From Deltaproteobacteria bacterium (GTDB lineage Bacteria > SAR324 > NAC60-12): a stretch of 64,000 nucleotides of DNA. The stretch is from positions 61,912 to 125,911 of the forward strand of contig JAYPUA010000002.1 in the NCBI GenBank assembly GCA_038133845.1, read 5' to 3'. The notes under the pieces were generated by a model. It searched no databases, was not told where the DNA came from, and saw only the letters and a list, made by a program, of their open reading frames with translations. Position numbers and translations under genes: made by a program. Below, piece by piece: positions 1 through 64,000 of the stretch. The number at the start of each line of letters is the position of its first letter. The stretch's first letter is position 1.

Positions 1-712
1 TCTCCCCAAAGAATTGCCTCTCCCTGATTGCCTGTATGCCCGAAGTAGTCCATTCCGGCGAGTTCGGGGATGAAGCGCTCCAGCAGTCCGGGGTTCCCAC
101 CATAACCGTTGCAGGCCAGCACCAGTGCGCGGCACCCGACTAGCTCGGAGGAACCATCCGGACGACTCACCCGCACGCCTCGCACGTGCTGTGCGTTGTC
201 GACGTACAGATCCGAGACCGTAGCCTCGGTGAGCAGGTCGATGCTCTGCTGTCGGGTCGCATTGAGCAGGCGCTGAAGCAGGGCGGATCCGGTATGCTCG
301 GGAACGGCATGCATGCGCAGCACGGAGTGTCCCGGATAGAGAAAGCCCTGCAACAGCTCAAAGACGAGGCCATGCGCATCGGCAAGCCACTCCAGGGTAG
401 GGCCAACCTGTGTTGTCATCTGCTCAACCAACTGCGGATTGGCCTTCCCATGAGCCTTCCCCTGGATATCCGAGGCAAACAGGCTCGGGGAGTCTTCGAC
501 CTGCAGCGCCGCCTGCCAGCGTGTCCCGGCGGCAGGGATCAGTCCGGAGGACAGCGAGGTGGAACCACTGGGCTTGGCATCGCGCTCAAGGACCAGCACC
601 TCCGCCCCTTGCTCCGCTGCCGCCAGAGCCGCAGTGAGTCCACAGGCTCCCGCCCCGACAACCAGGACCGGAACCTGGAGGTCAAACTCCACCCCGGATG
701 CAGAGAGCACGC
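1..712 (-). CDS. FAD-dependent oxidoreductase, fumarate reductase/succinate dehydrogenase-flavoprotein-like (KstD/TcuA-like). N-terminal part only; gene runs off the window start
   Basis: Reverse-strand translation from ATG at 712 reads MSVLSASGVEFDLQVPVLVVGAGACGLTAALAAAEQGAEVLVLERDAKPSGSTSLSSG..., a classic GxGxxG FAD dinucleotide-binding N-terminus; no stop before position 1; start abuts the stop of the upstream isochorismatase gene. Confidence 0.65.
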
Positions 713-1333
713 TCATCGCCCCTCCAGGACCTGAAGCGCCTCGGCGCAGGTCATCACGGTCGAGACGGTGGAGAGGTCGTCCAGGGCCGCCTGATGGACC
801 GCTTCCGAGAATGCAGCACAGCCATCGCTGAGGACTGCGGTCCGGAAGTCCCGGACGTGTGCATCCCGGACCGTGGAGGCCACGCCTCCGTTGGTGACGA
901 TTCCGGAAAACAGCAGCGCCTCAATGCCGGCGCGACGCAGCACCCACTCCAGCCGGCTCATGTAGAACGCGCTGTAGGCGACCTTCTCCACGCTCAGGTC
1001 TGCGGGCTGGAGTTCGTCCACCAACTGCTGCCCCCAGGAGCCGGGTGCGAAGTCGCCTCTTCCCAGAAACGGACGCAGTTCCCGAAGGTGGTCAAGGATG
1101 AAGGGCTCTCCTCCCTTTCCGGGAACCAAGGTGAAGTGAGTCGAGACGACCCATCCTCCTTGCTGACGGACAGCCTCAATCAGAGGCCTCAGCCTGTGCG
1201 GAAGCTCGGCGATGCTCTGCGCCTTCTGTCCGGCGCGTCCGTAGGCACCTTCCGGGTGCAGAAAATCGTTTTGCAGGTCCACCAGGATCAGGGCCAAACT
1301 TTTCGGGGCCTGTTGTGAAAGCTTCAGCTTCAT
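713..1333 (-). CDS. isochorismatase-family cysteine hydrolase
   Basis: 206 aa; ILVDLQNDF motif and overall isochorismatase/CSHase fold signature; 4-nt overlap with upstream gene. Confidence 0.8.
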   Translation of the reverse strand: MKLKLSQQAPKSLALILVDLQNDFLHPEGAYGRAGQKAQSIAELPHRLRPLIEAVRQQGGWVVSTHFTLVPGKGGEPFILDHLRELRPFLGRGDFAPGSWGQQLVDELQPADLSVEKVAYSAFYMSRLEWVLRRAGIEALLFSGIVTNGGVASTVRDAHVRDFRTAVLSDGCAAFSEAVHQAALDDLSTVSTVMTCAEALQVLEGR

Positions 1334-3429
1334 GCGTTCTCCGGAAGAATGAGGAGGTTGCCGAAGCGGTCGACCTCGGCGGTCATGTCCGGTTCCAGAA
1401 AGATGGTGGTGTCCGGTTGTTCAAACAGGGCGGGTCCGGAGACACGTGCTCCCACAGGCAGGCGCAGGCGCTCATAGCGTTTGGCAGTGTGCCAGCCGCC
1501 TTCCACCCAGACCGGACGCTCTCCCACACAGCACGCCTCGGGCGCTACCTGATCCTTGGGGGCAAGCAGCGTCAGGTCCAGCTTCGGACGCTGGCCGATC
1601 ACCGCGCCCCGGAGGTTGAGGAGCCGGATGGGGAGGTTCTCCAGGATCCGCCCGTAGATTTCACGATATCGTGTTTCAAATGCCGTCCGGATGCGCTCCG
1701 GAGAGACCTCCAGCTCGGGAGGTGAACCGCCGGGAGCGAGCAGCTGCTGCACGATGGGGACCTCCACCGTGTGGGTTTGACCGAGGTAGGACATGTCCAG
1801 CTCAAAGCGTACCTCACGGCCCTCAAAGGTCACTCCGGAGGCTTCCAGCAACCGTGCTCCTTCTTGGGCAAAGGTCTCCATCGCAGAGCGCAGAGCCGCT
1901 ACCTCGAGCGAGTCAAGCAGAGAGTTGAAGGTCTGGACCCGGTCATGACGCATGTCGGCGATCACACAGCCGAGGGCGCTGGTCACTCCGGGATAGCGCG
2001 GAACCAGGGCCCGGGCCAGCCCAACCTCGCGGATCATCGCACAGACGTGCAGAGAGCCACCGCCTCCGAAGGGCATGGCCGCAAACTCCCGAGGGTTGTG
2101 CCCCTGTTCGACCGAAACCAGCCGGATCGCTCCGGCCATCTTCGAATTGGCAACCCGGATGATGGCTTCTGCGGCAGACATCACGTCCAGCCCCAGCGGC
2201 TCGGCGACATGCGTTTGAATGGCCGCCTTTGCCGAGTCCACATCCAGCCGGCTCAGCTTGCCTCCGATTGGACGATCCGCGTTGATGCGCCCCAGCACCA
2301 CGTTGGCGTCGGTCACGGTGGGGCGAGTGCTCCCCAGCCCGTAACACACTGGACCGGGGTCAGAGCCCGCAGACTCCGGACCGACCTCCAGCAGCCCGCC
2401 TCGATCCACGTAGGCGATCGAGCCCCCTCCAGCACCGATGGTGGTGATCTGGATCATCGGAGTCCGGACGACCATCCCGAAGCCGATGGAGGTCTGTGCG
2501 GCCAGCGCACTCTCACCGCCCTTGACCAGCGAGACGTCGAAACTGGTCCCCCCCATATCGCAGCTGATCACATTGGGGAAGCCCGCCTCGCTCCCGATGT
2601 AGGCGCTGGCGATTACTCCTGCCGCAGGCCCGGAGAGAGCGGTACGGACCGGAAAGCGCTCCGCCGTCTCCACACTCATCACACCTCCGTTGCTCTGGAC
2701 AATGAGCAGCTCTCCCGAAAAGTTCTCCTGGCGCATGCTGTGGTCCAGGTTCTCCAAGTAGCGGCTCACCTTTGGCTGCAGGTAGGCGTTCAGAGTGGTG
2801 GTGGACACGCGCTCAAACTCGCGGATCTCCGGGAGGATTTCGTGGCTGGCGCTGACGTGAGGGTTTGGCCATAGCTTTCGGACCCGCTCCACAGCCTTGC
2901 GCTCGTTCTCCGCATTTGCGTACGCGTTAATGAAGAACACGGAGACGGCCTCCACACCTGCCTCCAGCAGCACTTGAACCTGCGCCTCCACCTCGCCCAG
3001 GTCGACCTCGGTGTGCAGCGTGCCATCGGCCAGAACCCGCTCCGAGACCTCCAGCCTGAGATTTCGCGGCACAACCGGGTCGTACTGCCCCCAGAGTCCC
3101 CAGGTCTGCGGGCGATCCCGGCGGCGCATTTCCAGGACATCCCGGAAGCCCACCGTGGTCAGAATTCCGGTTTTGGCTCCGCCTCGACTGAGCAGGGCGT
3201 TGGTGCCCACCGTGGTTCCATGGACCACCGTCTTGATGCGGGTCAGCTCCGGAGCGTGCGCGTGAAGCCCCTCGAGGAAGCCCACCGACTGGTCTGTCGG
3301 AGTGGACGGGACCTTGGCCACCTGAATCTGCTGCTGGGCTTCATCCAAAAAGAACACGTCCGTGAAGGTTCCACCGACGTCAACACCAATGATCATGACT
3401 CCTTTCTGCAAGAGTGCGGTCTGTTTCAA
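1330..3429 (-). CDS. hydantoinase A / N-methylhydantoinase A / acetone-carboxylase-beta family ATPase (HyuA-like), with no partner B subunit adjacent
   Basis: 699 aa; GVDVGGTFTDVF N-terminus, DMGGTSFDVSLV and GAGGGSIAYV motifs typical of the hydantoinase A / oxoprolinase N-domain. Confidence 0.85.
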   Translation of the reverse strand: MKQTALLQKGVMIIGVDVGGTFTDVFFLDEAQQQIQVAKVPSTPTDQSVGFLEGLHAHAPELTRIKTVVHGTTVGTNALLSRGGAKTGILTTVGFRDVLEMRRRDRPQTWGLWGQYDPVVPRNLRLEVSERVLADGTLHTEVDLGEVEAQVQVLLEAGVEAVSVFFINAYANAENERKAVERVRKLWPNPHVSASHEILPEIREFERVSTTTLNAYLQPKVSRYLENLDHSMRQENFSGELLIVQSNGGVMSVETAERFPVRTALSGPAAGVIASAYIGSEAGFPNVISCDMGGTSFDVSLVKGGESALAAQTSIGFGMVVRTPMIQITTIGAGGGSIAYVDRGGLLEVGPESAGSDPGPVCYGLGSTRPTVTDANVVLGRINADRPIGGKLSRLDVDSAKAAIQTHVAEPLGLDVMSAAEAIIRVANSKMAGAIRLVSVEQGHNPREFAAMPFGGGGSLHVCAMIREVGLARALVPRYPGVTSALGCVIADMRHDRVQTFNSLLDSLEVAALRSAMETFAQEGARLLEASGVTFEGREVRFELDMSYLGQTHTVEVPIVQQLLAPGGSPPELEVSPERIRTAFETRYREIYGRILENLPIRLLNLRGAVIGQRPKLDLTLLAPKDQVAPEACCVGERPVWVEGGWHTAKRYERLRLPVGARVSGPALFEQPDTTIFLEPDMTAEVDRFGNLLILPENA

Positions 3430-3575
3430 AAGCTCTGAAACAGCACGCTACCCCGAAAGTCGGGGAAGTGCCAGCACACATCGGTGTCAGGAGGAGAGGT
3501 TGGAGAAGCCTTGAGGGAAAAAGGCGGTGGCAGCAAGCGCCACCGCCCGGAAACTCCGGAGGTTCGTGAAGGGGA

Positions 3576-3606
3576 GCCGCCCTCCGGAGTCTGTTCAGAG
3601 GAGGGC
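3576..3606 (-). terminator. GC-rich inverted repeat overlapping the ppdK stop codon (possible terminator)
   Basis: gccgccctccggagtctgttcagaggagggc: 7-bp GC stem gccctcc/ggagggc around the ppdK stop; no clear U-tract. Confidence 0.3.
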
Positions 3607-6180
3607 TTGTGCGGCCGCAATGCGAGCTATGGGCACTCGGTAGGGGCTGCAGGAGACGTAGTCAAAGCCTGTCTCATGGCAGAAGCGGATGGAGCGCGGC
3701 TCACCACCGTGCTCTCCACAGATGCCCACGTGCAGTTCCGGGTTCACCTTGCGTGCCTCCTGGACGGCAACCTCGATCAAGGCCCCGACCCCACGCTGGT
3801 CCAGCACGGTGAAGGGGTCGTTCTCCAAGACCTTCTGCTCCAGGTATGCCGGAAGGAACTTGCCAACGTCATCCCGGGAGAAGCCATAGGTCATCTGCGT
3901 GAGGTCATTGGTCCCGAAGCTGAAGAACTCTGCCACCTCGGCAAACACCCCCGCTCGTACACAGGCCCTTGGGGTCTCCATCATCGTCCCAAGCTGATAT
4001 TCGATCCGCTCTCCGGAGCGCTCGAAGACGTGCTCCGCGGTCTCTCGAACCAGCGCCATCACGGTGTCCAGTTCACTTCGGGCGACCGTGAGTGGAATCA
4101 TGATTTCCGGCTGTGCCTCTGCACCGGCCTTGCGCGCTTCCAGAGCGGCCGAGAGGATCGCATCCACTTGCATCCGGGTAATCTCCGGCTGTGCCACCGA
4201 GAGCCGACATCCCCGGAAGCCCAGCATTGGGTTGACCTCTTCCAGCTCGGCGGCACGTTGCATCACGGCCTGCGGGTCCATGCTCAGCCGGCCGGCCAGC
4301 GCCCGGAGTTCTTTCTCTTCTTGCGGGAGAAACTCGTGGAGAGGCGGGTCCAGCAGGCGGACGGTCACCGGGAAGCCGGACATGATCTCAAAGAGCTGGC
4401 GCATGTCGGACTTCTGGAAGTTGCGGAGCCGGTCCAGGTGTCGCTGCCGCAACTCTGGAGAGTCGGCGAGGATCATTGCCCGGACGACATCGATACGCTC
4501 CGCATCAAAGAACATGTGCTCGGTTCGACAGAGCCCGATGCCTTCGGCTCCCAACTCGCGAGCTTTTGTGGTGTCTTCCGGGGTCTCGGCGTTGGCGCGA
4601 ACCCGTAAGCGTCGGTAGCGATCAGCCCAGCTCAAGACAGTCTGAAAGTCCGGATCGGCTTGGGCGCTAACGGTCGGGACCGTTCCCGGCATGACCTCTC
4701 CAGTAGTGCCATCAAGGGTGATCACCTCTCCCTCTGCAATGGAGGCACCTGACTCGGTGGTGAAGCGCTTGCCCGCAGCATCGACGGTGATCTCACCACA
4801 TCCGGCAATGCAGCACTTGCCCATTCCGCGGGCCACCACGGCCGCATGCGAAGTCATCCCGCCCAGCGCGGTCAGCAGGCCCTGAGCGGCCTTCATCCCG
4901 TGGATGTCTTCCGGAGTGGTCTCACGCCGCACCAGAATGACGTCCTCGCCACGAGCCGCCCATGCTTCTGCGTCGTCAGCAGAGAACACCACGCGCCCAG
5001 TGGCGGCTCCGGGGCTGGCCGGTAGCCCCTTGGCGAGGACATCACGATCGGCCTTCGAATCGATCATCGGATGGAGGAAATAGTCCATCTGGTTCGGGTC
5101 AATGCGCTTGAGCGCCTCACGCTCCTTGATCAGCCCCTCGGAGACCATGTCCACCGCGATCTTGACGGCCGCCTTCGGGGTACGCTTTCCGGTCCGAGTT
5201 TGCAGCATCCAGAGCTTGCCTTCCTCAATCGTGAACTCCAGATCCTGCATGTCCCGGTAGTGCATCTCCAGAATCTGCTGCATCCGGTAGAGCTGGGCAT
5301 AGAGGTCAGGCAGATCGCGCTGAAGCGTCTCCAGGGGCTCCGGAGTCCGGATGCCCGCGACCACGTCTTCCCCCTCGGCGTTCATCAGGTACTCGCCATA
5401 AAACACGCGGTCTCCGGTAGCCGGGTTGCGGGTGAAGGCCACGCCCGTTCCCGAGTTCAGGCTCCGGTTTCCATAGACCATTGCCTGAACGATCACTCCG
5501 GTCCCCAGGCTCTCCGGGATATCGTGAATCCGGCGGTAGCGCTTGGCGCGGTTGTTGTTCCAGGAGCGGAAGACCGCCTCGATCGAGCGCTCCAGCTGCT
5601 CCCGCGGATCGTCTGGAGGGGTGTGGATTTCCCGGAAGCGAGAGGCGATGACTTTCAGGTCTTCGGCGTTGAGGTCCAGATCGCTCTTCAAGCTCCGGGA
5701 GCGTTTGTACTCCTCCAGGATCTCCTCAAACGGCTCTGAACCCAGGCCTTCCACGACGTCGCCATACATCTGGATGAAGCGTCGGTAGGCATCGTAGACA
5801 AATCGTGGATTCCCGGAGGACTCTGCCCAGAGCCGGGCGATGGAGTCGTTCAGCCCCAGATTGAGGACAGTGTCCATCATCCCAGGCATGGAGACAGGGG
5901 CTCCGGAACGCACCGAGACCAGCAGAGGGTTGGAGGCGTCGCCAAAGCGTGCCTGATGCCGCTGCTCAATCTCCCGGATGGCCGCCCAGACCTCCTCCAT
6001 CACCCCATGGGGAAGGCGACCGATCCGGGCGTAATCCGCACAAACGCGAGTGGTCAGGATGAACCCGAACGGAACCGGAAGCTCCAGAGACGTCATCTCA
6101 CACAGATTTGCCCCCTTGCTTCCAAGAAGCATCCGGTCCTCCTTGCGCCCCTCTGTAAACAGCCAAACCTGCTTTTCCAT
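3595..6180 (-). CDS. ppdK: pyruvate, phosphate dikinase
   Basis: 861 aa; N-terminal LLGSKGANLCEMTSL...PVPFGFILTT PEP-utilising ATP-grasp domain, central phosphohistidine domain and C-terminal PEP/pyruvate domain (GICGEHGGEP), full-length match to PPDK. Confidence 0.95.
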   Translation of the reverse strand: MEKQVWLFTEGRKEDRMLLGSKGANLCEMTSLELPVPFGFILTTRVCADYARIGRLPHGVMEEVWAAIREIEQRHQARFGDASNPLLVSVRSGAPVSMPGMMDTVLNLGLNDSIARLWAESSGNPRFVYDAYRRFIQMYGDVVEGLGSEPFEEILEEYKRSRSLKSDLDLNAEDLKVIASRFREIHTPPDDPREQLERSIEAVFRSWNNNRAKRYRRIHDIPESLGTGVIVQAMVYGNRSLNSGTGVAFTRNPATGDRVFYGEYLMNAEGEDVVAGIRTPEPLETLQRDLPDLYAQLYRMQQILEMHYRDMQDLEFTIEEGKLWMLQTRTGKRTPKAAVKIAVDMVSEGLIKEREALKRIDPNQMDYFLHPMIDSKADRDVLAKGLPASPGAATGRVVFSADDAEAWAARGEDVILVRRETTPEDIHGMKAAQGLLTALGGMTSHAAVVARGMGKCCIAGCGEITVDAAGKRFTTESGASIAEGEVITLDGTTGEVMPGTVPTVSAQADPDFQTVLSWADRYRRLRVRANAETPEDTTKARELGAEGIGLCRTEHMFFDAERIDVVRAMILADSPELRQRHLDRLRNFQKSDMRQLFEIMSGFPVTVRLLDPPLHEFLPQEEKELRALAGRLSMDPQAVMQRAAELEEVNPMLGFRGCRLSVAQPEITRMQVDAILSAALEARKAGAEAQPEIMIPLTVARSELDTVMALVRETAEHVFERSGERIEYQLGTMMETPRACVRAGVFAEVAEFFSFGTNDLTQMTYGFSRDDVGKFLPAYLEQKVLENDPFTVLDQRGVGALIEVAVQEARKVNPELHVGICGEHGGEPRSIRFCHETGFDYVSCSPYRVPIARIAAAQALL

Positions 6181-6344
6181 AAAACCCTCCTTGCCATAGC
6201 ATTGTGTAAAACTGACAACATGTCTTGATCATAGCGCCAAGGCCGCGCTAGAGTACCCGCAAACATACCTAGGGAAAATACCTATGTTCCCGCGGCAATG
6301 CGCTCGATAAAGTACTGCCGCAGTTCCACTTGCCCTGACACGAC

Positions 6345-7379
6345 ATGGAAATCCTCTTTCTTCCCAAACCCAACCTCTCCGCCTTTCTGGAAGCGCTCAA
6401 CGCTCATGGCCGACTGGTGGTCCCGGCAGCCGCTGGAGAAGGCCAGTACCGGTATGTGGAGTACTCCGAACTCTCTGGACCGGAAGAGGTCGCCCTGGAG
6501 TTTCTCCGGACCACGCTTCCGCTGAAGAAGTACTTCTTTCCGGCAGAAGAGGTCCTCTCCACATTTTCCGAAGAGGAGGGCTACCAGGAGGCTCCTTTGG
6601 AGGAGGAGCCTCCGATCCTCTTTGGGCCACATCCGTGCGAGCTTCACGGGCTGCGGGTGACGGACCGCTTCTTTCAGGACGGCTACGGAGACTACCACTA
6701 CGAGCGTCGCCGCCAAGGAGCCAAGGTGATTGGACTGGGCTGCATGCCGGACGAGAAGTGCTTCTGCCAGAGCACCGGGACCGATCACGTGGAGGACGTC
6801 TATGACCTGTTTCTGTGGGAGATCGAGGCCGGCTTTGTGACCATGGTCCGCACCCCGGTGGGACACGCGCTGGTTCACCTGGAGCGCGACCTCTTCGAGC
6901 ACGTCCAACGCTCGCAGATTGTGGAGCACCAGAAGAAGCTTGAAGTCCGGAGAAGCTCGTTCAACCGGGTCCTCCCAATCAGCGACCTGCCCCAACTGCT
7001 CCGCTTTGAGGAAGACAGCCCGGCTTGGAAGGAGTTGGGAGATGCCTGCTTTGCCTGCGGAGCCTGCAGCATGGTCTGCCCAACCTGCACCTGCTTCACC
7101 GTCTTTGACCGCACGGAGCTCTCTGGAGAGAGCGGGGAGCGCGTCAGGCGTTGGGACTCCTGCCTGTTCCGGGACTTCACCCGCATCGCCGGAGATGAAC
7201 TGATGCGTCCGGACCGTGCGGCACGGGTCAGCAACCGTTACTACCACAAGGAGCAGGGCTTCGTCGAGCAGTTCGGCATGCCCTCCTGCACCGGATGCGG
7301 ACGTTGCGTGGACGCCTGCACTGCCGGGATCGACATCACCCAAGTCTTTGCAAAGGTTCGTGGAAGCTGTGAACGCTGA
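6345..7379 (+). CDS. hydB: 4Fe-4S subunit of a cytoplasmic NAD(P)-linked [NiFe] hydrogenase (sulfhydrogenase beta / AsrA-like)
   Basis: 344 aa; CFACGACSMVCPTCTC and CTGCGRCVDACTAGID ferredoxin-type cluster motifs; first gene of a four-gene hydrogenase operon. Confidence 0.75.
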   Translation: MEILFLPKPNLSAFLEALNAHGRLVVPAAAGEGQYRYVEYSELSGPEEVALEFLRTTLPLKKYFFPAEEVLSTFSEEEGYQEAPLEEEPPILFGPHPCELHGLRVTDRFFQDGYGDYHYERRRQGAKVIGLGCMPDEKCFCQSTGTDHVEDVYDLFLWEIEAGFVTMVRTPVGHALVHLERDLFEHVQRSQIVEHQKKLEVRRSSFNRVLPISDLPQLLRFEEDSPAWKELGDACFACGACSMVCPTCTCFTVFDRTELSGESGERVRRWDSCLFRDFTRIAGDELMRPDRAARVSNRYYHKEQGFVEQFGMPSCTGCGRCVDACTAGIDITQVFAKVRGSCER

Positions 7380-7431
7380 ATTAACACTATCGCCAATCAA
7401 AACCGGGAGGTCGCCGCGGCTACGCGATCCG

Positions 7432-8334
7432 ATGCTCCCCCGGACCGCCTGGCTGGTGGGCAAGGAGGAGCTGTTGCCGGACCACATGCTCTTTCGCTTC
7501 CGGCTCAAGCCCGGAGAGGACGGCCCGGATGGCTCGAACCACCGCCCAGGTCAATTCGTGATGCTCTCCGTGATCGGAGTGGGAGAGGTTCCGATTTCCA
7601 TCTGTCACGCCCCAGTCTCTCAGGCCATCCCGCCTGAAGAGCGTGAGCTGCGCCTGACCATCCGGCGTGTCGGACGTGTCACCCGGGCGCTCTTCGACCT
7701 CACCCCTGGAGCACGAGTGGGGCTGCGAGGACCTTACGGACGCGGGTTCCCGCTGGAGGACCTCCACGGCAACAGCCTGGTGATGATGGCCGGCGGTCTG
7801 GGAATGGCTCCGCTGAGGTCTCTGCTCGAGTACGCTCACCAGCACCGGGAGCGCTTCGGCGAGGACGTCCACCTGCTCTACGGAACCCGGGCGGTCGGGC
7901 AGCTGCTCTACCCGGAGGCGCTCAAGCAGATCAACCAGTCCGGAGGGGTTCAGGTGCACCTGGCCTGTGACCGAGTGCCGGCCCGAGAGGAGTCCTTGAG
8001 CGGCCTGCCTCTGATTCAGGGCAACCTTCTGGACCTGCTGGCCGAGCTTCCTCTGGAGCAAACTCGAACCCGCTTTGCCATCTGCGGACCGCCGGTGATG
8101 TACGGTTACGTGACGGATCGTCTGCGAGACATGAAGGTCTTCCCGGAGCACGTCTACGTGAGCCTGGAGCGGCGCATGGAGTGTGCGATTGGCAAGTGTG
8201 GACACTGTGCCATCGGCTACCGCTACACGTGTACGGACGGGCCCGTGTTTTCTGTCTGGGAAGCCAGAGGGTTGCGTGAAGCCTGGCAGCCGCCTTCCGG
8301 GAAGGATGACCCGTATCTGGGAGGATGGCGATGA
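7432..8334 (+). CDS. hydG: FAD/NAD(P)-binding, 2Fe-2S oxidoreductase subunit (sulfhydrogenase gamma / PyrK-like)
   Basis: Start re-picked to the ATG at 7432 (MLPRTAW...); upstream ORF-track residues overlap hydB out of frame. RPGQFVMLSVIGVGEVPISICHAP and C-terminal CAIGKCGHCAIG cluster motif. Confidence 0.75.
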   Translation: MLPRTAWLVGKEELLPDHMLFRFRLKPGEDGPDGSNHRPGQFVMLSVIGVGEVPISICHAPVSQAIPPEERELRLTIRRVGRVTRALFDLTPGARVGLRGPYGRGFPLEDLHGNSLVMMAGGLGMAPLRSLLEYAHQHRERFGEDVHLLYGTRAVGQLLYPEALKQINQSGGVQVHLACDRVPAREESLSGLPLIQGNLLDLLAELPLEQTRTRFAICGPPVMYGYVTDRLRDMKVFPEHVYVSLERRMECAIGKCGHCAIGYRYTCTDGPVFSVWEARGLREAWQPPSGKDDPYLGGWR

Positions 8335-9161
8335 AGCGAATCAAACCCCGAGTCGGTATTTTTGGACTCACCGGATGTGCCGGAGACCAGCTGGTGATCC
8401 TCAACTGCGAGGATGAGCTGGTCGACCTGGCGAGCCGGATTGAGATTGTCAAATTCGGAATGGCCTCGTCGGCAGGAGATCTGGAGGGACGGCTGGACCT
8501 GGCGATTGTGGAGGGTTCGGTCTGTACACAGCGGGATCTGGACCTGCTGCTGAATGTGCGCTCCAAGTCCGCTGCGCTGCTGGCGATCGGGACCTGTGCA
8601 GTCTGGGGAGGTATTCCGGCGATGCGGAACGAGCTGCCGCTCGAGCTGCTGCAGAAGCTGGTGTACGAGGGCAAGGACCTGGACGAGATCAACCTGGAGC
8701 AGGCTCATCCGGTGAGCGACTTTGTTCCGGTGGACTTTGCGGTTCCAGGATGTCCGATTGAGAAAGAGGAGTTCCTGAACACCCTGATTGCGATCTTGCA
8801 ACGGACCACTCCGGAGCGTCACGACTACTCCGTGTGCTCGGAGTGCCGGATTGCGGAGAACCTCTGTCTGGTGAAGACTCGGGGGATCGTCTGCTGTGGA
8901 CCAATCAGCGCCGGAGGCTGCAAGGCGCGCTGTCCCAGCCTGGGAGTTCCGTGCTACGGCTGCCGTGGGCCGGTGGACGAGCCGCATTATGATGCCACTG
9001 CCCAGCTCTTCAGTGAGCATGGCCTCAGCAAGGCCGATGTGATTGAGCAGATTCAGCGGTACTCCGCTCCCGCCTGGGTCAACCACCACCTGCGCCGGGA
9101 GTGGGCCGAAGACCCGGAACGGCGCGGACGCCAGCGTATTCCCTCTTCCGAGTCAGCTTAA
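8325..9161 (+). CDS. hydD: [NiFe] hydrogenase small (delta) subunit, group 3 type
   Basis: IGTCAVWGG, YSVCSECR, GCKARCPSLGVPCYGCRG motifs match group-3 small subunits; GGAGG SD before ATGGCGATG (start 8325 or 8331); TAATG stop/start overlap with the large subunit. Confidence 0.8.
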   Translation: MAMKRIKPRVGIFGLTGCAGDQLVILNCEDELVDLASRIEIVKFGMASSAGDLEGRLDLAIVEGSVCTQRDLDLLLNVRSKSAALLAIGTCAVWGGIPAMRNELPLELLQKLVYEGKDLDEINLEQAHPVSDFVPVDFAVPGCPIEKEEFLNTLIAILQRTTPERHDYSVCSECRIAENLCLVKTRGIVCCGPISAGGCKARCPSLGVPCYGCRGPVDEPHYDATAQLFSEHGLSKADVIEQIQRYSAPAWVNHHLRREWAEDPERRGRQRIPSSESA

Positions 9162-10477
9162 TGGGACAGGTCATTGAAATTCCACACCTCTACCGCGTCG
9201 AAGGCCACGGAGGCATCCAAGTGACTTTGAGTGAAGACGACGAGGTCTCCTGCCAGATGGGAATCTTCGAGGGTTCTCGCTTCTACGAGGCCCTGCTCCG
9301 CGGGCATCCCTATCGGGAGATCCCCGGGATCGTCTGTCGAGTCTGCGCCATCTGCTCGGCCGCACATGCGCTGTGCTCGATTACGGCTCTGGAAGACGCC
9401 CTGCAGGTCGAGGTTCCGGAGTCGGTGAAGCGCCTGCGGGATCTGCTCAATCACGGAGAGATGATCGAGTCCCACGCCCTGCACTTCTTCATGCTTGCGG
9501 TTCCGGACTATTTGGGGTTGCCCAGCGTGCTGGACATGCAGCAGCAGCACGGAGAGGAGGTCAAGGGTGCCCTGCGGCTCAAGAAGTTTGGGAACCTGAT
9601 TCAGGAGCGCATCGGCGGACGGGCGATTCATCCGGTGAACATGCTCGTTGGAGGCGTGGGGACCTGGCCCGCGCGGAAGGTCTTTGACGAGATCCGTGCC
9701 GAAGCCGAAGCCTGTCTGCGCGTTCTGGAGACCCTGGAACCGCTGGCGGCCTCGCTGGAGCACCCCGACTTTGCCCAGTCGGAGCGCAACTTTGTGGCCC
9801 TGCTCCCCGAGCGCAACGCGCTGGGGCTTGGAATTGGCCGGACCATCCAAGCCAGCGGACAGCCAGCGTTGCCGGTCTCGGAGTTCCGGAACTACGTCAA
9901 TGAGAGCGTGGTGCAGCACTCCACGGCAAAGCAGTCGCTGTTTTCCAACGAACCCTTCATGGTCGGCTCGCTGGCTCGTCTGATCCACCATCGGCCCCAG
10001 CTTGGCGGAGAGGCCGCCCGGGTTGCCGACCGCCTCTTTGGTCCGGAGATTCCTCCGAACCCTCTGCTTAACAATGCGGCACAGTTGGTGGAATTGATTC
10101 ACTGCTGTGAGGAGGCCATTCGCCTGTGCAGCGAACTGTCTGAGCTGTCTCCTGCTCCAGAACCACAGACCCGAATCGAGCTTCCCAAGGAGGAGCGCAC
10201 CGGCACTGCCGCAATGGAAGTCCCCCGAGGAACGCTGTTCCACAGCTACACGCTCAACCCAAGCGGAGTGGTGGTCGATGCGGATATTGTCACTCCGACG
10301 GCTCAGAACCTGGCGCAGATCGAAGCGGATATTCGCCAGACGGTCCAATCGTGGCTCCAGCAAAACCGTAGAGGCGGCGAAGGCCAACTCAAATCCGACC
10401 TGGAGCGCCTGGCTCGTGCCTACGACCCCTGCATCTCCTGCTCGACCCATCTGATCGATCTGAGGATTGCACAATGA
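9161..10477 (+). CDS. hydA: [NiFe] hydrogenase large (alpha) subunit, cysteine-only type
   Basis: Start re-picked to ATG 9161 (MGQVIEIPHLYRVEGHGG...). N-terminal RxEGHGG/C-x-x-C (RVCAICS) and C-terminal DPCISCSTH Ni-Fe ligand motifs; C-terminal extension after the last His suggests protease-processed maturation. Confidence 0.85.
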   Translation: MGQVIEIPHLYRVEGHGGIQVTLSEDDEVSCQMGIFEGSRFYEALLRGHPYREIPGIVCRVCAICSAAHALCSITALEDALQVEVPESVKRLRDLLNHGEMIESHALHFFMLAVPDYLGLPSVLDMQQQHGEEVKGALRLKKFGNLIQERIGGRAIHPVNMLVGGVGTWPARKVFDEIRAEAEACLRVLETLEPLAASLEHPDFAQSERNFVALLPERNALGLGIGRTIQASGQPALPVSEFRNYVNESVVQHSTAKQSLFSNEPFMVGSLARLIHHRPQLGGEAARVADRLFGPEIPPNPLLNNAAQLVELIHCCEEAIRLCSELSELSPAPEPQTRIELPKEERTGTAAMEVPRGTLFHSYTLNPSGVVVDADIVTPTAQNLAQIEADIRQTVQSWLQQNRRGGEGQLKSDLERLARAYDPCISCSTHLIDLRIAQ

Positions 10478-10911
10478 AGCTGAGAGCGGTTCAGCCCGGA
10501 GACCACACCCAGTGGCTGGGATTGTATCGACAATACGCCGAATTCTACCGGGTCCCCATGTCCGAACAGACCTCAGACACTGTCTGGAGGTGGTTGCACG
10601 ACCCGGATCATGTTCTGGAGGGGTGGGTCGCCGAAGAGTCCGGGAAGCTTTGGGGACTGGCCCACTTCCGGACAATGCCCAACCCGTTGCGAGGTGTTGA
10701 GGTTGGCTTCCTGGATGACCTGTTCGTGAGTCCGGAAGCTCGTGGGAAGCGGGTCGGCGAGGCGCTGATCATGCAGCTGAAGGCGCTGGCCCAAGAGCGC
10801 GGCTGGCCGAAGATTCGCTGGATCACTGCGGATGACAACTACCGCGCCCGGACCCTCTACGACCGGGTGGCGCAAAAAACCCAGTGGAACGTCTACGAAG
10901 TCCAGCTCTGA
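10474..10911 (+). CDS. GNAT-family N-acetyltransferase
   Basis: 145 aa; GNAT motif A (EARGKRVGEALI) ; ATGA overlap with hydA stop. Confidence 0.75.
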   Translation: MKLRAVQPGDHTQWLGLYRQYAEFYRVPMSEQTSDTVWRWLHDPDHVLEGWVAEESGKLWGLAHFRTMPNPLRGVEVGFLDDLFVSPEARGKRVGEALIMQLKALAQERGWPKIRWITADDNYRARTLYDRVAQKTQWNVYEVQL

Positions 10912-10922
10912 CTACACAGCCC

Positions 10923-11321
10923 TCAGGAGTCCTCGGTCTTCCGGCACAACCCCCCGTGTATCGTCTCAAATCCGACCTTCTCCAAGGTGATCACGGAAAA
11001 CTTCAGGTTTTTCGGGTTGAATGAGAAATACCGCTCAATCATCGTCTGTGCACCGTTCCTGCGAAGACACTGGTGGATCTCGGCCTCCCAGTCATAGAAC
11101 GAGGTGTCGCAGAAGTCGGCCTCATCATTTGGCCGGAAGACGGCCAACCGCTCCTGCTCGATCCGGAGGACGTACCGACTGTCGGACAAGAGCCGGTACG
11201 TGGTTGCGGTTCCGTCTTCCCGGGAGTTGAAACCGAGGAAAAACTCCGCCTGACAGTAATACTCTGTCGCCCACAGGGGCAATGCTCCCAACAAAGCCAC
11301 TCCAAGCAAGGTTGCCTTCAT
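10923..11321 (-). CDS. hypothetical secreted protein, 4 Cys
   Basis: 132 aa; N-terminal signal peptide MKATLLGVALLGALPLWA; last gene of the importer/amidohydrolase/COG0523 operon. Confidence 0.5.
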   Translation of the reverse strand: MKATLLGVALLGALPLWATEYYCQAEFFLGFNSREDGTATTYRLLSDSRYVLRIEQERLAVFRPNDEADFCDTSFYDWEAEIHQCLRRNGAQTMIERYFSFNPKNLKFSVITLEKVGFETIHGGLCRKTEDS

Positions 11322-11369
11322 TCAGAACTCTCTGGCATGGTTGAACAAAACGCATCCGGAAGTTCCACT

Positions 11370-12308
11370 CTAGCCGGGCTGGTCTCCGAAAGCCAACCAC
11401 TTGTCAAACCAGGCATCCAGCCGCTCCGCAAAGCGCACATCGCTGGGGCCAATGGCCACCAGCCGGGAACTTTCCCGGGCGCCAGGCCTCTCCCGAATTT
11501 CATACCGGGCCCCGACTGCCTGAACCTCCAGAACGCCTGAGCTGCCGGCAATCCAGCCCTTCAGCCGGTGCACTCCCTCGGGCAGGTGCTCCAGCGCCGC
11601 CCTCAGTTCTGCGACCGTGCAGGAGGGCTCCTCCATTCGGTGCCAGCGGGAGAACAGCTCTTCGTGCAGGATCCGAAATTTTGGAGCATGTTTTGTTTGA
11701 GGATCCTCTTTTTCAAAATGTGCCCCGATGACCCACTCAACCGGAACCTGCGCCTGCTCGGCCTGCGCCTGTGAAGCCCGAGGATTCTGTTCGGAAATCC
11801 AGCACTCCAGAGCCTCTTTCTCGGAGTTGGAAACAAGGTCGATCTTGTTCAGCAGCAGGAGGTCGGCGCTTTGAATCTGCCTCCGGAGGATGCTTCCCAC
11901 TTGGGGGTCCTTCACGCGTTCGCGCACCGTCTCCGCGTCAACCACGCAGACCACGGCATCCAAGGACAACTCCGGTTCAGCCCGGGCGATGTCAGCCAGT
12001 TTGTCCGGTTCAGCCACACCGCTGGCCTCGATCAGGATCCCTTCCGGAAGCTCCGGGTGGGTGAGCAAGCGATCCAGCGCATCGTAGAGCCCCCCGCCCA
12101 GCGAGCAGCAGATGCAGCCATTTTCCAGTTGAATGGTCTGTGAGTTTCGGGAGGCGATCAACTCGGCGTCGATGTTCAGCGCGCCAAAGTCGTTCACCAG
12201 CACCGCCAGACGCACTCCGGAGACCTGCTGGATCAGGTGGTTCACCAGCGTGGTTTTCCCGGCGCCGAGATACCCGGCAACAATTGTCAGCGGGACGCTG
12301 GGGGTCAT
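11370..12308 (-). CDS. COG0523 / CobW-family G3E GTPase (metallochaperone)
   Basis: Start re-picked to MTPSVPLTIVAGYLGAGKTT (P-loop); GCICCS (CxCC metal-binding motif) and LLLNKIDL; 4-nt overlap with upstream amidohydrolase. Confidence 0.8.
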   Translation of the reverse strand: MTPSVPLTIVAGYLGAGKTTLVNHLIQQVSGVRLAVLVNDFGALNIDAELIASRNSQTIQLENGCICCSLGGGLYDALDRLLTHPELPEGILIEASGVAEPDKLADIARAEPELSLDAVVCVVDAETVRERVKDPQVGSILRRQIQSADLLLLNKIDLVSNSEKEALECWISEQNPRASQAQAEQAQVPVEWVIGAHFEKEDPQTKHAPKFRILHEELFSRWHRMEEPSCTVAELRAALEHLPEGVHRLKGWIAGSSGVLEVQAVGARYEIRERPGARESSRLVAIGPSDVRFAERLDAWFDKWLAFGDQPG

Positions 12309-13942
12309 TCCGGCGCCGCGGGGAAGACTCTCCCTCCGGAGACGACTCCCCAAACCGGGACATCCTTGAGGGTTTCGGAGGGCACGGTGAACGGGTCCTC
12401 TTCCAGCACGGCGAAGTCCGCACGCTTTCCGGATTCGATGGAACCGATCTCGTGGTCCAAGTGGAGCGTGTAGGCGGCCCCGATCGTGATGGCCTTGAGC
12501 GCCTCCGGAACGCTGATACGCTCATTGGGTCCCAAGACCTTCCCGCTCCCGGTCAGGCGATGCACAGCGCACCAGGCGGTGAAGAGCGGGCCCATCGGCG
12601 TCACGGGTGCATCGGAGTGGATGGCCAGCGGTACGCCTTCATCCAGCGCTGTCCGGCAGGCGTCCATGCGCGCCGCGCGCTCCGGACCGATGGTGATGTC
12701 GCGGTGCTGGTCTCCAAAGTAGTAGATGTGGTTGGCAAACAGGTTGGCGCACAGGCCCAGCGCAGCCATGCTCCGGAACTGGGCCTGATCCGCCATCTGG
12801 CAGTGCTGCAAGGTATGCCGGTGATCGGGGAATGGCGTCTTGCGGAGCGCCTCTCGCAGCGCGGCAATGGTCACCTTGGACGCCTCGCTTCCGTTCACGT
12901 GCAGGTGCATCTGAATGCCCTCTCGGTTGAGGTGTTCGGTCAAGGCGTAGAGACTCTCCGGAGGCAGGTTCCAGATGCCGTGGTTCGGACCTTTGTAGTA
13001 GTGAGGCCACTGAACCCGGGCAGTGAAGCCCTGGATGGAGCCGTCCGTCATGACCTTGACGAGCCCCAATCGCAGCATCTCGGTGCTCTTCAAGCGGAGG
13101 GCCTGAGCCTTTTGGGCGATCTCCTCCGGTGTGCCTCCCAGCGCGTTCAGAGCCGGAACCACCCGGAGCGAATAGTCGGCCGAACCCGTCAGATCCAGCA
13201 ACCGCTCAACCTCCTCCTCTTCAAGCGAGCTGAACAGGTCGGTGGCGGTGGTCACACCGCAGCGTCGCGCAACGGAGGCATAGTCCCGGATCCCCTCTGC
13301 AGCGCTTCCCAGCTCCCGGAAGTTGATCCCCAGGCGTCGCATGACCGGAAACATCGCCGCCATTTCCTGCAGTTCTCCGCTGGGATGGCCGTCAGCCTGC
13401 TTGTGAACGCCCTGAACGTCGGTGTCTCGCGAGTAGCCGACCAGTTTCAGCGCCGCCGAGTTGACCGTCATCAGGTGAAAGTTGGAGTGCATCACGGCGA
13501 TCGGACGAGTCTCCGAGACGGAGTCGAGGTCGGTCCGGTCCAGGCGCTTGCTGGGCAGAAAGATCGGGTCGAACCCCCAGGCGACCAAAGGTGCCTCCGG
13601 AGGCAGCCGAGAGCCGATCTCCCGCAACCGTTCCAGGACCCCGGAAATGTCTGTGAGTGCAGGCCACGGCTGCCCTTGCGGGTCCATGCGGTCGTGATAT
13701 CCAACGTAGGTGTAGCTCCAGATTCCTCCGGCCATCAGGTGCGCGTGTCCCTCAACAAACCCGGGAAGGAGGACCTTGTCGGCAAAGCGCATGTCCACCG
13801 GAGCGTCACCCCAGCTACGAACCTCCTCTTCCGAGCCCACGGCCAGAATGCGCCCTTCCCGGACCGCAACATGCGTCGCTGCTGGAGTTGCGGAGTTCAT
13901 CGTGTGAATTTGCTTCGCCTGATAAATCGTGTGCTGTGTCAT
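12305..13942 (-). CDS. metal-dependent amidohydrolase, amidohydrolase-3 (YtcJ-like) family
   Basis: 545 aa; VEGHAHL near N-terminus, HSDAPV and C-terminal GKRADFAVL motifs; ATGA overlap with upstream ABC ATPase. Confidence 0.8.
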   Translation of the reverse strand: MTQHTIYQAKQIHTMNSATPAATHVAVREGRILAVGSEEEVRSWGDAPVDMRFADKVLLPGFVEGHAHLMAGGIWSYTYVGYHDRMDPQGQPWPALTDISGVLERLREIGSRLPPEAPLVAWGFDPIFLPSKRLDRTDLDSVSETRPIAVMHSNFHLMTVNSAALKLVGYSRDTDVQGVHKQADGHPSGELQEMAAMFPVMRRLGINFRELGSAAEGIRDYASVARRCGVTTATDLFSSLEEEEVERLLDLTGSADYSLRVVPALNALGGTPEEIAQKAQALRLKSTEMLRLGLVKVMTDGSIQGFTARVQWPHYYKGPNHGIWNLPPESLYALTEHLNREGIQMHLHVNGSEASKVTIAALREALRKTPFPDHRHTLQHCQMADQAQFRSMAALGLCANLFANHIYYFGDQHRDITIGPERAARMDACRTALDEGVPLAIHSDAPVTPMGPLFTAWCAVHRLTGSGKVLGPNERISVPEALKAITIGAAYTLHLDHEIGSIESGKRADFAVLEEDPFTVPSETLKDVPVWGVVSGGRVFPAAPE

Positions 13943-15756
13943 GAGGAGGCCTCTTCGAGCGCGTAATAATGACCTGGCGTTGCCTGCTGCATCTGAACCA
14001 ATTGGGGCTCAAACCCTGCGGGGCGGACCGGGCTTGGAATTTCTTCGGTAGAGAGCGAACGTCTTACGGGGCTGGAGCTTGGTTCGGCCACCGGAACTGC
14101 AGAGAGGAGCTTGCGCGTATAGGAGTGTCTTGGATTGGAGAAAACCTCTGCCCGGGGACCAATCTCCACAATCTGCCCAAGGTACATCACGGCCACCCGG
14201 TGGCTGATGCGCTCCACCACCGCCATATCGTGCGAGATGAACAGAAACGCCAGTCCCAGCTCCGCCTGCAGGTCGAGCATCAGGTTGAGCACTTGAGCCT
14301 GAATGGAGACGTCCAGCGCAGAGACAGCCTCGTCAGCAACAAGGAGGCTGGGGTTGAGCGCCAGCGCCCGGGCAATGCAGATGCGTTGCCGCTGCCCTCC
14401 GGAGAACTGATGGGGAAAGCGATGGCGCTGCTCCGGAGTCAGATGAACCCTGCGGAACAGCTCGGCGACGCGCTCCTCGCGTGCGGAGCGGCTTAGCCGA
14501 GGCTCGTTGACCTCTAGCGGCTCTGCCACGGAATCGGCAGCAGTACGGCGTGGATCCAGCGAGGAGTAGGGGTCCTGAAAGATCATCTGCATCTTCTTGC
14601 GGTGTACCCGCAAGGCCTCTCCGGAGAGATGAGTGATGTCTGCCTCCTGCAGCCGAATACTCCCCGAATCCGGCTCCAGCAGCCGCATCACCAGGTTGGC
14701 CGTAGTCGATTTTCCACAGCCGCTCTCGCCAACCAGCGCCAGTGTCTCTCCGGCCTGAAGAGAGAAGGAGACCGACTCCACGGCGTGGACGTTCCCCGTG
14801 GTCTGCCGAAACACCCCCTTGCGGATCGGGAAGCGCTTCACCAGTTGGTCCACCTGCAGCACCGTGGAATCCGGTCCGGATTCCAACGTCTCGGCTGGGA
14901 GGGAGGGAGGGAACTCCTCAAGCAGTTCGAACTTTTTGGGGCGCGGCTCGCCCTGCATGCTTCCCAGGCGCGGGACAGCCTTGAGCAGCGCTCGGGTGTA
15001 GTCGTGCCCGGGCTGCCGGAAGATCGAGTGCACGGTCCCGGATTCGATCAGGCGCGAGCGGCACATCACGGCGACGTCATCTGCGGTCTCGGCGACCACG
15101 CCCATGTCGTGAGTGATCAGCAGGATCGCGGTGCCGAACTCCTCCTGAAGCTGCTTCATCAGCGCCAGAATCTGTGCCTGGATCGTGACATCCAGCGCCG
15201 TGGTGGGCTCATCAGCAATCAACAGATCCGGATTGCTGGCAAAGGCCATGGCGATCATGACTCGCTGCCGCATCCCTCCAGAGAGCTGATGCGGGTAGTC
15301 TCGAAGTCGACTGCGGGCTTCCGGAATCCGGACCCGCTCCAGCATCTCCAGCGCCTGAGCCTCGGCGGCCTCCGAGGAGACTTGCTGGTGCAGTCGAATG
15401 CTTTCAGTCAACTGGTTGCCGATCGTGTAGACCGGGTTCAAGGAGGAGAGCGGCTCTTGGAAGATCATCGAGATCCGGTCTCCACGGATCTGACGCATCC
15501 GGGACTCCGGAAGCCGCAGGAGGTCCTGGCGCTGACCTTCGTGGTGGAAGGTGATGCTCCCGGAGACGATGCGCCCCTGAGAGCTGAGTTCAACCAGGCG
15601 CATGATCGAAAGCGCGGTGACGGACTTCCCGGAACCAGACTCCCCCACCAACGCCAACGTTTTGCCTGGATCGATCCGGAACCCAACATCGTCCACCGCG
15701 CGATGCTTCCCAAAGAGGACGGAGAGCCCGCTGACTTCAAGCAGTGCCTCCATCAA
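13939..15756 (-). CDS. ABC transporter ATP-binding protein, fused double ATPase (DppD/DppF- or NikD/NikE-like)
   Basis: 605 aa; two Walker A ([16 protein letters not shown]), two LSGG signatures. Confidence 0.85.
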
Positions 15757-16619
15757 CGCTCCCGGAGCTTGGGATTGAGCGCGTCATTCAAGCCATCGCC
15801 GATCAGACTGATGCTGAGGACGGTGAGAAAGATCGCGATCCCAGGGAAGGTCACGACCCACCAGGCATCCAGAAAGTACTGACGTCCAGAACCGATCATC
15901 AGCCCCCAGCTCATCACGTTCGGATCTCCAAGTCCAAGGAAGCTCAGCCCGGCTTCAAAGAGGATCGCCACACCCGTGATCAGCGCGGCGTAAACGATCA
16001 GGGGCGGGGAGGCGTTGGGCAGGATCACGCGCCAGATGATCCGGGCATCGGAGGAGGAGATTGTCCGGGCAGCCTTGACGAAGTCCAGCTCCCGGATACG
16101 GAGGAACTCGGCTCGCGCCAGCCGGGCCTCTGCCGTCCAGCTGACCACTCCGATGGCGATCGTGATCGTGGTCAGGGTTGGAGAAAAAAGCATCACCAGC
16201 ACCATGGCCAAGAGCAGAGCTGGGAGCACCTGAAAGAACTCGGTGATGCGCATCAGAACCTCATCTACCCAGCCGCCGTAGTATCCGGCAAGGGCCCCGA
16301 TCGTTACCCCGATGAAGACGCTGATCAGTGCTGCAGTCACGCCCACCAGCAGCGTCGCCTTGCCCCCATGAATCAGTCCGGCCAGGATGTCTCGCCCTAA
16401 CTGGTCGGTTCCCAGAACCCAGCCCTCCTCTCCCGGGGGAGAGAGCGGGGCCCAGACCATCTCGAAGGGGTCGATCGGATAGAGCGACGGCCCAAGCAAC
16501 GTGGCCCCCATGATCAGCAGCAGCAGCAGCAGCCCGGCGACAGCGGTGTGGTTTCTGCGAAACATCCGCCATGCCTCACGGGAGGGGCTGTAGGATTCGA
16601 GCGGGGACGGAGAGTTCAT
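15753..16619 (-). CDS. ABC transporter permease (DppC/NikC-like)
   Basis: Start re-picked to MNSPSPLESY... at 16619; the 145 upstream residues in the track are Pro/Arg/Gly-rich and overlap the adjacent permease. Typical BPD-transporter EAA region. Confidence 0.8.
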   Translation of the reverse strand: MNSPSPLESYSPSREAWRMFRRNHTAVAGLLLLLLIMGATLLGPSLYPIDPFEMVWAPLSPPGEEGWVLGTDQLGRDILAGLIHGGKATLLVGVTAALISVFIGVTIGALAGYYGGWVDEVLMRITEFFQVLPALLLAMVLVMLFSPTLTTITIAIGVVSWTAEARLARAEFLRIRELDFVKAARTISSSDARIIWRVILPNASPPLIVYAALITGVAILFEAGLSFLGLGDPNVMSWGLMIGSGRQYFLDAWWVVTFPGIAIFLTVLSISLIGDGLNDALNPKLRER

Positions 16620-17587
16620 CGTTTCCGAATTCTGGGGTCGGCCACGCCGTAGGCCACGTCGGTGAGCAGGTTGGCCACAGTGACCATGAATGCCGAGAAG
16701 AAGAGGATTCCGAGCATGGTCGGGTAGTCGCGCCGGAGGATGGAGTCGAACGCCAAACTGCCCAGACCCGGCCAGTTGAAGACGGTTTCCACCAGGACTG
16801 CGCCGGCAAAGAGGTTCCCAAACTGCAGTCCGGCGGCGGTGATCACCGGGAGGATGGCGTTCCGGAGGCCGTGCTTGTAGACCACTCGATCTGCAGAGAG
16901 CCCCTTGGCGTGTGCTGTCCGGATGTAGTCGGCTCCAAGCACCTCCAGCATGCTCGCCCGGGCGAGGCGGCTGTATTGAGCGATGTAGATGATCGCCAGG
17001 GTGAACGCCGGGAGCACCAGGTGATGCAGAACGTCCCAGACCTGAATCCACCAAGAAGGATTCTTGAGCAGGATGTCATTCATTCCGGAGACCGGAAACC
17101 AGGGGAGCATCGAGGCGAACAGGATCAGCAGCACCAGCCCGGTCCAGAACACCGGAGCCGAGTAGCCAACCAGGGAAATGATGGTGGTGAAGTGGCTCAG
17201 GAGTCCATTGGGACGACGCGCTGCGACCACGCCCAGAAGCGTCCCGGTCACAATGCTCAGCAACGCTGCAGTGATCACCAGCACCAAGGTGGCGGGCAGT
17301 CGCTGACCGATCAGCCCAATCACCGAGGTGTTGAAGTAGTAGGAATATCCGAGATCCCCCTGAAGCACCTGTCCCAGGTAGCGCCCAAGTTGAATGTGAA
17401 AGGGCTGGTCCAGTCCGTACTGCTGCCGGATTGCCGCCAGGATCTCCTCCGTGGCTCCTCCCATCTCCCCGGCAATGACCTCCGCCGGATCTCCGGGCGC
17501 GAGGTGGATGAGGGTGAAGTTCAGCACCAAGACTGTGGCAAGAAGAAGCACAGCGTTCAGCACGCGTTTCAGCACCAACTGGAGCAT
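16616..17587 (-). CDS. ABC transporter permease (DppB/NikB-like)
   Basis: 323 aa, multiple TM segments, N-terminal MLQLVLKRVLNAVLLL typical of DppB. Confidence 0.85.
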   Translation of the reverse strand: MLQLVLKRVLNAVLLLATVLVLNFTLIHLAPGDPAEVIAGEMGGATEEILAAIRQQYGLDQPFHIQLGRYLGQVLQGDLGYSYYFNTSVIGLIGQRLPATLVLVITAALLSIVTGTLLGVVAARRPNGLLSHFTTIISLVGYSAPVFWTGLVLLILFASMLPWFPVSGMNDILLKNPSWWIQVWDVLHHLVLPAFTLAIIYIAQYSRLARASMLEVLGADYIRTAHAKGLSADRVVYKHGLRNAILPVITAAGLQFGNLFAGAVLVETVFNWPGLGSLAFDSILRRDYPTMLGILFFSAFMVTVANLLTDVAYGVADPRIRKR

Positions 17588-17648
17588 GAGGCGGTTCGTT
17601 CAGGGAGGGCCAGGACTTGACACAGGCGCAGCCCCGGAAGGCTGAGGT

Positions 17649-17672
17649 CCTCTCTCCGCAAAGGGAGAGAGG
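17649..17672 (-). promoter_or_regulatory. intercistronic stem-loop between the SBP gene and first permease gene
   Basis: cctctctccgcaaagggagagagg: perfect 9-bp stem with 6-nt loop, located between SBP stop (17681) and permease start (17587). Confidence 0.45.
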
Positions 17673-17680
17673 AGGTTGGG

Positions 17681-19264
17681 TCAGGGCTGCGACTCCCAGT
17701 AGACCTCATCCATCGGAGCCATGGTGCCCCAGATGGTGGTCGGGAGGTTGCGCAGGTTTTTGTGGTAGACCGTGTGGTACGGCAGGATGTTGATCCAGGC
17801 AACCGGAAGCTCGTCGGCAACGATCTGCTGGAACTCCTTGTAGAGCGCCTTGCGCTTGTTCATGTCGCTTTCCACAGCCGCCTGGCTGAGCAACTCATCC
17901 ACACGAGGATTGCTGTAGCTCTGGGTGTTCGACCAGATCACTCCCTTGCGGATGTTGCTGGAAATGTAGGTCCGGTGCACCCCAATGACCGGGTCCCCCC
18001 AGTTGAAGACAATGTCCATGCTCAGGTCAAAGTCGTGCCCGCCCACGCGCTTGGCCCAGGTCGGGAAGTCCGGAGAGGCGCGCAACTCGGCATTGATCCC
18101 AATCTTACGGAGTTGAGTCTTGACGTACTCGGCGACGTTCTTCTGCTGCTCGTCACTTCCCGGAATGTAATCGATCTGCAGCGAGAAGCGCATGCCATCG
18201 CCTTTCTTCTGCAGGCCTGCCTGATCCAGCAGGCTCTCAGCCTTCTTCAGGTCGACGTCGTATTTCTCCACATCTGCGGTGGCGTACGGGCTGTCCGGAT
18301 GAATCGGCCCGTAGATGCGGGTGGAAAATCCGCGATGGAGCGCCTTGGTGATGAAGTTGCGATCGACAGCATAGGAGATCGCCTGCCGGACGCGCTTGTC
18401 ATCGAACGGTTTCTTGGCGTGGTTGAACGCCAGCCAGTTCAAAGCCCCCACAGCCGCGTACCCATCAACCGTGGCCTCCAGGTGCGACTGCTTCTTCATC
18501 CGCTCAATGTCACGGACCGAGGCAGAAAACGGCCAGAGGTGCGCTTCCTGACGCTCCATGGAGAGCACGAGGCTGCTGGTGTCGCGGTTGATCCGGATGA
18601 TGATCTCGTCCAGGTAAGGCTTCCCCTGCATGAAGTAGTTCTCGTTGCGAGCGAGCCGAATGTACTCTCCGGGCTTCATCTCCACAAACTTGAACGGTCC
18701 AGAGCCTACCGGGTCCGCATTGCGCGGGTGCCCCTTGGGATCCTGGCCATCTCCATAGATGTGCTTGGGAATGACCGGAAGCAGCGCGGAGGACATGGCC
18801 AGCAGAATGGCCGGATGCGGCCTCTCCAGACGAATCACCGCGGTGTGGGTATCCGGTGTATCCACAGCGCTCACTGGAGCAAACATGGTCTGGAACGGGT
18901 GGTTCTGCTTGACCGTCATCAGAGAAAACGCCAAGTCTTCCGAGGTCACAGGCTTGCCGTCGTGAAAAGTCGCCTGCTTGTTCAGGTGGAGCGTCACACT
19001 CATGCCGTCGGCTGCAACCTCCCAGCGCTCGGCGAGGTAGGGCTGCGGGTTCCAGTTCTCATCATAGCGCAGAGGAGAGGCGAAGATCTGTGTCCCCGGA
19101 ACGGCTGTGGCAATGCCCGACTGCACAGCCGGGTTCAGATGTCGGGGGACCTGAGTCGACGCGATGATCAGAGTTCCTCCGGACTTCGGAGCCGCGCTCA
19201 AGCTTGCGGCAATCAGGGTCGAGGCAAGAACGCCTCCCAAAGCTTTTGAAAAGATTTTCAACAT
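17681..19264 (-). CDS. ABC transporter substrate-binding protein, family 5 (peptide/nickel)
   Basis: Start re-picked to MLKIFSKALGGVLASTLIAASLSAAP (signal peptide) at 19264, preceded by GGAGG; family-5 SBP length and motifs. Confidence 0.85.
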   Translation of the reverse strand: MLKIFSKALGGVLASTLIAASLSAAPKSGGTLIIASTQVPRHLNPAVQSGIATAVPGTQIFASPLRYDENWNPQPYLAERWEVAADGMSVTLHLNKQATFHDGKPVTSEDLAFSLMTVKQNHPFQTMFAPVSAVDTPDTHTAVIRLERPHPAILLAMSSALLPVIPKHIYGDGQDPKGHPRNADPVGSGPFKFVEMKPGEYIRLARNENYFMQGKPYLDEIIIRINRDTSSLVLSMERQEAHLWPFSASVRDIERMKKQSHLEATVDGYAAVGALNWLAFNHAKKPFDDKRVRQAISYAVDRNFITKALHRGFSTRIYGPIHPDSPYATADVEKYDVDLKKAESLLDQAGLQKKGDGMRFSLQIDYIPGSDEQQKNVAEYVKTQLRKIGINAELRASPDFPTWAKRVGGHDFDLSMDIVFNWGDPVIGVHRTYISSNIRKGVIWSNTQSYSNPRVDELLSQAAVESDMNKRKALYKEFQQIVADELPVAWINILPYHTVYHKNLRNLPTTIWGTMAPMDEVYWESQP

Positions 19265-19363
19265 GCCTAACCTCCAAATTCGGTGAAGAGTGGTCAAAAA
19301 ACGACCTCTTTGTAGTCCAAAGAATTACGGAAGTCGAGACAGAAAGTCTCAAATTTTCAATTT

Positions 19364-19397
19364 TTTGTCCGAAAACAGGAGGAGATTTGTCCGAAAA
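19364..19397. promoter_or_regulatory. direct repeat TTTGTCCGAAAA x2 (22-bp spacing) upstream of the importer operon
   Basis: tttgtccgaaaa at 19364-19375 and 19386-19397, about 100 bp upstream of the SBP start codon. Confidence 0.35.
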
Positions 19398-19417
19398 ACG
19401 ACTTTCTGGAAGGCAAG

Positions 19418-19449
19418 CTGACTCCCAGGCGGTTGCTGCAGGGAGTCAG
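19418..19449 (-). terminator. stem-loop immediately downstream of the helicase stop
   Basis: ctgactccc aggcggttgctgca gggagtcag: 9-bp perfect stem; begins 15 nt after helicase stop (19464); no U-run. Confidence 0.4.
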
Positions 19450-19463
19450 TGGTTCTCAGCAGC

Positions 19464-20882
19464 TTAGGCTGCTTTGGGCGCGCGAGGAGGGCGGTTGCCA
19501 GTGTCCTTGGGAGGAGCGGATTTCTTGCGGTGACGCTGAGCCGAGAGGGAATCCTTCTGCCAGAGCGTGCGCTGCTTTCTGCGTCGTGGACGTGGTTCCG
19601 GAGAGAGTTCTCCGAAAGTCTCAGAAACCGGTGCCTCTGCTCCGTGCACGGCCTTCAGGTGCGCAGGGCGCGGCCTTTTTCCTGCTCCTCGGCCTTCTTG
19701 GGATGCCGGCTTGGGCGCAGCCAGTTTCCCTTCGGAAGCCGCGCTGCGGACCTGGCTCTTGTCCCATTCCTGAATTGGGAGCTTCTGGCGCAGGGTGCGC
19801 TCGATCGCCTTGAGCTTGCTGCGCTCCTCAGGAGAGCAGAGAGACACCGCGATGCCTTCGGCTCCACCACGAGCGGTCCTTCCAATACGGTGGACGTAGC
19901 TTTCCGGCTCATCCGGAAGCTCAAAGTTGAACACATGAGACACCTGGTCGATGTCGATTCCTCGGGAAGCAACGTCTGTGGCGACAAGCACCTGGAGGCG
20001 TCCGCGACTGAAGTTCTTCAGCGCTTTCTGACGAGCACTCTGGGTACGGTTTCCATGGATCGCGTCTGCGGTAATTCCCTTCTTCTGAAGCATCAGGGCC
20101 AGGCGCTGAGCCCCCACCTTGGTCCGGGTAAAGACCAGGCTTCGGGTGACGGCGTTGTCAGAGAGCAGGTTGTGCAGCAGGTCGCGCTTGTGCTCCCGGG
20201 GAACAAAGTAGAGCCGCTGGTCGATGCGCTCCACCGGAGTGGATTCCGGAGTCACCTCCACCCGCACAGGATCGCGGAGCAGATCGCCCGTAAGCTGAAC
20301 GATCGGAGCCGGCATCGTGGCCGAGAACAACATCGTCTGCCGCTCTTTGGGAAGCTGCCGGATCAAGTTGCGGATGGTGGGCAAAAACCCCATGTCGAGC
20401 ATTCGGTCAGCTTCGTCAAGTACCAGAAAGCGTACCGACGCCAGCGTGAGGTGTTGCTGCTCCAGGTGGTCCATCAACCTTCCGGGGGTGGCCACCAGAA
20501 TGTCGACCCCTTGCTGAAGCGCCCGGGTTTGACCAAAAATCCGGACTCCTCCAAAAATCGCCAAGGTCTTCAGGTGCGTGTGGCGTCCGTAGCTGCTCAA
20601 GGAGGATTGAACCTGAACAGCCAGTTCTCGAGTCGGAACCAAGATCAGGGCCTGAGGCATCCCCGGGCGACGCTTGACAGGGTTTGACAGCAGATTCTGC
20701 AACAGCGGCAGGGAAAATGCCGCGGTCTTTCCGGTTCCAGTTTGGGCAATACCCAGCAGGTCCTGGTGGTTCAGCAGAGTCGGGATGGCCTGCTGCTGAA
20801 TCGGGGTGGGGGTCTGGTAATGATTTTCCTCCAGCGCCTTCTGCAGAGCAGGCAACAGCTGGAGGTCAGTGAATGAAAGCAT
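19464..20882 (-). CDS. DEAD-box ATP-dependent RNA helicase (RhlE-like) with basic C-terminal tail
   Basis: Start re-picked to MLSFTDLQL; Q-motif TPTPIQQQAIP, motif I AQTGTGKT, DEAD (VLDEADRM), SAT, HRIGRTAR; Arg/Lys-rich C-terminus. Confidence 0.85.
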   Translation of the reverse strand: MLSFTDLQLLPALQKALEENHYQTPTPIQQQAIPTLLNHQDLLGIAQTGTGKTAAFSLPLLQNLLSNPVKRRPGMPQALILVPTRELAVQVQSSLSSYGRHTHLKTLAIFGGVRIFGQTRALQQGVDILVATPGRLMDHLEQQHLTLASVRFLVLDEADRMLDMGFLPTIRNLIRQLPKERQTMLFSATMPAPIVQLTGDLLRDPVRVEVTPESTPVERIDQRLYFVPREHKRDLLHNLLSDNAVTRSLVFTRTKVGAQRLALMLQKKGITADAIHGNRTQSARQKALKNFSRGRLQVLVATDVASRGIDIDQVSHVFNFELPDEPESYVHRIGRTARGGAEGIAVSLCSPEERSKLKAIERTLRQKLPIQEWDKSQVRSAASEGKLAAPKPASQEGRGAGKRPRPAHLKAVHGAEAPVSETFGELSPEPRPRRRKQRTLWQKDSLSAQRHRKKSAPPKDTGNRPPRAPKAA

Positions 20883-21114
20883 AGTTTTCAAAACAGGATG
20901 TGACGGTTTCCATGCCACTCCGAAGACCAAAGGCATCGGAATCGTCACAATAACGAGGCAAGGATGAACCAGAGAGGCAAAGCGCGGTCGCGTTGCCGGA
21001 AAGCTCTCAGGAACGAGCCAGAGCCGACTCTTGAAGGAGTTGTGGGGGCAATGTTATGAAAGCGATCTCAGAGTATCTCAGGAGTCTGCATCAGACACAA
21101 GCTGAATTCCGAGA

Positions 21115-21143
21115 CAGGCCCCTGAAAGCTTTCAGCTGGCCTG
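21115..21143 (-). terminator. palindromic hairpin spanning the aspS stop codon
   Basis: caggcc agctgaaagctttcag gggcctg: inner perfect palindrome CTGAAAGCTTTCAG plus outer GC stem. Confidence 0.35.
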
Positions 21144-22916
21144 CGCCGAGGCCTTGACTCGGATGTGAAGTTCGTCCAGCTGTGACGTCTCCACTTCGGA
21201 GGGAGCATCGGTCATCAGGCAAGAGGCTCGCTGGGTTTTCGGGAAAGCGATCACGTCCCGGATCGAGTCGGTTTTCAGGAGGAACATCATGATGCGGTCG
21301 AACCCGAGGGCGATTCCTCCGTGAGGCGGGGCTCCGTAGGAGAGCGCCCTCATGAGGAACCCGAACTTCGTCTCAATCTCCTCATCGCTCAACTGGAGCA
21401 GTTGGAAGACCCGGTTTTGGATGTCCTGCCGGTGGATCCGGATGCTGCCGCCTCCGACCTCCACTCCGTTCAGGGCCACGTCGTAGGCCACAGAGCGGAT
21501 TTTTCCGGGGTCGCTTTCGGCATGTTGCTTCAGGTCGTCCAGGTTAGGCATGGTGAACGGATGGTGGGTGGAAGCCCAGCGCTGGTCGGTCTCGCTGTAC
21601 TCGAAGAGCGGAAAGTCCGTGATCCAGACAAACTTGTAGACGCTGTCGTCAACCAGACCGCGTCGGCGAGCAAGCTCCTTGCGCAAATTCCCCAAAGTGT
21701 CGTGGACGACCTTGGGCGTGTCTGCACAGAAGAGGACCAGGTCTCCGACGTTGAGCCCAACGCGGTCATTGAGTTGATCCTGAAGTTCTGCGCTGAAGAA
21801 CTTGGCAATTGGCGACTGCCAGCCGTCCGGGTTCCGCTTGATCCAGGCCATGCCCTTGGCTCCGTAAATTCGGGCAAAGTCCGTAAGGTCGTCCAGGTCC
21901 TTGCGGGAGAAGTCACTTCCTCCGGGAACGCAGATGGCCTTGACCAGCCCACCTTTGGCGATCACCTCGCCGAACACCTTCAGTTCGCTCTGGGCAGCAA
22001 TGTCGGAGACATCCTGCAGCTCCAGCCCGAAGCGCAGATCCGGAGCATCGGAGCCGAAGCGATCCATGGCCTCCTGGTAGCTCATGCGTGGGAAGGGGGT
22101 GGGGACCTCGACTTCGATGGTCTCCCGGAAGAGCCGAGCGAACATTCCTTCGATGATGCCGAAAATTTCCTCCGGGCGAGTGAAGCTCAACTCCAGGTCG
22201 ATTTGTGTGAACTCGGGCTGCCGGTTCCCACGCAGGTCCTCGTCACGAAAGCAGCGGGCGATCTGAATGTAGCGGTCAAAGCCGCTGACCATCAGCAACT
22301 GCTTGAACAACTGGGGAGACTGTGGCAGCGCGTAAAACATCCCCGGACTCACACGAGACGGGACCAGGTAGTCCCGCGCTCCTTCCGGAGTCGACTTGGT
22401 CAGGATCGGGGTCTCGACTTCAAAGAACCGCTGCTCACTCGTGAAGTAGTTCCGGACAATCTGCATCGCCTGTGAGCGGAGCATCAGGTTCTGCTGAAGC
22501 GACTCGTGGCGCAGATCAAGGAAGCGGTAGGTCAGTCGAATCTTTTCGTCCACCTCGTCCCGGTCTTCCAGCTGATAAGGCAGCGTCTGCGAGGGGTTGA
22601 GGAGCTCCAGCGTGTCCACAAGCACCTCGATCTCTCCGGTGGGCAGCTTCGGGTTGATGTTTCCCTCCAGGCGATGAGCCACCGTTCCGCTGACGGCCAA
22701 AACAAACTCGTTGCGGATGCGGTCGGCCTCCTGATGAGCGTCTGCGCTGATCTCCATCTTGAACACCACCTGGGTGATTCCGGTATAGTCCCGAAGATCG
22801 ACAAAGATCACGCCTCCGTGATCGCGACGGGTCTGACACCACCCGGCCAAGATGACTTTGTCACCAACATTTGCCGCTCTCAAATCTCCGCAGTAGTGCG
22901 TTCTCACCCAGTCCAT
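21132..22916 (-). CDS. aspS: aspartate--tRNA ligase
   Basis: 594 aa; class II aaRS motifs ([22 protein letters not shown]), N-terminal OB anticodon-binding domain. Confidence 0.95.
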
Positions 22917-22968
22917 GTTATTGCTGTTGTTTCAGATTTTCTCAAAAATACTGCCCAATGCAGAGGCC

Positions 22969-24165
22969 ATGAAAAACGTACAAACCTATCACATCATCTC
23001 GTTGTGCAACAAGGCAATTCTCCGGAAGGCCGGTGGGGTGCTTCGATCGGCAGCCTTCCTCGTTCTGTTCACCCCAGGCCTGCATGCTGTGGAAGGTCCA
23101 ACGCCACAGCAGGTCGCCGTGATGCAGGAGGAGCATCGGACCATGGGCGACTTGCGACATCGCCTGCGCTGGCTGCTTGAGCAGCAGGAGCAGGAAGACA
23201 CGCTGGGCGAGAGCGATGACGCCTTTCAGGATCTGCAGACTCTGGAGCAGTGGCTTGAGGAGTTGCGTCAAAACCCGGATGAAGAACTCAAGGATCAGGT
23301 GATGGAGATGCTCGCGGAGTTCGAGCAACAGCTTCAGGAGATGCTCCAGCAGCAGGAGGACCTTGCGGCGTTCCTGCCCCAGCCCCCTCAAGAGGCAGAA
23401 ACGCCTCAACTGCCCGTTGATTCACTCATGGAAGCTCTCAAGCAGCTGCTGGAGGAGAACCGGATTCAGGAGGCTCAGGAGTTGCTCAATCAGATGCTCT
23501 CGGCTCTGAACCAGCAACAGCAACAGCTCCAGCAACAGCTCCAGCAACACTATGAGGAGCGCTTCTCCGAGGCACAACGCCAACTGCAGGAACTCCAGCG
23601 TCAGCTCCAGCAGGCCATGCAGCAACAGCAGCAGGTCCAGCAGCAGCTCCAGCCTCATGCCGATCAGCAGAGCATGCCGCCGCAGGAACGCATGAGCGCC
23701 GAGGAACTGCAGCAGCGCATCAGTGAGATGATTCGGCAAATGCAGGAGATGCTGGCCAACCTCGACAGCAAACAGATGCTTGCGGGGTCTCAATCTGCAG
23801 AGTCGCTGATGCAGCAAGGGAGAGAATCATCCGAGCAGACCCAACAGTCGATCGGGCAGGGCCCCCCCGGAGAGGCGATGCAGGGAGCCAACCAGACTCA
23901 GCAGACTCTGGGACAGTTGCAGCAGAGCCTCTCGCAAATGCAACAGCAGGCTCAGCAGATGTCACGGCCGAACCTGGCTTCGCGAGCACGAAGGGAGACG
24001 CGAGAAGGGAGAGGGTATTGGTCTGAGAAAGGGATTCGGCCGCTGAAGTTCGATTACGATTTTGAGGCGAATCCGAGTTTCCGGGAGGAAATCATGAAGC
24101 GCAACCAGCAGGGCGGAGAAGGCACCCTGCGTCAGCAACGCTACTTGGAGGAGATCATCAAGTAG
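22969..24165 (+). CDS. Gln-rich low-complexity coiled-coil protein with N-terminal signal-like segment (hypothetical)
   Basis: Uninterrupted 416-codon frame; start chosen at MKNVQTYH (22969) because the ATG at 22915 overlaps the aspS start on the other strand; N-terminal RSAAFLVLFTPGLHAVEG hydrophobic stretch, then QQQLQQQLQQ repeats; AT-rich 5' end. Confidence 0.5.
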   Translation: MKNVQTYHIISLCNKAILRKAGGVLRSAAFLVLFTPGLHAVEGPTPQQVAVMQEEHRTMGDLRHRLRWLLEQQEQEDTLGESDDAFQDLQTLEQWLEELRQNPDEELKDQVMEMLAEFEQQLQEMLQQQEDLAAFLPQPPQEAETPQLPVDSLMEALKQLLEENRIQEAQELLNQMLSALNQQQQQLQQQLQQHYEERFSEAQRQLQELQRQLQQAMQQQQQVQQQLQPHADQQSMPPQERMSAEELQQRISEMIRQMQEMLANLDSKQMLAGSQSAESLMQQGRESSEQTQQSIGQGPPGEAMQGANQTQQTLGQLQQSLSQMQQQAQQMSRPNLASRARRETREGRGYWSEKGIRPLKFDYDFEANPSFREEIMKRNQQGGEGTLRQQRYLEEIIK

Positions 24166-24166
24166 G

Positions 24167-24463
24167 TCAGACCTGCATGCGCATGACCTCTTCGTAGGCA
24201 GAGACGAGCTTGTTGCGAACCTGCAACATCAACCGCATCGAGATGTCTGCTTTCTCCAACGCGATCATGGTGCCGTGAATGTCCTTGTTCGGTGAGGTCA
24301 TCAACTCGACCTTCTTGGCTTCGGCGTCCAGCTGCTGCTGATTGACCGAGTCCAGCATCTGGGCAAAGGACCCATACAGTCCGGAGTCCGCCGGATTGGA
24401 AGGTTGAGCGTCAGTGCGGTTCAACGCCTGAAGCGCGTTGGGGGTCACCTTGGGGACGTTCAT
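24167..24463 (-). CDS. fliE: flagellar hook-basal body complex protein FliE
   Basis: 98 aa; C-terminus LMLQVRNKLVSAYEEVMRMQV matches the conserved FliE C-terminus (IQVRNKLVAAYQEVMSMQV in E. coli). Confidence 0.8.
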   Translation of the reverse strand: MNVPKVTPNALQALNRTDAQPSNPADSGLYGSFAQMLDSVNQQQLDAEAKKVELMTSPNKDIHGTMIALEKADISMRLMLQVRNKLVSAYEEVMRMQV

Positions 24464-24492
24464 GAGGACAACTCTATCAAATCAGGTGGTGT

Positions 24493-24738
24493 TCAGGAGC
24501 GGTTTTTCTCCGCTCGCATCTGCTCGTAGAGGGACACCAAGTGCTCTTTGGCTCCCATCAGTTGGTGGTGCATTCCCCGGAGTTGCTCGGCGCTTTCCAG
24601 GATCTGTTCCGGATCGCTCGGCAGATTGTTCAGGGCCTGCCCCATTTGCACAGAGAGATGCGACATCTGCGCCAGAGTGTGATGCAAGGTTTCCGAATCC
24701 TTGGAAACCGAGGGAATGGATTGCATGAATGCCTCCAT
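24493..24738 (-). CDS. hypothetical small helical protein inserted between flgC and fliE
   Basis: 81 aa ORF in the 300-bp gap of an otherwise contiguous flgB-flgC-fliE set; no recognisable motif. Confidence 0.45.
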   Translation of the reverse strand: MEAFMQSIPSVSKDSETLHHTLAQMSHLSVQMGQALNNLPSDPEQILESAEQLRGMHHQLMGAKEHLVSLYEQMRAEKNRS

Positions 24739-24788
24739 GGCTTCAAGTGACGATGCCTCCTTGGCGTGCCACTGAAGAGTTCAGAAAA

Positions 24789-25235
24789 TCAGCCTCGCCC
24801 CAGGTCCAGAGCAGCTTCTGCCATTTTCTTGGACGCGTTAAACGCCGCAGTGTTTGCCTCATACGCCCGGGAGGCCATCATCATGTTGACCATCTCCTCC
24901 ATCACGTTGATGTTCGGCATGGCCACGTAGCCTTCCTCATTGGCATCCGGATGTCCCGGCTCATAGCGCAAGATCGGTGGGCGGCTGTCCTGCGTGATGC
25001 CGACCACCTTGACCTCCGTCGTCGTACTTGGTGATCGATCCTGAGCGCGCAACTCCTCTTCAAAGGTCCGGTCATTTGCCACCGCAGCCATCACGACTTC
25101 CCGCCGGCGATACGGCCCACCTTCCGGAGTTCGGGTGGTCTGGGCGTTGGCGATGTTTTCCGAAATCGTGTTGATGCGCTGACGTTGCGCCGTCATTCCG
25201 GAGACGCTAGCGTTCAAGGAGTTGAGAAAGCTCAT
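24789..25235 (-). CDS. flgC: flagellar basal-body rod protein FlgC
   Basis: 148 aa; N-terminal SENIANAQTTRTPEGGPYRR and C-terminal NINVMEEMVNMMMASRAYEAN rod-protein motifs. Confidence 0.9.
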   Translation of the reverse strand: MSFLNSLNASVSGMTAQRQRINTISENIANAQTTRTPEGGPYRRREVVMAAVANDRTFEEELRAQDRSPSTTTEVKVVGITQDSRPPILRYEPGHPDANEEGYVAMPNINVMEEMVNMMMASRAYEANTAAFNASKKMAEAALDLGRG

Positions 25236-25648
25236 TATCGACCTTCAGTGATGGCGGTTTTCAGCATGCGGAACTCGTGCTGCAGCATCCGCAAGGAGGC
25301 GTTGTACATCATCTGGTTTTCGGCGATCTTGGCCATTTCCCGATCCAGATCCACCGTGTTTCCATTCTCGCTGGGATTCGGGTTCGCGCTACGGATGCGC
25401 TGAGCTTGTGCCAACTCCAGAGGAGGAGCGGTCTTGCCGTCCAGATGGCGTGGGTTGTTGGTCTTGAGCGGACCTGGTTGATCGGCATTCATTGCTGCAG
25501 CCAGGGTGCTCTCGAACACCATGTCCTCGGCCTGATAGCCGGGGGTGCTCATGTTCGCCACGTTGGAAGACAGCAGATCGTGGCGCTTGCTCCGGAAGTC
25601 CAGCGACTTCTGGGCGAGTGTTGTGGTTTTGGTGTAAATGCCTGCCAT
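25235..25648 (-). CDS. flgB: flagellar basal-body rod protein FlgB
   Basis: Start re-picked to MAGIYTKTT (SD GGAGAG upstream); SSNVANMSTPGYQAED and C-terminal NASLRML motifs; stop overlaps flgC start. Confidence 0.85.
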   Translation of the reverse strand: MAGIYTKTTTLAQKSLDFRSKRHDLLSSNVANMSTPGYQAEDMVFESTLAAAMNADQPGPLKTNNPRHLDGKTAPPLELAQAQRIRSANPNPSENGNTVDLDREMAKIAENQMMYNASLRMLQHEFRMLKTAITEGR

Positions 25649-25760
25649 ATTCTCTCCTGAATTTGGGAGGTGCATGTGTCTTATGGAAGACAAATGCAAA
25701 CCTAGGGCCACAGGAGATTTTTTGGAGGCTGAGGAGAGGGGGGTAAAGAAAAAGGAGAGG

Positions 25761-27080
25761 CTACTTGCCGTACTTCATCACTTTGGAGCTCAGGCCATTT
25801 CCGCCAACCAAGTAGAGCGAGTTGTTCAGGAGCAGCAGACCTCCTCCGTACACCGGGGCTTGATTCTGATTTACGTTATCATTAGTTCCTGGAGTCCATG
25901 ACGCGCCGTCGGAAGAGGTCCAGAAGGTCAGGTGGGTCTCGCTTCCTCCCGTATTTCCACTGACGAGCCAGAGCTTGCTTTCAAAAACGTTGAGTTGTTG
26001 CAGAGAGCGTGCTGGCCAGGCCGCAGAGTTGGTTGCCGCGGTCCAAGTGATCCCATCGCTCGAACTCCAGACATCCTGGTACTTCTGGCTCGAATCTTCT
26101 CCGCCTAAGAGCCAGAGCTTGTTTTGAAAGGCAACTGACGAGTGGTTGGCTCTAGCGTTCCAAGAGGCACTTGAGGTAACAAGAGCCCAAGTGATCCCAT
26201 CGCTCGAGCTCCAGACATCCCGTTGATATCCTCCGGCTGTACTCCCTCCGAGCACCCAGAGCTTGTCGTCGAAGGCAACTACAGCGTGTCCATACCGTTG
26301 AGTAAAGCCGTTGGCTGCACCATCGGCGCGCTCTTGTTTCCAAGACGCCCCGTCATAAGACCAGACGTCGTTATAAAGTGATGAACCAAGTCCTCCCAAG
26401 ATCCAGAGCTTCCCCTGAAAAACTGTTGCGGCAAGTCCAGAGCGTGCGGCCCAACCCGCGGTAGGAGTCACGCTACTCCAACTTGCCCCGTTTGAAGACT
26501 TCAGAACCGCATTAGTCAATGACCCGGTATCTCCACCCAAAACATATAAATTTCCTTGAAAGACGGCGCTGGCGTGGCCTTCGCGATCTGTGAGGCCTGA
26601 TGTGGTGACGTTGCTCCAGGCACACCCTGAAGTGCAGAGTTCCTCGGTGGTAAACGAGACGACTTTCTCTGTCGAGAGCGTCGCACCTCCGTAAGCGGTG
26701 GTGGAGGTAGTGGCCTTGAGCTGGTAGCTGGTCTTGGAGGTCAAGGACCGGCTGGGATCCAGGGTGAAGAGAGTTCGGGTGGTATCAGCGGAGCGGACCA
26801 GTGGTTCGCAGGTGGTGAAGCCGTCTTTGGAAAGCTGGAGGGCTCCGGTGCACGCATCAGTGGTGGTGACCTTGGTCTTGCTGGTGTCCACCCCCTGATT
26901 GAAGGTGATCGTCAAATTGTCAGTGACCTTGAATCCGGTGGCATTGTTCGCCGGACTGGTGGCCTCCACCTCCAGCGTTTCCGGAGCGGTGTAGGGGTCC
27001 TTGGGATCATCGTTCAGCGGAACTCCACAGGAGGAGAGGAGCCCGATGCAGCAGCCAAGAAGGATGAGGCGTCTGAACAT
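25761..27080 (-). CDS. Kelch-repeat beta-propeller lipoprotein with N-terminal Ig-like domain
   Basis: Signal peptide with lipobox (LLSSCG); six repeats of the type ..L(Y/W)(V/I/L)LGG...DVWSS.DG..W; start at 27080 (alternative ATG at 27125 would overlap the upstream gene). Confidence 0.7.
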   Translation of the reverse strand: MFRRLILLGCCIGLLSSCGVPLNDDPKDPYTAPETLEVEATSPANNATGFKVTDNLTITFNQGVDTSKTKVTTTDACTGALQLSKDGFTTCEPLVRSADTTRTLFTLDPSRSLTSKTSYQLKATTSTTAYGGATLSTEKVVSFTTEELCTSGCAWSNVTTSGLTDREGHASAVFQGNLYVLGGDTGSLTNAVLKSSNGASWSSVTPTAGWAARSGLAATVFQGKLWILGGLGSSLYNDVWSYDGASWKQERADGAANGFTQRYGHAVVAFDDKLWVLGGSTAGGYQRDVWSSSDGITWALVTSSASWNARANHSSVAFQNKLWLLGGEDSSQKYQDVWSSSDGITWTAATNSAAWPARSLQQLNVFESKLWLVSGNTGGSETHLTFWTSSDGASWTPGTNDNVNQNQAPVYGGGLLLLNNSLYLVGGNGLSSKVMKYGK

Positions 27081-27102
27081 AAGCAGATTTTCCGGACGGG
27101 GA

Positions 27103-27786
27103 TCAGAAGACGAAGCCGATTCCAATCACCGCCTGAGTGGTATGAAGGTTTGTGCTGGGAGAAGCCTCCAGGGTTTGCGCCTGAACAAGCGTGTTGGTGA
27201 GGCTTGGGTCCCAATCCTTATAATGAACCTTGATTGAGTTCCAACGCAAGCCGAACACGGTTTCGAAGTTGGATCCGTGGTGTCCGAGCATGAAGAACGA
27301 AGACGTCCCGGAGACCTTGTCGGCCTGGAGCGTCTCGGTCCCGGCGTTTGCGCCGTAGCTGCTCCCGTAGGTCAACTCGGTCTCCATCGTCCCTCCAGAG
27401 GCCATCCCGACTCCAAACCCCCAAGTAAAGTCTTCACCGATCACGAATCCGGCCTCCGTGAAGCTGGTCTTGAGGGTGCTTTTTTCCTGAATGAGCGTGG
27501 TGGACCCAGTGGAGGTCGTTCCTGCAAACGTGGTGGTCAAGGTGCTCCCGCCGAGCATGATGCCCTTGGCGACCAGGTGCAGTCCCATCCCATCGGTCTT
27601 GGCTCGATCTGCCGAGAGCGTCGCGCCGCTGGTGGCACGGTCTTCCGCCACCTGCTGCTCGGCCTTGCCCTGCTCCATTCCGCTCAGGGTCGCCCGGATC
27701 CGAACCAGGTTGGAGCGAGAGCATGCTCCAAGCATCAGCAATGGGATCAATCCCAGTATCATGTAGTTCCGCATAAACCTCTCCAA
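27103..27786 (-). CDS. putative outer-membrane lipoprotein (beta-barrel type, C-terminal Phe)
   Basis: 227 aa; signal peptide with lipobox LGACS; Gly/Thr/Ser-rich beta-strand-like alternation and C-terminal ...GIGFVF. Confidence 0.5.
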   Translation of the reverse strand: MERFMRNYMILGLIPLLMLGACSRSNLVRIRATLSGMEQGKAEQQVAEDRATSGATLSADRAKTDGMGLHLVAKGIMLGGSTLTTTFAGTTSTGSTTLIQEKSTLKTSFTEAGFVIGEDFTWGFGVGMASGGTMETELTYGSSYGANAGTETLQADKVSGTSSFFMLGHHGSNFETVFGLRWNSIKVHYKDWDPSLTNTLVQAQTLEASPSTNLHTTQAVIGIGFVF

Positions 27787-27829
27787 GGAATGAACGCCCG
27801 GAGAAATTCAAAAACCGAACCCTTCGTGT

Positions 27830-30800
27830 TCAAGAGGGGTGTCCCCACCCTCCACCACCAGGGGTTTCGATCCGGATGCGATCTCCCGGACGGGCCTGGA
27901 TCTCGTTCTTTCCTCCGAGGTTCAGGGTCGGCCCTTGCTTGCGAAAGAACAGGTTGCGTCCGGCGCTTCCGGAGGCACCACCTTCCATTCCATAAGGGCG
28001 ATGGGTCCGACGTTCCGAGAGAATGGCCACGTTCAGCAGCTCAAGAAACTCCACCTCCCGGACCAGCCCATCCCCTCCGTTGAAGGCCCCGGAGCCTCCG
28101 GAGTTCTTGCGGAGAGAGAACTCCCTCAGCAGCACCGGATAGCGGCGTTCCAGAATCTCTGGATCCGTGATCCGAGTGTTGGTCATGTGGGTGTGGACCC
28201 CGGACTGTCCGTTCCAAGTGGGTCCGGCTCCGGCTCCGCCACCGATGGTCTCGTAGTAGCCGAAGCGCTCATTGCCAAAGGTGAAGTTGTTCATGCAGCC
28301 CTGAGACGCCGCACTGGCCCGGAAGGCCTTGAGGATCACGTCCGTGATGCGCTGAGAGGTCAGCACGTTCCCCCCCACCACGGCAGCATGTTCCGAGGGA
28401 GCCAGCAGGGAGCCCTCCGGGATGACGATGTCGATCGGGTTGAGACACCCCTGGTTGAGTGGAATTTCCTGCCGAATGAGACAGCGCAGGGCATAGAGCA
28501 CGGCAGAGTGCGAGACGGCCCGGGGGGCATTCAGGTTGCCCCAAAGCTCGGTACCGGTTCCCGTGAAGTCAAAGACGGCGCTGCCTTCCCTGCGGTCAAT
28601 GGTCAGAGTCAGGCAGACGGGAGAGCCATCGTCCAGGAACTCCTCCGCCTTCACCGAGCCGACCTCCGGGAGCCCTTCCCGGAGCGAAAGCTCCTGCAGC
28701 ATCGCCCGGACTGCCTCCTCAGCGTTGGTCTGGATGTGCTTCATGTAGGCCTGCACGACCTCCAGGGACCAGTAATCGACCATCTCCAGCAGCAGGTCGA
28801 TGCCCCGCTGATTGGCCGCGACCTGAGCCTTGAGGTCGGAGAGGTTGTCTGCCAGAAGACGGGTTCCGGAAATCGGAGCCTCTCCCGGTTGTCGGCTCAA
28901 GGTTGCAGGAGTTTGGAGCAGCCTGGTGATCCCGGCCTCGTTGAACACGCCGTCCTCCACCAGCTTGAAGCTCTTGATGCAGGCGCCCTCCTCGGCAAGC
29001 ACGCGCGAGAACGGCGGCATCGACCCGGGCGAGATGCCCCCGATGTCGGCGTGATGCCCTCGGCTGGCAACAAAGAAGATGGGCCGCCCGTCGCGCCATA
29101 CCGGCGTGATCACCGTGATGTCCGGGAGGTGACTCCCTCCGGCGATCGGGTGGTTGGTGACCAGGACATCTCCGGGACGCAGCCGTTCACCCTGCAGGCG
29201 TACTTGCTGACGCACGGCCTCGCTCATCGCCCCTAGGTGAACCGGCTGGTGAGGCGCGTTGGCGACCAGCCCTCCGGCCTCGTCAAAGATCGCGCAAGAG
29301 AAGTCCAGCCTCTCCTTGATGTTGGTGGAGATTGCCGTTCGCTGCAGTGTGCGCCCCATCTGCTCGGCAATCGACATGAAGAGGTTCCCAAAGATCGACA
29401 GCTGGATCGGGTCCAGGTCCGTGCCAACCTGCCGGATGCTGCGAGATTCCACGTGAATGAGGACATCTCCAAACTCGGTGACCTCTGCCCGGCATCCCGG
29501 CTCCACCAGAATGGTCGAGGTGTCCTGCATCAGGATGGCTGGCCCGGGGATTTCGTGTCCGTGGCAGAGATGCTCGGTCCGAAACAGCGGGGTGTCCTGC
29601 CAGCCGCCCTCGAAGTAGCAGCGGGTCGTGGTCTCCGAAACTGCCGGTCCCTGCGCCTCCGGGATGCGAAATTTGCGCAGCCCCGGAGATTGAGCCACGG
29701 CGCGGATTCGGACGTCGTCCACCAGAATGTCCCGGTCCAGCTCGAATCCGTACTCACGCCGGTAGATGCTCTGGAATTCTCTGGCATAGTCGCCATCCGG
29801 AGGCTCCGGAATCATCAGCGTGGTGTCTGTCCCGCGGTAGCGCAGGTTGAGGTACCTGCGAACGTCGATCTGCTCGAGTCGGGCTCCCTGGTCCCGCAGC
29901 TCGCCTTCTGCCTGACGGGCCAGGCGGGCCAGGCGGGCCTGCAGCTCCGGGAGCGCCTCCTCGCCCAGCGCCACTGCGGCCGGTTCCTGTTGCTCCACAG
30001 CGATGTCAGCGAGCCCCATTCCGTATGCCGAGAGGATCCCGGCAAAGCGGTGCACAAAGACCGTCCCGATGCCCAGCTCCCGCGCCAGCGCGCAGGCGTG
30101 CTGCCCTCCGGCCCCTCCAAAGCAGGCGAGGACGTGCTCCTGGATATCGAACCCGCGCATCACCGAGACCTCGCGGATCGGCCGGACCATGGTCTCGTTG
30201 GCGACCCGGAGAAAGCCCAGGGCGACTTCCTCCAGACTCATCTCCGGGAGACCTCGCTCTTGGGCGTGGGTGTTGAGGGCCTCGGTCAGCTCCTGCATCG
30301 CCTTCCGGGAGCCCTCGACATCCAGCGGCTGATCCTCCGTGGAACCGAAGATCTGCGGAAAGTAGTCCGGATGCAGGCGTCCGAGGACCAGGTTGGCGTC
30401 GGTCACCGCCAGGTGCCCTTGCTTGCGGTAGCACACCGGACCGGGATGGGCTCCGGCAGATTCCGGGCCGACCTCAAAGCGTCCGTTGCGAAAGAACAGC
30501 CGTGAACCACCTCCGGCCGCTACTGTCCGGATGTCCATCTGAGGCGCCTGGATCCGGACTCCGGCGGTTTCAGTTTCGTGTGTCAGCTCCCAGTCGCCTC
30601 CAAAACGCGAGACGTCCGTGGAGGTGCCTCCCATGTCAAATCCGATGACGGGCTTGCCGAGGTCGGTTGTCAGGGCATATCCCACGACGCCCCCGGCGGG
30701 TCCGGAGAGGATCGCGTTGCTGCCCTTGAAGCGGTCGGCATCGGTCAGCCCTCCGTCGGACTGCATGAACAGCAGCCGGGTTTCTCCGAGGTGATCGGAA

Positions 30801-31585
30801 AATCCTGCACGGAACCCGTCCAGGTAGGTCCGGATGTGCGGGGTGAGGTAGGCATCCACGGTGGTCGTGTCTCCGCGGGCCACCATCTTCACCATCGGCA
30901 TCACCTCGTGGGAGAGGGAGACCTGCGAGAAGCCGATCTCCCGGGCGATGGCTCCGACCTGACGCTCGTGCTCGGTAAAGGCGTAGGCATGCAGAAAGAC
31001 CACGGCCACGGCCCGGATGCCTGCGGCATAAGCCTGTTGCAGCTGCTCGCGCACCCGCTCCCGGTCCAGCCGCTCCAGCACCAGGAACTCCTCTCCGGTC
31101 GTGCCGGAGACTCCGGGCTCCACATCGTCCGGACGACGCAGGCGTACCCGCTCCTCCACCTCGATCACCTGCTCGTAAAGCAACTCCGGCTTGCGGATCT
31201 CCAGGTCAAAGATCCGCGGGCGGTTTTGGTTTCCAATCCGGAGCAGGTCTCCAAACCCCCGTGTGGTCACCAGCACCGTGCGGGCGCCTTTGCGCTCCAG
31301 CAGCGCGTTGGTGGCCACAGTGGTGCCCATCCGGATCCAGTCGATGCCTTCCGAAGAGAAGCTCTCCTTTGGGAGCTCGCGTCCCGTGACGTCTTCCAGA
31401 ATGCGGCGGATGCCTTCACGCGGGGCGTCCGGATAGTTCGCCGGGTCTTCGGAGAGCAGCTTCACGATGCGAAAGCCCGGCTCTCCCGGGACTTCGGCAT
31501 AGACATCCGTGAAGGTTCCCCCGCGGTCAATCGAGAAGCGAAGCTGCGGGAGGGGGGAGAGGGGCAGGTGTGGGGCGGGTGTCAT
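27830..31585 (-). CDS. 5-oxoprolinase (ATP-hydrolysing), fused hydantoinase A-B type (OPLAH-like)
   Basis: 1251 aa; N-terminal half HyuA-like ([20 protein letters not shown]), C-terminal half HyuB-like ([20 protein letters not shown]). Confidence 0.9.
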
Positions 31586-31619
31586 GAAACAGAGTGCACC
31601 GCAAAGGCGGGAAAGGGGT

Positions 31620-32126
31620 TCAGCGCTTCATCAGCATGGTGACCTGCTCCTGAGGAACCAGCCGTGTCTTGTGAAACACGGTCCCCTTGGAGTCGATCAG
31701 GACGTTGATGGGAGGACGCAGGGGCGTGAAGTGGTAGTCCAGGCTGGCGATGTCGTCTTCATCGAGCAAGACCAGAAAGGGCAGGTCGAACTTCTTCTGG
31801 ACGGCCCGGACCTTGGGCACCTCATCCTGAGAGGTGATGTTGATCGCCACGATCTTCAGTCCTTGTTCTGCATATTTCCGGTGCAGCTCCTTGAGTACGG
31901 GCAACTCCCGTAGGCAGATGCTTCACCAGCTGGCCCAGAACATCAGCAGCGTGGGCTGCTTGCCGATGAACCCTTCGGTTTCGACCAGGGCGCCGTCCAG
32001 GCTCTTCAAGGTGAAGTGCGGAGCCTCCTCTCCGGGGTGAACTTCTGCCCAAACTGGGGTCCCCAGCCCGGAAAGTAAGAGCAGAGTGAGTGAAATTCCA
32101 AACAATCTCATGTGTGCTCCTTTCAT
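31620..32126 (-). CDS. TlpA/ResA-like periplasmic thiol:disulfide oxidoreductase with in-frame TGA at the active site (candidate selenoprotein, U-S-I-C; alternatively a nonsense pseudogene)
   Basis: Two track ORFs (31923..32126 and 31620..31904) are in the same frame, separated only by TGA at 31923-31925. Joined translation reads signal peptide ...PTLLMFWASW-[TGA]-SICLRELPVLKELHRKYAEQGLKIVAINIT..., i.e. the canonical redoxin FW/NFWASWCxxC motif with TGA at the first Cys position. Confidence 0.5.
31894..31913 (-). promoter_or_regulatory. SECIS-like hairpin 11 nt downstream of the in-frame TGA
   Basis: mRNA CUACGGG-AGUUG-CCCGUAG: 6-7 bp stem, 5-nt loop containing GUU, loop G about 21 nt from UGA (within the bacterial SECIS window). 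Confidence 0.35.
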
Positions 32127-32131
32127 AGAAA

Positions 32132-32902
32132 TTATGCCGTAGCGGCCTCCAACTCCTCATAAAGCTGCTGAAACTCCTTGCTGACCTTGTGTCCGGGGTC
32201 CATGAGAACCAGCGGCTGGGATTCCCCGTGAGATTCCCGGACCTTGACGGAGGAGGAGAGGTAGGTCTTCAGAACGGGAAGTTCATCGGCAAGCAGCTCC
32301 TCCACAATCTGCACCGGGAACTTCGCTCGTGACTGGAACTGATTGACGATGATGCCTTCGACAGTGAGGTCCCGGTTGTGGTCCAGCCGGATCTCGTTGA
32401 CGTTCTCCAGCAGAGCGTAGAGGGCATTCTTGGAGAAGCTGTCGCAGTCGAAGGGGATGAGGCAGCGCGGGCAGGCGATGAGCGCCGAGCGTGTGAAGAA
32501 GCCCAGGGCTGGAGGGGTATCGATGAAGATCCGGTCGTAGTCCAGGTCATCCAGCGCTTCACGCAGCTTGAACATCTTGTAGCGAGACTCCAGCTTGCCC
32601 TGCAACTCTTCCATCTCCGGATGTGCGGGCATCAACTCCAGGTTGGCAAAGGGAGTGAAGTGGACAAACTCGCTGGGATGCGGAGCCCGGAACATGAAGC
32701 TGAGCATGCTGTCGAAGAAGTGGAACACGGTCTGCTCCTGAGGAATCCCGACCGAGCCCATCAGGTATTGGGTGGTGTTGGCCTGGGGATCAAGATCGAT
32801 CACCAGGGTACGGTGCCCCTGAACAGCGCTCAGGGCGGCGAGATTGCAGGTGATTGTGGACTTCCCCACCCCGCCTTTTTTGTTGAATACGACCCGACGC
32901 AT
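32132..32902 (-). CDS. ParA/MinD-family P-loop ATPase (orphan, no parB/parS seen)
   Basis: Start re-picked to [18 protein letters not shown] (deviant Walker A KGGVGKS), SD GGGAGAA upstream; ends 6 nt before the redoxin gene. Confidence 0.8.
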
Positions 32903-33005
32903 CGGTTCTCCCGGTTCGTGTTGTAGAGTGCTGGATCCAGAGGAAATGATACGACACTCGGGGGGAGTTGCCAGAGAGAAATCCGAGACGCTCCGGAATC
33001 CGGAG

Positions 33006-34562
33006 TCAGGGACGCTGAGGCTTAGGCCCCTTTCCGGAGCCACGTGCGCGTGACTTGCTCAGGGCGGAGGTCCGGCGCTTGCGCTTGAGGTATTCCGGAT
33101 CTCGGGTGAGGTTTCGGGAGAGGTAGACGTGCTCGTTGGGGCTACCAAAGCCTTCCTGCTTGAAGAAACGCAACGCCTTCTCATTGTCGGCCTCCGTGTC
33201 GATCAGGATCATCCGGGCCCCTTCGTCAATGAAGCGCTCCGTGATCTTGTCCAGCAGCTTGCGACCGACACCCTTGCTCTGCCAGTTCGGATGCACGCCG
33301 AGCCAGTCCAGCCAGCCGTACACCCAGGCGCTCCGCCGCTTTTCCATCAGAGAGCCCAGGGCGAACCCCACGATCTCCTTCTCGGAGGCCTCGGCGACCC
33401 AGCAAAACTCGCCATCGGTGTTGAACATGTTGATGATGTCGGTCTCGTCCCAGGTCCGGTAGAGGTTGGGCCAGTCTTCTGCGGTATAGAGCCGCTCTCC
33501 GAGTGCATAGACGCGGTGCAGGTCCTCCAACTCCATCTCCCGGATCTCCAGGCTTCCAGAAGGTTTGCGGACACTGGGGGTGGAGAGCGCTGCCGGTGCA
33601 GCCGCTCCGGACCGAGACGGGACCTGGCGAAGAAGCTGCCGCAGCTCCTGAGCCACCCAGAGCGACGCCTCCCGGGCCTGAGGCAGGAGGTCGCGCTGGT
33701 TGATGAAGCCGTGGACCATGCCCTCCCAGTTGCGCTCGACCACCGGCACCCCAGAGTCTCTCAGGCGCTTCGCATACGCCAGTCCTTCATCACGCAACGG
33801 GTCGTAACCGGCCACCAGCATCAGCGCCGGGGCCACACCAGTGGCTGTCTCGGCAAAGAGCACCGACGCCTCCGGGTGACGGCGGTCCACGCCTTCCGGG
33901 AGGTACTGGGCAATGAACCAGCTCATCGCGTCGCGAGTGAGCCCAAAGCCTTCCGCACAGGACTGGTACGAGGGCAGGCTCTGGGTCAGGTCGGTGACCG
34001 GATAGATCAGCACCTGAGCGACAAGGTCCAAGAGTTGGCGATCTCTGGCCCGCAAAGCGACCGCGGCGGCCAGGTTGCCTCCGGCGCTGTCGCCTCCCAC
34101 CATGAGCCGCTGTGGATCCCCTCCAAGAAGCGAGGCGTTCTCGGCGACCCAGCAGGTCGCCGCCCAGCAGTCCTCGACTCCTGCAGGAAAGCGGTGCTCC
34201 GGAGCGAGTCGGTAGTCCACGGACACCACAAGAACACCGGCCTCCTGACAGACTGCCCGGCAGAACCGATCCACGCCATCCAGACTGCCAATCACCCATC
34301 CGCCTCCGTGGAAGAAGACGAGCACCGGGAGCGGCTCCTCCTTCGCTCCTGCCGGATGATAGATCCGGAGCGGGATCAGGCCCGCCGGTCCTTCGGCCTG
34401 ACGCTGCTCCACGGAGCCGACGGGCTCCGGATCATTCAGCTGCCAGCGCCGGCTGGTCTCTTCGGAGACGCGCCGGGCCTCCTCAGGAGAGAGGGTGGTG
34501 AGGTCCGGCAGGTTCGCCGAGGCGCGCAGTTGCAGGTAGAGTTGGGCTTCCGGAGCGAGCAT
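33006..34562 (-). CDS. two-domain fusion: HSL-type alpha/beta hydrolase (esterase/lipase) + C-terminal GNAT acetyltransferase
   Basis: [11 protein letters not shown] (HGGG oxyanion motif) and GDSAGGNLA (GDSAG nucleophile elbow) in the N-terminal 320 aa; C-terminal 170 aa with GNAT motif A ([10 protein letters not shown]); basic C-terminal tail. Confidence 0.75.
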
Positions 34563-34702
34563 GGTGAATCAAGGCCGCTGAGACGGTGGAGGAGTGTGCC
34601 GGAACAGGCGTTGAGTACGGAACGAGTGTACCGCCTGGTGCCGAGATCGCCAAGCGGTTGGTGAGGCCCTACAGCATTTGAGGGGGCGTTGGGGGTCAAG
34701 CG

Positions 34703-35557
34703 TCAGGGAGCAAAGCGCTCCAGCACAAACCTGGGCTGCGCCTGGTGCTCCTCCATTAGCGCCTTCAACTCCTCCGGAGAGGCGGCATGGAGGATCCCGG
34801 AGCGCACCAGGACTCCGCTGCATCCAAAGCGTACCGCCCCGGCAACATCGTGCTCAATCGAGTCTCCAATGGCGACGGCATCGGACCTCTCAAACTTCAG
34901 CAGGCGCTGGGCAAACTCATAGATTTGCGGGTAAGGCTTGCCGATCCAGAAGACCGATCCGCCCTGCTCTGCATAACGGTCCGCAATGGCTCCAGAGCCG
35001 GGGACCAACCCGGAGGCGGTCAGCATCCACTTGTCCGGATTCAGACAGACACACGGAAGGGCACGCTCCCACGCAGGACGCAGCTCGTCCAGGGTGGTAT
35101 CCAGAGTTTCCCGATCTGCTTCGCTTCCGAGCAGAAGGATCACCTCGGCTTCGTTGACAGACGAAACTTCCTGCAGCGACGTCCCGGCCAGCGCCGAGCG
35201 GTCAGGGTCGCGCGCGATGGCGTAATAGCGTGCTCCCGGACGCAGTCCCAGAGAAGACAGCTCCTGCTGAAAGAGGGAGTGCGCGACCTCTCCGGAGGTG
35301 ACCACCTGCTGAAACAGGTCGCGCGCGAAGCCAAGCGTCTCCATGCGTTGCAGGTTGACCTCCGCTCGTTTCCCGGAGTTGGAGATCAGGGCGACCTGCT
35401 TCCCCTGAGCCTGCAAAAACTCCAGCGCAGCTACCGCGCCTTCATACGGACGCAGGCCATCGTGAAGCACACCGAACTGATCCAGCAGGAAGACCTCAAA
35501 CTGCTCCGCAAGGGCTGCGAGCGTGGTCTGACTCGGCAGAGACACCCCTAAGCTCAA
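34703..35557 (-). CDS. HAD-superfamily hydrolase, subfamily IIA
   Basis: FLLDQFGVLHDG (DxxGV motif I), GDSIEHDVAG motif IV. Confidence 0.7.
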   Translation of the reverse strand: MSLGVSLPSQTTLAALAEQFEVFLLDQFGVLHDGLRPYEGAVAALEFLQAQGKQVALISNSGKRAEVNLQRMETLGFARDLFQQVVTSGEVAHSLFQQELSSLGLRPGARYYAIARDPDRSALAGTSLQEVSSVNEAEVILLLGSEADRETLDTTLDELRPAWERALPCVCLNPDKWMLTASGLVPGSGAIADRYAEQGGSVFWIGKPYPQIYEFAQRLLKFERSDAVAIGDSIEHDVAGAVRFGCSGVLVRSGILHAASPEELKALMEEHQAQPRFVLERFAP

Positions 35558-36831
35558 GCGATCCCCTTCCAGGCAAGCCGGGCGACCCCGGCCGCCGCCG
35601 CCTCAGAGGCGACAGGAAGGAAGGTTGCCGCAAGCATGCGCTGCCGAAGAGTGCTCCAGGCCTGGTTGGAAGAGCCTCCTCCAACGGTCCGGACGGAGCG
35701 CAAAGCCGGCGCACCAAGCTCTCTCAAGCGCTCATAGCCCTGCGCCTCAATGCGGGCCATGCTCTCCAGCAGCCCTTGCAGAAACCGGACGTTCGACTCC
35801 GGACGAGGTTCCAGGCGGGGCAGAAGCTTGGGGTCGTTGACAGGAAAACGCTCTCCGGGACGGAGCAGAGGGTAGTAGTCCAAGCCTGTGGACGAAGCGG
35901 GATCCACCTGCCGGGACAGCTCCAACAGCTCGTCTGTGCCAAAGAGCGAGGCGAGCACCGCACCTCCGGTGTTGGAGGCACCTCCAGCAAGCCACTGGTC
36001 TCCGAGGCGGTGGCTGTAGATCCCGAACTCCGGTGCAAAGATGGGCTGTTGAGAGAGCAGCTTGACCACCAGCGTGGAGCCCAGCGAGGTGACGGCATCT
36101 CCCACCTCGCTTGCCCCCGTGGCCAGAAACGCTGCGCAGCCATCCGTGGAGCCTGCAACCACCTGAGTCTCTGGAGAGAGCCGGAAGCGTTCGGCCCACC
36201 GGCGATCCAGTGTCCCGAGGCGACTCCCGGGTTCCCGAACCTGCGGAAGCAGCTCCAGGTGTGCATCGGTGCGGGAGATCCAGTCCGGCCAGCTCCGGGA
36301 GATGGGATCGTATCCCGTCTTCAGCGCATTGTTCTCGTCACTCCAGAGGAAGCGACCCAGCAGTCGCCCTGCTACCCAGTCTGCCTGATGCAGCACCTTG
36401 TGGACTCCCGGGAGCTCCTGCAGCTTGAGCAGCTTTGCCAGCCCGGAGGTGGAGCCATGCGCCGCGCTCTCTCGAGGTGCCGCCTGACGGATCTGCTCCA
36501 GAAAGTGAGCCTCCGAGACCGGGTCGTTGTACATCAAGGCCTCGGCTAGCGGAGCACCAGACTCCCCCACCGCGAGCACAGTCCCGGAAGTCCCATCAAC
36601 GGCAAGGGCCTGCACTCGCGACAGCGCTTCCGGATGCGCCTGGGCCAACTGGTTCAGCGTCTGCACCAGGGTGCTCCACCAGACCTCCGGGCTTCTCGGG
36701 TTCGCGCCTCCCGAAGTCATGGGCGCGCTGCTCTGCCCCACCTCCCGGTGCTCCGAGTCCAGCAGCACGGCTCGTACACCAGAAGTTCCCAAATCGACCC
36801 CCAGGACCAAGGGCATGTCAGCAGGCGTCAT
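35554..36831 (-). CDS. FGGY-family carbohydrate kinase
   Basis: Start re-picked to MTPADMPLVLGVDLGTSGVRAVL (alternative ATG at 36816); the track N-terminus is Ser/Pro-rich; FGGY N- and C-domain motifs (GGGSSNQAW). Confidence 0.7.
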   Translation of the reverse strand: MTPADMPLVLGVDLGTSGVRAVLLDSEHREVGQSSAPMTSGGANPRSPEVWWSTLVQTLNQLAQAHPEALSRVQALAVDGTSGTVLAVGESGAPLAEALMYNDPVSEAHFLEQIRQAAPRESAAHGSTSGLAKLLKLQELPGVHKVLHQADWVAGRLLGRFLWSDENNALKTGYDPISRSWPDWISRTDAHLELLPQVREPGSRLGTLDRRWAERFRLSPETQVVAGSTDGCAAFLATGASEVGDAVTSLGSTLVVKLLSQQPIFAPEFGIYSHRLGDQWLAGGASNTGGAVLASLFGTDELLELSRQVDPASSTGLDYYPLLRPGERFPVNDPKLLPRLEPRPESNVRFLQGLLESMARIEAQGYERLRELGAPALRSVRTVGGGSSNQAWSTLRQRMLAATFLPVASEAAAAGVARLAWKGIA

Positions 36832-36859
36832 CGGAAGAGGGATCCTTGGGTACACCCGC

Positions 36860-37672
36860 TCATCCTTCCTCCAGGGCAGGGCGCCGAGCGAGGACGTGCT
36901 CCACAAGCTCCACGAAGCCGTGGCCGCTTTTCTGTTCAGTGATCCAGGTTGGAGGATGCTGAAGGGTCTCGGCAAACTGAAGGACGTTGGCGACCCCGCA
37001 TGCATTGGGGAAGAACCGGAACATCGGCTCATCGTTGGGGCTGTCTCCCACAAACAGGAACTCGTCTCTTGCCTCTTCAAGGCTCACCCCGAACTGCTCG
37101 GTCATCAGCTTTTGGCAGGCGGTCAACTTGTCGTAGCTTCCGAACCAGCCGTTGACATGGATGGAGGAGATCTTCGCCTCCGCTCCGGCCTCCACGAACA
37201 GATCCCGGATGCGCTCCACCTGCGAAAAGGGCAGCGCCGGGACGTCTTCACAGAAGTCGATCGCCAGGTCCGCCTCGCGGTAGGGCTGATCGGCGCTGAC
37301 GGCACATCCGGGGACTTCGCGGAGAATCTGCTCCTGGAGGGCACTCAGCTTCTGCTGGTCCTGCAGACGGGTCTCCTCCGGAATCGCGTAGGATCGGATC
37401 ATGCGAGACTGCTGGCGGTCATAGGCGAAGGAGAACGCGCCGTTCTCTCCGACCACGGCATCCACAGGCCAGAACCGAGCGATCATGTCGCACCAGCCGG
37501 CGGGACGTCCGGTGATCGGAATGGTCAGCAGTCCGGCCTGCTGGAGCCGCTCCACCGCCTGGTAGGCGCTGGCCTCAAGCCGCCCTTCAGTCGTGATGGT
37601 GTCGTCGATGTCGAAAAAGACTCCGCGAACTCGACCACAGAGGGCCGCAGACATCTCCCGGAACGGCCTCAT
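36860..37672 (-). CDS. HAD-superfamily hydrolase, subfamily IIB (Cof/sucrose-phosphatase-like)
   Basis: VFFDIDDTIT motif I, GDSPNDEPM motif IV; start overlaps the stop of the upstream gene. Confidence 0.65.
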   Translation of the reverse strand: MRPFREMSAALCGRVRGVFFDIDDTITTEGRLEASAYQAVERLQQAGLLTIPITGRPAGWCDMIARFWPVDAVVGENGAFSFAYDRQQSRMIRSYAIPEETRLQDQQKLSALQEQILREVPGCAVSADQPYREADLAIDFCEDVPALPFSQVERIRDLFVEAGAEAKISSIHVNGWFGSYDKLTACQKLMTEQFGVSLEEARDEFLFVGDSPNDEPMFRFFPNACGVANVLQFAETLQHPPTWITEQKSGHGFVELVEHVLARRPALEEG

Positions 37673-38985
37673 CGGACCTCCTCTGCAGCAAAGTCCTCCA
37701 GCATCCCGGCATCGGCGGCGATGTCCAGGAAGGAGAAGCGGTTGCGCATTTCCCGACAGTGAACCACCGCTTCCCGGTAGAAGTCGGCCTCGACCCCCAA
37801 CTCCTGAGGCGTTGCAGGCCCTCCGGAGGCACGGAGCATGGACTCCATCTCTTCCACAGCCAGAATGAACGGTCGCACTTCTTCCCGGAGGTCGCTCCAG
37901 ATCTCAGCCAGCCGAGCGTTCAGGCGCTCGAGGCCTTCTCCAGAGAAAGCCTTCTTCTCAAACTCGACACGGCACTGGTCGGCAACCGCCGACCCCATGC
38001 GCTGTCGCATGCCCTCAGCATCGATTCGGGTTGGCAAAAGTCGAGGGGGCTGCGTCTGAGAGAGCAGGAGGCGCTGGAGCCGAGCCATGGTCAGGGAGGC
38101 AACCCCCACCTGCTGGCCGTGCAGGGTTCCGGGATGCTTGGCTCCGGCAAAGCAGTCGATGTAGTGAGAGATCTGGTGCTCCCCCATGGACCCGGAGTTC
38201 GAGACGCCGGTGAAGGCAGTGGCCAGACCTCCGAGAGTCAACAGCCGGTGCAGGAAACCGACGGCCTCCACGTCTCCAGCCGGAAGCTCAGAGACCCGCT
38301 CGTTGAGCGACAGCTCGTCCCGCTCCTGAATCACATAGGCCGCAGGGTGGTAGGCCGTGCCCAGCAGTCGGTGGGAGAGCCACCAGTCGACCTGAGCAAC
38401 CGAGCGGCAGAGGCAGTCTCCGAATCCGGAAGCCGAGAGGTACGCCGGGGCATCGGCCGAGACCTGCAGGTCCACAAAAACTCCTGCGGGCGCGTGTGAA
38501 GGCAGGGAGACCTTCAGCCCGGACTCCAGGCGCATCGATGCCGTCGTCGAGGTGTAGCCGTTCATCGAACCCGCAGTGGCAAACACGGCATAACGCTGCC
38601 CGTTGAGCTGAGTGGCGTGCTTGCAGAGGTCATTGATGGTCCCCGAACCCACGGCCACCACTCCGGAGAACGAGGCCACCTGCCGCCTTAAACGCTCGAC
38701 CTCCTGCAGGTCGGCGTGAGGATGCTCAAGGACGATCCGAGAAATCGCTCCCTGCGCGCTCAGGTTGGCCTCCACGCGACGGCCCAAAGCCTCGTATGTG
38801 GTCGGGTCACAGACCAGCACCAGATGACCCTGCAGGCCCACAGACTCCAGCAGGGTGGACTCTTCACTCTCCAAAGTCTCGGCGATGTGGATGGAGTCGT
38901 AGGGCACCTGCGCCGGCTGACCCGTCTCCGGGTTGACCCAGCGTCCTCCCACAATGTCAGCGATCAGCTCCGTCCACAGCGTCAT
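37669..38985 (-). CDS. iron-containing ADH / dehydroquinate-synthase-superfamily enzyme, glycerol-1-phosphate dehydrogenase (AraM/EgsA)-like
   Basis: 438 aa; GSGTINDLCK nucleotide-binding glycine motif and His-rich metal site region (HQISHYID). Confidence 0.6.
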   Translation of the reverse strand: MTLWTELIADIVGGRWVNPETGQPAQVPYDSIHIAETLESEESTLLESVGLQGHLVLVCDPTTYEALGRRVEANLSAQGAISRIVLEHPHADLQEVERLRRQVASFSGVVAVGSGTINDLCKHATQLNGQRYAVFATAGSMNGYTSTTASMRLESGLKVSLPSHAPAGVFVDLQVSADAPAYLSASGFGDCLCRSVAQVDWWLSHRLLGTAYHPAAYVIQERDELSLNERVSELPAGDVEAVGFLHRLLTLGGLATAFTGVSNSGSMGEHQISHYIDCFAGAKHPGTLHGQQVGVASLTMARLQRLLLSQTQPPRLLPTRIDAEGMRQRMGSAVADQCRVEFEKKAFSGEGLERLNARLAEIWSDLREEVRPFILAVEEMESMLRASGGPATPQELGVEADFYREAVVHCREMRNRFSFLDIAADAGMLEDFAAEEVR

Positions 38986-39049
38986 CGACTCCAGCTCTCG
39001 GTCAAGGAAACTCTACTCAAAATTCAACCAGGGATTGATTGTGTTTGTT

Positions 39050-39112
39050 CAAATGTCAACAGCCAATGATAAATGGCTATTTAACTTGATTATGATTGCT
39101 GACAAATGTCAA
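39050..39112. promoter_or_regulatory. repeated CAAATGTCAA (palindromic half TTGACATTTG) in the divergent promoter region upstream of the SorC regulator
   Basis: caaatgtcaa at 39050-39059 and 39103-39112, with agcca-N9-tggct inverted repeat between; AT-rich 190-bp divergent intergenic region. Confidence 0.4.
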
Positions 39113-39179
39113 ATCCAAACTGCCTCAAAACCCTTCCTCATGCAGGAGGTCCGATTTTGCAACGATTGAGAGGTCATCA

Positions 39180-40136
39180 ATGAAGGTCAAGTTTCGTAAG
39201 CCGGAGCCTCCTCCGGAATTTCAGGACGTGATCGTGTGGGCGGCCTGGCTGTATTATGTGGACCAGATGACTCAGAGCGAGGTCGCTCGCGAGCTGGGCG
39301 TCTCCCGCGCCTCGGTGGTCAACTACCTTCAGGAGGCGCGCGACAAGGGCATCGTCTCCATTCAGTTTGACCCGGGCTCCATCGAGAACACGCTGCTCTC
39401 GCAACAGCTGAGGACCCGCTTTGGGCTGGAGGGCTGTACCGTGATTCCCCGGACCCAGACCACGGAAGACCTGGTTCCCCGGCTTGGCAAGGCGGCAGCC
39501 CGGACGCTCTCTCAGATGCTGCAGTCCGGGGACGTGATTGGGGTGGCCTGGGGAAAAACCGTGCTGGCCGCAGCCCAGTCGATCTCCCGGACGTCTCTTG
39601 GAAACCTGACGGTCGTCCAGGTCGTCGGCAGCATTCCCGGAACTGTCGACTTCTCCCCGGAGCTGTGCACCTCGGTCTTGGCCAATCAGCTCAACGCGCG
39701 CTGCATGAACTTTCTGGCTCCGGCGGTGCTCTCCAGTCGAAGCCTGTGTAACGAGCTGCTTGAAGAGGAGGTGATCGCCAACCAGTTTCAGGCCATCCGC
39801 TCCTCCCGGATCATCCTCTTTGGGATTGGAGACATCGCTGCAGAGAGCACGGTGGTGCGGTCCGGGTTCATGGAGAGCGACCTCCTGCGCTCCTATGAGC
39901 AGCAAGGAGCGGTGGGGACGATCATTGGGCGGATGCTCAACGCGGAAGGGGAGCAGGTCTGCACGGAGATGGACCACCGGATGATCGGCCTGATGCTTGA
40001 AGAGATCCGTCCGATTCCCTGCCGACTTGCAGTGGCTGGCGGAATCCACAAACTGGAGGCGATCCGGGCCACGCTGCGGGGGGGATACGTCACGCACCTG
40101 GTCATCGACTTTGAGACCGCATCTGCGCTCATCTGA
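39180..40136 (+). CDS. SorC/DeoR-family transcriptional regulator with sugar-phosphate-binding domain
   Basis: Start re-picked to MKVKFRK at 39180; N-terminal HTH (MTQSEVARELGVSRASVVNYLQEARDKGIV), C-terminal CggR/DeoR-type effector domain. Confidence 0.8.
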   Translation: MKVKFRKPEPPPEFQDVIVWAAWLYYVDQMTQSEVARELGVSRASVVNYLQEARDKGIVSIQFDPGSIENTLLSQQLRTRFGLEGCTVIPRTQTTEDLVPRLGKAAARTLSQMLQSGDVIGVAWGKTVLAAAQSISRTSLGNLTVVQVVGSIPGTVDFSPELCTSVLANQLNARCMNFLAPAVLSSRSLCNELLEEEVIANQFQAIRSSRIILFGIGDIAAESTVVRSGFMESDLLRSYEQQGAVGTIIGRMLNAEGEQVCTEMDHRMIGLMLEEIRPIPCRLAVAGGIHKLEAIRATLRGGYVTHLVIDFETASALI

Positions 40137-40158
40137 CTGAATTCCACAGGAGGCTTCC

Positions 40159-41637
40159 ATGAAGCAACGCTTTGTCATCGGCATCGACAGCTCCACACAA
40201 TCGACCAAGGCCATCGTCTGGGACGAGTCGGGCAACCCGGTTCGCGAGGGGCGGGCTCCCATCTCCATGAAGATGCCTCAACCGCTGCATGTGGAGCAGT
40301 CTTCGGAGGAATGGTGGACCTCGTTCACCGGAGCGATCCAGGAGGCGCTCAGAGGCCTCCCTCCGGACTCGGTAGAGGCTCTGGCGATCTCGAACCAGCG
40401 GGAGACCGTGGCCTTTCTGGACGCACAAGGCCGCAGCCTGCACGATGCGATCGTCTGGATGGACCAGCGGGCCATGGCCGAAGTGCAGGAGTTGGTGGAG
40501 CGGGTTGGGCGCAAAACCTTGCACCACACCACCGGAAAACCGGTGGACATTGCACCTGTACTTTACCGACTGCGTTGGATGGTCAAGCATCGTCCGGAGG
40601 TGATCCAGCGCACGCGCCACATCCTGGACGTGCAGGGGTACCTCGTGTATCGACTGACCGGAGCCCCGGCGACTTCCTGGACGAGTGCGGACCCCTTTGG
40701 CACCTTTGACATCCGCAAGAAGCAGTGGGCAAGCAACCTGCTGGATGCGGCAGGGATCGACACGGCACTCTTCCCACCTTGTCTGGCTCCCGGAGAGGTT
40801 CTGGGGCGGGTGACCTCGAAAGTGGCCAAGGAGTTTGGCCTACGCCCCGGGACCCCCGTGGTCGCTGCAGGAGGAGATGGACAGTGCGCAGGGCTGGGGG
40901 TCAATGCGATTGCCGGAGGTCGAGCCTATCTGAACCTGGGCACCGCGCAAATCACCGGAGCCTCTTCCTCCAAGGCACGCTTCAGCAACTACTGGCGGAC
41001 GCTGATTTCCCCAACGGGTTCCGGGTACTTTCTGGAGTCGGTGCAGCGTGCGGGAGCGTTTTTCATCAACTGGTTTGTTGAGCAGCTTGGAGGAGCGGAG
41101 CGGACCCCGGAGGTCTTCTCACGCTTGGAGCAGGAGGCGTCCCAAGTGGAGCTTGGGTCGGAAGGCATCCTGGTGTCCACCTACCTCGCTGGATGCATGG
41201 ACCCACACTGGAACGCAGATGCACAAGGCGCCTTCCTGGGGCTCCGGGCACATCACACCCAAGCGCACCTTTATCGGGCCTCGCTGGAGGCGCTCACCCT
41301 CGAGTCTGCCCGGGCGCTCAAGGCCATGGCTCAAAAAGGCGTCGAGCTCAACAAGATCAACGTGATTGGCGGGGGGGCCCAGAGCCGGCTCTGGATGCAC
41401 ATGATCGCCGATGCCACTGGACTTCCGGCACAACGCAGCCTCTCGAACGAGGCCTCCTCGCTGGGTGCAGCCATCTCTGCAGCTGTGGGCGCCGGGTGGT
41501 ACTCAAGCTTCGAAGAGGCTGCAAACGAGATGACCAACGAGGCGGAGACCTTTGAACCGAATCCCGCTGTTGCCGAACAATGGGAGGCGCTCTCCGAGCG
41601 GCAGAGACGCGTCTACGCGATCACGCTCAAGGCCTGA
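40159..41637 (+). CDS. FGGY-family carbohydrate kinase (xylulokinase-like)
   Basis: 492 aa; VIGIDSSTQSTKAIVWD N-terminus, GGGAQSRLWMHMIAD C-terminal motif. Confidence 0.85.
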   Translation: MKQRFVIGIDSSTQSTKAIVWDESGNPVREGRAPISMKMPQPLHVEQSSEEWWTSFTGAIQEALRGLPPDSVEALAISNQRETVAFLDAQGRSLHDAIVWMDQRAMAEVQELVERVGRKTLHHTTGKPVDIAPVLYRLRWMVKHRPEVIQRTRHILDVQGYLVYRLTGAPATSWTSADPFGTFDIRKKQWASNLLDAAGIDTALFPPCLAPGEVLGRVTSKVAKEFGLRPGTPVVAAGGDGQCAGLGVNAIAGGRAYLNLGTAQITGASSSKARFSNYWRTLISPTGSGYFLESVQRAGAFFINWFVEQLGGAERTPEVFSRLEQEASQVELGSEGILVSTYLAGCMDPHWNADAQGAFLGLRAHHTQAHLYRASLEALTLESARALKAMAQKGVELNKINVIGGGAQSRLWMHMIADATGLPAQRSLSNEASSLGAAISAAVGAGWYSSFEEAANEMTNEAETFEPNPAVAEQWEALSERQRRVYAITLKA

Positions 41638-41690
41638 TCGCAGCTTTTCCAGGAGGTGGCTCGTGAGGCCAGGTTTGAGCGTATTTGGGG

Positions 41691-42851
41691 TTAGAGAGCC
41701 TCAATGATGGTTGCGTTGGCCATCCCGCCACCTTCACACATGGTCTGCAGGCCATAGCGCTGCCCTTGGGCTCGGAGTTGGTGGACCAGCGTAGTCATGA
41801 TCCGGGCTCCGGAGGCGCCCAACGGGTGTCCAAGCGCAATCGCTCCTCCGCTGACGTTCAGCCGGTCCGGGTCAATGCGCATTTCCCGGTTCCAGGCCAA
41901 GGGCACGGAGGCGAACGCCTCGTTGACCTCATACCGGTCGATGTCTTGCGACTGCAAGCCAGCGCGCTGGAGGGCACGGCGCGTGGCCTCGATCGGCTCC
42001 CCCAGCATCAGCACCGGATCTCCGGCCGTGATGGTCAAGGCGACCACCCTTGCCTTGGGCTTGAGCCCGTGACGCGTCAACGCCGCTTCGCTGGCGACCA
42101 GGATCCCTGCGGCACCGTCGGAGATCTGGGAGGCGTTGGCTGCCGTGATCACTCCCCCCTCCTTCAGCGGGTTGACCTGCGAAATCGCTTCCAGGGAGGC
42201 ATCAAAGCGAATGCCCTCATCGCGGTCGTGGACTCCATGCTCCGTGGCGATGGGGAGGATTTCCTTCCGGAAGGCTCCAGCCTCGGTTGCAGCGGCGGCG
42301 CGCAGGTGACTGGACAGCGAGTACTCGTCCAACTCCTCCCGGGAGAGGTTGTAGTTCCGGGCAAGTTGCTCTGCCCCATGAAACTGACTGAAGCTCTTGA
42401 CCCCAAAACGGTTCCGGATGCGCTCGCTGAAAGGTCCCACGCCCAAACCGGCCTCTTGGTGCAACGTCATGTTCGAGAGCATCGGGACACGGGTCATGCT
42501 CTCCACTCCCATGGCAATGATCAGATCCTGAGTCCCGGACATCACGGCCTGTGCCGCAAAGTGCAGGGCTTGCTGAGAGCTGCCACACTGTCGGTCGATG
42601 GTCACCGCCGGGACGCTCTGAGGCAGCGAAGAGGCCAGCACACAGTTGCGACCAAAGGCGAACGACTGCTCTCCGGCCTGAGTCACGCACCCAACAACCA
42701 CGTCCTCAACGGCTTCAGGATCCACGCCGGAACGCTCGAGCAGCGCGTTGATCACCTCTCCACCCAGGTCTGCAGGATGCCACTCGGACAGCGAGCCACC
42801 CCGTCGCCCTGCTGCGGTTCGGATCAGTTCCACAAGATACGCTTCTGCCAT
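41691..42851 (-). CDS. acetyl-CoA C-acetyltransferase (thiolase II)
   Basis: 386 aa; active-site Cys context (IDRQCGSSQQA), NVSGGAIALGHPLGASG, C-terminal CEGGGMANA. Confidence 0.9.
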   Translation of the reverse strand: MAEAYLVELIRTAAGRRGGSLSEWHPADLGGEVINALLERSGVDPEAVEDVVVGCVTQAGEQSFAFGRNCVLASSLPQSVPAVTIDRQCGSSQQALHFAAQAVMSGTQDLIIAMGVESMTRVPMLSNMTLHQEAGLGVGPFSERIRNRFGVKSFSQFHGAEQLARNYNLSREELDEYSLSSHLRAAAATEAGAFRKEILPIATEHGVHDRDEGIRFDASLEAISQVNPLKEGGVITAANASQISDGAAGILVASEAALTRHGLKPKARVVALTITAGDPVLMLGEPIEATRRALQRAGLQSQDIDRYEVNEAFASVPLAWNREMRIDPDRLNVSGGAIALGHPLGASGARIMTTLVHQLRAQGQRYGLQTMCEGGGMANATIIEAL

Positions 42852-43159
42852 CGGATCGTCACTCCTTGCTGGAGGTGAGACATTGAGACCGGCAGACCTT
42901 GGCGGAAGGCTTCCCGGTTGCTGCGATCAGTCGATCACAGGATGTCCCAGAGCGCAACTTCCATCCACCAGGCGCACCGAAACCCAACGGCTGGAACACT
43001 CGGGAAGCGGAGAGCGTGTGGAAGTCCACCCCGTTGAATTGGGCTGCTGAATCAGGTAACTTTTTTGAATCTGCAAGAGCATGACGGCGAGATTTTTCCC
43101 TCTTGCTCCACGTGATGCAGTACCTGCTACGCCGAACCTCAACACCTTCCCGGATCGTC

Positions 43160-43768
43160 ATGACGGATCTTTTCACAGAAAAAGCCCAGGATTGGGACAC
43201 CCGCACTCCGGTCCAACTCATCTCCAGCGCTGTCGGCGCGACCCTCCTGGAGCAGATCGCGCTGCGTCCGGACATGGAGGTCATGGATTTTGGAGCCGGG
43301 ACCGGGCTCATCAGCTCTCACGTCGCCAGCCAAGTTGCCCGGATTGTGGCCGTCGACGTCTCTGCATCCATGCTGGAGAAGCTCCGGGAGAAGCCTGAGC
43401 TTCAGGGGAAGGTGGAGACCGTCTGTCAAGACATTGTGGACCAGCCGCTTCAGCGCTCGTTCGACCTGATCATGAGCGCGATGGCTCTGCACCACGTGGA
43501 AGACACGGCCCGGCTCTTTCAGCGCTTTGCCGAGAACCTCCGCCCCGGAGGACAGGTCGCGCTTGCAGACCTCGACACGGAGGACGGGACCTTTCACGCG
43601 CAGGGTAACGAGGGCGTCTTTCACTTCGGGTTCGACCGGGCCCACCTCAGTGAGCTGTTGACGGACAACGGCTTCACCGACATCCAGTTTCAGACTCCTC
43701 ACGTGGTACGCCGCGAAGCCGAAGGCCGCGAGTACCCGCTCTTCTTCGTGCGTGCGACCCGTACCTGA
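43160..43768 (+). CDS. class I SAM-dependent methyltransferase
   Basis: Start re-picked to MTDLFTEKAQDWD; motif I VMDFGAGTGLIS. Confidence 0.7.
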   Translation: MTDLFTEKAQDWDTRTPVQLISSAVGATLLEQIALRPDMEVMDFGAGTGLISSHVASQVARIVAVDVSASMLEKLREKPELQGKVETVCQDIVDQPLQRSFDLIMSAMALHHVEDTARLFQRFAENLRPGGQVALADLDTEDGTFHAQGNEGVFHFGFDRAHLSELLTDNGFTDIQFQTPHVVRREAEGREYPLFFVRATRT

Positions 43769-43916
43769 CCTGCACTTTTTCAAGCCTCACCCCCCTTTGG
43801 AGGAGGCTTCGTCCGGATATCGTCTTGAAACCGGGGCGAATAAGGATAAGACTGCGAGTTGCTCAGGGGGAGTATGCTGTCTGCGCAGCCCCCCACCACC
43901 CCGATTCCCCGCTCGC

Positions 43917-45152
43917 ATGAACTCCCGTTCCGAATTTGAAGCCCTGGACGCTCAGGATGAGTTGGCCCCGTGGCGTGACGCCTTTGAGTTGCCCGAAGGA
44001 GTGATCTATCTGGACGGCAACTCCCTGGGGCCTCTGCCCAAGGCGGTTGTACAGAGAGTCCAGCAGGTGGTGCAGGAGGAGTGGGGCCGGGAGTTGATCC
44101 GGAGTTGGAACACGGCGGACTGGCTGCACCTGCCGCAACGGGTCGGGGCGAGAATCGCCCGACTGATTGGTGCGGAACCGGACGAGGTGATCGCTGCCGA
44201 CTCGACCTCGGTGAACCTGTTCAAGGTCCTCGCTGCGGCTCTGGAAATGTGCCCCGGACGGACGGAGGTGGTGAGTGAGTCCGGGAACTTCCCCACCGAC
44301 CTATACATTGCGGAAGGGGTGGTGCATCACGCTTCAGGGGAAAGGGTCCTGCGGCTGGTTTCATCAGATCAGGTCCTGGAGGCCTTGAGCTCGAACACGG
44401 CCGTGCTGCTGCTCACCCATGTGGATTATCGCTCCGGGCAGATGCATGCGATGCAGGAGGTCACGCAGCGAGCCCACGAGGTCGGGGCGTTGGTCATCTG
44501 GGACCTGTCTCACAGCGCCGGAGCGATGCCGGTCGATTTGAACGCGTGTGGGGCGGACTTTGCCATCGGCTGCGGCTACAAGTACCTCAACGGCGGTCCG
44601 GGGGCCCCGGCCTTTCTCTTTGTGGCGCGACGCCATCAAGAGGCCGCGCGGCAGCCGCTTTCCGGGTGGCTGGGACACGCTCAACCCTTCGCCTTTGAAT
44701 CAGGATATACTCCAGCACCCGGAGTGGATCGCTTCCTCTGTGGCACGCCCGGAGTCCTGGGGATGAGTGCCTTGGAGACGGCGCTGGAGGTCTTTGAGTC
44801 GGTCGACCTGCAGGTGGTGCGGAGCAAGTCCCTGCTGCTCAGCCAACACTTTATGGAGTTGGTCGAGTCCCGTTGTGCCGGATTCGGGCTGGAGCTGGCG
44901 ACCCCGCGTGAGGCAAGGCTGCGCGGAAGCCAAGTCAGCTTCGCACATCCGGAAGCCTTTGCCGTGATGCGGGCCCTCATCGCCCAAGGCGTGATCGGGG
45001 ACTTCCGAGCTCCAAACCTGATGCGCTTTGGCTTCACTCCGCTCTACACCCGCTTCACCGATGTGTGGGATGCCGTGGAGGCACTCCGCGAAATCCTTCA
45101 GGAGCGGCGCTGGGACTCCCCGGAGTTTCAGCAGCGTACGGCGGTCACCTGA
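43917..45152 (+). CDS. kynU: kynureninase
   Basis: Start re-picked to [39 protein letters not shown], a close match to the conserved kynureninase N-terminus; PLP-fold. Confidence 0.85.
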
Positions 45153-45192
45153 CTCCTGCGTTCCCGCCCTTCTCCTCATCCCACGGTTTTTC

Positions 45193-46023
45193 ATGCCCCA
45201 TCCCTCCAAAACGGAAGGCGCTCGGCTCGACTTCTCCGAAGCCATGAGCTACGGAGACTACCTGGCACTTGACCAGGTCCTCAGCGCTCAAAATCTGCTG
45301 ACCGAGGATCACAACGAGATGCTGTTCGTGATCATCCATCAGACCAGCGAGCTGTGGATGAAGCTGATGTTGCACGAGCTGCAGGAAGCCCGAGAGAACA
45401 TCCGGACCACCAACCTGCGTCCGGCCTTCAAGATGCTCGCCCGGGTGTCCCGGATCCTGGAGCAACTGCTTCAGTCCTGGAGCGTACTGGCGACCCTCAC
45501 CCCATCGGAGTACTCCCGGTTTCGCCCGGCGCTGGGCAACTCCTCCGGCTTTCAGTCCTACCAGTACCGGATGATCGAGTTTGCGCTGGGCAACAAGAAC
45601 GCCATCATGGTGCGGCCGCATGCGCATCGGGAAGACCTGAAGGCGATGGTCGAGTCCGAGTTGCAGCAGCCCTCCCTGTACGATGAGGCCATCCGTCTGC
45701 TCGCCCGCAGAGGCTTCCCGCTAGATCAGGAGTGTGTGGAGCGGGACTGGAGCCAGCCGTATGTGCACCAGGAGTCCGTGCAGGCCAGCTGGCTACAGGT
45801 CTACAGCGACCCGGAGCGGCACTGGGACCTGTACGAGCTGGCGGAGAAGCTGGTGGACCTGGAGGACTCCTTCCGGCAGTGGCGCTTTCGGCACCTCACC
45901 ACGGTGGAGCGGGTGATCGGGTTCAAGCAGGGGACGGGGGGCACCTCTGGAGTGAAGTACCTGAAGAAGATGCTGGAGACGGTTCTCTTTCCGGAGCTTT
46001 GGCAGGTACGGACCAGCCTTTAG
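45193..46023 (+). CDS. kynA: tryptophan 2,3-dioxygenase
   Basis: Start re-picked to MPHPSK at 45193; [16 protein letters not shown] and [12 protein letters not shown] haem-TDO motifs. Confidence 0.85.
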
Positions 46024-46093
46024 GCCCCGTTTGTGAGGACGCTGCCTCCGAGCGTCGAGGGTCTTTTCGGAAGCCCAACCACTCAGGCAGGGC

Positions 46094-47386
46094 TCAGGAG
46101 AGCGGAGGGAGGACCTCCTGCTGACGGTTCCAGGGCTTGGCCAGCATCATGTGCACTACCCCGATGAATCGCTCCTGGAATCCCCCCTCGCAGTAGCAGA
46201 AGTAGTACTCCCACATCCGGATGAACTCCTCCGAGTATCCCAGCGCCCGGACGTCGTCCAGACGCTCCAGGAAGCACTGCCGCCAGTGCTTGAGGGTCAG
46301 GGCATAGTGCCGGGTCAGGTCTTCCAGGTGAGTGACCCTCAGGTCCGTGTGCTCGCGGACCATGTCTCCCATCACGCTCACGGAAGGCAGGCATCCTCCG
46401 GGGAAGATGTAGCGCTGAATGAAGTCCACGGTGTTCTTGGCCACTTCGTACTGGCGGTCGTCGATAGTGATCGCCTGAATCAATCCCAGGCCATCTGGCT
46501 TGAGCAGGCTGTTGCACTTGCTGAAGAACTGCGGATAGTACTCGTGCCCGACCGCCTCGATCATCTCGATGGAGACCAGCTTGTCGTAGGTGCCCTCCAG
46601 GTCCCGGTAGTCCTGGAGCAGGACGGTCACCCGGTCTTCCAGGCCAGCCTTGAGGACACGGTTCTGGGCCATCCGGAACTGCTCTTGCGAGATGGTGGTC
46701 GTGGTCACGTGGCAGCCGTAGTGCTGCGCAGCATGCAGCGCAAACCCTCCCCAGCCGGTTCCGATCTCCACGACCCGATCCTCAGGCGAGAGCGCCAGCT
46801 TTTGGCAGATGCGATCGAGCTTGGCCACAGAGGCCTCGTGCAGGCTCTGCTCCGGATGCTCGAAGATGGCTGCCGAATACATCATCGTCGGGTCGAGGAA
46901 CAGCTCGTAGAAGTCGTTTCCCAGATCATAGTGGGCGGAAATGTTGCGGCGACTGCCGGACTTGGAGTTGCGTCGGGCTCGGTGAAAGAGTTGATGCAGC
47001 AGCACCCCCAGTCGGGCAGCCCCCCCTTCCATGCCGTCAAGCAGTTCCCGGTTGATCACAAAGATCCGGACGAGGTGCGTCAGGTTGCTCACGCTCCACT
47101 CTCCAGACATGTACGACTCGGCCACGCCAATGCTGCCTCCGAAGACCATCGAGCGGTAGAGCCCCGGGTCATGGACATGCAGCGTCACGTGCAGCGGACA
47201 TCGGGAGCAGACCTCACCAAAACTCTGAGTGCCCCAAGGGTCGATCACGGTCACCCGTCCCCACTGCATCTTCTCCATCTGCCGGAAGACCAGTTGGCGC
47301 ATCAAGGTAACGCGCCAGTTCGAGAGGCTGGCAGAACCTTCAGGCTGCGCCAGATTGCGACGGAGGGTTGAGGCGGATTTAGGCAT
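46094..47386 (-). CDS. cfa: cyclopropane-fatty-acyl-phospholipid synthase-family methyltransferase
   Basis: Start re-picked to MPKSAS at 47386; SAHYDLGNDFYELFLD, VVEIGTGWGGFA SAM motif, CEGGF near C-terminus. Confidence 0.85.
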   Translation of the reverse strand: MPKSASTLRRNLAQPEGSASLSNWRVTLMRQLVFRQMEKMQWGRVTVIDPWGTQSFGEVCSRCPLHVTLHVHDPGLYRSMVFGGSIGVAESYMSGEWSVSNLTHLVRIFVINRELLDGMEGGAARLGVLLHQLFHRARRNSKSGSRRNISAHYDLGNDFYELFLDPTMMYSAAIFEHPEQSLHEASVAKLDRICQKLALSPEDRVVEIGTGWGGFALHAAQHYGCHVTTTTISQEQFRMAQNRVLKAGLEDRVTVLLQDYRDLEGTYDKLVSIEMIEAVGHEYYPQFFSKCNSLLKPDGLGLIQAITIDDRQYEVAKNTVDFIQRYIFPGGCLPSVSVMGDMVREHTDLRVTHLEDLTRHYALTLKHWRQCFLERLDDVRALGYSEEFIRMWEYYFCYCEGGFQERFIGVVHMMLAKPWNRQQEVLPPLS

Positions 47387-48185
47387 GCGGACTCGGGTCG
47401 GAAAGTGATGAAGACTGTGGCACCAGCCCTCCCGGGTGAGGCTGATAGCGCAGGCCCTTGAGCCACAGCCGCAGGGCTTCAAAATAGATCGCGCCAACCA
47501 CCTTTGCGGTCATGATGGGAAATCGGGTGATGGTGTGGTGCAGGCTCCGGGCGTTCCACTCTTGACGCTTGAGCATCAGGGTTGCGTCGAACTTGAGGCT
47601 CCCCTGCTCGTGGTTGGCCAGGTGAACGGTCAGGCGACCCTCCGGAAAAGTGCTGTCGCAGCGATAGAGGTGATGCATCTCCATGAACGGGGAGACGTGG
47701 AACACCTTCTCAAAGTCGAAGTGCATTCGCCGGGGGGATTTTTGCGGAGCGCGCGTGTCCGGACGGTGGTCCAGCACGTATGCGTGCCGCTCACGCCAAG
47801 GGGTGTTGGTGACCTCAATCATCAGCGCCTCCACCGTGACGCCGTCTTCGGCGAAGCAGTAGTAGAAGCTGGCCGGGTTGAAGACCAACCCGAAGCAACG
47901 CAGGTTGGTCAGCAAGCGGACCGGACCCTTGGGGCGAAACCCCAGCCGGGCCTCCACCGTCTGCCGGACGGCCTCCTGCAGAGGCTGCTCAGGATCTCCG
48001 TGGTAATCTTCCCGACGAAAGCGCAAAGGAGCCCAGCGGGAACGAGAACAGAGCGGGGTCTGCCGGAACGCGTCTTCCAACTCGCTCAGGTCCAGATAGG
48101 CCATGTAGACCTCATACCGGAAGGCGTGTGCCTTGGGCTGGAATCTTCGATGACGGACCCAGCCTTGGTAGATCGCAGAGTTCAC
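47379..48185 (-). CDS. DUF1365-family protein
   Basis: Start re-picked to GTG 48185 (VNSAIYQGWVRHRRFQPKAHAFRYEVYMAYLDL...), the conserved DUF1365 N-terminus; GTGA start/stop overlap with the amine-oxidase gene. The 132 upstream track residues are Arg/Gly/Pro-rich. Confidence 0.65.
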   Translation of the reverse strand: MNSAIYQGWVRHRRFQPKAHAFRYEVYMAYLDLSELEDAFRQTPLCSRSRWAPLRFRREDYHGDPEQPLQEAVRQTVEARLGFRPKGPVRLLTNLRCFGLVFNPASFYYCFAEDGVTVEALMIEVTNTPWRERHAYVLDHRPDTRAPQKSPRRMHFDFEKVFHVSPFMEMHHLYRCDSTFPEGRLTVHLANHEQGSLKFDATLMLKRQEWNARSLHHTITRFPIMTAKVVGAIYFEALRLWLKGLRYQPHPGGLVPQSSSLSDPSPHA

Positions 48186-49489
48186 GCGGTAGCTCGGAGT
48201 TCCGCAACTTGCGGCTTTTGAATCGGGACATCTCCGTCCAAAGACTTGCCAAAGTAGCGGGCAACATTGAGCGCACTGACCACGCCGTCCTCGTGAAATC
48301 CGTACCGCCAGTAGGCTCCGCAGTAGTAGGTGCGGTTCACGCCATTGATCTCTGCGTGGCGGCGCTGCGCCTGCACGCCCTGCTCGGTGAATACCGGATG
48401 CGCGTACTGGATCCGCTGGAGGATCTTGTCCGGATGAATCCTGGAGGAGTCGTTCAGGGTCACCAGAAACGGCTCGTCTTCCGGGAGGTGTTGCAGGATG
48501 TTCATGTTGTAGGTCACGGCGACCGGATGCTCCGGACGCTCCATCAACTCCGGAGTCAGCCGGACGTTCCAGCTGGCCCACGCCTTCCGGGAACGCGGCA
48601 TCACCCGAGTGTCCTGATGCAGGACCGCCTCATTCATCTGGTACGGGATACTGCTCAGAATCTCCTGCTCGCTGTCGCTGGGATCGACCAGCAGCTTCAG
48701 CGCCTGATCGCTGTGGGTCGCCAGGACCACGAGGTCAAAGCGCTCCTGTCCCCGGCTTTCGGTCTGGATCTCCACGTGAGTGGGGAAGCGCGTGATCGCC
48801 TGGACCGGAGTCTGTAATCGGACTCTGTCGCGAAACGGAGCTGTCAGCTTCTCCATGTAGGCCTTCGATCCCCCCCGGATGACCCGCCACTGCGGGCGGT
48901 TGGCGACATTCAGCAGACCGTGGTTGCGGAAGAAGCGGATGAAGGTTCGCATTGGGAAGTCTTGGATCTGTCGGGTGCTTCCGGACCAGATCGCAGCGGC
49001 CATCGGGACGATGTAGTTCTCCTGGAAGACCTTGGAGTAGCGGTGCTCTTGCAAGTAGTCGTGAAGCGTCATCTGCTCGATGCGCTCTTCATCCAGCACC
49101 ACCTCCCGATTGAAGCGCAGGATGTCCGAGATCATCCTCCAGAAAGACGGACGCATCAGGTTTAGGCGCTGGGCAAACAGCGTGTTCAGGTCGTGGCCGT
49201 TGTACTCCAGCCCGGTGCCCTCGTTGCTGACGCTGAAGCTCATCTCCGTGTCCTCGGCCTCTGCTCCAATCTGTTGGAGCAACTGGATGAAGTTCGGGTA
49301 GGTCCAGTCGTTGTGAACGATGAATCCGGTATCCACCGGATACGAGCGCTGCTCCTTTTCCACCACGACCGTGTTGGTGTGTCCTCCGATGTGCTCTCCC
49401 GCCTCGAAGATGGTCAGGTGGTGCTCCGGATGCAGCAGGTGAGCGACGGTCATCCCGGAGATTCCGGTACCGATGATTGCAATTCGCAT
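48182..49489 (-). CDS. NAD(P)/FAD-binding amine-oxidase-like oxidoreductase
   Basis: Start re-picked to MRIAIIGTGISGMTVAHLL (Rossmann GxGxxG). Confidence 0.75.
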   Translation of the reverse strand: MRIAIIGTGISGMTVAHLLHPEHHLTIFEAGEHIGGHTNTVVVEKEQRSYPVDTGFIVHNDWTYPNFIQLLQQIGAEAEDTEMSFSVSNEGTGLEYNGHDLNTLFAQRLNLMRPSFWRMISDILRFNREVVLDEERIEQMTLHDYLQEHRYSKVFQENYIVPMAAAIWSGSTRQIQDFPMRTFIRFFRNHGLLNVANRPQWRVIRGGSKAYMEKLTAPFRDRVRLQTPVQAITRFPTHVEIQTESRGQERFDLVVLATHSDQALKLLVDPSDSEQEILSSIPYQMNEAVLHQDTRVMPRSRKAWASWNVRLTPELMERPEHPVAVTYNMNILQHLPEDEPFLVTLNDSSRIHPDKILQRIQYAHPVFTEQGVQAQRRHAEINGVNRTYYCGAYWRYGFHEDGVVSALNVARYFGKSLDGDVPIQKPQVAELRATA

Positions 49490-49788
49490 AAGATGATCTC
49501 GAAAATCTGGTCCAAAACTCTCCCTACCAATCGGCAAGTTGCGTACCGAGTTCGGAGGCTGATCGAGTCGACCTCCTCAGCGATTGGTAATCATTTGTTA
49601 TAGTTGGGTAAAAAACAGGATGGTTTCCGTGAGGAGGCCGGAGGACTTGGGGCGTGGGCGGAGTCTCCGAAATCAACTTCGAAAGGATTTTCATTTTTTG
49701 TGATGAATTTATCTTTCAAAGGAAAAATCGAGGCAATCCTGATCGGCTTTCCGAGAAAAACGAGAGAAATTTTTTACGAAAGAGAGGG

Positions 49789-50232
49789 TCAGAACTGAAT
49801 CCGGAGGGACTGTCCGACCTCAAGGCCGTAGTCAGCGCTGGCCTGAGCAGGCAGTTCGAGGACCAGGTTGGCAGGCGCGGGGGTGCGCAGGGTGACGGGG
49901 CGTTCCCCGGTTTTTGGAGGAGGAACGCTCCGGGCAATGTGGACAATGCGCTGATTCTGGATCCAGAGGATATCGATGGCAAAGCGCATTCCCTTCATCC
50001 AGAAGGTGTGCCGATCGGAAGCAGGAAAGACGAAGAGCATGCCCGTTCCCGGAGACAACTGGTCGCGCTCTCCCAACCCGAGGGAGCGCTTCTCCGGCGT
50101 GTCGGCGACCTGCACCTGGATCCGGGCTCCCGAGGGTGTGACGACCTCCCCCTGGGCATACTGGAAGTCGCGGGCAAACAGGCTTCCTGTGCTGAGGAGC
50201 CCCCAGAGCAGCAGCAGCAGCAGACGAGGCAT
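49789..50232 (-). CDS. DUF192-family secreted protein
   Basis: Start re-picked to MPRLLLLLLWGLLSTG (signal peptide); GMLFVFP motif; begins 2 nt after def stop. Confidence 0.6.
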   Translation of the reverse strand: MPRLLLLLLWGLLSTGSLFARDFQYAQGEVVTPSGARIQVQVADTPEKRSLGLGERDQLSPGTGMLFVFPASDRHTFWMKGMRFAIDILWIQNQRIVHIARSVPPPKTGERPVTLRTPAPANLVLELPAQASADYGLEVGQSLRIQF

Positions 50233-50233
50233 C

Positions 50234-50752
50234 TCAGGCCGCCTGAGATGCCATTTTGGAGAGGCGCTTCTTGACCATCTTCTGCTTGATGGGAGGCAAG
50301 TGATCAATGAACAGCACGCCGTTCAGGTGATCCAGCTCATGCTGGATGCAGATGGCCATCAGCCCATCCGCCTCTAGCGACTGATCAGCCCCGTCCACGT
50401 CCTGATACTCGAGCCGGATCCACTCGGCCCGTTTCACCTCGCCTCTATAGCCGTCCACACTCAGGCAGCCTTCTTCCGAGACGGTCTCTCCTCGACGCTC
50501 CACAATCTGAGGATTGACGAAGACTTGAGGGTCTCGCTCTTCCAGGTCCTCCGAGCCGGCGTGGATGTCGACCACCACCAGTTGCTTGGGAATGCCAACC
50601 TGAATCGAAGCCAGCCCGATGCCGTTGGAGTCGTACATGGTCTCCAGCATCGACTCTGCGGTCTCTTTCAGCACCTCGTCGAATTCGGTGACCGGAAGTG
50701 CCTTCTGCTTGAGGATGGGATTGGGAAAGGTGTAGATCGTGAGCAGTGCCAT
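50234..50752 (-). CDS. def: peptide deformylase
   Basis: Start re-picked to MALLTIYTFPNPILKQKA (SD AAGGGGG upstream); GIGLASIQVG, EGCLS, HELDHLNG motifs. Confidence 0.85.
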   Translation of the reverse strand: MALLTIYTFPNPILKQKALPVTEFDEVLKETAESMLETMYDSNGIGLASIQVGIPKQLVVVDIHAGSEDLEERDPQVFVNPQIVERRGETVSEEGCLSVDGYRGEVKRAEWIRLEYQDVDGADQSLEADGLMAICIQHELDHLNGVLFIDHLPPIKQKMVKKRLSKMASQAA

Positions 50753-50822
50753 GAGCCCCCTTGAGTAAGAAGTAAACCGAGGTGAACACGCTAGCAAAAA
50801 TCTGGAAAAAATCCCAGAACTT

Positions 50823-51641
50823 CTAACGCTGGCACTTGGGGCAGTAGAACGTGCTGCGCTGTTGCTGGACGAGGCGCTCGATGGACGTTCCGCACTGACG
50901 ACAGGGCTGCCCGGTACGGTCGTAGACCTGGAGGAAGTTCTGAAACTCTCCGGTCTTGTCGTCCACCCGTCGAAAGTCGGAGATGGAGGTTCCATTCTTC
51001 AACAGCGCCTCCGTGAGCACCTGCTGCGTCGCCTGGACCAGCGCCTCCAACTCTGCGGTGTTGAGTTGGTCGGCCGCGCGGGTGGGGTGCACTCCAATCC
51101 GGAAGAGGATCTCCGAGGCATAGATGTTTCCGATTCCGGCAACCAGCCGCTGGTCGAGCAGAGCCGGTTTGATCTCCCGACGACGGTGGGCCAACTGTCC
51201 TTCCAGGTGAGCGCGGTTGAACTCTGCAGAGAGCGGCTCCGGCCCCAGGGCCTGCAGCTGCGGAATCCTGGAGACCTCCGGAAACCACTCCAGGGTGCCA
51301 AAGCAGCGCATGTCTTCAAAGATCAGCAGCTTGCCGCTCTCCAGAGTCAACCAGACTCGGTGGTGCTTTCCGGGTTCGGGAAGCGGGTCGCTGACGATGA
51401 ACTTTCCTGTCATCCGCAGGTGTCCCAAGAGGACCCCCCGAGAGCCAAGGGAGAACAGCAGGAACTTCGCTCTGCGGCCCACCTGCTCGAAGGTCGCTCC
51501 CTCAAGCTGCCGACGGAAGTGCTCGCGGTCCTGCTTCACGATCAGGGTTGGGTGGAGGATCAGGACCTCTTGGAGGGTCTCGCCGACAATGTGGGCGCGC
51601 AGCCCCCGGGCTACGGTTTCGACTTCGGGAAGTTCAGGCAT
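50823..51641 (-). CDS. mutM: formamidopyrimidine-DNA glycosylase
   Basis: Start re-picked to MPELPEVETVARGL (catalytic N-terminal Pro); C-terminal zinc finger CRQCGTSIERLVQQQRSTFYCPKCQ. Confidence 0.9.
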   Translation of the reverse strand: MPELPEVETVARGLRAHIVGETLQEVLILHPTLIVKQDREHFRRQLEGATFEQVGRRAKFLLFSLGSRGVLLGHLRMTGKFIVSDPLPEPGKHHRVWLTLESGKLLIFEDMRCFGTLEWFPEVSRIPQLQALGPEPLSAEFNRAHLEGQLAHRRREIKPALLDQRLVAGIGNIYASEILFRIGVHPTRAADQLNTAELEALVQATQQVLTEALLKNGTSISDFRRVDDKTGEFQNFLQVYDRTGQPCRQCGTSIERLVQQQRSTFYCPKCQR

Positions 51642-51990
51642 GGGGAGTGTTCTCCGGAGAGGACTCTTGATGGAGCCAAAAGCGGACCGCCCGGAGGGTC
51701 GCGTCCGGAGCCTTGCGGGCGCGCTCCAGGTGTTGCCGACTGATTGCTTTTGCCGGGTCCACAGGAACTTCAAGCTCCTCGGCTTCGGCCATCAGGTCTG
51801 CAGGATTGCGCGAGGTGCCCGGGGCTTCCGGAGCGGCATCATCTCGCCACCAACTCCGGGTCAACCAGCAAAACAGGGCCATCCCGGAAGCAGCGCCAAC
51901 GTATTTGATGATTTCCCAAGCCAGTTCATTCACGACAGACCCTCTGAGAAAAAGGTTCCACCACTCTATCTCAGATGCCTCAGAACTCAA
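51634..51990 (-). CDS. hypothetical small membrane protein
   Basis: 118 aa ORF 8-nt overlapping mutM start; one hydrophobic segment; no motif. Confidence 0.3.
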   Translation of the reverse strand: MSSEASEIEWWNLFLRGSVVNELAWEIIKYVGAASGMALFCWLTRSWWRDDAAPEAPGTSRNPADLMAEAEELEVPVDPAKAISRQHLERARKAPDATLRAVRFWLHQESSPENTPHA

Positions 51991-52115
51991 TCGGGATTTG
52001 GGGAGTGAGAATCAAAGGGATCCGGAACGGGGAAGCAGAACTGAAGAGCTTGGGCTGCCGAGGCCTCGGGGAGGAGGCCTCGGTTGCTCTGGAGGGAAAG
52101 CTGCGGTGGAGGGGT

Positions 52116-53402
52116 TTAGGCGGCTTTGAACTGAGCCGTCTCCGTAGAGTCCTTCATGGCCGCGGTGGAGGACTCTCCACCAGCGATGGTGTTCTGCACG
52201 GCGTCAAAGTAGCCCGTTCCGACAAAGCTCTGGTGCTTCACCGCCCGGAAGCCATGCTCCTGCAGGGCGAACTCCCGCTGCTGCAGGTCGCTGAAGGCTC
52301 CCATTCCGCGTTCGCGGTATCCGGAGGCCAGCTCGAAGATGGCCGTGTTCAGCGCGTGGAAGCCGGCCAGGGTGATGAACTGGAACTTGTAGCCCAGCGC
52401 TCCCAGCTCCTGCTGGAAAGTCTCGATAGACTGCTGGTCCAGGAACTTTCTCCAGTTGAAAGAGGGAGAGCAGTTGTAGGCGAGCATCTTTCCGGGGAAC
52501 TTCTCGTGGATGGCTTGCGCAAACTCGCGGGCTTCTCCAAGGTCCGGAGTGGAGGTCTCGCACCATAGCAGATCGGCGTAAGGCGCGTAGGCCAACCCGC
52601 GGGCAATGGCGCTCTCCAAGCCCCCCTTGACCCGATAGAAGCCTTCCGGCGTTCGCTCGGGAGAGGTGATGAAGGCCTGGTCACGTGGATCAACATCGCT
52701 GGTCAGCAGCTGAGCAGCCTGGGCGTCGGTGCGTGCCATCAGCAGAGCTGGAACGTTCAGCACGTCGGCAGCCAGTCGAGCGGCGTTGAGCTTGCGAGTG
52801 AACTCCGAGGTCGGCACAAGCACCTTGCCTCCCAAGTGACCACACTTCTTCTCAGAGGCCAGTTGGTCTTCAAAGTGGACTCCGGAAGCCCCGGCTTCGA
52901 TCATCGCCTTCATCAGCTCATACGCGTTGAGGACCCCGCCGAATCCGGCTTCGGCATCGGCGACGATGGGCGCGTGCCAGTACACGTCGTTGCGGCCTTC
53001 CAGCGTGGCGACCTGATCTGCACGGGTCAGCGCGTTGTTGATCCGACGAACCACCGTGGGCACGCTGTCTACCGGATACAGGCTCTGATCCGGATACATC
53101 TGCCCCGCCGAGTTGGCATCTCCGGCCACCTGCCATCCGCTCAGATAGATGGCTTTCAGCCCCGCCTGGACGTGCTGCACCGCCATGTTTCCGGTCAGAG
53201 CCCCCAGGGTGTTGACGTAAGGCTCGCTCTGCAACAGATTCCACAGGCGCTCCGAGCCCACCTTGGCCAGCGTGTGCTCCACCAAGAGGCTTCCTCGCAA
53301 GCGTACCACCTCTTCCGCACCGTACGGACGCTCGATTCCAGACCAGCGAGGGTCCTTGGACCAGGACTGCTTCAGTTCATCAATCTGTTGTTCCTTGTTC
53401 AT
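52116..53402 (-). CDS. aceA: isocitrate lyase
   Basis: 428 aa; KKCGHLGGK active-site motif, full-length ICL similarity. Confidence 0.95.
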
Positions 53403-53564
53403 CGCTCTCTCCTCGAAGGGGATTGGGGCCAGACGCGCTCCCCAAGCGGCAACGGCCCTCAGTCGTGTAGGGCAATCCCAAGAATCTTGCCTCCGGGAAA
53501 AGACTCTCTCCTCCGCTGCCCTACGTTTCGGGTCTGAGTGTATTGGCGCGAAAATTAATTGTAA

Positions 53565-53624
53565 AGCGAAAATTCGCTAAAAGTGAAAATTTTGTAAAAT
53601 TTGGACATTTCGCAAAAAGCGAAA
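53565..53624. promoter_or_regulatory. two GCGAAA-half-site palindromes in the aceA / regulator divergent intergenic region
   Basis: AGCGAAAATTCGCT (53565-53578, perfect) and TTTCGCAAAAAGCGAAA (53608-53624, perfect arms) in an AT-rich 300-bp gap. Confidence 0.5.
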
Positions 53625-53706
53625 CCGTCGTTGATTTTGGGGAAACGCGTTGATTTTCGGAGAAGGCTCCACTAGGGTGGTGAGGCGTGATTTCAGGGGG
53701 AGCATC

Positions 53707-55236
53707 ATGATTTGGCCAAACACCAACCTCAAATACATCTTCGGGCTCAAGCTCCGTCACTTTCGTCAAGAGCAAAGCCTCTCGCTCAAGGAGCTGGCCG
53801 AGCGCACGGGGCTGTCCGTCTCCTACATCAACGAAATCGAGAAGGGGAAGAAGTACCCCAAGGCCGAGCGCATCATGCAGTTGGCCGAAGGGCTAGGGGT
53901 GTCCTACGACGAATTGGTCTCGCTGGACTTGAGCCATGGGCTCAACCACATGAACGAGCTTTTCAACTCCTCGATCCTCAACAGCTTCCCGTACCAGCTC
54001 TTCGGCATCACGCTGGAGAACGTGCTGGACCTGCTGATCTCCTCCCCAAAGAAGGCCACCGCGCTCGTCAGCACGCTGCATGAGATCGTCCGCAGCTACG
54101 ACATGGACGAGGAGCGATTCTTTCTGGCATCGCTTCGGGCGTATCAGGAGATGCACAGCAACTACTTCGAGGACCTGGAGGGGGAGGTGGAGCGTTTCCT
54201 TCAGGAGGTGCAGTGGAATCCGTTTCCCGCACCCGAGTATGAGGAGGTCGTCCGGTTGCTGGGAGAGCGTTACAGGCTGGAGGTGATCCTTACGGACTTC
54301 TCCGAATATCCGGAGATGAAGTCTCAGCGCTACCTCTACCTCCCGGGGAAGCCTCCGCGGATGCTCATCAACCGCAACCTCAGCGGCATGCAGCACCGGT
54401 TTGCGCTCGCTGTGCAGTTGGGATACTTCGTGCTGAAGCTTCCCGATCAGGCTCGCACGTCTTCCTGGCTGCGCGTGGGGTCCTTTGATGAGGTGCTGAA
54501 CCACTTCCGGGCGTCCTACTTCGCCGGGGCCTTGCTGATCAACCGCTTCCACCTGGAGGCCGACCTCTCCTCGTTCTCCAAGCGTGTTCAGTGGGACGGA
54601 GAGGCGCTGCTCCGCATGATCCAGCGCTATCAGGCTTCCCCGGAGACCTTCCTGCACCGGCTCAGCCAGATTCTCCCCGGACTGTTTGACCTCAAGGAAC
54701 TGCACTTTCTGCGCTTCGAGCATGAGCTGGGGCAAGACCACTTCCAGCTCTCCAAGGAACTCAACATGCCCCGGACACTGGTTCCGGCCGGAGCCGCGTT
54801 CAACGAGCATCACTGTCGACGCTGGCTGCCGATCACCGTCCTCCGGGATCTGCAGGAGCATTCGGGAAGCCCAGCCTCTCCGGACACTTGGCGCATAGGG
54901 GCTCAGCGGGCGCGGTTTGTCGACAGCGGCAAGGAGGTCTTCTTCATCTCGATCGCTCGCCCGCTCAGGCTGCTCCCCAACGTCAACCGGAGCATGACGC
55001 TGGGCATTCACATGGATGACCGCTTTCGGGAAAAGGTCCGGTTCTGGAACGACCCCAACATCCCTCAGGTCGAGGTCAACGAGACCTGCGAGCGCTGTCC
55101 GCTCACGGAGGCGCAGTGTGCGGTCCGGGCGGTTCCTCCATTGGTCTATCGACGGGAACAGCTCAACCGACAGCGACAGGAAACCTTCCGCCGCCTCACG
55201 GAAGCCAACCGCCAGGGACGCCTGAAACTTCCCTGA
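53707..55236 (+). CDS. RamB/ScfR-type transcriptional regulator (XRE HTH + ImmA/IrrE-like + DUF2083 Cys cluster)
   Basis: Start re-picked to MIWPNTN (SD GGGGGAG); N-terminal XRE HTH (LSLKELAERTGLSVSYINEIEKG), C-terminal NETCERCPLTEAQCAVRA Cys motif like RamB. Confidence 0.7.
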   Translation: MIWPNTNLKYIFGLKLRHFRQEQSLSLKELAERTGLSVSYINEIEKGKKYPKAERIMQLAEGLGVSYDELVSLDLSHGLNHMNELFNSSILNSFPYQLFGITLENVLDLLISSPKKATALVSTLHEIVRSYDMDEERFFLASLRAYQEMHSNYFEDLEGEVERFLQEVQWNPFPAPEYEEVVRLLGERYRLEVILTDFSEYPEMKSQRYLYLPGKPPRMLINRNLSGMQHRFALAVQLGYFVLKLPDQARTSSWLRVGSFDEVLNHFRASYFAGALLINRFHLEADLSSFSKRVQWDGEALLRMIQRYQASPETFLHRLSQILPGLFDLKELHFLRFEHELGQDHFQLSKELNMPRTLVPAGAAFNEHHCRRWLPITVLRDLQEHSGSPASPDTWRIGAQRARFVDSGKEVFFISIARPLRLLPNVNRSMTLGIHMDDRFREKVRFWNDPNIPQVEVNETCERCPLTEAQCAVRAVPPLVYRREQLNRQRQETFRRLTEANRQGRLKLP

Positions 55237-55252
55237 AGCCCTGCCAGGAGCG

Positions 55253-56164
55253 CTACGGAACCAGCAGGCTCTGCAGAATGTTCCAGATCTTGCTGACGAC
55301 CGGAGAATCCGTCTCTGCCAGCCGATGGAGTTGAATTTCCAGCTCCAGATCCCAGCTGGGATCTCCGGCCCTCACCAAGGCTCCGGAGGCCAGATCCCCC
55401 TCCACCAGACTTTCCGGAAGCCAGGCGATCCCCCCACCGTTCCGGGCCTTGAGTCTTAGAATCCCGGACATCGAGTTGTTGTAGACGAAGCGCGCCCGAC
55501 GCATCAGGCCTCGCCGGTGGAGGATCGACTCAACCTGTCGACCCAGAGGAGCCTGTGCCCCAAACCCCAGAATGGGCACCTCCACGTCCCCTTGATCACT
55601 CAGGTGAAACTCCGGGAAGTGGTTCTCATCCGGCTGAGAGACCGGGATCAGTCGGTCCTTCCCGAGAGTCATCGAGCGGAGCCCCTTGAGGTCGAACACA
55701 CCCGCAGCGATCGGACTTTCATAGGAGATCACGAAGTCCGCCTTCTCGGCCCGCAGATCTCTCACGCACTCCGGAAGGTCGTCGGCCCGCAGGTGGGGGG
55801 TGATGCCTTCGAAGTGGGGTTCGATGTGCTGCAGCCACTCCGGATAGAAACGCCAGCTGATCGAGTGCTGCACGGCAAAGGTCACGATCTGAGGGTGAGC
55901 CTGCTGGGTGAGCCGCTTCAGCTTCTCCCGGGAGACTTCCAAGTTTGCGATGGTCTGGTAGGCAACGGCCAGAAACTGTTCTCCGGCAAAGGTGAGGCGG
56001 GCCGGAGAGGTAGAGCGGTCGATCAGGGAGGTCCCCACCCAGTCCTCCAACCCGCGGATTCTGCGGCTGAAAGCAGGCTGGCTGATGTGGGACAGTTCCG
56101 CCGCTCGAGAGAAGCTCCGAGTCTCTGCAAGGTGGACAAAGTCCTTGAGCCATTGATATTCCAT
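55253..56164 (-). CDS. LysR-family transcriptional regulator
   Basis: Start re-picked to MEYQWLKDFVHLAETRSFSRAAELSHISQPAFSRRIRGLE (LysR HTH), strong SD. Confidence 0.8.
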   Translation of the reverse strand: MEYQWLKDFVHLAETRSFSRAAELSHISQPAFSRRIRGLEDWVGTSLIDRSTSPARLTFAGEQFLAVAYQTIANLEVSREKLKRLTQQAHPQIVTFAVQHSISWRFYPEWLQHIEPHFEGITPHLRADDLPECVRDLRAEKADFVISYESPIAAGVFDLKGLRSMTLGKDRLIPVSQPDENHFPEFHLSDQGDVEVPILGFGAQAPLGRQVESILHRRGLMRRARFVYNNSMSGILRLKARNGGGIAWLPESLVEGDLASGALVRAGDPSWDLELEIQLHRLAETDSPVVSKIWNILQSLLVP

Positions 56165-56184
56165 TTCCTTCCCCCTCGGAAAAG

Positions 56185-56203
56185 TCATGCAAAATTTGCA
56201 TGA
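56185..56203. promoter_or_regulatory. LysR-type box (T-N11-A palindrome) in the LysR/dcyD divergent region
   Basis: TCATGCAAAATTTGCATGA perfect 9-bp arms, 21 bp upstream of the LysR start. Confidence 0.5.
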
Positions 56204-56306
56204 TGTCTTAATTTTATTGAATTGGCAATCCGGGAAAAGGGCGGGCATGATACGCGAAGTTGCACCGGCCTGCAGCCTGATTGCTCACTTCAACGCGTAT
56301 AGAACC

Positions 56307-57299
56307 ATGGACCTTGCCTCATTTCCTCGTGCCCCAGTTTGCCACCGTCCTACTCCTTTGGAGGAAATGAAGCGCCTGAGCGCAGAGTTGGGCGGACCTC
56401 GACTGTGGGTCAAGCGGGATGATTGCACCGGCCTGGCGACAGGAGGCAACAAGGCGAGAAAGCTGGAGTTCCTGATGGGAGAGGCGATCGCCGAGGGAGC
56501 GGAACTGGTTGTCACTCAGGGAGCGGTGCAGTCCAATCATGTGCGGCAGACCGCCGCGGCCTGCTGCAAGCTGGGGCTGCAGTGCCACATCCTGCTGGAG
56601 CGCCGGGTGCCTCATGTTGAGCCGGCCTACGAGAAGACTGGGAACGTGTTATTGGACCGACTCTTCGGGGCCAGCATCGAGTTCAGAGAGGGAGGTCTCG
56701 ACATGAACGCGGAGGCCCAGGCCGTTACGGAACAGTTTCAGAAGCAGGGGCGCCAGGCCTACTTCATTCCCGGAGGCGGCTCGAACACGACCGGAGCCCT
56801 GGGATACGTCAATTGTGCCGTGGAACTGACCGAGCAGGCTCAGGCCCAAGGGATGCGCATTGACTGGGTCGTGCACGGGACCGGCAGCACCGGGACCCAG
56901 GCCGGCCTGGTTGCCGGTTTTCACGGGCTGAATGCCTCCACTCGGGTCCTGGGTGTCAGCGTTCGGCAAAAGGTCGAGGTGCAGCGGCGCAATGTGCACC
57001 TCCTTGCCGCCGCAACGGCAGAGCGATTGAGTCTGGAGCCTCTGCCGATGGAGAAGGTGGAGGTGGAGGACGGATACATTGGCGAAGGCTACGGCATTCC
57101 GACTGCGGGAACCTTGGAGGCGATTCGCAAGGCCGCTCAACTTGAGGGGCTGCTGCTGGATCCGGTCTATTCCGGAAAGGGGATGGACGGACTGATCAAC
57201 CTGACCCGGCAGGGGTTCTTCAAACAGGACGAGACCGTAGTCTTCCTCCACACAGGAGGCGCGGCAGCTCTGTTTGCCTACGAAAACGTTCTGCTCTGA
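56307..57299 (+). CDS. dcyD: PLP-dependent D-cysteine desulfhydrase / ACC-deaminase-family enzyme
   Basis: Start re-picked to MDLASFPRAP to align with the DcyD N-terminus; KRDDCTGLATGGNKARKLEFL, GAVQSNHVRQTAA, LHTGGAAALFAY motifs. Confidence 0.8.
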   Translation: MDLASFPRAPVCHRPTPLEEMKRLSAELGGPRLWVKRDDCTGLATGGNKARKLEFLMGEAIAEGAELVVTQGAVQSNHVRQTAAACCKLGLQCHILLERRVPHVEPAYEKTGNVLLDRLFGASIEFREGGLDMNAEAQAVTEQFQKQGRQAYFIPGGGSNTTGALGYVNCAVELTEQAQAQGMRIDWVVHGTGSTGTQAGLVAGFHGLNASTRVLGVSVRQKVEVQRRNVHLLAAATAERLSLEPLPMEKVEVEDGYIGEGYGIPTAGTLEAIRKAAQLEGLLLDPVYSGKGMDGLINLTRQGFFKQDETVVFLHTGGAAALFAYENVLL

Positions 57300-57311
57300 A
57301 GCACAAACACC

Positions 57312-58031
57312 GTGAGCGAGGTGCGGCCACGGCCAATGATCGGGATTCTTGGAGGCATGGGCCCCGAGGCGACAGTGGAGTTGATGCGTCGGGTGATTGA
57401 ACGGACCCCTGCGCGGGATGACCAGGACCATGTCCACCTTCTGGTCGACAACAACCCGCAGGTTCCCTCACGGATTGCGGCGCTCATTGAGGAAAGCGGA
57501 CCGAGTCCTCTGGACGAACTGGTCCGGATGGCAAGACGCTTGGAGCACGCTGGTGCGCATTGTCTGGCCATGCCTTGCAACACCGCACACTACTATCTCC
57601 ACACGCTGGGGCAGCAGGTGACGGTGCCCTTCCTGGACATGATCCAACTGACGACCGAGCGGGTCGTCCAACTGCAGCCGAAGCGGGTCGGGCTGCTGGC
57701 CTCGACGGCAGTGCTGAAGCTGGGACTCTATGCGCAGGCCTTGGCCTCCGCACAGGTTTCGCTGCTTGTTCCAGAGTCCCAGGACAGCGTCATGGAGTTG
57801 ATTCGGGCGGTCAAGCGTGGAGAGGTTGGAGGAGAGACCCCGGGGCGTTTTTTGAACACGGTGCAGGCCTTGGAGCAATCCGGCTGTGACGTGTTGCTGG
57901 TGGCCTGCACGGAGCTTTCGCTGCTGGCCCCTCACCTCAAGACCTCGATGCATGTGATCGATGCGCTGGACTGCCTGACCGACGCCATCGTTCAGGCGGG
58001 GCAAGGTCGACTTTCTGAAGGAAGTCGATGA
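57312..58031 (+). CDS. aspartate/glutamate/hydantoin racemase-family protein
   Basis: IGILGGMGP and two catalytic Cys contexts (MPCNTAHYY, VACTELS). Confidence 0.8.
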   Translation: MSEVRPRPMIGILGGMGPEATVELMRRVIERTPARDDQDHVHLLVDNNPQVPSRIAALIEESGPSPLDELVRMARRLEHAGAHCLAMPCNTAHYYLHTLGQQVTVPFLDMIQLTTERVVQLQPKRVGLLASTAVLKLGLYAQALASAQVSLLVPESQDSVMELIRAVKRGEVGGETPGRFLNTVQALEQSGCDVLLVACTELSLLAPHLKTSMHVIDALDCLTDAIVQAGQGRLSEGSR

Positions 58032-58139
58032 AGTATGGAGGCTCTTTCCAGACAGGGTCCCCCATCAAGGATCCTCAATGCTCTCATGACTCCGGAAGTT
58101 CATCCGGAGCCATGGACTCACTCTCAATCAGGAGAAGTT

Positions 58140-59777
58140 ATGAGAAATGAAGCAAAATCCAGCAAGATGATGGACCGCCGCAGCTTTTTGAAGGGGGTCA
58201 CCGGAGTTGCCGCAGGCGTGACTGCAGGGGCAGTCCTCCCGATCAATGCTGTGAGTTGGGCAAAAAGCGGGGGGACCCTCTCCATGCTGGTTCAGCCGGA
58301 AGTGCCCACCCTGGCCAGCTACCTGAGCACCTCCATGCCCGTGGGACAGACCGCCAGCAAGATCTACGACGGTCTGCTGGAGTACAACTTCGACCTGAGC
58401 CTTCGCCCGGGATTGGCAGAAAGCTGGGACATCTCCGCAGACGGGAAGACCATTACCTTCAAGATCCGCAAGGGCGTGAAGTTTCACGATGGCAAGCCGA
58501 TGACGGCAGAGGATGCCCGGTACTCGATCATGGACGTACTTCGCGAGTACCATCCCCGTGGAAAAGGCAATTTCAGCCTGATCACCCAGGCAACGGTGCC
58601 GGACGACTACACCCTGATCCTGACCCTCTCCGCCCCATCGCCTTCGATGATGATGGCCTTCTCCGGATACGAGTCGCCGATTCTTCCCAAGCACCTGTTT
58701 GAGGGCAAGGACATCAAGAACCACCCGAACGCCAACGCCCCGATTGGGACCGGCCCCTTCAAGTTTGTGGAGTGGAAACGCGGGCAGTACATGCGCTTTG
58801 ACCGCAACCCGGACTACTGGTCTTCAGGAGAACCCAAGCTGGACCGGATCGTCATCCGCACCATTCCGGACTCCTCCACCCGCTCTGCAGTTCTGGAAAA
58901 GGGGGAAGCCCACCTGGCAGGCTTTGGGGCCGTGCCCTACAGTGACGCCGCGCGGCTGGCCAAGCTGCCCACCATCCAGGTCACCAAGCAAGGCTACGAG
59001 ATGTTCTCCCCAATCGGAGAGTTGGACTTCAACACCAAGGAGAAGCCTTTTGACGACAAGCGGGTCCGCCAGGCGATTGCTTACGCGATTGACCGCAACT
59101 TTGTTGCCCAGAATGTCTGGTTCGGCTTTGCACGTCCGGCAACCGGGCCGATCAATTCCAACTTCCGGGCTTCCGGACTCTACACCGATCAGGTGAAGCG
59201 CTACGACGTGCCGAACGGGATGGAGTTGGCAGAGAAACTGCTCGATGAGGCAGGATATCCGCGCAAGAGCGACGGCACCCGGATGGAGATCACGCTGGAT
59301 GTGACGCCTTACGGAGAGGAGTGGCAGCGCTTCGGCGAATACACGGTGCAGCGGATGGATCAACTCGGCATCAAAGCCAAGATCCGCTATGAGGACGTCG
59401 CCACCTGGCTCAAGCGCATTTACACCAACTACGACTTCCAAGTCACCGCAAACTGGCTGAACACCTTTGCCGATCCGGTGCTGGGTGTCCACCGCCTGTA
59501 CCACTCAGGAGAAATCAAGCCCGGGACGGTGTTCAAGAATGCCAGCCGCTGGTCTTCCCCAAGGACGGACCAACTGATGGACCTCGCCAAGGTGGAGCCA
59601 GACCCCAAGAAGCGTGCGGAGTACTATCACGAGTTCCAGAAGATCCTCTGCGAGGAGGTCCCTGTGGCGTGGTGCGTGGAGATCCTCTTCCCCACGGTTG
59701 TCAACGCAGACTTCAAGAAGGTCATCGACAGCGCCATCGGCCTGGCCGGGAACTTCCGCAGTGGAGAAAAAGCCTAG
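58140..59777 (+). CDS. ABC transporter substrate-binding protein, family 5, Tat signal
   Basis: Start re-picked to MRNEAKSSKMMDRRSFLKGVTGVAAGV (twin-Arg RRSFLK), SD AGGAGA upstream. Confidence 0.85.
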   Translation: MRNEAKSSKMMDRRSFLKGVTGVAAGVTAGAVLPINAVSWAKSGGTLSMLVQPEVPTLASYLSTSMPVGQTASKIYDGLLEYNFDLSLRPGLAESWDISADGKTITFKIRKGVKFHDGKPMTAEDARYSIMDVLREYHPRGKGNFSLITQATVPDDYTLILTLSAPSPSMMMAFSGYESPILPKHLFEGKDIKNHPNANAPIGTGPFKFVEWKRGQYMRFDRNPDYWSSGEPKLDRIVIRTIPDSSTRSAVLEKGEAHLAGFGAVPYSDAARLAKLPTIQVTKQGYEMFSPIGELDFNTKEKPFDDKRVRQAIAYAIDRNFVAQNVWFGFARPATGPINSNFRASGLYTDQVKRYDVPNGMELAEKLLDEAGYPRKSDGTRMEITLDVTPYGEEWQRFGEYTVQRMDQLGIKAKIRYEDVATWLKRIYTNYDFQVTANWLNTFADPVLGVHRLYHSGEIKPGTVFKNASRWSSPRTDQLMDLAKVEPDPKKRAEYYHEFQKILCEEVPVAWCVEILFPTVVNADFKKVIDSAIGLAGNFRSGEKA

Positions 59778-59846
59778 CGCCCCTCCTCCTCCTGAGCTAG
59801 CATCCGGACTGAATGTCGGGGGATATCCCTCCGAGCGGTCCTGACG

Positions 59847-59902
59847 CAGCACGTGCTGAGAGGCTCTTGCTCCAGATCGCAGCGAGCCTCTTTCAGCACG
59901 TG
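59847..59902 (+). promoter_or_regulatory. long imperfect inverted repeat between SBP and permease genes (intercistronic hairpin)
   Basis: gcagcacgtgctgagaggctc ... gagcctctttcagcacgtg, about 17-bp arms. Confidence 0.45.
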
Positions 59903-59922
59903 TCCCTTCCTCCAGATGGCCT

Positions 59923-60909
59923 GTGAACCACTTTCGACAGCAACTCCTTTTTGTCCTGAAGCGCCTGATCCAAGCGATTCCGGTGCTCTGGGGAATTGCG
60001 ATCCTCAACTTCTTCCTGGTGCACATGGCCCCGGGCAACCCGGCAGATGTCCTTGCGGGCGAGGCAGGCTCGGCAACCCCAGAGTACATGGCCATGCTCC
60101 GGGCTCAATTTGGCTTGGACCAACCCCTCTGGAAGCAGCTGCTCTCATACATGACCAACCTCCTGCAACTCGACCTGGGCTACTCCTGGCGTCACGGGAT
60201 GCCGGTGCTGGAGTTGATCCTGGACCGCCTGGGGCCGACCTTGCTCCTGATGACGTCCACCCTTCTGGTTGCTGTGGGCGTGGGAATCCTGCTGGGGCTG
60301 TTTGCCGCGTTGCGGGTGGGGCAGTGGCGGGACTCCATCATCTCCACCCTGGCCATCATCTCCTACGCAACCCCGCTCTTCTGGGTGGGACTGATGCTGA
60401 TTCTCGTGTTCTCCCTCAAGCTGGACCTCCTCCCGGCCACCGGGATGGAGAACGTCATCATGTTCTATGAGGGCTGGGACCGCGTGGTCGACATTCTCCA
60501 GCATCTGATTCTCCCCACCGTAACGCTCTCTCTGTTCTATCTGGCGCTCTATACGCGCCTGATGCGGGCCTCGATTCTGGAGCAGCACGGGATGGACTAC
60601 GTGGTCACCGCCCGGGCCAAGGGCGTCTCCGAGCGAGGCATCCTCTACCGGCATATCCTCAAGAACGCGATCCTCCCGGTGGTCACGATGGCCGGATTCC
60701 AGACCGGGGCGATGCTCGGCGGGTCCGTCGTGGTCGAAGCGGTGTTCGGGTGGCCCGGACTTGGACAGCTGGCCTTCCAGACCCTCTTTGCCCGAGACTA
60801 CAATCTCCTGCTAGGCATCTTCTTTCTCTCCTCGCTCCTGGTGGTGCTCATCAACTTGCTGGTAGACCTGATCTACACCTTCCTGGATCCTCGAATAGAG
60901 CTGCGTTGA
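59923..60909 (+). CDS. ABC transporter permease (DppB-like)
   Basis: 328 aa, TM-rich, typical DppB N-terminus. Confidence 0.85.
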   Translation: MNHFRQQLLFVLKRLIQAIPVLWGIAILNFFLVHMAPGNPADVLAGEAGSATPEYMAMLRAQFGLDQPLWKQLLSYMTNLLQLDLGYSWRHGMPVLELILDRLGPTLLLMTSTLLVAVGVGILLGLFAALRVGQWRDSIISTLAIISYATPLFWVGLMLILVFSLKLDLLPATGMENVIMFYEGWDRVVDILQHLILPTVTLSLFYLALYTRLMRASILEQHGMDYVVTARAKGVSERGILYRHILKNAILPVVTMAGFQTGAMLGGSVVVEAVFGWPGLGQLAFQTLFARDYNLLLGIFFLSSLLVVLINLLVDLIYTFLDPRIELR

Positions 60910-60910
60910 G

Positions 60911-61756
60911 ATGACCGAACACGAAGGATTCAAGGGGTTCGCCAGCCGCTTCTCCCGGAACAAAGGGGCCGTGATTGGCCTGCTCATTCTGGGAGTGATC
61001 GTCTTCCTTGCGCTGACGGCTCCCCTCCTGTATCCAGGGAATCCCTTCAGCGCAGTCGGGGAACCCTTTGAGCTGCCGTTTGAGCGGTTTTTCCTGGGAA
61101 CCGACCAGTTGGGCCGAGACGTCGCCGCAGGGCTGGCCCACGGAGCCCGAACGTCCCTGCTCATCGCCTTGATCGCGACCCTGATCTCCCTTTGCCTCGG
61201 GACCTTGATCGGTTGCACCTCCGGATACTACCCTGGAAAGGTGGACAACCTGCTGATGCGGCTGACCGAGTTCTTCCAGACGATCCCCTCATTTGTGTTT
61301 GCTATCGTCCTGGTGGCCATCATGCAGCCCTCGATCATGAGCATCGTGATCGCCATCTCCGTAGTGACCTGGCCTCCTGTCGCGCGGCTGGTACGTGGCG
61401 AAATGATGGCAATGCGGCGCCGGGAGTTTGTCGAGGCTTGCATCAGCCTCGGCATGAGGGACGCCCAGATCATCTTCCAGGAGATCCTTCCCAACCTGCT
61501 CTCGCCAATCATCGTCACAGGCTCCCTGATGGTGGCGACAGCGATCCTCATCGAGTCGGCGCTCGCGTTTCTTGGACTGGGAGACCCAAACGTGATGAGT
61601 TGGGGGTTCATGATCGGCGCCGGGCGCAGCTTCCTTCGCTCAGCCTGGTGGCTCTGTGCCTTTCCCGGAATGGCCATCATGCTCACGGTGCTCAGCATCA
61701 ACCTGATCGGGGAGGGGCTCAATGATGCGCTCAACCCTCGACTGAAGAACCTCTGA
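60911..61756 (+). CDS. ABC transporter permease (DppC-like)
   Basis: 281 aa, TM-rich, EAA-region. Confidence 0.85.
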   Translation: MTEHEGFKGFASRFSRNKGAVIGLLILGVIVFLALTAPLLYPGNPFSAVGEPFELPFERFFLGTDQLGRDVAAGLAHGARTSLLIALIATLISLCLGTLIGCTSGYYPGKVDNLLMRLTEFFQTIPSFVFAIVLVAIMQPSIMSIVIAISVVTWPPVARLVRGEMMAMRRREFVEACISLGMRDAQIIFQEILPNLLSPIIVTGSLMVATAILIESALAFLGLGDPNVMSWGFMIGAGRSFLRSAWWLCAFPGMAIMLTVLSINLIGEGLNDALNPRLKNL

Positions 61757-61761
61757 GCGCC

Positions 61762-63381
61762 ATGCCTTTGCTCTCCGTCCAGAACCTTAAGGTCCGCCTG
61801 CCCTCCGGAGGCGATCGTCCCTACGCCGTCCGCGGAGTCAGCTTCGATCTCTCGCCAGATGAGATCGTTTGCGTGGTCGGTGAGTCAGGATCCGGGAAGT
61901 CCATTCTGGCCAAGACCGTGATGGGGCTTCTCCCCCGAAAGCTCTCCGTGGAATCCGGAACGATCGAGTTTGAGGGCAGGAGCCTGCTGGAGCTGCGGGA
62001 GGGGCAAAGGCGTGCTCTGCGGGGAGAGCAGATGTCCATGATCTTCCAGGAGCCGATGAGCGCGCTCAATCCGCTGCACACGATTGGCCGGCAGATCGAT
62101 GAGGTGCTTCGGATTCACACCCGCCTGAAGCGGCGGGAGCGGGAAGCGAAGGTGCTGCAGATCCTGGAGGCCGTGAAGCTTCCCGATCCGCAGCACATCA
62201 TCAAGGCCTTCCCGCATGAGATCTCCGGGGGACAGCGGCAGCGGGCAATGATCGCGATGGCGCTAGTGCTGGGGCCCAAGTTTCTCGTGGCTGACGAGCC
62301 GACCACCGCGCTGGATGTCACCACCCAGGCCGAGATCCTCAGGCTCATTCGGGAGATTCAGCAGGCGCAGAAGACCGGGATTCTGTTCATCACTCACGAC
62401 TTCGGGGTGGTCGCGGAAGTCGCAGATCGTGTGGCCGTGATGAAGCACGGGGAGTTGGTGGAGTTGGGACGCACGGAGGAGGTGCTGAAAAGTCCGCAGC
62501 ACGAGTACACACGCTCACTCATCGAGGCTGTCCCCTCGTTGCACCCCCGACCTGTTCGGGCGCAGAAGACAGAGTCCCTCCTGGAGGTCCGGGAGCTCCA
62601 GAAGGTGTTTCGCAGCGGAGGCCTGCTGCTGGGGGCTCGGACGGTTCATGCCCTCAAAGGCGTCTCGCTGAGCCTGGCCCGTGGAACAACCCTAGGCATT
62701 GTGGGAGAGTCAGGATCCGGGAAGTCGACACTGGCTCGCTGCATCATCCGGCTCCTGGAAAGCGACTCCGGAGAAATCCGCTATGCCGAGCATAACCTCG
62801 TTGGTCTGAGCAACGCCGAGTTGCTCCCGATTCGCAAGCGCATCCAGATGGTCTTTCAGGACCCTTACGGTTCGCTTAACCCCAGGCTCACCGTAGTGCG
62901 CATGATCGCCCAAGGCCCGATGCTTCACGGAACTTCCCGTGCCGAGGCCGAGCGGCGAGCCTCAGAGCTTCTGGAGTTGGTCGGCCTGGACGCTTCAGCA
63001 GCCCATCGCTATCCCCACGAATTCTCCGGTGGGCAGCGGCAGCGTATCGGAATCGCACGAGCCCTGGCCCTGGAGCCGGAAATTCTGGTCGCCGATGAGC
63101 CGGTCTCGGCCCTCGATGTCTCGGTGCAGGCCCAAGTGCTCCGCCTGCTGGAAAGCATCCGGGAGCGACTTCACCTGTCCATGATTTTTGTCACTCACGA
63201 CCTGCGGGTTGCCGCACAGGTCTGCGACTCCATCATGGTCATGCAGCGGGGCGAAGTCGTCGAGTTTGGAGCAACAACGGAGGTCTACTCCAACCCGCAA
63301 CATCCCTACACTCAAAAGCTGCTGGAGGCGATCCCCGGAAAGATGTGGGATCAAGCCGCGCCGGCAACTCAAACCCCGTAA
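61762..63381 (+). CDS. ABC transporter ATP-binding protein, fused double ATPase
   Basis: 539 aa; two Walker A (GESGSGKS x2), two LSGG signatures. Confidence 0.85.
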   Translation: MPLLSVQNLKVRLPSGGDRPYAVRGVSFDLSPDEIVCVVGESGSGKSILAKTVMGLLPRKLSVESGTIEFEGRSLLELREGQRRALRGEQMSMIFQEPMSALNPLHTIGRQIDEVLRIHTRLKRREREAKVLQILEAVKLPDPQHIIKAFPHEISGGQRQRAMIAMALVLGPKFLVADEPTTALDVTTQAEILRLIREIQQAQKTGILFITHDFGVVAEVADRVAVMKHGELVELGRTEEVLKSPQHEYTRSLIEAVPSLHPRPVRAQKTESLLEVRELQKVFRSGGLLLGARTVHALKGVSLSLARGTTLGIVGESGSGKSTLARCIIRLLESDSGEIRYAEHNLVGLSNAELLPIRKRIQMVFQDPYGSLNPRLTVVRMIAQGPMLHGTSRAEAERRASELLELVGLDASAAHRYPHEFSGGQRQRIGIARALALEPEILVADEPVSALDVSVQAQVLRLLESIRERLHLSMIFVTHDLRVAAQVCDSIMVMQRGEVVEFGATTEVYSNPQHPYTQKLLEAIPGKMWDQAAPATQTP

Positions 63382-64000
63382 AATTCGGCGACCTTGCGCG
63401 TTACGTAGCGCTGGGCCTCCTCGGTCACTCCGGGATAGACCGGCAGGGAGAGGAGCGTCTCGGCAGCGGTGTTGGACACCGGGAACGCCTCCTTGGCATA
63501 GCCCAGATCTGCGAAGCACTCCTGCTTGTGGAAAGGTAGAGGGTAGTAGACTTCCGAAGCGATGCCTTCTTGCTGCAAGAACGCCTTCAGCTCGTCACGC
63601 CGGAGCGCCCGGGCCATGAACTGATTGTAGATATGTCGATTCGAAAGCGAGCGATCGTGCACCGCTTCCGGGAGGCGGATAAAGTCATTCAGTCCAGTCT
63701 CCTCGAACATCCGGAAGTAGCGTGCGGCGTTCTGCTGACGCTGCTGATGCCATGAGTCCAAACGCTTGAGCTTGAGTCGCACGACGACCGCCTGGATGGG
63801 ATCAAGCCGGAAGTTGCCTCCGATGACGCGGTGAAAGTAGCGCTCCTCTGCTCCGTGAACCCGTTTGATACGGATCTTGTAGGCCAACTCCGGATCATTG
63901 ACCGTGATGATCCCTCCGTCTCCAAGGCCTCCCAGATTCTTGGAGGGGAAGAACGAGAAGCACCCGGCCACCCCCACGCTGCCTGCGCGGCGACGCTCGC
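63369..64000 (-). CDS. DegT/DnrJ/EryC1/StrS-family PLP aminotransferase (C-terminal part; gene runs off the window end)
   Basis: C-terminal domain motifs GGNFRLDPIQAVVVRLKL and SLPVYPGVTEE; frame is open to position 64000. Confidence 0.7.
   Translation of the reverse strand, partial: ERRRAGSVGVAGCFSFFPSKNLGGLGDGGIITVNDPELAYKIRIKRVHGAEERYFHRVIGGNFRLDPIQAVVVRLKLKRLDSWHQQRQQNAARYFRMFEETGLNDFIRLPEAVHDRSLSNRHIYNQFMARALRRDELKAFLQQEGIASEVYYPLPFHKQECFADLGYAKEAFPVSNTAAETLLSLPVYPGVTEEAQRYVTRKVAEFYGV

Follow-up and report, generated by a model that had tools for sequence, protein, structure and literature searches.

The minus-strand segment 11370–19264 of a 64-kb window (the whole stretch of 64,000 nucleotides analyzed here) probably carries a catabolic operon of the naa type, consisting of six genes; its putative orthology to the characterized naa genes is supported by synteny and by xsc/pta linkage. 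An operon of this kind is already described, as the naa cluster. With this assignment, seven genes labeled "hypothetical," "ABC," "amidohydrolase," or "GTP-binding" can be annotated as a probable operon for the uptake and cleavage of an organosulfonate (N-acetyltaurine).

Organization of the Operon

The six tightly packed genes encode, in order, a family-5 solute-binding protein, two permeases, a fused double ATPase, an amidohydrolase, and a COG0523 GTPase (Table 1). A preliminary description of the window had listed these genes together with a seventh ORF of 132 codons, and all seven are present, at the positions that it gave, on one strand; the same set (527, 323, 288, 604, 545, 312, and 132 aa) was obtained when genes were called independently on public contigs of identical sequence. 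The 4-nt overlaps that had been ascribed to the entire series occur at four junctions (permease 1/permease 2, permease 2/ATPase, ATPase/amidohydrolase, and amidohydrolase/COG0523, with the permease 2 start corrected to the ATG at 16619), but gaps separate the binding-protein gene from permease 1 (93 nt) and the COG0523 gene from the small ORF (48 nt). The 288-aa start of permease 2 is backed by the independent gene call. The binding-protein gene starts at the ATG at 19264, with GGAGG located 7 nt 5′ of the ATG, and the mechanical ORF runs to a TTG at 19297.

Table 1. Features of the operon and its surroundings in the window
Feature	Position	Strand	Basis
Family-5 solute-binding protein (NaaA-like), periplasmic, 527 aa, signal peptide	17681–19264	-	SBP_bac_5, 3e-83
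ABC permease 1 (NaaB-like), 323 aa	16616–17587	-	BPD_transp_1_N and BPD_transp_1
ABC permease 2 (NaaB′-like), 288 aa, ATGA overlap with permease 1	15753–16619	-	OppC_N and BPD_transp_1
Fused double ABC ATPase (NaaC–NaaC′), one chain of 604/605 aa	13939–15756	-	Two ABC_tran and oligo_HPY
Two-metal amidohydrolase, YtcJ-like (NaaS-like), 545 aa	12305–13942	-	Amidohydro_3, 1.3e-74
COG0523 G3E GTPase (NaaT-like), 312 aa	11370–12308	-	cobW and CobW_C, 3.2e-46
Upstream intergenic region, presumed promoter/operator	19265–19463	-	Direct sequence reading
Secreted four-Cys orphan protein, 132 aa	10923–11321	-	No Pfam/NCBIfam match
Hydrogenase, four subunits	6345–10477	+	Convergent to the operon
GNAT gene	10474–10911	+	Adjoins the hydrogenase subunits

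The upstream region contains a hairpin 3′ of the DEAD helicase gene, two copies of the direct repeat GTTTT(T)CGGACAAA, and the inverted repeat GAGAC-N5-GTCTC. A sigma-70 consensus scan yielded no promoter match, and a scan for intrinsic terminators found one intragenic terminator-like site only, fewer than in shuffles. A NikR or Zur box had been suggested as a check at 19300–19460; scans of 19265–19470 with NikR, Zur, and Fur consensus sequences gave nothing above background, the Zur consensus being one that may not be that of the host.

The seven-gene unit of the preliminary description is reduced to six, as the conserved module does not include the 132-aa secreted Cys protein, an orphan restricted to its lineage whose place is next to the hydrogenase. 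It has no match in the related loci L001–L087, and its homologs are confined to two clusters among 1.84 + 5.8 billion proteins, with four Cys residues invariant. In relatives, the small ORF is convergent to the same hydrogenase at sites where the operon is absent. When its AF2 model was compared with PDB folds, nothing reached significance (best E 0.03, TM <0.45), and a 144-aa gene that follows a Paracoccus COG0523 gene, considered as a counterpart, is unrelated. The small ORF is possibly transcribed by read-through from the operon.

The Amidohydrolase and the COG0523 GTPase

The amidohydrolase is 59–67% identical to its best 120 database homologs, 67% being the maximum. Residues H66, H68, K296, H346/H348, H380, and H442/D444, which include the canonical two-metal ligand set, are invariant in two alignments, and H66/H68, K296, H348, H380, and D444 align with the HxH, K, H, H, and D positions of 3igh/3icj. 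The nearest solved structures are two uncharacterized Pyrococcus hydrolases (20% identity), and the top fold matches of the AF2 model (pLDDT 89.8) are amidohydrolases. Judged from its HxH, K, H, H, D residues on a (beta/alpha)8 barrel, the protein is of the two-metal subtype of the amidohydrolase superfamily with a predicted carbamylated lysine. It also agrees with NaaS in being an Amidohydro_3 metal-dependent amidohydrolase of the ~60 kDa class, with all six canonical ligands invariant.

The GTPase has a P-loop (G12–T20), the CxCC motif N63-G-C65-I-C67-C68, E94-A-S-G97, K155-I-D157, and R248-L-K250-G251. The motifs expected of a COG0523 protein (G12–T20, N63-GCICC-68, K155-I-D157, and R248-L-K-G251) are invariant in the GTPase alignment; RxKG has been described as an arginine finger (PMC13001444). 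Identity reaches 46% with the best homologs and is ~34–46% with counterparts in related loci. All scores against NCBIfam models are below cutoff (CobW, 135 of 332 bits; ZigA, 116 of 600; YjiA-type, 101 of 361), and identity with CobW of cobalamin biosynthesis was rejected on this score, with no cob genes nearby. The intact metal ligands and GTPase motifs support the predicted competence of both proteins.

Conservation of the pair was assessed in a genome-contig scan across GTDB species, in which 80 loci were listed of at least 567 relatives; R. pomeroyi DSS-3 and C. necator H16 are not among the 80. Loci with room downstream of the amidohydrolase were taken as informative (n = 78). The co-occurrence that the preliminary description had marked for checking proved to be strongly conserved: among the matches listed, the GTPase gene begins <200 nt after the amidohydrolase gene in 71 of the 78 informative species loci, and is 0.3–1.7 kb away in three further listed loci. 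In every context inspected by hand, an Amidohydro_3 gene of ~542 aa is directly 5′ of the COG0523 gene. The window has the arrangement of naaS and naaT, the COG0523 gene following directly 3′ through a 4-nt ATGA overlap with the amidohydrolase stop. Amidohydro_3 paralogs with 32–37% identity are likewise accompanied by a COG0523 protein, in clusters that are clearly distinct.

These data bear on whether the GTPase might be a generic zinc-sparing factor, that is, a Zur-regulated zinc chaperone of the ZigA/YciC type that serves many clients under zinc starvation and is a member of the operon by chance. The CxCC and RxKG motifs would suit such a protein but are common to all COG0523 proteins, and ZigA is the second-best NCBIfam match yet remains far below its cutoff. 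This explanation is very improbable, given that no upstream Zur box exceeds background and that translational coupling and adjacency in 71/78 species among the matches listed fit a dedicated partner, as for Nha3 and nitrile hydratase. Placement in the Zur-regulated COG0523 subfamily 1 (YciC/ZigA/ZagA) was likewise rejected, with the same ZigA score and an upstream Zur match within background.

Because of translational coupling, the 71/78 adjacency, and the pairing of paralogs, naaS/naaT offers a test system for a candidate COG0523 client and chaperone that is already at hand and has apparently been overlooked. A broader proposal, to which we give somewhat less than even weight, is that NaaT-like GTPases may be obligate dedicated metal insertases for the whole YtcJ-like two-metal branch, including NaaS and the paralogs with 32–37% identity. 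If this is true, the pair would be the long-sought, genetically fixed bacterial client–chaperone system for COG0523 and a zinc- or iron-era analog of UreG/urease, and the window would provide a deep-branching example from outside the proteobacteria for studies of structure and co-evolution.

The preliminary description had called this coupling under-described. The published naaS/naaT pair contradicts that view, which stands only for the chaperone role and for the silence of the COG0523 review, in which neither naaT nor N-acetyltaurine is mentioned. To our knowledge, a chaperone function of NaaT has been demonstrated experimentally for no member.

The Importer and the Neighboring Hydrogenase

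In naa clusters, a dedicated importer of ABC or symporter type lies alongside, and the window has a binding protein, two permeases, and two ATPase domains in this position. The binding protein is far below the cutoffs of the NCBIfam equivalog models for NikA (167 of 393 bits), Opp4A (170 of 650), and DppA (133 of 1005). Among the matches listed, 46 of 80 species loci have a binding protein 52–66% identical to it next to the amidohydrolase–COG0523 pair; the other family-5 binding protein encoded in the window is only 37% identical to it. Permease 1 is 59–65% identical to the permeases of related clusters, and permease 2 is 62–73% identical to its counterparts. The best NCBIfam match of the fused ATPase is GsiA (775 bits; cutoff 1077). 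Of 40 related clusters among the matches listed, 38 encode the two ATPases separately and 2 have them fused.

One of two readings offered by the preliminary description was that a Nik-like importer of nickel or nickel chelates, together with a dedicated chaperone, supplies the neighboring [NiFe] hydrogenase. NikA does belong to the family-5 binding proteins, some solved nickel-binding proteins are among the structural-sequence matches of the binding protein, the nickel chaperones HypB and UreG are G3E members, and a [NiFe] hydrogenase is indeed close by. Nevertheless, the reading is hardly credible. Apart from the low score with the NikA model, peptide and opine binders are placed well ahead of E. 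coli NikA, and the best match to a NikR box has 5 mismatches in 12 positions, which equals background. Operon and hydrogenase cannot be co-transcribed because they are convergent on opposite strands; the stop codon of the GNAT gene is 11 nt from that of the small ORF. Hydrogenase subunits occur in 0 of the 80 related loci listed, and relatives with an 83–94% identical hydrogenase do not have the operon at this position. In other genomes, the transporters that accompany the pair are of the SSS, TRAP, Tct, or OpuAC class, none of which imports nickel. The hydrogenase and the small secreted protein are only neighbors of the operon, and a tempting but false link is removed from the annotation.

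Probable Link to N-Acetyltaurine Clusters

The gene xsc, which encodes sulfoacetaldehyde acetyltransferase of taurine desulfonation, is present in 11 of the 80 loci among the matches listed, and its identity was confirmed with the TIGR03457 equivalog (932 and 904 bits; cutoff 676). This linkage extends over three transporter classes and several branches of the amidohydrolase tree. In Achromobacter (L057 and similar loci), all genes are co-directional in the order xsc–pta–SBP–permeases–ATPases–amidohydrolase–COG0523. The binding protein and permeases of the window are orthologous (55–73%) to those of the xsc/pta-linked clusters of Achromobacter and Paracoccus, and to the same extent to those of clusters with R. 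pomeroyi-type architecture.

Loci of Burkholderia and Caballeronia contain genes for LysR, DUF3311, a Na+:solute symporter, the amidohydrolase, and the GTPase, a set that presumably matches the naaROPST cluster of C. necator H16. That cluster was reportedly described by Denger, Lehmann, and Cook in 2011 (Microbiology 157:2983), with a NaaS protein of ~61 kDa that is said to have bound Zn/Fe. A search of a plasmid collection with a Burkholderia homolog returned no Cupriavidus necator record. In R. pomeroyi, SPO0657–0664 comprise naaT (putative metallochaperone), naaS (N-acetyltaurine amidohydrolase), naaR, and naaA/B/B′/C/C′ (PMC4334477). This naa annotation is said to go back to functional characterization in Cupriavidus necator (PMC13335735; PMC4809877).

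The second reading of the preliminary description, import of a peptide or amide for a metal-dependent amidohydrolase with a dedicated COG0523 partner, therefore survives in outline (71/78 among the matches listed) but not as a new coupling, naaS/naaT having been published. Our inferences on substrate, metal, and chaperone activity are as follows. The periplasmic family-5 protein would capture a small N-acylated amine, for which N-acetyltaurine is the likeliest candidate, and this would be imported through the two permeases and the fused double ATPase. In the cytoplasm, the amidohydrolase, whose two metals would be bridged by a carbamylated lysine, would cleave the amide to yield acetate and taurine. 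The CxCC site of the translationally coupled NaaT-like GTPase would hold a divalent metal, which the GTPase, using GTP hydrolysis, would deliver to the apo-amidohydrolase, in parallel to UreG/urease.

The same architecture and mechanism could act on another small N-acyl or amide substrate; examples would be N-acetyl-beta-alanine, a modified dipeptide, or some other N-acyl-aminosulfonate. The pair adjoins at least five transporter classes (family-5 ABC, SSS with DUF3311, OpuAC ABC, TRAP, and TctABC), so substrates could differ within the family. Moreover, none of tpa, tauXY, xsc, and pta is within the 64-kb window, the nearest tree neighbors of the enzyme include loci L001 and L013 (both with MlrC and an unrelated family-5 transporter) and L092 (TctABC), and the 32–37% paralogs with a COG0523 partner belong to clearly different clusters. 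Such a substrate is nevertheless unlikely, at roughly one chance in a handful, in view of the 55–73% orthology of binding protein and permeases to the Achromobacter, Paracoccus, and R. pomeroyi-type clusters and of an xsc linkage that is spread over the tree with no confinement to a single clade.

Comparison with Known Systems

Like the naa clusters of C. necator H16 and R. pomeroyi, the probable naa-type operon of the window has an Amidohydro_3 enzyme of ~545 aa followed directly by a COG0523 gene, and its importer, which combines a single binding protein with a pair each of permeases and ATPase domains, is of the R. pomeroyi naa type. It differs from both in that one operon holds all six genes in a single orientation, an arrangement shared with the Achromobacter loci, in that its ATPases are fused (as in 2 of the 40 related clusters listed), and in that no LysR gene naaR is adjacent. 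No naaR was found beside the operon, where the 5′ neighbor is a DEAD-box helicase gene; the only LysR gene in the window (55253–56248) is beside another transporter, and clusters of the Achromobacter type also have no naaR between their genes. The host is apparently non-proteobacterial, and the GTPase and the enzyme are at most 46% and 67% identical, respectively, to any database protein.

NikABCDE, DppABCDF, and GsiABCD share their transporter architecture and families with the importer of the window. However, its components are below the cutoff of every named equivalog, only some generic ATPase-domain models having been passed, and orthologs of its binding protein accompany the amidohydrolase pair and not nickel or peptide genes.

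UreG is a G3E GTPase that loads the two-nickel center of urease, an enzyme of the amidohydrolase superfamily. Similarly, the GTPase gene in the window adjoins that of an amidohydrolase-fold enzyme with a predicted two-metal site that includes a carbamylated lysine (HxH, K, H, H, D), and UreG–urease is proposed as a mechanistic analogy for metal delivery. Unlike UreG, the GTPase of the window is a COG0523 member, with CxCC and a C-terminal domain containing RxKG, and is not accompanied by UreD/E/F-like accessory genes.

Nha3/P47K is the COG0523 activator of Fe-type nitrile hydratase (subfamily 2 of Haas et al., 2009). In both cases, a COG0523 gene is fixed beside the gene for a single client enzyme, a putative one in the window, in a catabolic cluster, with no Zur regulation, whereas the fold and metal site of the client differ. 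By inspection of the alignment only, the window GTPase is without the features assigned to cluster 1 (ZigA, Nha3, and ZagA) in PMC13001444. The COG0523 "subgroup 4" of Haas et al. (2009), with the members SMb20133, BCAM2270, Reut_A3078, and Pfl_3432, is co-localized with "metal-dependent hydrolases," AtzB, and UraA, and provides an earlier comparative-genomics record of some COG0523 genes that cluster with metal-dependent hydrolases, as in the window.

Organization of the Operon

The seven ORFs of the minus-strand interval 10923–19297 lie where the preliminary description had placed them (ORF and Pfam search, independent gene calls), and public contigs identical in sequence, when gene-called independently, yield ORFs of the same sizes. 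The start of the substrate-binding protein (SBP) gene is an ATG at 19264 with GGAGG 5′ of it. The 4-nt overlaps that had been claimed throughout are present (as 4 nt or 1 nt) at four junctions, and the other two are gaps of 93 nt (SBP to permease) and 48 nt (GTPase to small ORF). The proposed seven-gene operon is accordingly reduced to six genes, as the 132-aa ORF is outside the conserved module.

Features of the window and homologues of its small ORF on related contigs
Feature	Position	Strand	Size	Pfam or remark
Hydantoinase/oxoprolinase-family gene	1330–3429	−		A domain only; adjoins PPDK and isochorismatase
Hydrogenase	6345–10477	+		four subunits: Fer4_22, NAD-binding/DHODB Fe-S, small, large
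GNAT acetyltransferase	10474–10911	+		4-nt overlap with hydrogenase large-subunit stop
Small ORF	10923–11321	−	132 aa	no Pfam family
GTPase	11370–12308	−	312 aa	cobW + CobW_C
Amidohydrolase	12305–13942	−	545 aa	Amidohydro_3
ATPase	13939–15756	−	604/605 aa	two ABC_tran + oligo_HPY
Permease 2	15753–16619	−	288 aa	BPD_transp_1
Permease 1	16616–17587	−	323 aa	BPD_transp_1
SBP	17681–19264	−	527 aa	SBP_bac_5
Hydantoinase/oxoprolinase-family gene	27830–31585	−	1251 aa	A+B fusion
Second family-5 ABC importer	58035–63381	+		fused double ATPase; within cluster 55253–63381
Small-ORF homologue, contig L095	10001–10372
Small-ORF homologue, contig L096	2690–3061
Small-ORF homologue, contig L097	9269–9640
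Small-ORF homologue, contig L098	406–804

A divergent LysR gene and genes for a PLP-dependent (PALP) enzyme and an Asp/Glu/hydantoin racemase lie 5′ of the second importer; the whole is probably a cluster for the catabolism of D-amino acids or peptides.

Conservation of the Amidohydrolase–COG0523 Pair

The amidohydrolase gene and the COG0523 GTPase gene directly downstream form the conserved core of the operon. The best 120 homologues of the amidohydrolase are 59–67% identical, whereas the GTPase reaches only 46% with its best homologues. An Amidohydro_3 gene of ~542 aa lies directly 5′ of a COG0523 gene in every hand-inspected context (three MAG contigs, Paracoccus sp. MA and TOH, Burkholderia multivorans, Caballeronia sp. 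NK8, two metagenome contigs). One genome per GTDB species was scanned with an alignment of these amidohydrolases; of at least 567 relatives, the 80 best (53–64% identity) were taken, and their loci were searched with the window proteins by tblastn. Among these best 80, a co-directional COG0523 gene begins within 200 nt downstream in 71 of the 78 loci where 1 kb or more of sequence is available, and lies 0.3–1.7 kb from the amidohydrolase in 3 further loci; the suggested co-occurrence check thus bears out the pairing. An SBP at least 50% identical to that of the operon is encoded in 46 of the same best 80 loci, with permeases 59–73% identical to those of the window. Because the second family-5 SBP in the window is only 37% identical to the operon SBP, the operon transporter is, by sequence identity, assigned as a true orthologue of the transporters that travel with the pair.

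In Roseobacter-group loci (L035 5328–9916; L023, L030, L036, L037, L042, L044, and L065), a TRAP transporter (DctPQM) beside the pair replaces the ABC transporter. A second Amidohydro_3 gene (535 aa, by Pfam) follows DctM in L035, and ORFs in the other TRAP loci of this group match it by size alone. In L001 and L009 (6837–8357) and in L013, whose amidohydrolases are among those most closely related to the window amidohydrolase, a gene for MlrC (microcystinase C-like, DUF1485) lies directly 5′ of the amidohydrolase gene; the neighbouring family-5 transporter in L001/L009 is not orthologous (SBP 27% identical), and both features hint at a different substrate in this sub-clade.

The pairing is broader than the NaaS-like enzymes, yet not universal. 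A COG0523 gene likewise follows directly on Amidohydro_3 paralogues (32–37% identity) in different clusters, whose transporters include LIV-type ABC and TRAP systems. Annotation confirms such pairs in Mesorhizobium pWSM4875 (L101 6001–8741, with a LIV-type ABC transporter) and Sulfitobacter mediterraneus P1 (L102 6001–8510), and in Persicobacter and Pukyongiella the two matches are adjacent as judged by coordinates, whereas the paralogue on Phaeobacter inhibens pPGA1_262 (L100) has no COG0523 partner. COG0523 'subgroup 4' has been placed beside 'metal-dependent hydrolases' (Haas et al., 2009).

Relationship to N-Acetyltaurine Utilization Clusters

Xsc is sulfoacetaldehyde acetyltransferase, which catalyzes the desulfonation step of taurine catabolism. 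An xsc gene at least 40% identical to that of Caballeronia is present in 11 of the 80 top-ranked loci (from at least 567), and the products in loci L057 and L030 exceed the curated Xsc equivalog cutoff (932 and 904 vs. 676 bits). Several Achromobacter loci read in one direction xsc-pta-SBP-permease-permease-ATPases-amidohydrolase-COG0523; pta and xsc lie 3′ of the GTPase gene in Paracoccus (L082 and L084) and 6 kb downstream of a symporter-type cluster in Caballeronia. No taurine-pathway gene is present within the 64-kb window. When the enzymes are placed on a neighbour-joining tree, all major branches include cases of xsc linkage and of the family-5 transporter, a scatter that favours a single function throughout the family.

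Denger, Lehmann and Cook reportedly described in 2011 a naaROPST cluster in strain H16, said to encode a LysR regulator, a small membrane protein, a Na+:solute symporter, an amidohydrolase that was purified (~61 kDa), and a COG0523 'putative metallochaperone'. Burkholderia and Caballeronia have loci of what we take to be exactly this architecture.

In the updated annotation of R. pomeroyi DSS-3, SPO0657 is naaT ('metallochaperone, putative'), SPO0658 is naaS ('N-acetyltaurine amidohydrolase'), SPO0659 is naaR (LysR), and SPO0660–0664 are naaA, B, B′, C, and C′ (PMC4334477), on the basis of functional characterization in Cupriavidus necator (PMC13335735, published in 2026; PMC4809877). Given this annotation, the transporter orthology and the Achromobacter arrangement, the window operon is identified, from synteny and context, as the R. 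pomeroyi-type (ABC) version of the naa cluster, co-directional as in Achromobacter. The operon therefore belongs to a known kind of system: the earlier proposal of amide import with a COG0523-partnered amidohydrolase was essentially right, but the coupling is already published rather than new.

Whereas naaR is next to the naa genes in R. pomeroyi, the gene 5′ of the window operon encodes a DEAD-box helicase and no naaR is adjacent; repeats upstream of the SBP gene are therefore considered candidate operator sites for a regulator. In the region ~19340–19400 (minus strand), the sequence GTTTT(T)CGGACAAA is directly repeated, the two copies being ~22 nt apart. Between this direct repeat and the start of the SBP gene is an inverted repeat, GAGAC-TTTCT-GTCTC.

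Nickel Supply and Zinc Sparing

The operon had alternatively been read as a Nik-like system serving the neighbouring [NiFe] hydrogenase. The hydrogenase genes are close, with 11 nt between the GNAT and small-ORF stops, but they are convergent to the operon, and relatives with hydrogenase subunits 83–94% identical keep the same hydrogenase–PPDK–hydantoinase synteny without the operon at this position. The SBP scores 167 bits on the NikA model against a cutoff of 393, and peptide and opine binders are much better solved-structure matches to it than E. coli NikA. Neither a NikR box nor a Zur box, both proposed as checks, was found upstream of the operon. None of the 80 top-ranked loci (from at least 567) encodes a hydrogenase large or small subunit, and other genomes combine the same pair with SSS, OpuAC, TRAP, or Tct transporters. 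The nickel reading and the implied tie to the hydrogenase are rejected.

Generic Zur-controlled zinc sparing by the GTPase is unlikely, given the absence of a Zur box and 116 bits on the ZigA model against a cutoff of 600, and is disfavoured by the fixed adjacency to one enzyme. The GTPase is also below cutoff for the curated CobW and YjiA models.

The Small Secreted Protein

The 132-aa ORF is adjacent and encodes a signal peptide, as had been described, but its membership of the unit does not stand. In 4/4 related contigs, its homologue and the large-subunit gene of the same four-subunit [NiFe] hydrogenase are convergent, and the three longer contigs have a divergent GH77 gene upstream and neither the naa operon nor GNAT. 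GNAT is absent from the otherwise syntenic L095 and L096; the window lineage thus differs here by GNAT and the naa operon. The ORF is a resident orphan gene beside which the operon sits, although it may be read through from the operon, as 48 nt and no terminator separate it from the GTPase gene.

The protein has no Pfam or NCBIfam match and four invariant Cys, and searches of 1.84 and 5.8 billion proteins gave no more than two homologous clusters. It evolves much faster than its neighbours (63% identity between lineages vs. 83–94% for flanking genes). Its AF2 model is eight-stranded all-beta (pLDDT 78), and a fold search with this model gave no significant match.

The Amidohydrolase and Its GTPase Partner

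The amidohydrolase has a full two-metal ligand set (H66-x-H68, K296, H348, H380, D444), which is invariant across 13 and 30 homologues in two alignments; the equivalent lysine is carbamylated in the two-metal amidohydrolase subtype. The AF2 model is confident (pLDDT 89.8), and the ligands align to their counterparts in 3igh and 3icj, which are the only structures related to it. As these nearest solved folds, uncharacterized Pyrococcus hydrolases, are 20% identical, there is no structure for any member of this family.

The GTPase contains a P-loop, the N-G-C-I-C-C metal motif, NKxD, and a C-terminal RxKG 'arginine finger', which drives GTP hydrolysis in ZigA and MigC (PMC13001444). That the two genes are translationally coupled and adjacent almost everywhere points to the NaaT-like GTPase as a dedicated partner of the amidohydrolase, to which it would deliver metal. 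A 2024 metallostasis review names known bacterial clients only for CobW and Nha3, and was not among the literature matches for naaT or N-acetyltaurine combined with metallochaperone. The practical value of the assignment lies in annotation of the operon genes, and naaS/naaT can be pointed to as a neglected client–chaperone model in which the chaperone role is putative.

The two ATPases are split in 38 of 40 related clusters, whereas they are fused in the window. The proposed partnership resembles that of Nha3, likewise dedicated to one enzyme, nitrile hydratase, and the dedicated GTPase–enzyme pairing of UreG and urease.

What the first reader, a model, noticed from the sequence alone, without database searches (positions are those of the whole stretch)
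31620..32126. Candidate selenoprotein: periplasmic TlpA-like redoxin with TGA at the first active-site Cys (W-U-S-I-C) and a SECIS-like hairpin 11 nt downstream
Two same-frame ORFs are separated only by TGA 31923-31925. Read through, the protein is a textbook signal-peptide redoxin: ...KQPTLLMFWASW-[U]-SICLRELPVLKELHRKYAEQGLKIVAINIT. TGA sits exactly where the N-terminal Cys of the WCxxC motif belongs, the classic position for Sec in thioredoxin-fold selenoproteins. On the mRNA a hairpin CUACGGG-AGUUG-CCCGUAG starts 11 nt after UGA, with a G/U-containing apical loop at the distance expected of a bacterial SECIS. No selA/selB/selD lie in this window, so the alternative is a recent Cys(TGC/TGT)-to-stop pseudogene.
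Basis: partly seen in the sequence, partly recalled or inferred. Interest (0 to 1): 0.7.

Follow-up and report, generated by a model that had tools for sequence, protein, structure and literature searches.

The report
Exported selenocysteine TlpA/ResA-like redoxin gene
The in-frame TGA very probably encodes selenocysteine at the active site of a secreted thiol-disulfide reductase, so this is a real gene that annotation pipelines cut in two, but it belongs to a kind of bacterial selenoprotein known since 2004-2005.

Summary
One 163-codon gene (window 32111..31620, minus strand) encodes a signal-peptide TlpA/ResA-like redoxin. A TGA (31923-31925) sits where homologues have the first Cys of WCxxC.

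It is not a pseudogene or a sequencing error:
- The same TGA occurs in near-identical contigs, in two sister-species MAGs (78-82% aa identity over the whole protein) and in four more distant lineages (33-48% for the two aligned; GC 41-56%).
- 112 other motif matches in the fetched loci have Cys at that position.
- dN/dS after the TGA is 0.07-0.19.
- TGA is otherwise the normal stop (25 of 37 genes).

A hairpin starts 11 nt after the UGA (6-7 bp; loop AGUUG, GUU or GGU; UGA-to-loop distance 16-17 nt).
- It is present in every Sec form.
- Four of its seven pairs show compensatory double changes.
- Synonymous change is suppressed around it.
- It is degraded in a 78%-identical Cys orthologue.
- It fits the published bacterial SECIS consensus.

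Not shown: selA/B/C/D are not in the window, and the rest of the genome could not be searched.

The host is related to SAR324 bacteria. UxxC redoxin selenoproteins (Prx-like/TlpA-like) are established families, so this is a new, unannotated member of a known kind.

The parts
31620..32111 (-). Whole selenoprotein gene: 163 codons including one in-frame TGA (Sec63); its own stop is TGA at 31620-31622.
   Evidence: Pfam AhpC-TSA/Redoxin/Thioredoxin_8 hits. Best solved relatives are ResA 4nmu and 1st9. Start confirmed by alignment with orthologues L003 and L004.
32117..32122 (-). Shine-Dalgarno AAGGAG, 5 nt upstream of ATG 32111.
   Evidence: Read directly. It lies inside the ORF extension that starts at ATG 32126, which argues against that start.
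32046..32111 (-). Predicted Sec-type signal peptide MRLFGISLTLLLLSGLGTPVWA, with cleavage after VWA (inferred).
   Evidence: Sequence reading only: positive n-region, hydrophobic core, small-x-small c-region. No predictor was available. All Sec orthologues have an equivalent hydrophobic N-terminus.
31923..31925 (-). Sec codon UGA (residue 63).
   Evidence: Aligned with the first Cys of WCxxC in 112 other motif matches in the fetched loci and in ResA. Conserved as TGA in L001-L004, L049-L054, L089, L098 and L135-L137.
31914..31925 (-). Active-site motif U-S-I-C (UxxC).
   Evidence: C66 is invariant. E69 and P71 (C-x-x-E-x-P) are invariant in all Sec forms.
31896..31912 (-). SECIS apical hairpin UACGGG-AGUUG-CCCGUA. 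Stem starts at +11 after UGA and the loop starts at +17.
   Evidence: Of 7 aligned pairs, 87.5% of cells are paired, 4 pairs have compensatory double changes, and 0 of 500 shuffles reach the covariation score. G21 and U23 of the loop are invariant.
31878..31929 (-). Extended SECIS helix (lower stems flanking the apical hairpin), partly conserved.
   Evidence: MFE fold -24.7 kcal/mol, z = -2.3. The basal stem CUGGUG/CACCGG becomes CACCAG in L003/L004, turning U-G into U-A. RNAalifold gives a lower stem at columns 6-10/38-42, i.e. 31920..31884. This is weaker evidence than for the apical hairpin.
32132..33043 (-). Upstream ParA/MinD-like P-loop ATPase gene; its stop lies 20 nt before the redoxin start. 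It is a conserved neighbour and possibly co-transcribed. The true start is probably internal, since it was called as 256 aa in L001.
   Evidence: Pfam AAA_31/CbiA. The order esterase-GNAT, ParA-like, redoxin is also seen in L001, L002 and L127-L130. A functional link was not tested.

Best explanation
The gene encodes an exported TlpA/ResA-like thiol-disulfide oxidoreductase whose attacking active-site residue is selenocysteine (W-U-S-I-C).

Proposed mechanism:
- When the ribosome reaches UGA-63, the mRNA hairpin has its loop 16-17 nt downstream and presents a G-U-containing apical loop. It recruits SelB-GTP-Sec-tRNASec, which out-competes RF2 and inserts Sec.
- The same nucleotides also encode L-R-E-L-P-V, so they serve as both codons and RNA structure.
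- The 163-aa precursor is exported through the Sec translocon and its signal peptide is cut after VWA.
- Outside the cytoplasm, the selenolate of U63 attacks a substrate disulfide (or another oxidised thiol). C66 resolves the mixed selenenylsulfide.
- The resulting U63-C66 bond is re-reduced by a membrane electron shuttle of the CcdA/DsbD type.

Shown here: the conserved UGA at the Cys position, purifying selection beyond it, and a covarying hairpin specific to the Sec forms that fits the bacterial SECIS consensus.

Inferred: actual Sec insertion, export, the substrate and the reductant.
For: 1. TGA at the Cys column. 112 other motif matches in the fetched loci read WCxxC; 12 loci read W-TGA-xxC, and three more Sec loci came later. 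ResA structures align their first Cys to it.

2. Not an error or a one-off. The identical TGA is in 4 near-identical contigs from independent assemblies. It is also in sister-species MAGs L003 and L004 (82% and 78% aa identity over the whole protein; 86% and 83% over the matched segment; AspRS 88-89%). It is in L137, L135/136, L051-54 (48%) and L089/98 (33-36%), from genomes of 41-56% GC.

3. The sequence downstream is translated. dN/dS after the TGA is 0.14, 0.19 and 0.07 in the three pairwise comparisons, with dS of 0.6-0.8.

4. RNA constraint. In the 26 codons around the UGA, dS is about 0.14 against 0.75-2.1 in the flanking coding stretches (Fisher p about 0.002).

5. The hairpin is in the same register in every Sec lineage. 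Four of 7 pairs show compensatory double changes (U-A to G-C, A-U to G-C, C-G to G-C, G-C to A-U). 87.5% of cells are paired, against 36-61% when the partner is slid. 0 of 500 shuffles reach the score. RNAalifold finds the same helix on its own.

6. The hairpin is specific to Sec forms. Only 8 of 83 unique Cys homologues have any stem of 6 bp or more in that zone, against 5 of 5 Sec lineages (p = 3e-5). The Cys orthologue P0152/L138 is 78% identical to L089, yet its stem is broken by synonymous changes (-3.3 vs -7.0 kcal/mol).

7. It fits the bSECIS consensus quoted in PMC13188914: a G in the first two loop positions followed by G or U, and a UGA-to-loop distance of 16-37 nt. Here the loops are AGUUG, GUU and GGU and the distance is 16-17 nt.

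8. UGA is otherwise a stop. 25 of 37 confident genes end in TGA, including this gene, and this is the only in-frame TGA among them.
Against: - No tRNA-Sec, selA, selB or selD was found in the 64-kb window, in about 9 kb of extension beyond its ends, or in any fetched locus. The rest of the genome could not be searched.
- No second selenoprotein gene was seen in the window. The [NiFe]-hydrogenase large subunit and the CobW-like gene both use Cys.
- Within the closest clade (window, L003, L004) the apical hairpin is invariant. All the covariation therefore comes from only about 5 lineages.
- Some stem positions are also constrained by the conserved E-x-P peptide motif.
- There is no experimental evidence of selenium incorporation.
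- The signal peptide was judged by eye only.
Confidence: 0.88

Rival explanations
1. UGA-63 is read through without selenocysteine. A near-cognate or suppressor tRNA inserts Trp, Cys or Arg, and the downstream hairpin merely slows the ribosome or hinders RF2.
For: The Sec machinery was not found in any sequence available here. Downstream structures can stimulate read-through in general (established knowledge).
Against: - The UGA replaces precisely the catalytic Cys of a redox motif. Only Cys or Sec would work there, and a plain TGC/TGT would serve better than leaky read-through.
- The hairpin matches SECIS-specific features: a G-U loop 16-17 nt from UGA (PMC13188914).
- The same arrangement defines established UxxC selenoprotein families (PMC1088965, PMC9312934).
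- Relatives of this lineage carry SelD. Two SAR324 single-cell genomes are listed as SelD-containing in PMC5029168.
Confidence: 0.06
2. The gene is a pseudogene: a recent Cys (TGC/TGT) to TGA nonsense mutation in a decaying redoxin gene.
For: A single-base change from TGC or TGT gives TGA. Annotation pipelines call two fragments.
Against: - The TGA is conserved in at least 5 lineages, down to 33% identity among those aligned.
- dN/dS after the stop is 0.07-0.19 while dS is 0.6-0.8.
- There are no frameshifts or further stops.
- The hairpin covaries.
Confidence: 0.02
3. Two separate small proteins are made: translation terminates at UGA-63 and re-initiates at TTG 31904 (or the ATG in other lineages). 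The thioredoxin fold would be split at the active site.
For: Gene callers find a start codon shortly after the TGA in each lineage.
Against: - The called start positions differ between lineages: codon 70 here, the M of C-M-R-E in L051/L135, and much later in L137. None has a ribosome-binding site.
- The split would separate U/C63 and C66 from the rest of helix 1 and leave neither half with a complete fold (alignment to ResA).
- Residues between the TGA and the called starts (S-I-C-L-R-E-L) are conserved as protein.
Confidence: 0.02
4. The TGA is a sequencing or assembly artefact, or UGA is reassigned in this organism (genetic code 4 or 25).
For: None beyond the bare presence of an in-frame TGA.
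Against: - The TGA is identical in independent assemblies from JGI, ENA, Logan and NCBI.
- TGA terminates 25 of 37 confident genes, and there is one in-frame TGA against 237 TGG codons.
Confidence: 0.01

Closest known systems
Prx-like thiol:disulfide oxidoreductase selenoproteins (PF00578, UxxC/UxxU). First predicted in the 2004 'prokaryotic selenoproteome' study and listed in PMC9312934 and PMC13188914; 22 sequences in the Sargasso Sea set (PMC1088965).
   Same: The best Pfam domain is the same (AhpC-TSA PF00578). Sec is at the first position of a thioredoxin-like UxxC motif rather than the peroxiredoxin TxxU. A SECIS hairpin lies directly downstream, and Cys homologues are widespread.
   Different: This protein scores at least as well against ResA/TlpA-type models. 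It may therefore belong instead to the cd02966 group below.
Thiol-disulfide isomerase-like selenoprotein (cd02966 TlpA-like, UxxC) from the Sargasso Sea study (PMC1088965; PMC13188914 Table 1).
   Same: It is a TlpA-like thioredoxin-fold protein with a UxxC motif. It is marine or estuarine in origin and known only from environmental sequence.
   Different: Only four sequences were described, and none could be compared here. CDD membership was not testable with the tools at hand.
ResA, TlpA, CcmG/DsbE and StoA: Cys-containing extracytoplasmic thiol-disulfide reductases (PDB 4nmu, 1st9, 1jfu, 2b1k).
   Same: The fold and the motif W-C-x-x-C-x-x-E-x-P match, as does the later invariant Pro (likely the cis-Pro). 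All have an N-terminal export or anchor segment.
   Different: Sec replaces the nucleophilic Cys. The protein scores far below the NCBIfam cut-offs for ResA (80 vs 170 bits), DsbE and TlpA. No ccm, ccdA/dsbD or sco genes lie nearby, so the substrate is unknown.
[quoted passage not shown]
   Same: It is also a ResA-like selenoprotein, and it shares the W-A-x-x-U context.
   Different: The motif here is U-x-x-C, not U-G-C. The score is 41 bits against a cut-off of 300, and the length is 163 aa against about 354 aa. It is not a member.
Escherichia coli fdhF/fdnG SECIS, the model bacterial SECIS.
   Same: It is a coding-region hairpin just 3' of the UGA. The SelB-binding upper stem-loop starts about 11 nt after the UGA, and its apical loop carries G-U. 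(This rests on my own knowledge of the Bock and Engelberg-Kulka work; the consensus itself is quoted in PMC13188914.)
   Different: The sequence is different. The apical stem has no evident bulged U. SelB binding has not been tested.

Membership tests
Bacterial selenoprotein gene (Sec-UGA plus bSECIS) | In-frame UGA aligned with Cys in homologues | tested here: met
   112 CxxC against 12 TGA-xxC motif matches among the fetched loci, plus L135-L137. ResA's first Cys aligns to it.
Bacterial selenoprotein gene (Sec-UGA plus bSECIS) | The reading frame downstream of the UGA is conserved as protein | tested here: met
   dN/dS after the TGA is 0.07-0.19 in three pairwise comparisons. The frames are intact in all 8 distinct Sec sequences.
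Bacterial selenoprotein gene (Sec-UGA plus bSECIS) | Stem-loop immediately 3' of the UGA; small apical loop with G in its first two positions; UGA-to-loop distance of 16-37 nt (consensus quoted in PMC13188914) | tested here: met
   Loops are AGUUG, GUU and GGU and the distance is 16-17 nt. Four of 7 pairs show compensatory changes. RNAalifold agrees.
Bacterial selenoprotein gene (Sec-UGA plus bSECIS) | selA, selB, selC (tRNA-Sec) and selD present in the same genome | not testable with these tools
   They are absent from the window and the fetched flanks.
Bacterial selenoprotein gene (Sec-UGA plus bSECIS) | Selenium demonstrably incorporated (75Se or mass spectrometry) | not testable with these tools
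   This needs an experiment.
TlpA/ResA-like thioredoxin-fold oxidoreductases (Pfam AhpC-TSA PF00578 / Redoxin PF08534) | Domain score above the Pfam gathering threshold | tested here: met
   AhpC-TSA 71.3 bits (GA 26), Redoxin 68.6 (GA 26.6), Thioredoxin_8 43.3 (GA 27).
TlpA/ResA-like thioredoxin-fold oxidoreductases (Pfam AhpC-TSA PF00578 / Redoxin PF08534) | W-C-x-x-C active site followed by a conserved Glu and Pro; a later invariant Pro (cis-Pro loop) | tested here: met
   W62-U63-x-x-C66, E69, P71 and P134 are invariant in the 6 aligned Sec forms. They align with ResA's WCxxCxxExP. The cis conformation is inferred.
TlpA/ResA-like thioredoxin-fold oxidoreductases (Pfam AhpC-TSA PF00578 / Redoxin PF08534) | N-terminal signal peptide or membrane anchor (extracytoplasmic location) | tested here: inconclusive
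   A hydrophobic N-terminus with a VWA/E site is seen in all orthologues. No signal-peptide predictor was available.
ResA proper (NCBIfam NF002854), DsbE (TIGR00385), TlpA (NF047696) | Score above the curated cut-off | tested here: not met
   79.7 vs 170 bits, 50.2 vs 123 bits and 43.5 vs 230 bits. It resembles these proteins but is not an equivalog of any of them.
Prx-like thiol:disulfide oxidoreductase selenoprotein family (as defined in PMC9312934: PF00578 plus UxxC/UxxU) | PF00578 domain with Sec in a UxxC motif | tested here: met
   This is the operational definition used by the reviews.
Prx-like thiol:disulfide oxidoreductase selenoprotein family (as defined in PMC9312934: PF00578 plus UxxC/UxxU) | Sequence relatedness to the reference member WP_010940744.1 | not tested
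   The reference sequence was not retrievable with the tools.
WAxxUGC ResA-like selenoproteins (NF041054) | UGC motif and a score of at least 300 bits | tested here: not met
   41 bits; the motif here is U-S-I-C.

The most novel reading that the evidence does not exclude
This gene and its orthologues would be the first firm selenoprotein genes in the SAR324-related lineage. In that case these abundant ocean and estuary bacteria have a working Sec-decoding system that places a selenol catalyst in the periplasm.

The only comparative survey in the searched library that mentions SAR324 listed two SAR324 single-cell genomes as 'orphan SelD', with no selenoproteins and no Sec machinery (PMC5029168). 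This finding would change that picture. It would also mean the Sec form is an old, vertically kept feature of a TlpA-like subfamily spanning genomes of 41-62% GC, rather than a set of scattered recent Cys-to-Sec switches.
Probability: 0.4. Interest if true: 0.4.

Novelty: new member of a known kind. Interest (0 to 1): 0.3.

Why it matters
1. Annotation. Every public gene call seen for this gene and its orthologues splits it into two meaningless fragments (59-62 aa, plus 77, 88, 94 or 96 aa). The alignment and SECIS model derived here would allow correct annotation.

2. Biology. It adds a well-supported exported UxxC selenoprotein to a SAR324-related lineage for which the literature found here records only 'orphan SelD'. 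That implies a selenium requirement for envelope redox chemistry in these bacteria.

3. Method. The close Sec/Cys pair (L089 against P0152, 78% identical) shows how a few synonymous changes build or erase a SECIS on top of a conserved E-x-P peptide.

None of this changes what is known about how selenoproteins work.

Tried and rejected
- A word-indexed protein search with the single read-through sequence returned only the 94-aa fragment of the same organism. A profile of six Sec forms was needed to reach further.
It was therefore run with the 100 residues after the TGA. Its truncated hits, P0004 and P0009, led to two further Sec lineages.
- Rfam at gathering threshold found nothing in the window. 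No match to any Rfam family, tRNA-Sec included, reached threshold.
- Sec machinery was looked for in five ways: ARAGORN on the window and on 19 loci; motif regexes for SelB, SelD and SelA; Pfam on about 48 window ORFs; and contig extensions beyond both window ends. All were negative, but together they cover well under 2% of a genome.
- Synteny from AspRS was tried as a way to reach more orthologues. The redoxin is not near AspRS in the sister MAGs. The attempt did show, however, that L003 and L004 belong to MAGs whose AspRS is 88-89% identical to the window's.
- A second selenoprotein was sought in the window by a coding-potential scan of all in-frame TGAs. Only the target is convincing. The hydrogenase large subunit (DPCISC) and the CobW-like protein (GCICC) use Cys.
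- Considered and rejected: pseudogene, sequencing error, UGA reassignment and split gene (see the rival explanations).

Full report
**1. What is in the sequence**

On the minus strand an ATG at 32111 is preceded by AAGGAG. It opens a frame that runs to a TGA stop at 31620-31622 and contains a single in-frame TGA at 31923-31925.
- The local peptide is ...KQPTLLMFWASW-[TGA]-SICLRELPVLKELH...
- With Cys put in place of the stop, the 163-aa product matches Pfam AhpC-TSA (71 bits), Redoxin (69 bits) and Thioredoxin_8 (43 bits), all above gathering score.
- Its best solved relatives are ResA from Bacillus (4nmu, 1st9), followed by StoA, TlpA and CcmG/DsbE. The TGA aligns with the first Cys of their W-C-x-x-C motif.
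- The N-terminus MRLFGISLTLLLLSGLGTPVWA/EV looks like a Sec-type signal peptide. This was judged by eye.

- The hairpin is 6 bp, UACGGG-AGUUG-CCCGUA (31912..31896). The proposed seventh pair is actually C.C.
- ATG 32126 is unlikely to be the start, because the Shine-Dalgarno sequence lies inside that extension and the orthologues start at the aligned ATG.

**2. Not an error, not a reassigned codon**

The same TGA is found in four near-identical contigs assembled independently: L001, L002, L049 and L050. In the window, 25 of 37 Pfam-supported genes end in TGA, including this gene itself. The only in-frame TGA among them is this one, against 237 TGG codons. UGA is therefore an ordinary stop in this organism, and any recoding must depend on a local signal.

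**3. Not a pseudogene**

A scan of one genome per species found two orthologues with TGA at the identical codon. These are L003 and L004 (82% and 78% aa identity over the whole protein; 86% and 83% over the matched segment). They come from MAGs GCA_965662235.1 and GCA_038150265.1, whose AspRS is 88-89% identical to the window's, so they are sister species.
- Synonymous divergence is high (dS 0.76-0.98 gene-wide).
- dN/dS after the TGA is nevertheless only 0.14, 0.19 and 0.07 in the three comparisons, much the same as before it (0.14, 0.25, 0.06).

A metagenome scan, together with truncated hits from an exhaustive protein search, added four more distant Sec forms:

| Loci | Identity to window | Motif | GC |
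|---|---|---|---|
| L051-54 | 48% | W-U-T-R-C | 41% |
| L135/136 | not computed | W-U-T-T-C | 56% |
| L137 | not computed | W-U-S-I-C | 55% |
| L089/98 | 33-36% | W-U-M-S-C | 46% |

All have intact frames and hydrophobic N-termini. The 112 other motif matches in the fetched loci have Cys at that column.

**4. The hairpin is a conserved, covarying RNA element specific to the Sec forms**

- In every Sec sequence a 6-7 bp stem starts 10-11 nt after the UGA, in the same codon register.
- In the 8-sequence alignment A6, 87.5% of cells in the 7-pair helix are paired, against 36-61% when the 3' partners are slid by 1-3 columns.
- Four pairs carry compensatory double changes: 14-30 U-A to G-C, 15-29 A-U to G-C (via G-U), 16-28 C-G to G-C, and 17-27 G-C to A-U.
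- None of 500 column shuffles reaches the covariation score.
- RNAalifold, given no structure, predicts the same helix plus a weaker lower stem.
- Among the three close species the hairpin is invariant, and synonymous change is suppressed. dS is about 0.14 in the 26 codons round the UGA, against 0.75-2.1 in the flanking coding stretches (Fisher p about 0.002).
- As a control, only 8 of 83 unique Cys homologues have any stem of 6 bp or more in that zone, against 5 of 5 Sec lineages (p = 3e-5).
- The Cys orthologue P0152/L138 is 78% identical to L089. It keeps the peptide E-E-V-P-L, but synonymous differences break the stem (-3.3 vs -7.0 kcal/mol).
- The loops (AGUUG, GUU, GGU) always have G in position 1 or 2 followed by U or G, and the UGA-to-loop distance is 16-17 nt. 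This satisfies the bacterial SECIS consensus as quoted in PMC13188914 (G in the first two loop positions; 16-37 nt).

**5. What could not be shown**

The window contains no tRNA gene, no Rfam hit at gathering score, and no SelA, SelB or SelD domain among about 48 ORFs scanned.
- Extending beyond both window ends added about 9 kb and found nothing.
- ARAGORN found no tRNA gene of any kind in 19 related loci.
- No second selenoprotein gene is present in the window. The hydrogenase large subunit and the CobW-like gene use Cys.

The presence of the Sec machinery is thus inferred from the gene's own properties, not observed.

**6. Host and context**

The window's AspRS is 84% identical to proteins named 'SAR324 cluster bacterium', 'Deltaproteobacteria bacterium' and 'Candidatus Lambdaproteobacteria'. 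The organism is therefore a high-GC (about 61%) relative of SAR324.
- PMC5029168, the one paper in the searched library that mentions both SAR324 and selenoproteins, lists two SAR324 single-cell genomes among 'orphan SelD' organisms. This shows that SelD occurs in the group. It also suggests that the rest of the trait was missed because those genomes are incomplete.
- The gene order esterase-GNAT fusion, ParA-like ATPase, redoxin is conserved with L003's genome. The downstream neighbour differs.
- No ccm, ccdA/dsbD or sco genes lie nearby, so the substrate is unknown.

**7. Mechanism**

Shown by the analysis above: the conserved UGA at the Cys position, purifying selection beyond it, and the covarying Sec-specific hairpin.

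Inferred:
- SelB-GTP-Sec-tRNASec binds the apical G-U loop as the ribosome approaches. It delivers Sec to UGA-63 in competition with RF2.
- The precursor is exported and its signal peptide removed.
- The U63 selenolate attacks substrate disulfides, and C66 resolves the intermediate.
- A CcdA/DsbD-type shuttle re-reduces the active site.

**8. Comparison with what is known**

UxxC redoxin selenoproteins are long established by computation. The 'Prx-like thiol:disulfide oxidoreductase' family (PF00578, UxxC/UxxU) was found in 28 organisms in PMC5029168 and as 22 sequences in the Sargasso Sea set (PMC1088965). [quoted passage not shown]
- This gene meets the operational definition of the first family (domain plus motif).
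- It fails the NCBIfam cut-offs for ResA, DsbE, TlpA and the WAxxUGC family.
- It is therefore a new member of a known kind that public records leave unannotated. It is called there as two fragments, named 'peroxiredoxin' at best.

**9. Verdict**

My confidence that it is a genuine selenoprotein gene with a functional SECIS is about 0.88. Novelty is low to moderate and interest is about 0.3. The main value lies in annotation and in the hint that SAR324-related bacteria use selenocysteine.

Noticed in passing
L001 8334-8825; L002 3002-3493; L127 9785-10267; L135 295-783; L054 1207-1491: Every public gene call seen for this gene and its orthologues splits it at the TGA into an N-terminal fragment (59-62 aa, no Pfam hit) and a C-terminal fragment (77, 88, 94 or 96 aa, weak AhpC-TSA, named 'peroxiredoxin' at best). 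No source annotates it as a selenoprotein.
   Followed up: yes
L089 / L098 versus L138 1501-2067 (P0152): This is a close Sec/Cys pair: W-U-M-S-C against W-C-L-G-C at 78% identity. The homologues of this 188-aa type are mostly Cys forms, and some are named TlpA family [Syntrophaceae / Thermodesulfobacteriota]. In the Cys form the hairpin is degraded by synonymous changes. This suggests a recent Sec/Cys switch in that lineage.
   Followed up: partly
L045 and L055 (Cys homologues): Two Cys-containing homologues carry a hairpin of the same type and register as the Sec forms: TGAGGA-GAT-TCCTCA and CGCCGGG-AGCT-CCCGGTG. They could be relics of a former SECIS or a pre-adaptation arising from the E-x-P codons.
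   Followed up: no
window 32132-34562 (-); L127 7318-9733: The order esterase(Abhydrolase_3)-GNAT fusion, then ParA/MinD-like ATPase, then redoxin is conserved between the window and the sister-species MAG. The ParA-like stop lies only 20 nt before the redoxin start. A functional link is unknown.
   Followed up: partly
window 6345-10477 (+): A four-gene cluster on the plus strand looks like a soluble group-3 [NiFe]-hydrogenase: Fer4_22, NAD_binding_1/DHODB_Fe-S_bind, Oxidored_q6 and the large subunit PF00374 (assigned from L140 annotation). The large subunit ends in DPCISCSTH, so it is the Cys form, not [NiFeSe]. The longer minus-strand ORFs here gave no Pfam hits and are probably spurious.
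   Followed up: partly
window 11370-12353 (-): This is a CobW/HypB/UreG-family GTPase with a GCICC motif (Cys). A CobW-related selenoprotein family exists (NF041053 in PMC13188914), but this copy is not a Sec form.
   Followed up: yes
window 21132-22916 (-) and whole window: AspRS is 84% identical to proteins from SAR324 cluster MAGs, although the window is about 61% GC. PMC5029168 lists two SAR324 single-cell genomes as 'orphan SelD' organisms. The selenoprotein found here suggests the lineage has the full Sec trait.
   Followed up: partly
window 22915-24165 (+) and TGA 23422-23424 (-): A 416-aa ORF has no Pfam hit. On its antisense strand lies the only other in-frame TGA with coding-like statistics on both sides. 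That is probably an artefact of a compositionally biased gene.
   Followed up: no
L137 261-662: A CMD-domain gene (PF02627) lies about 2 kb upstream of the Sec redoxin in L137. CMD-like proteins are another known CxxU selenoprotein family. Whether this copy has Sec or Cys was not checked.
   Followed up: no
window 43752-46023 (+); 1330-3429 (-) and 27830-31585 (-): Kynureninase and tryptophan 2,3-dioxygenase genes are adjacent, forming a kynurenine pathway. There are two separate hydantoinase/oxoprolinase loci, and two Opp/Dpp-type peptide ABC transporter clusters (13939-19297 and 58035-63381).
   Followed up: no
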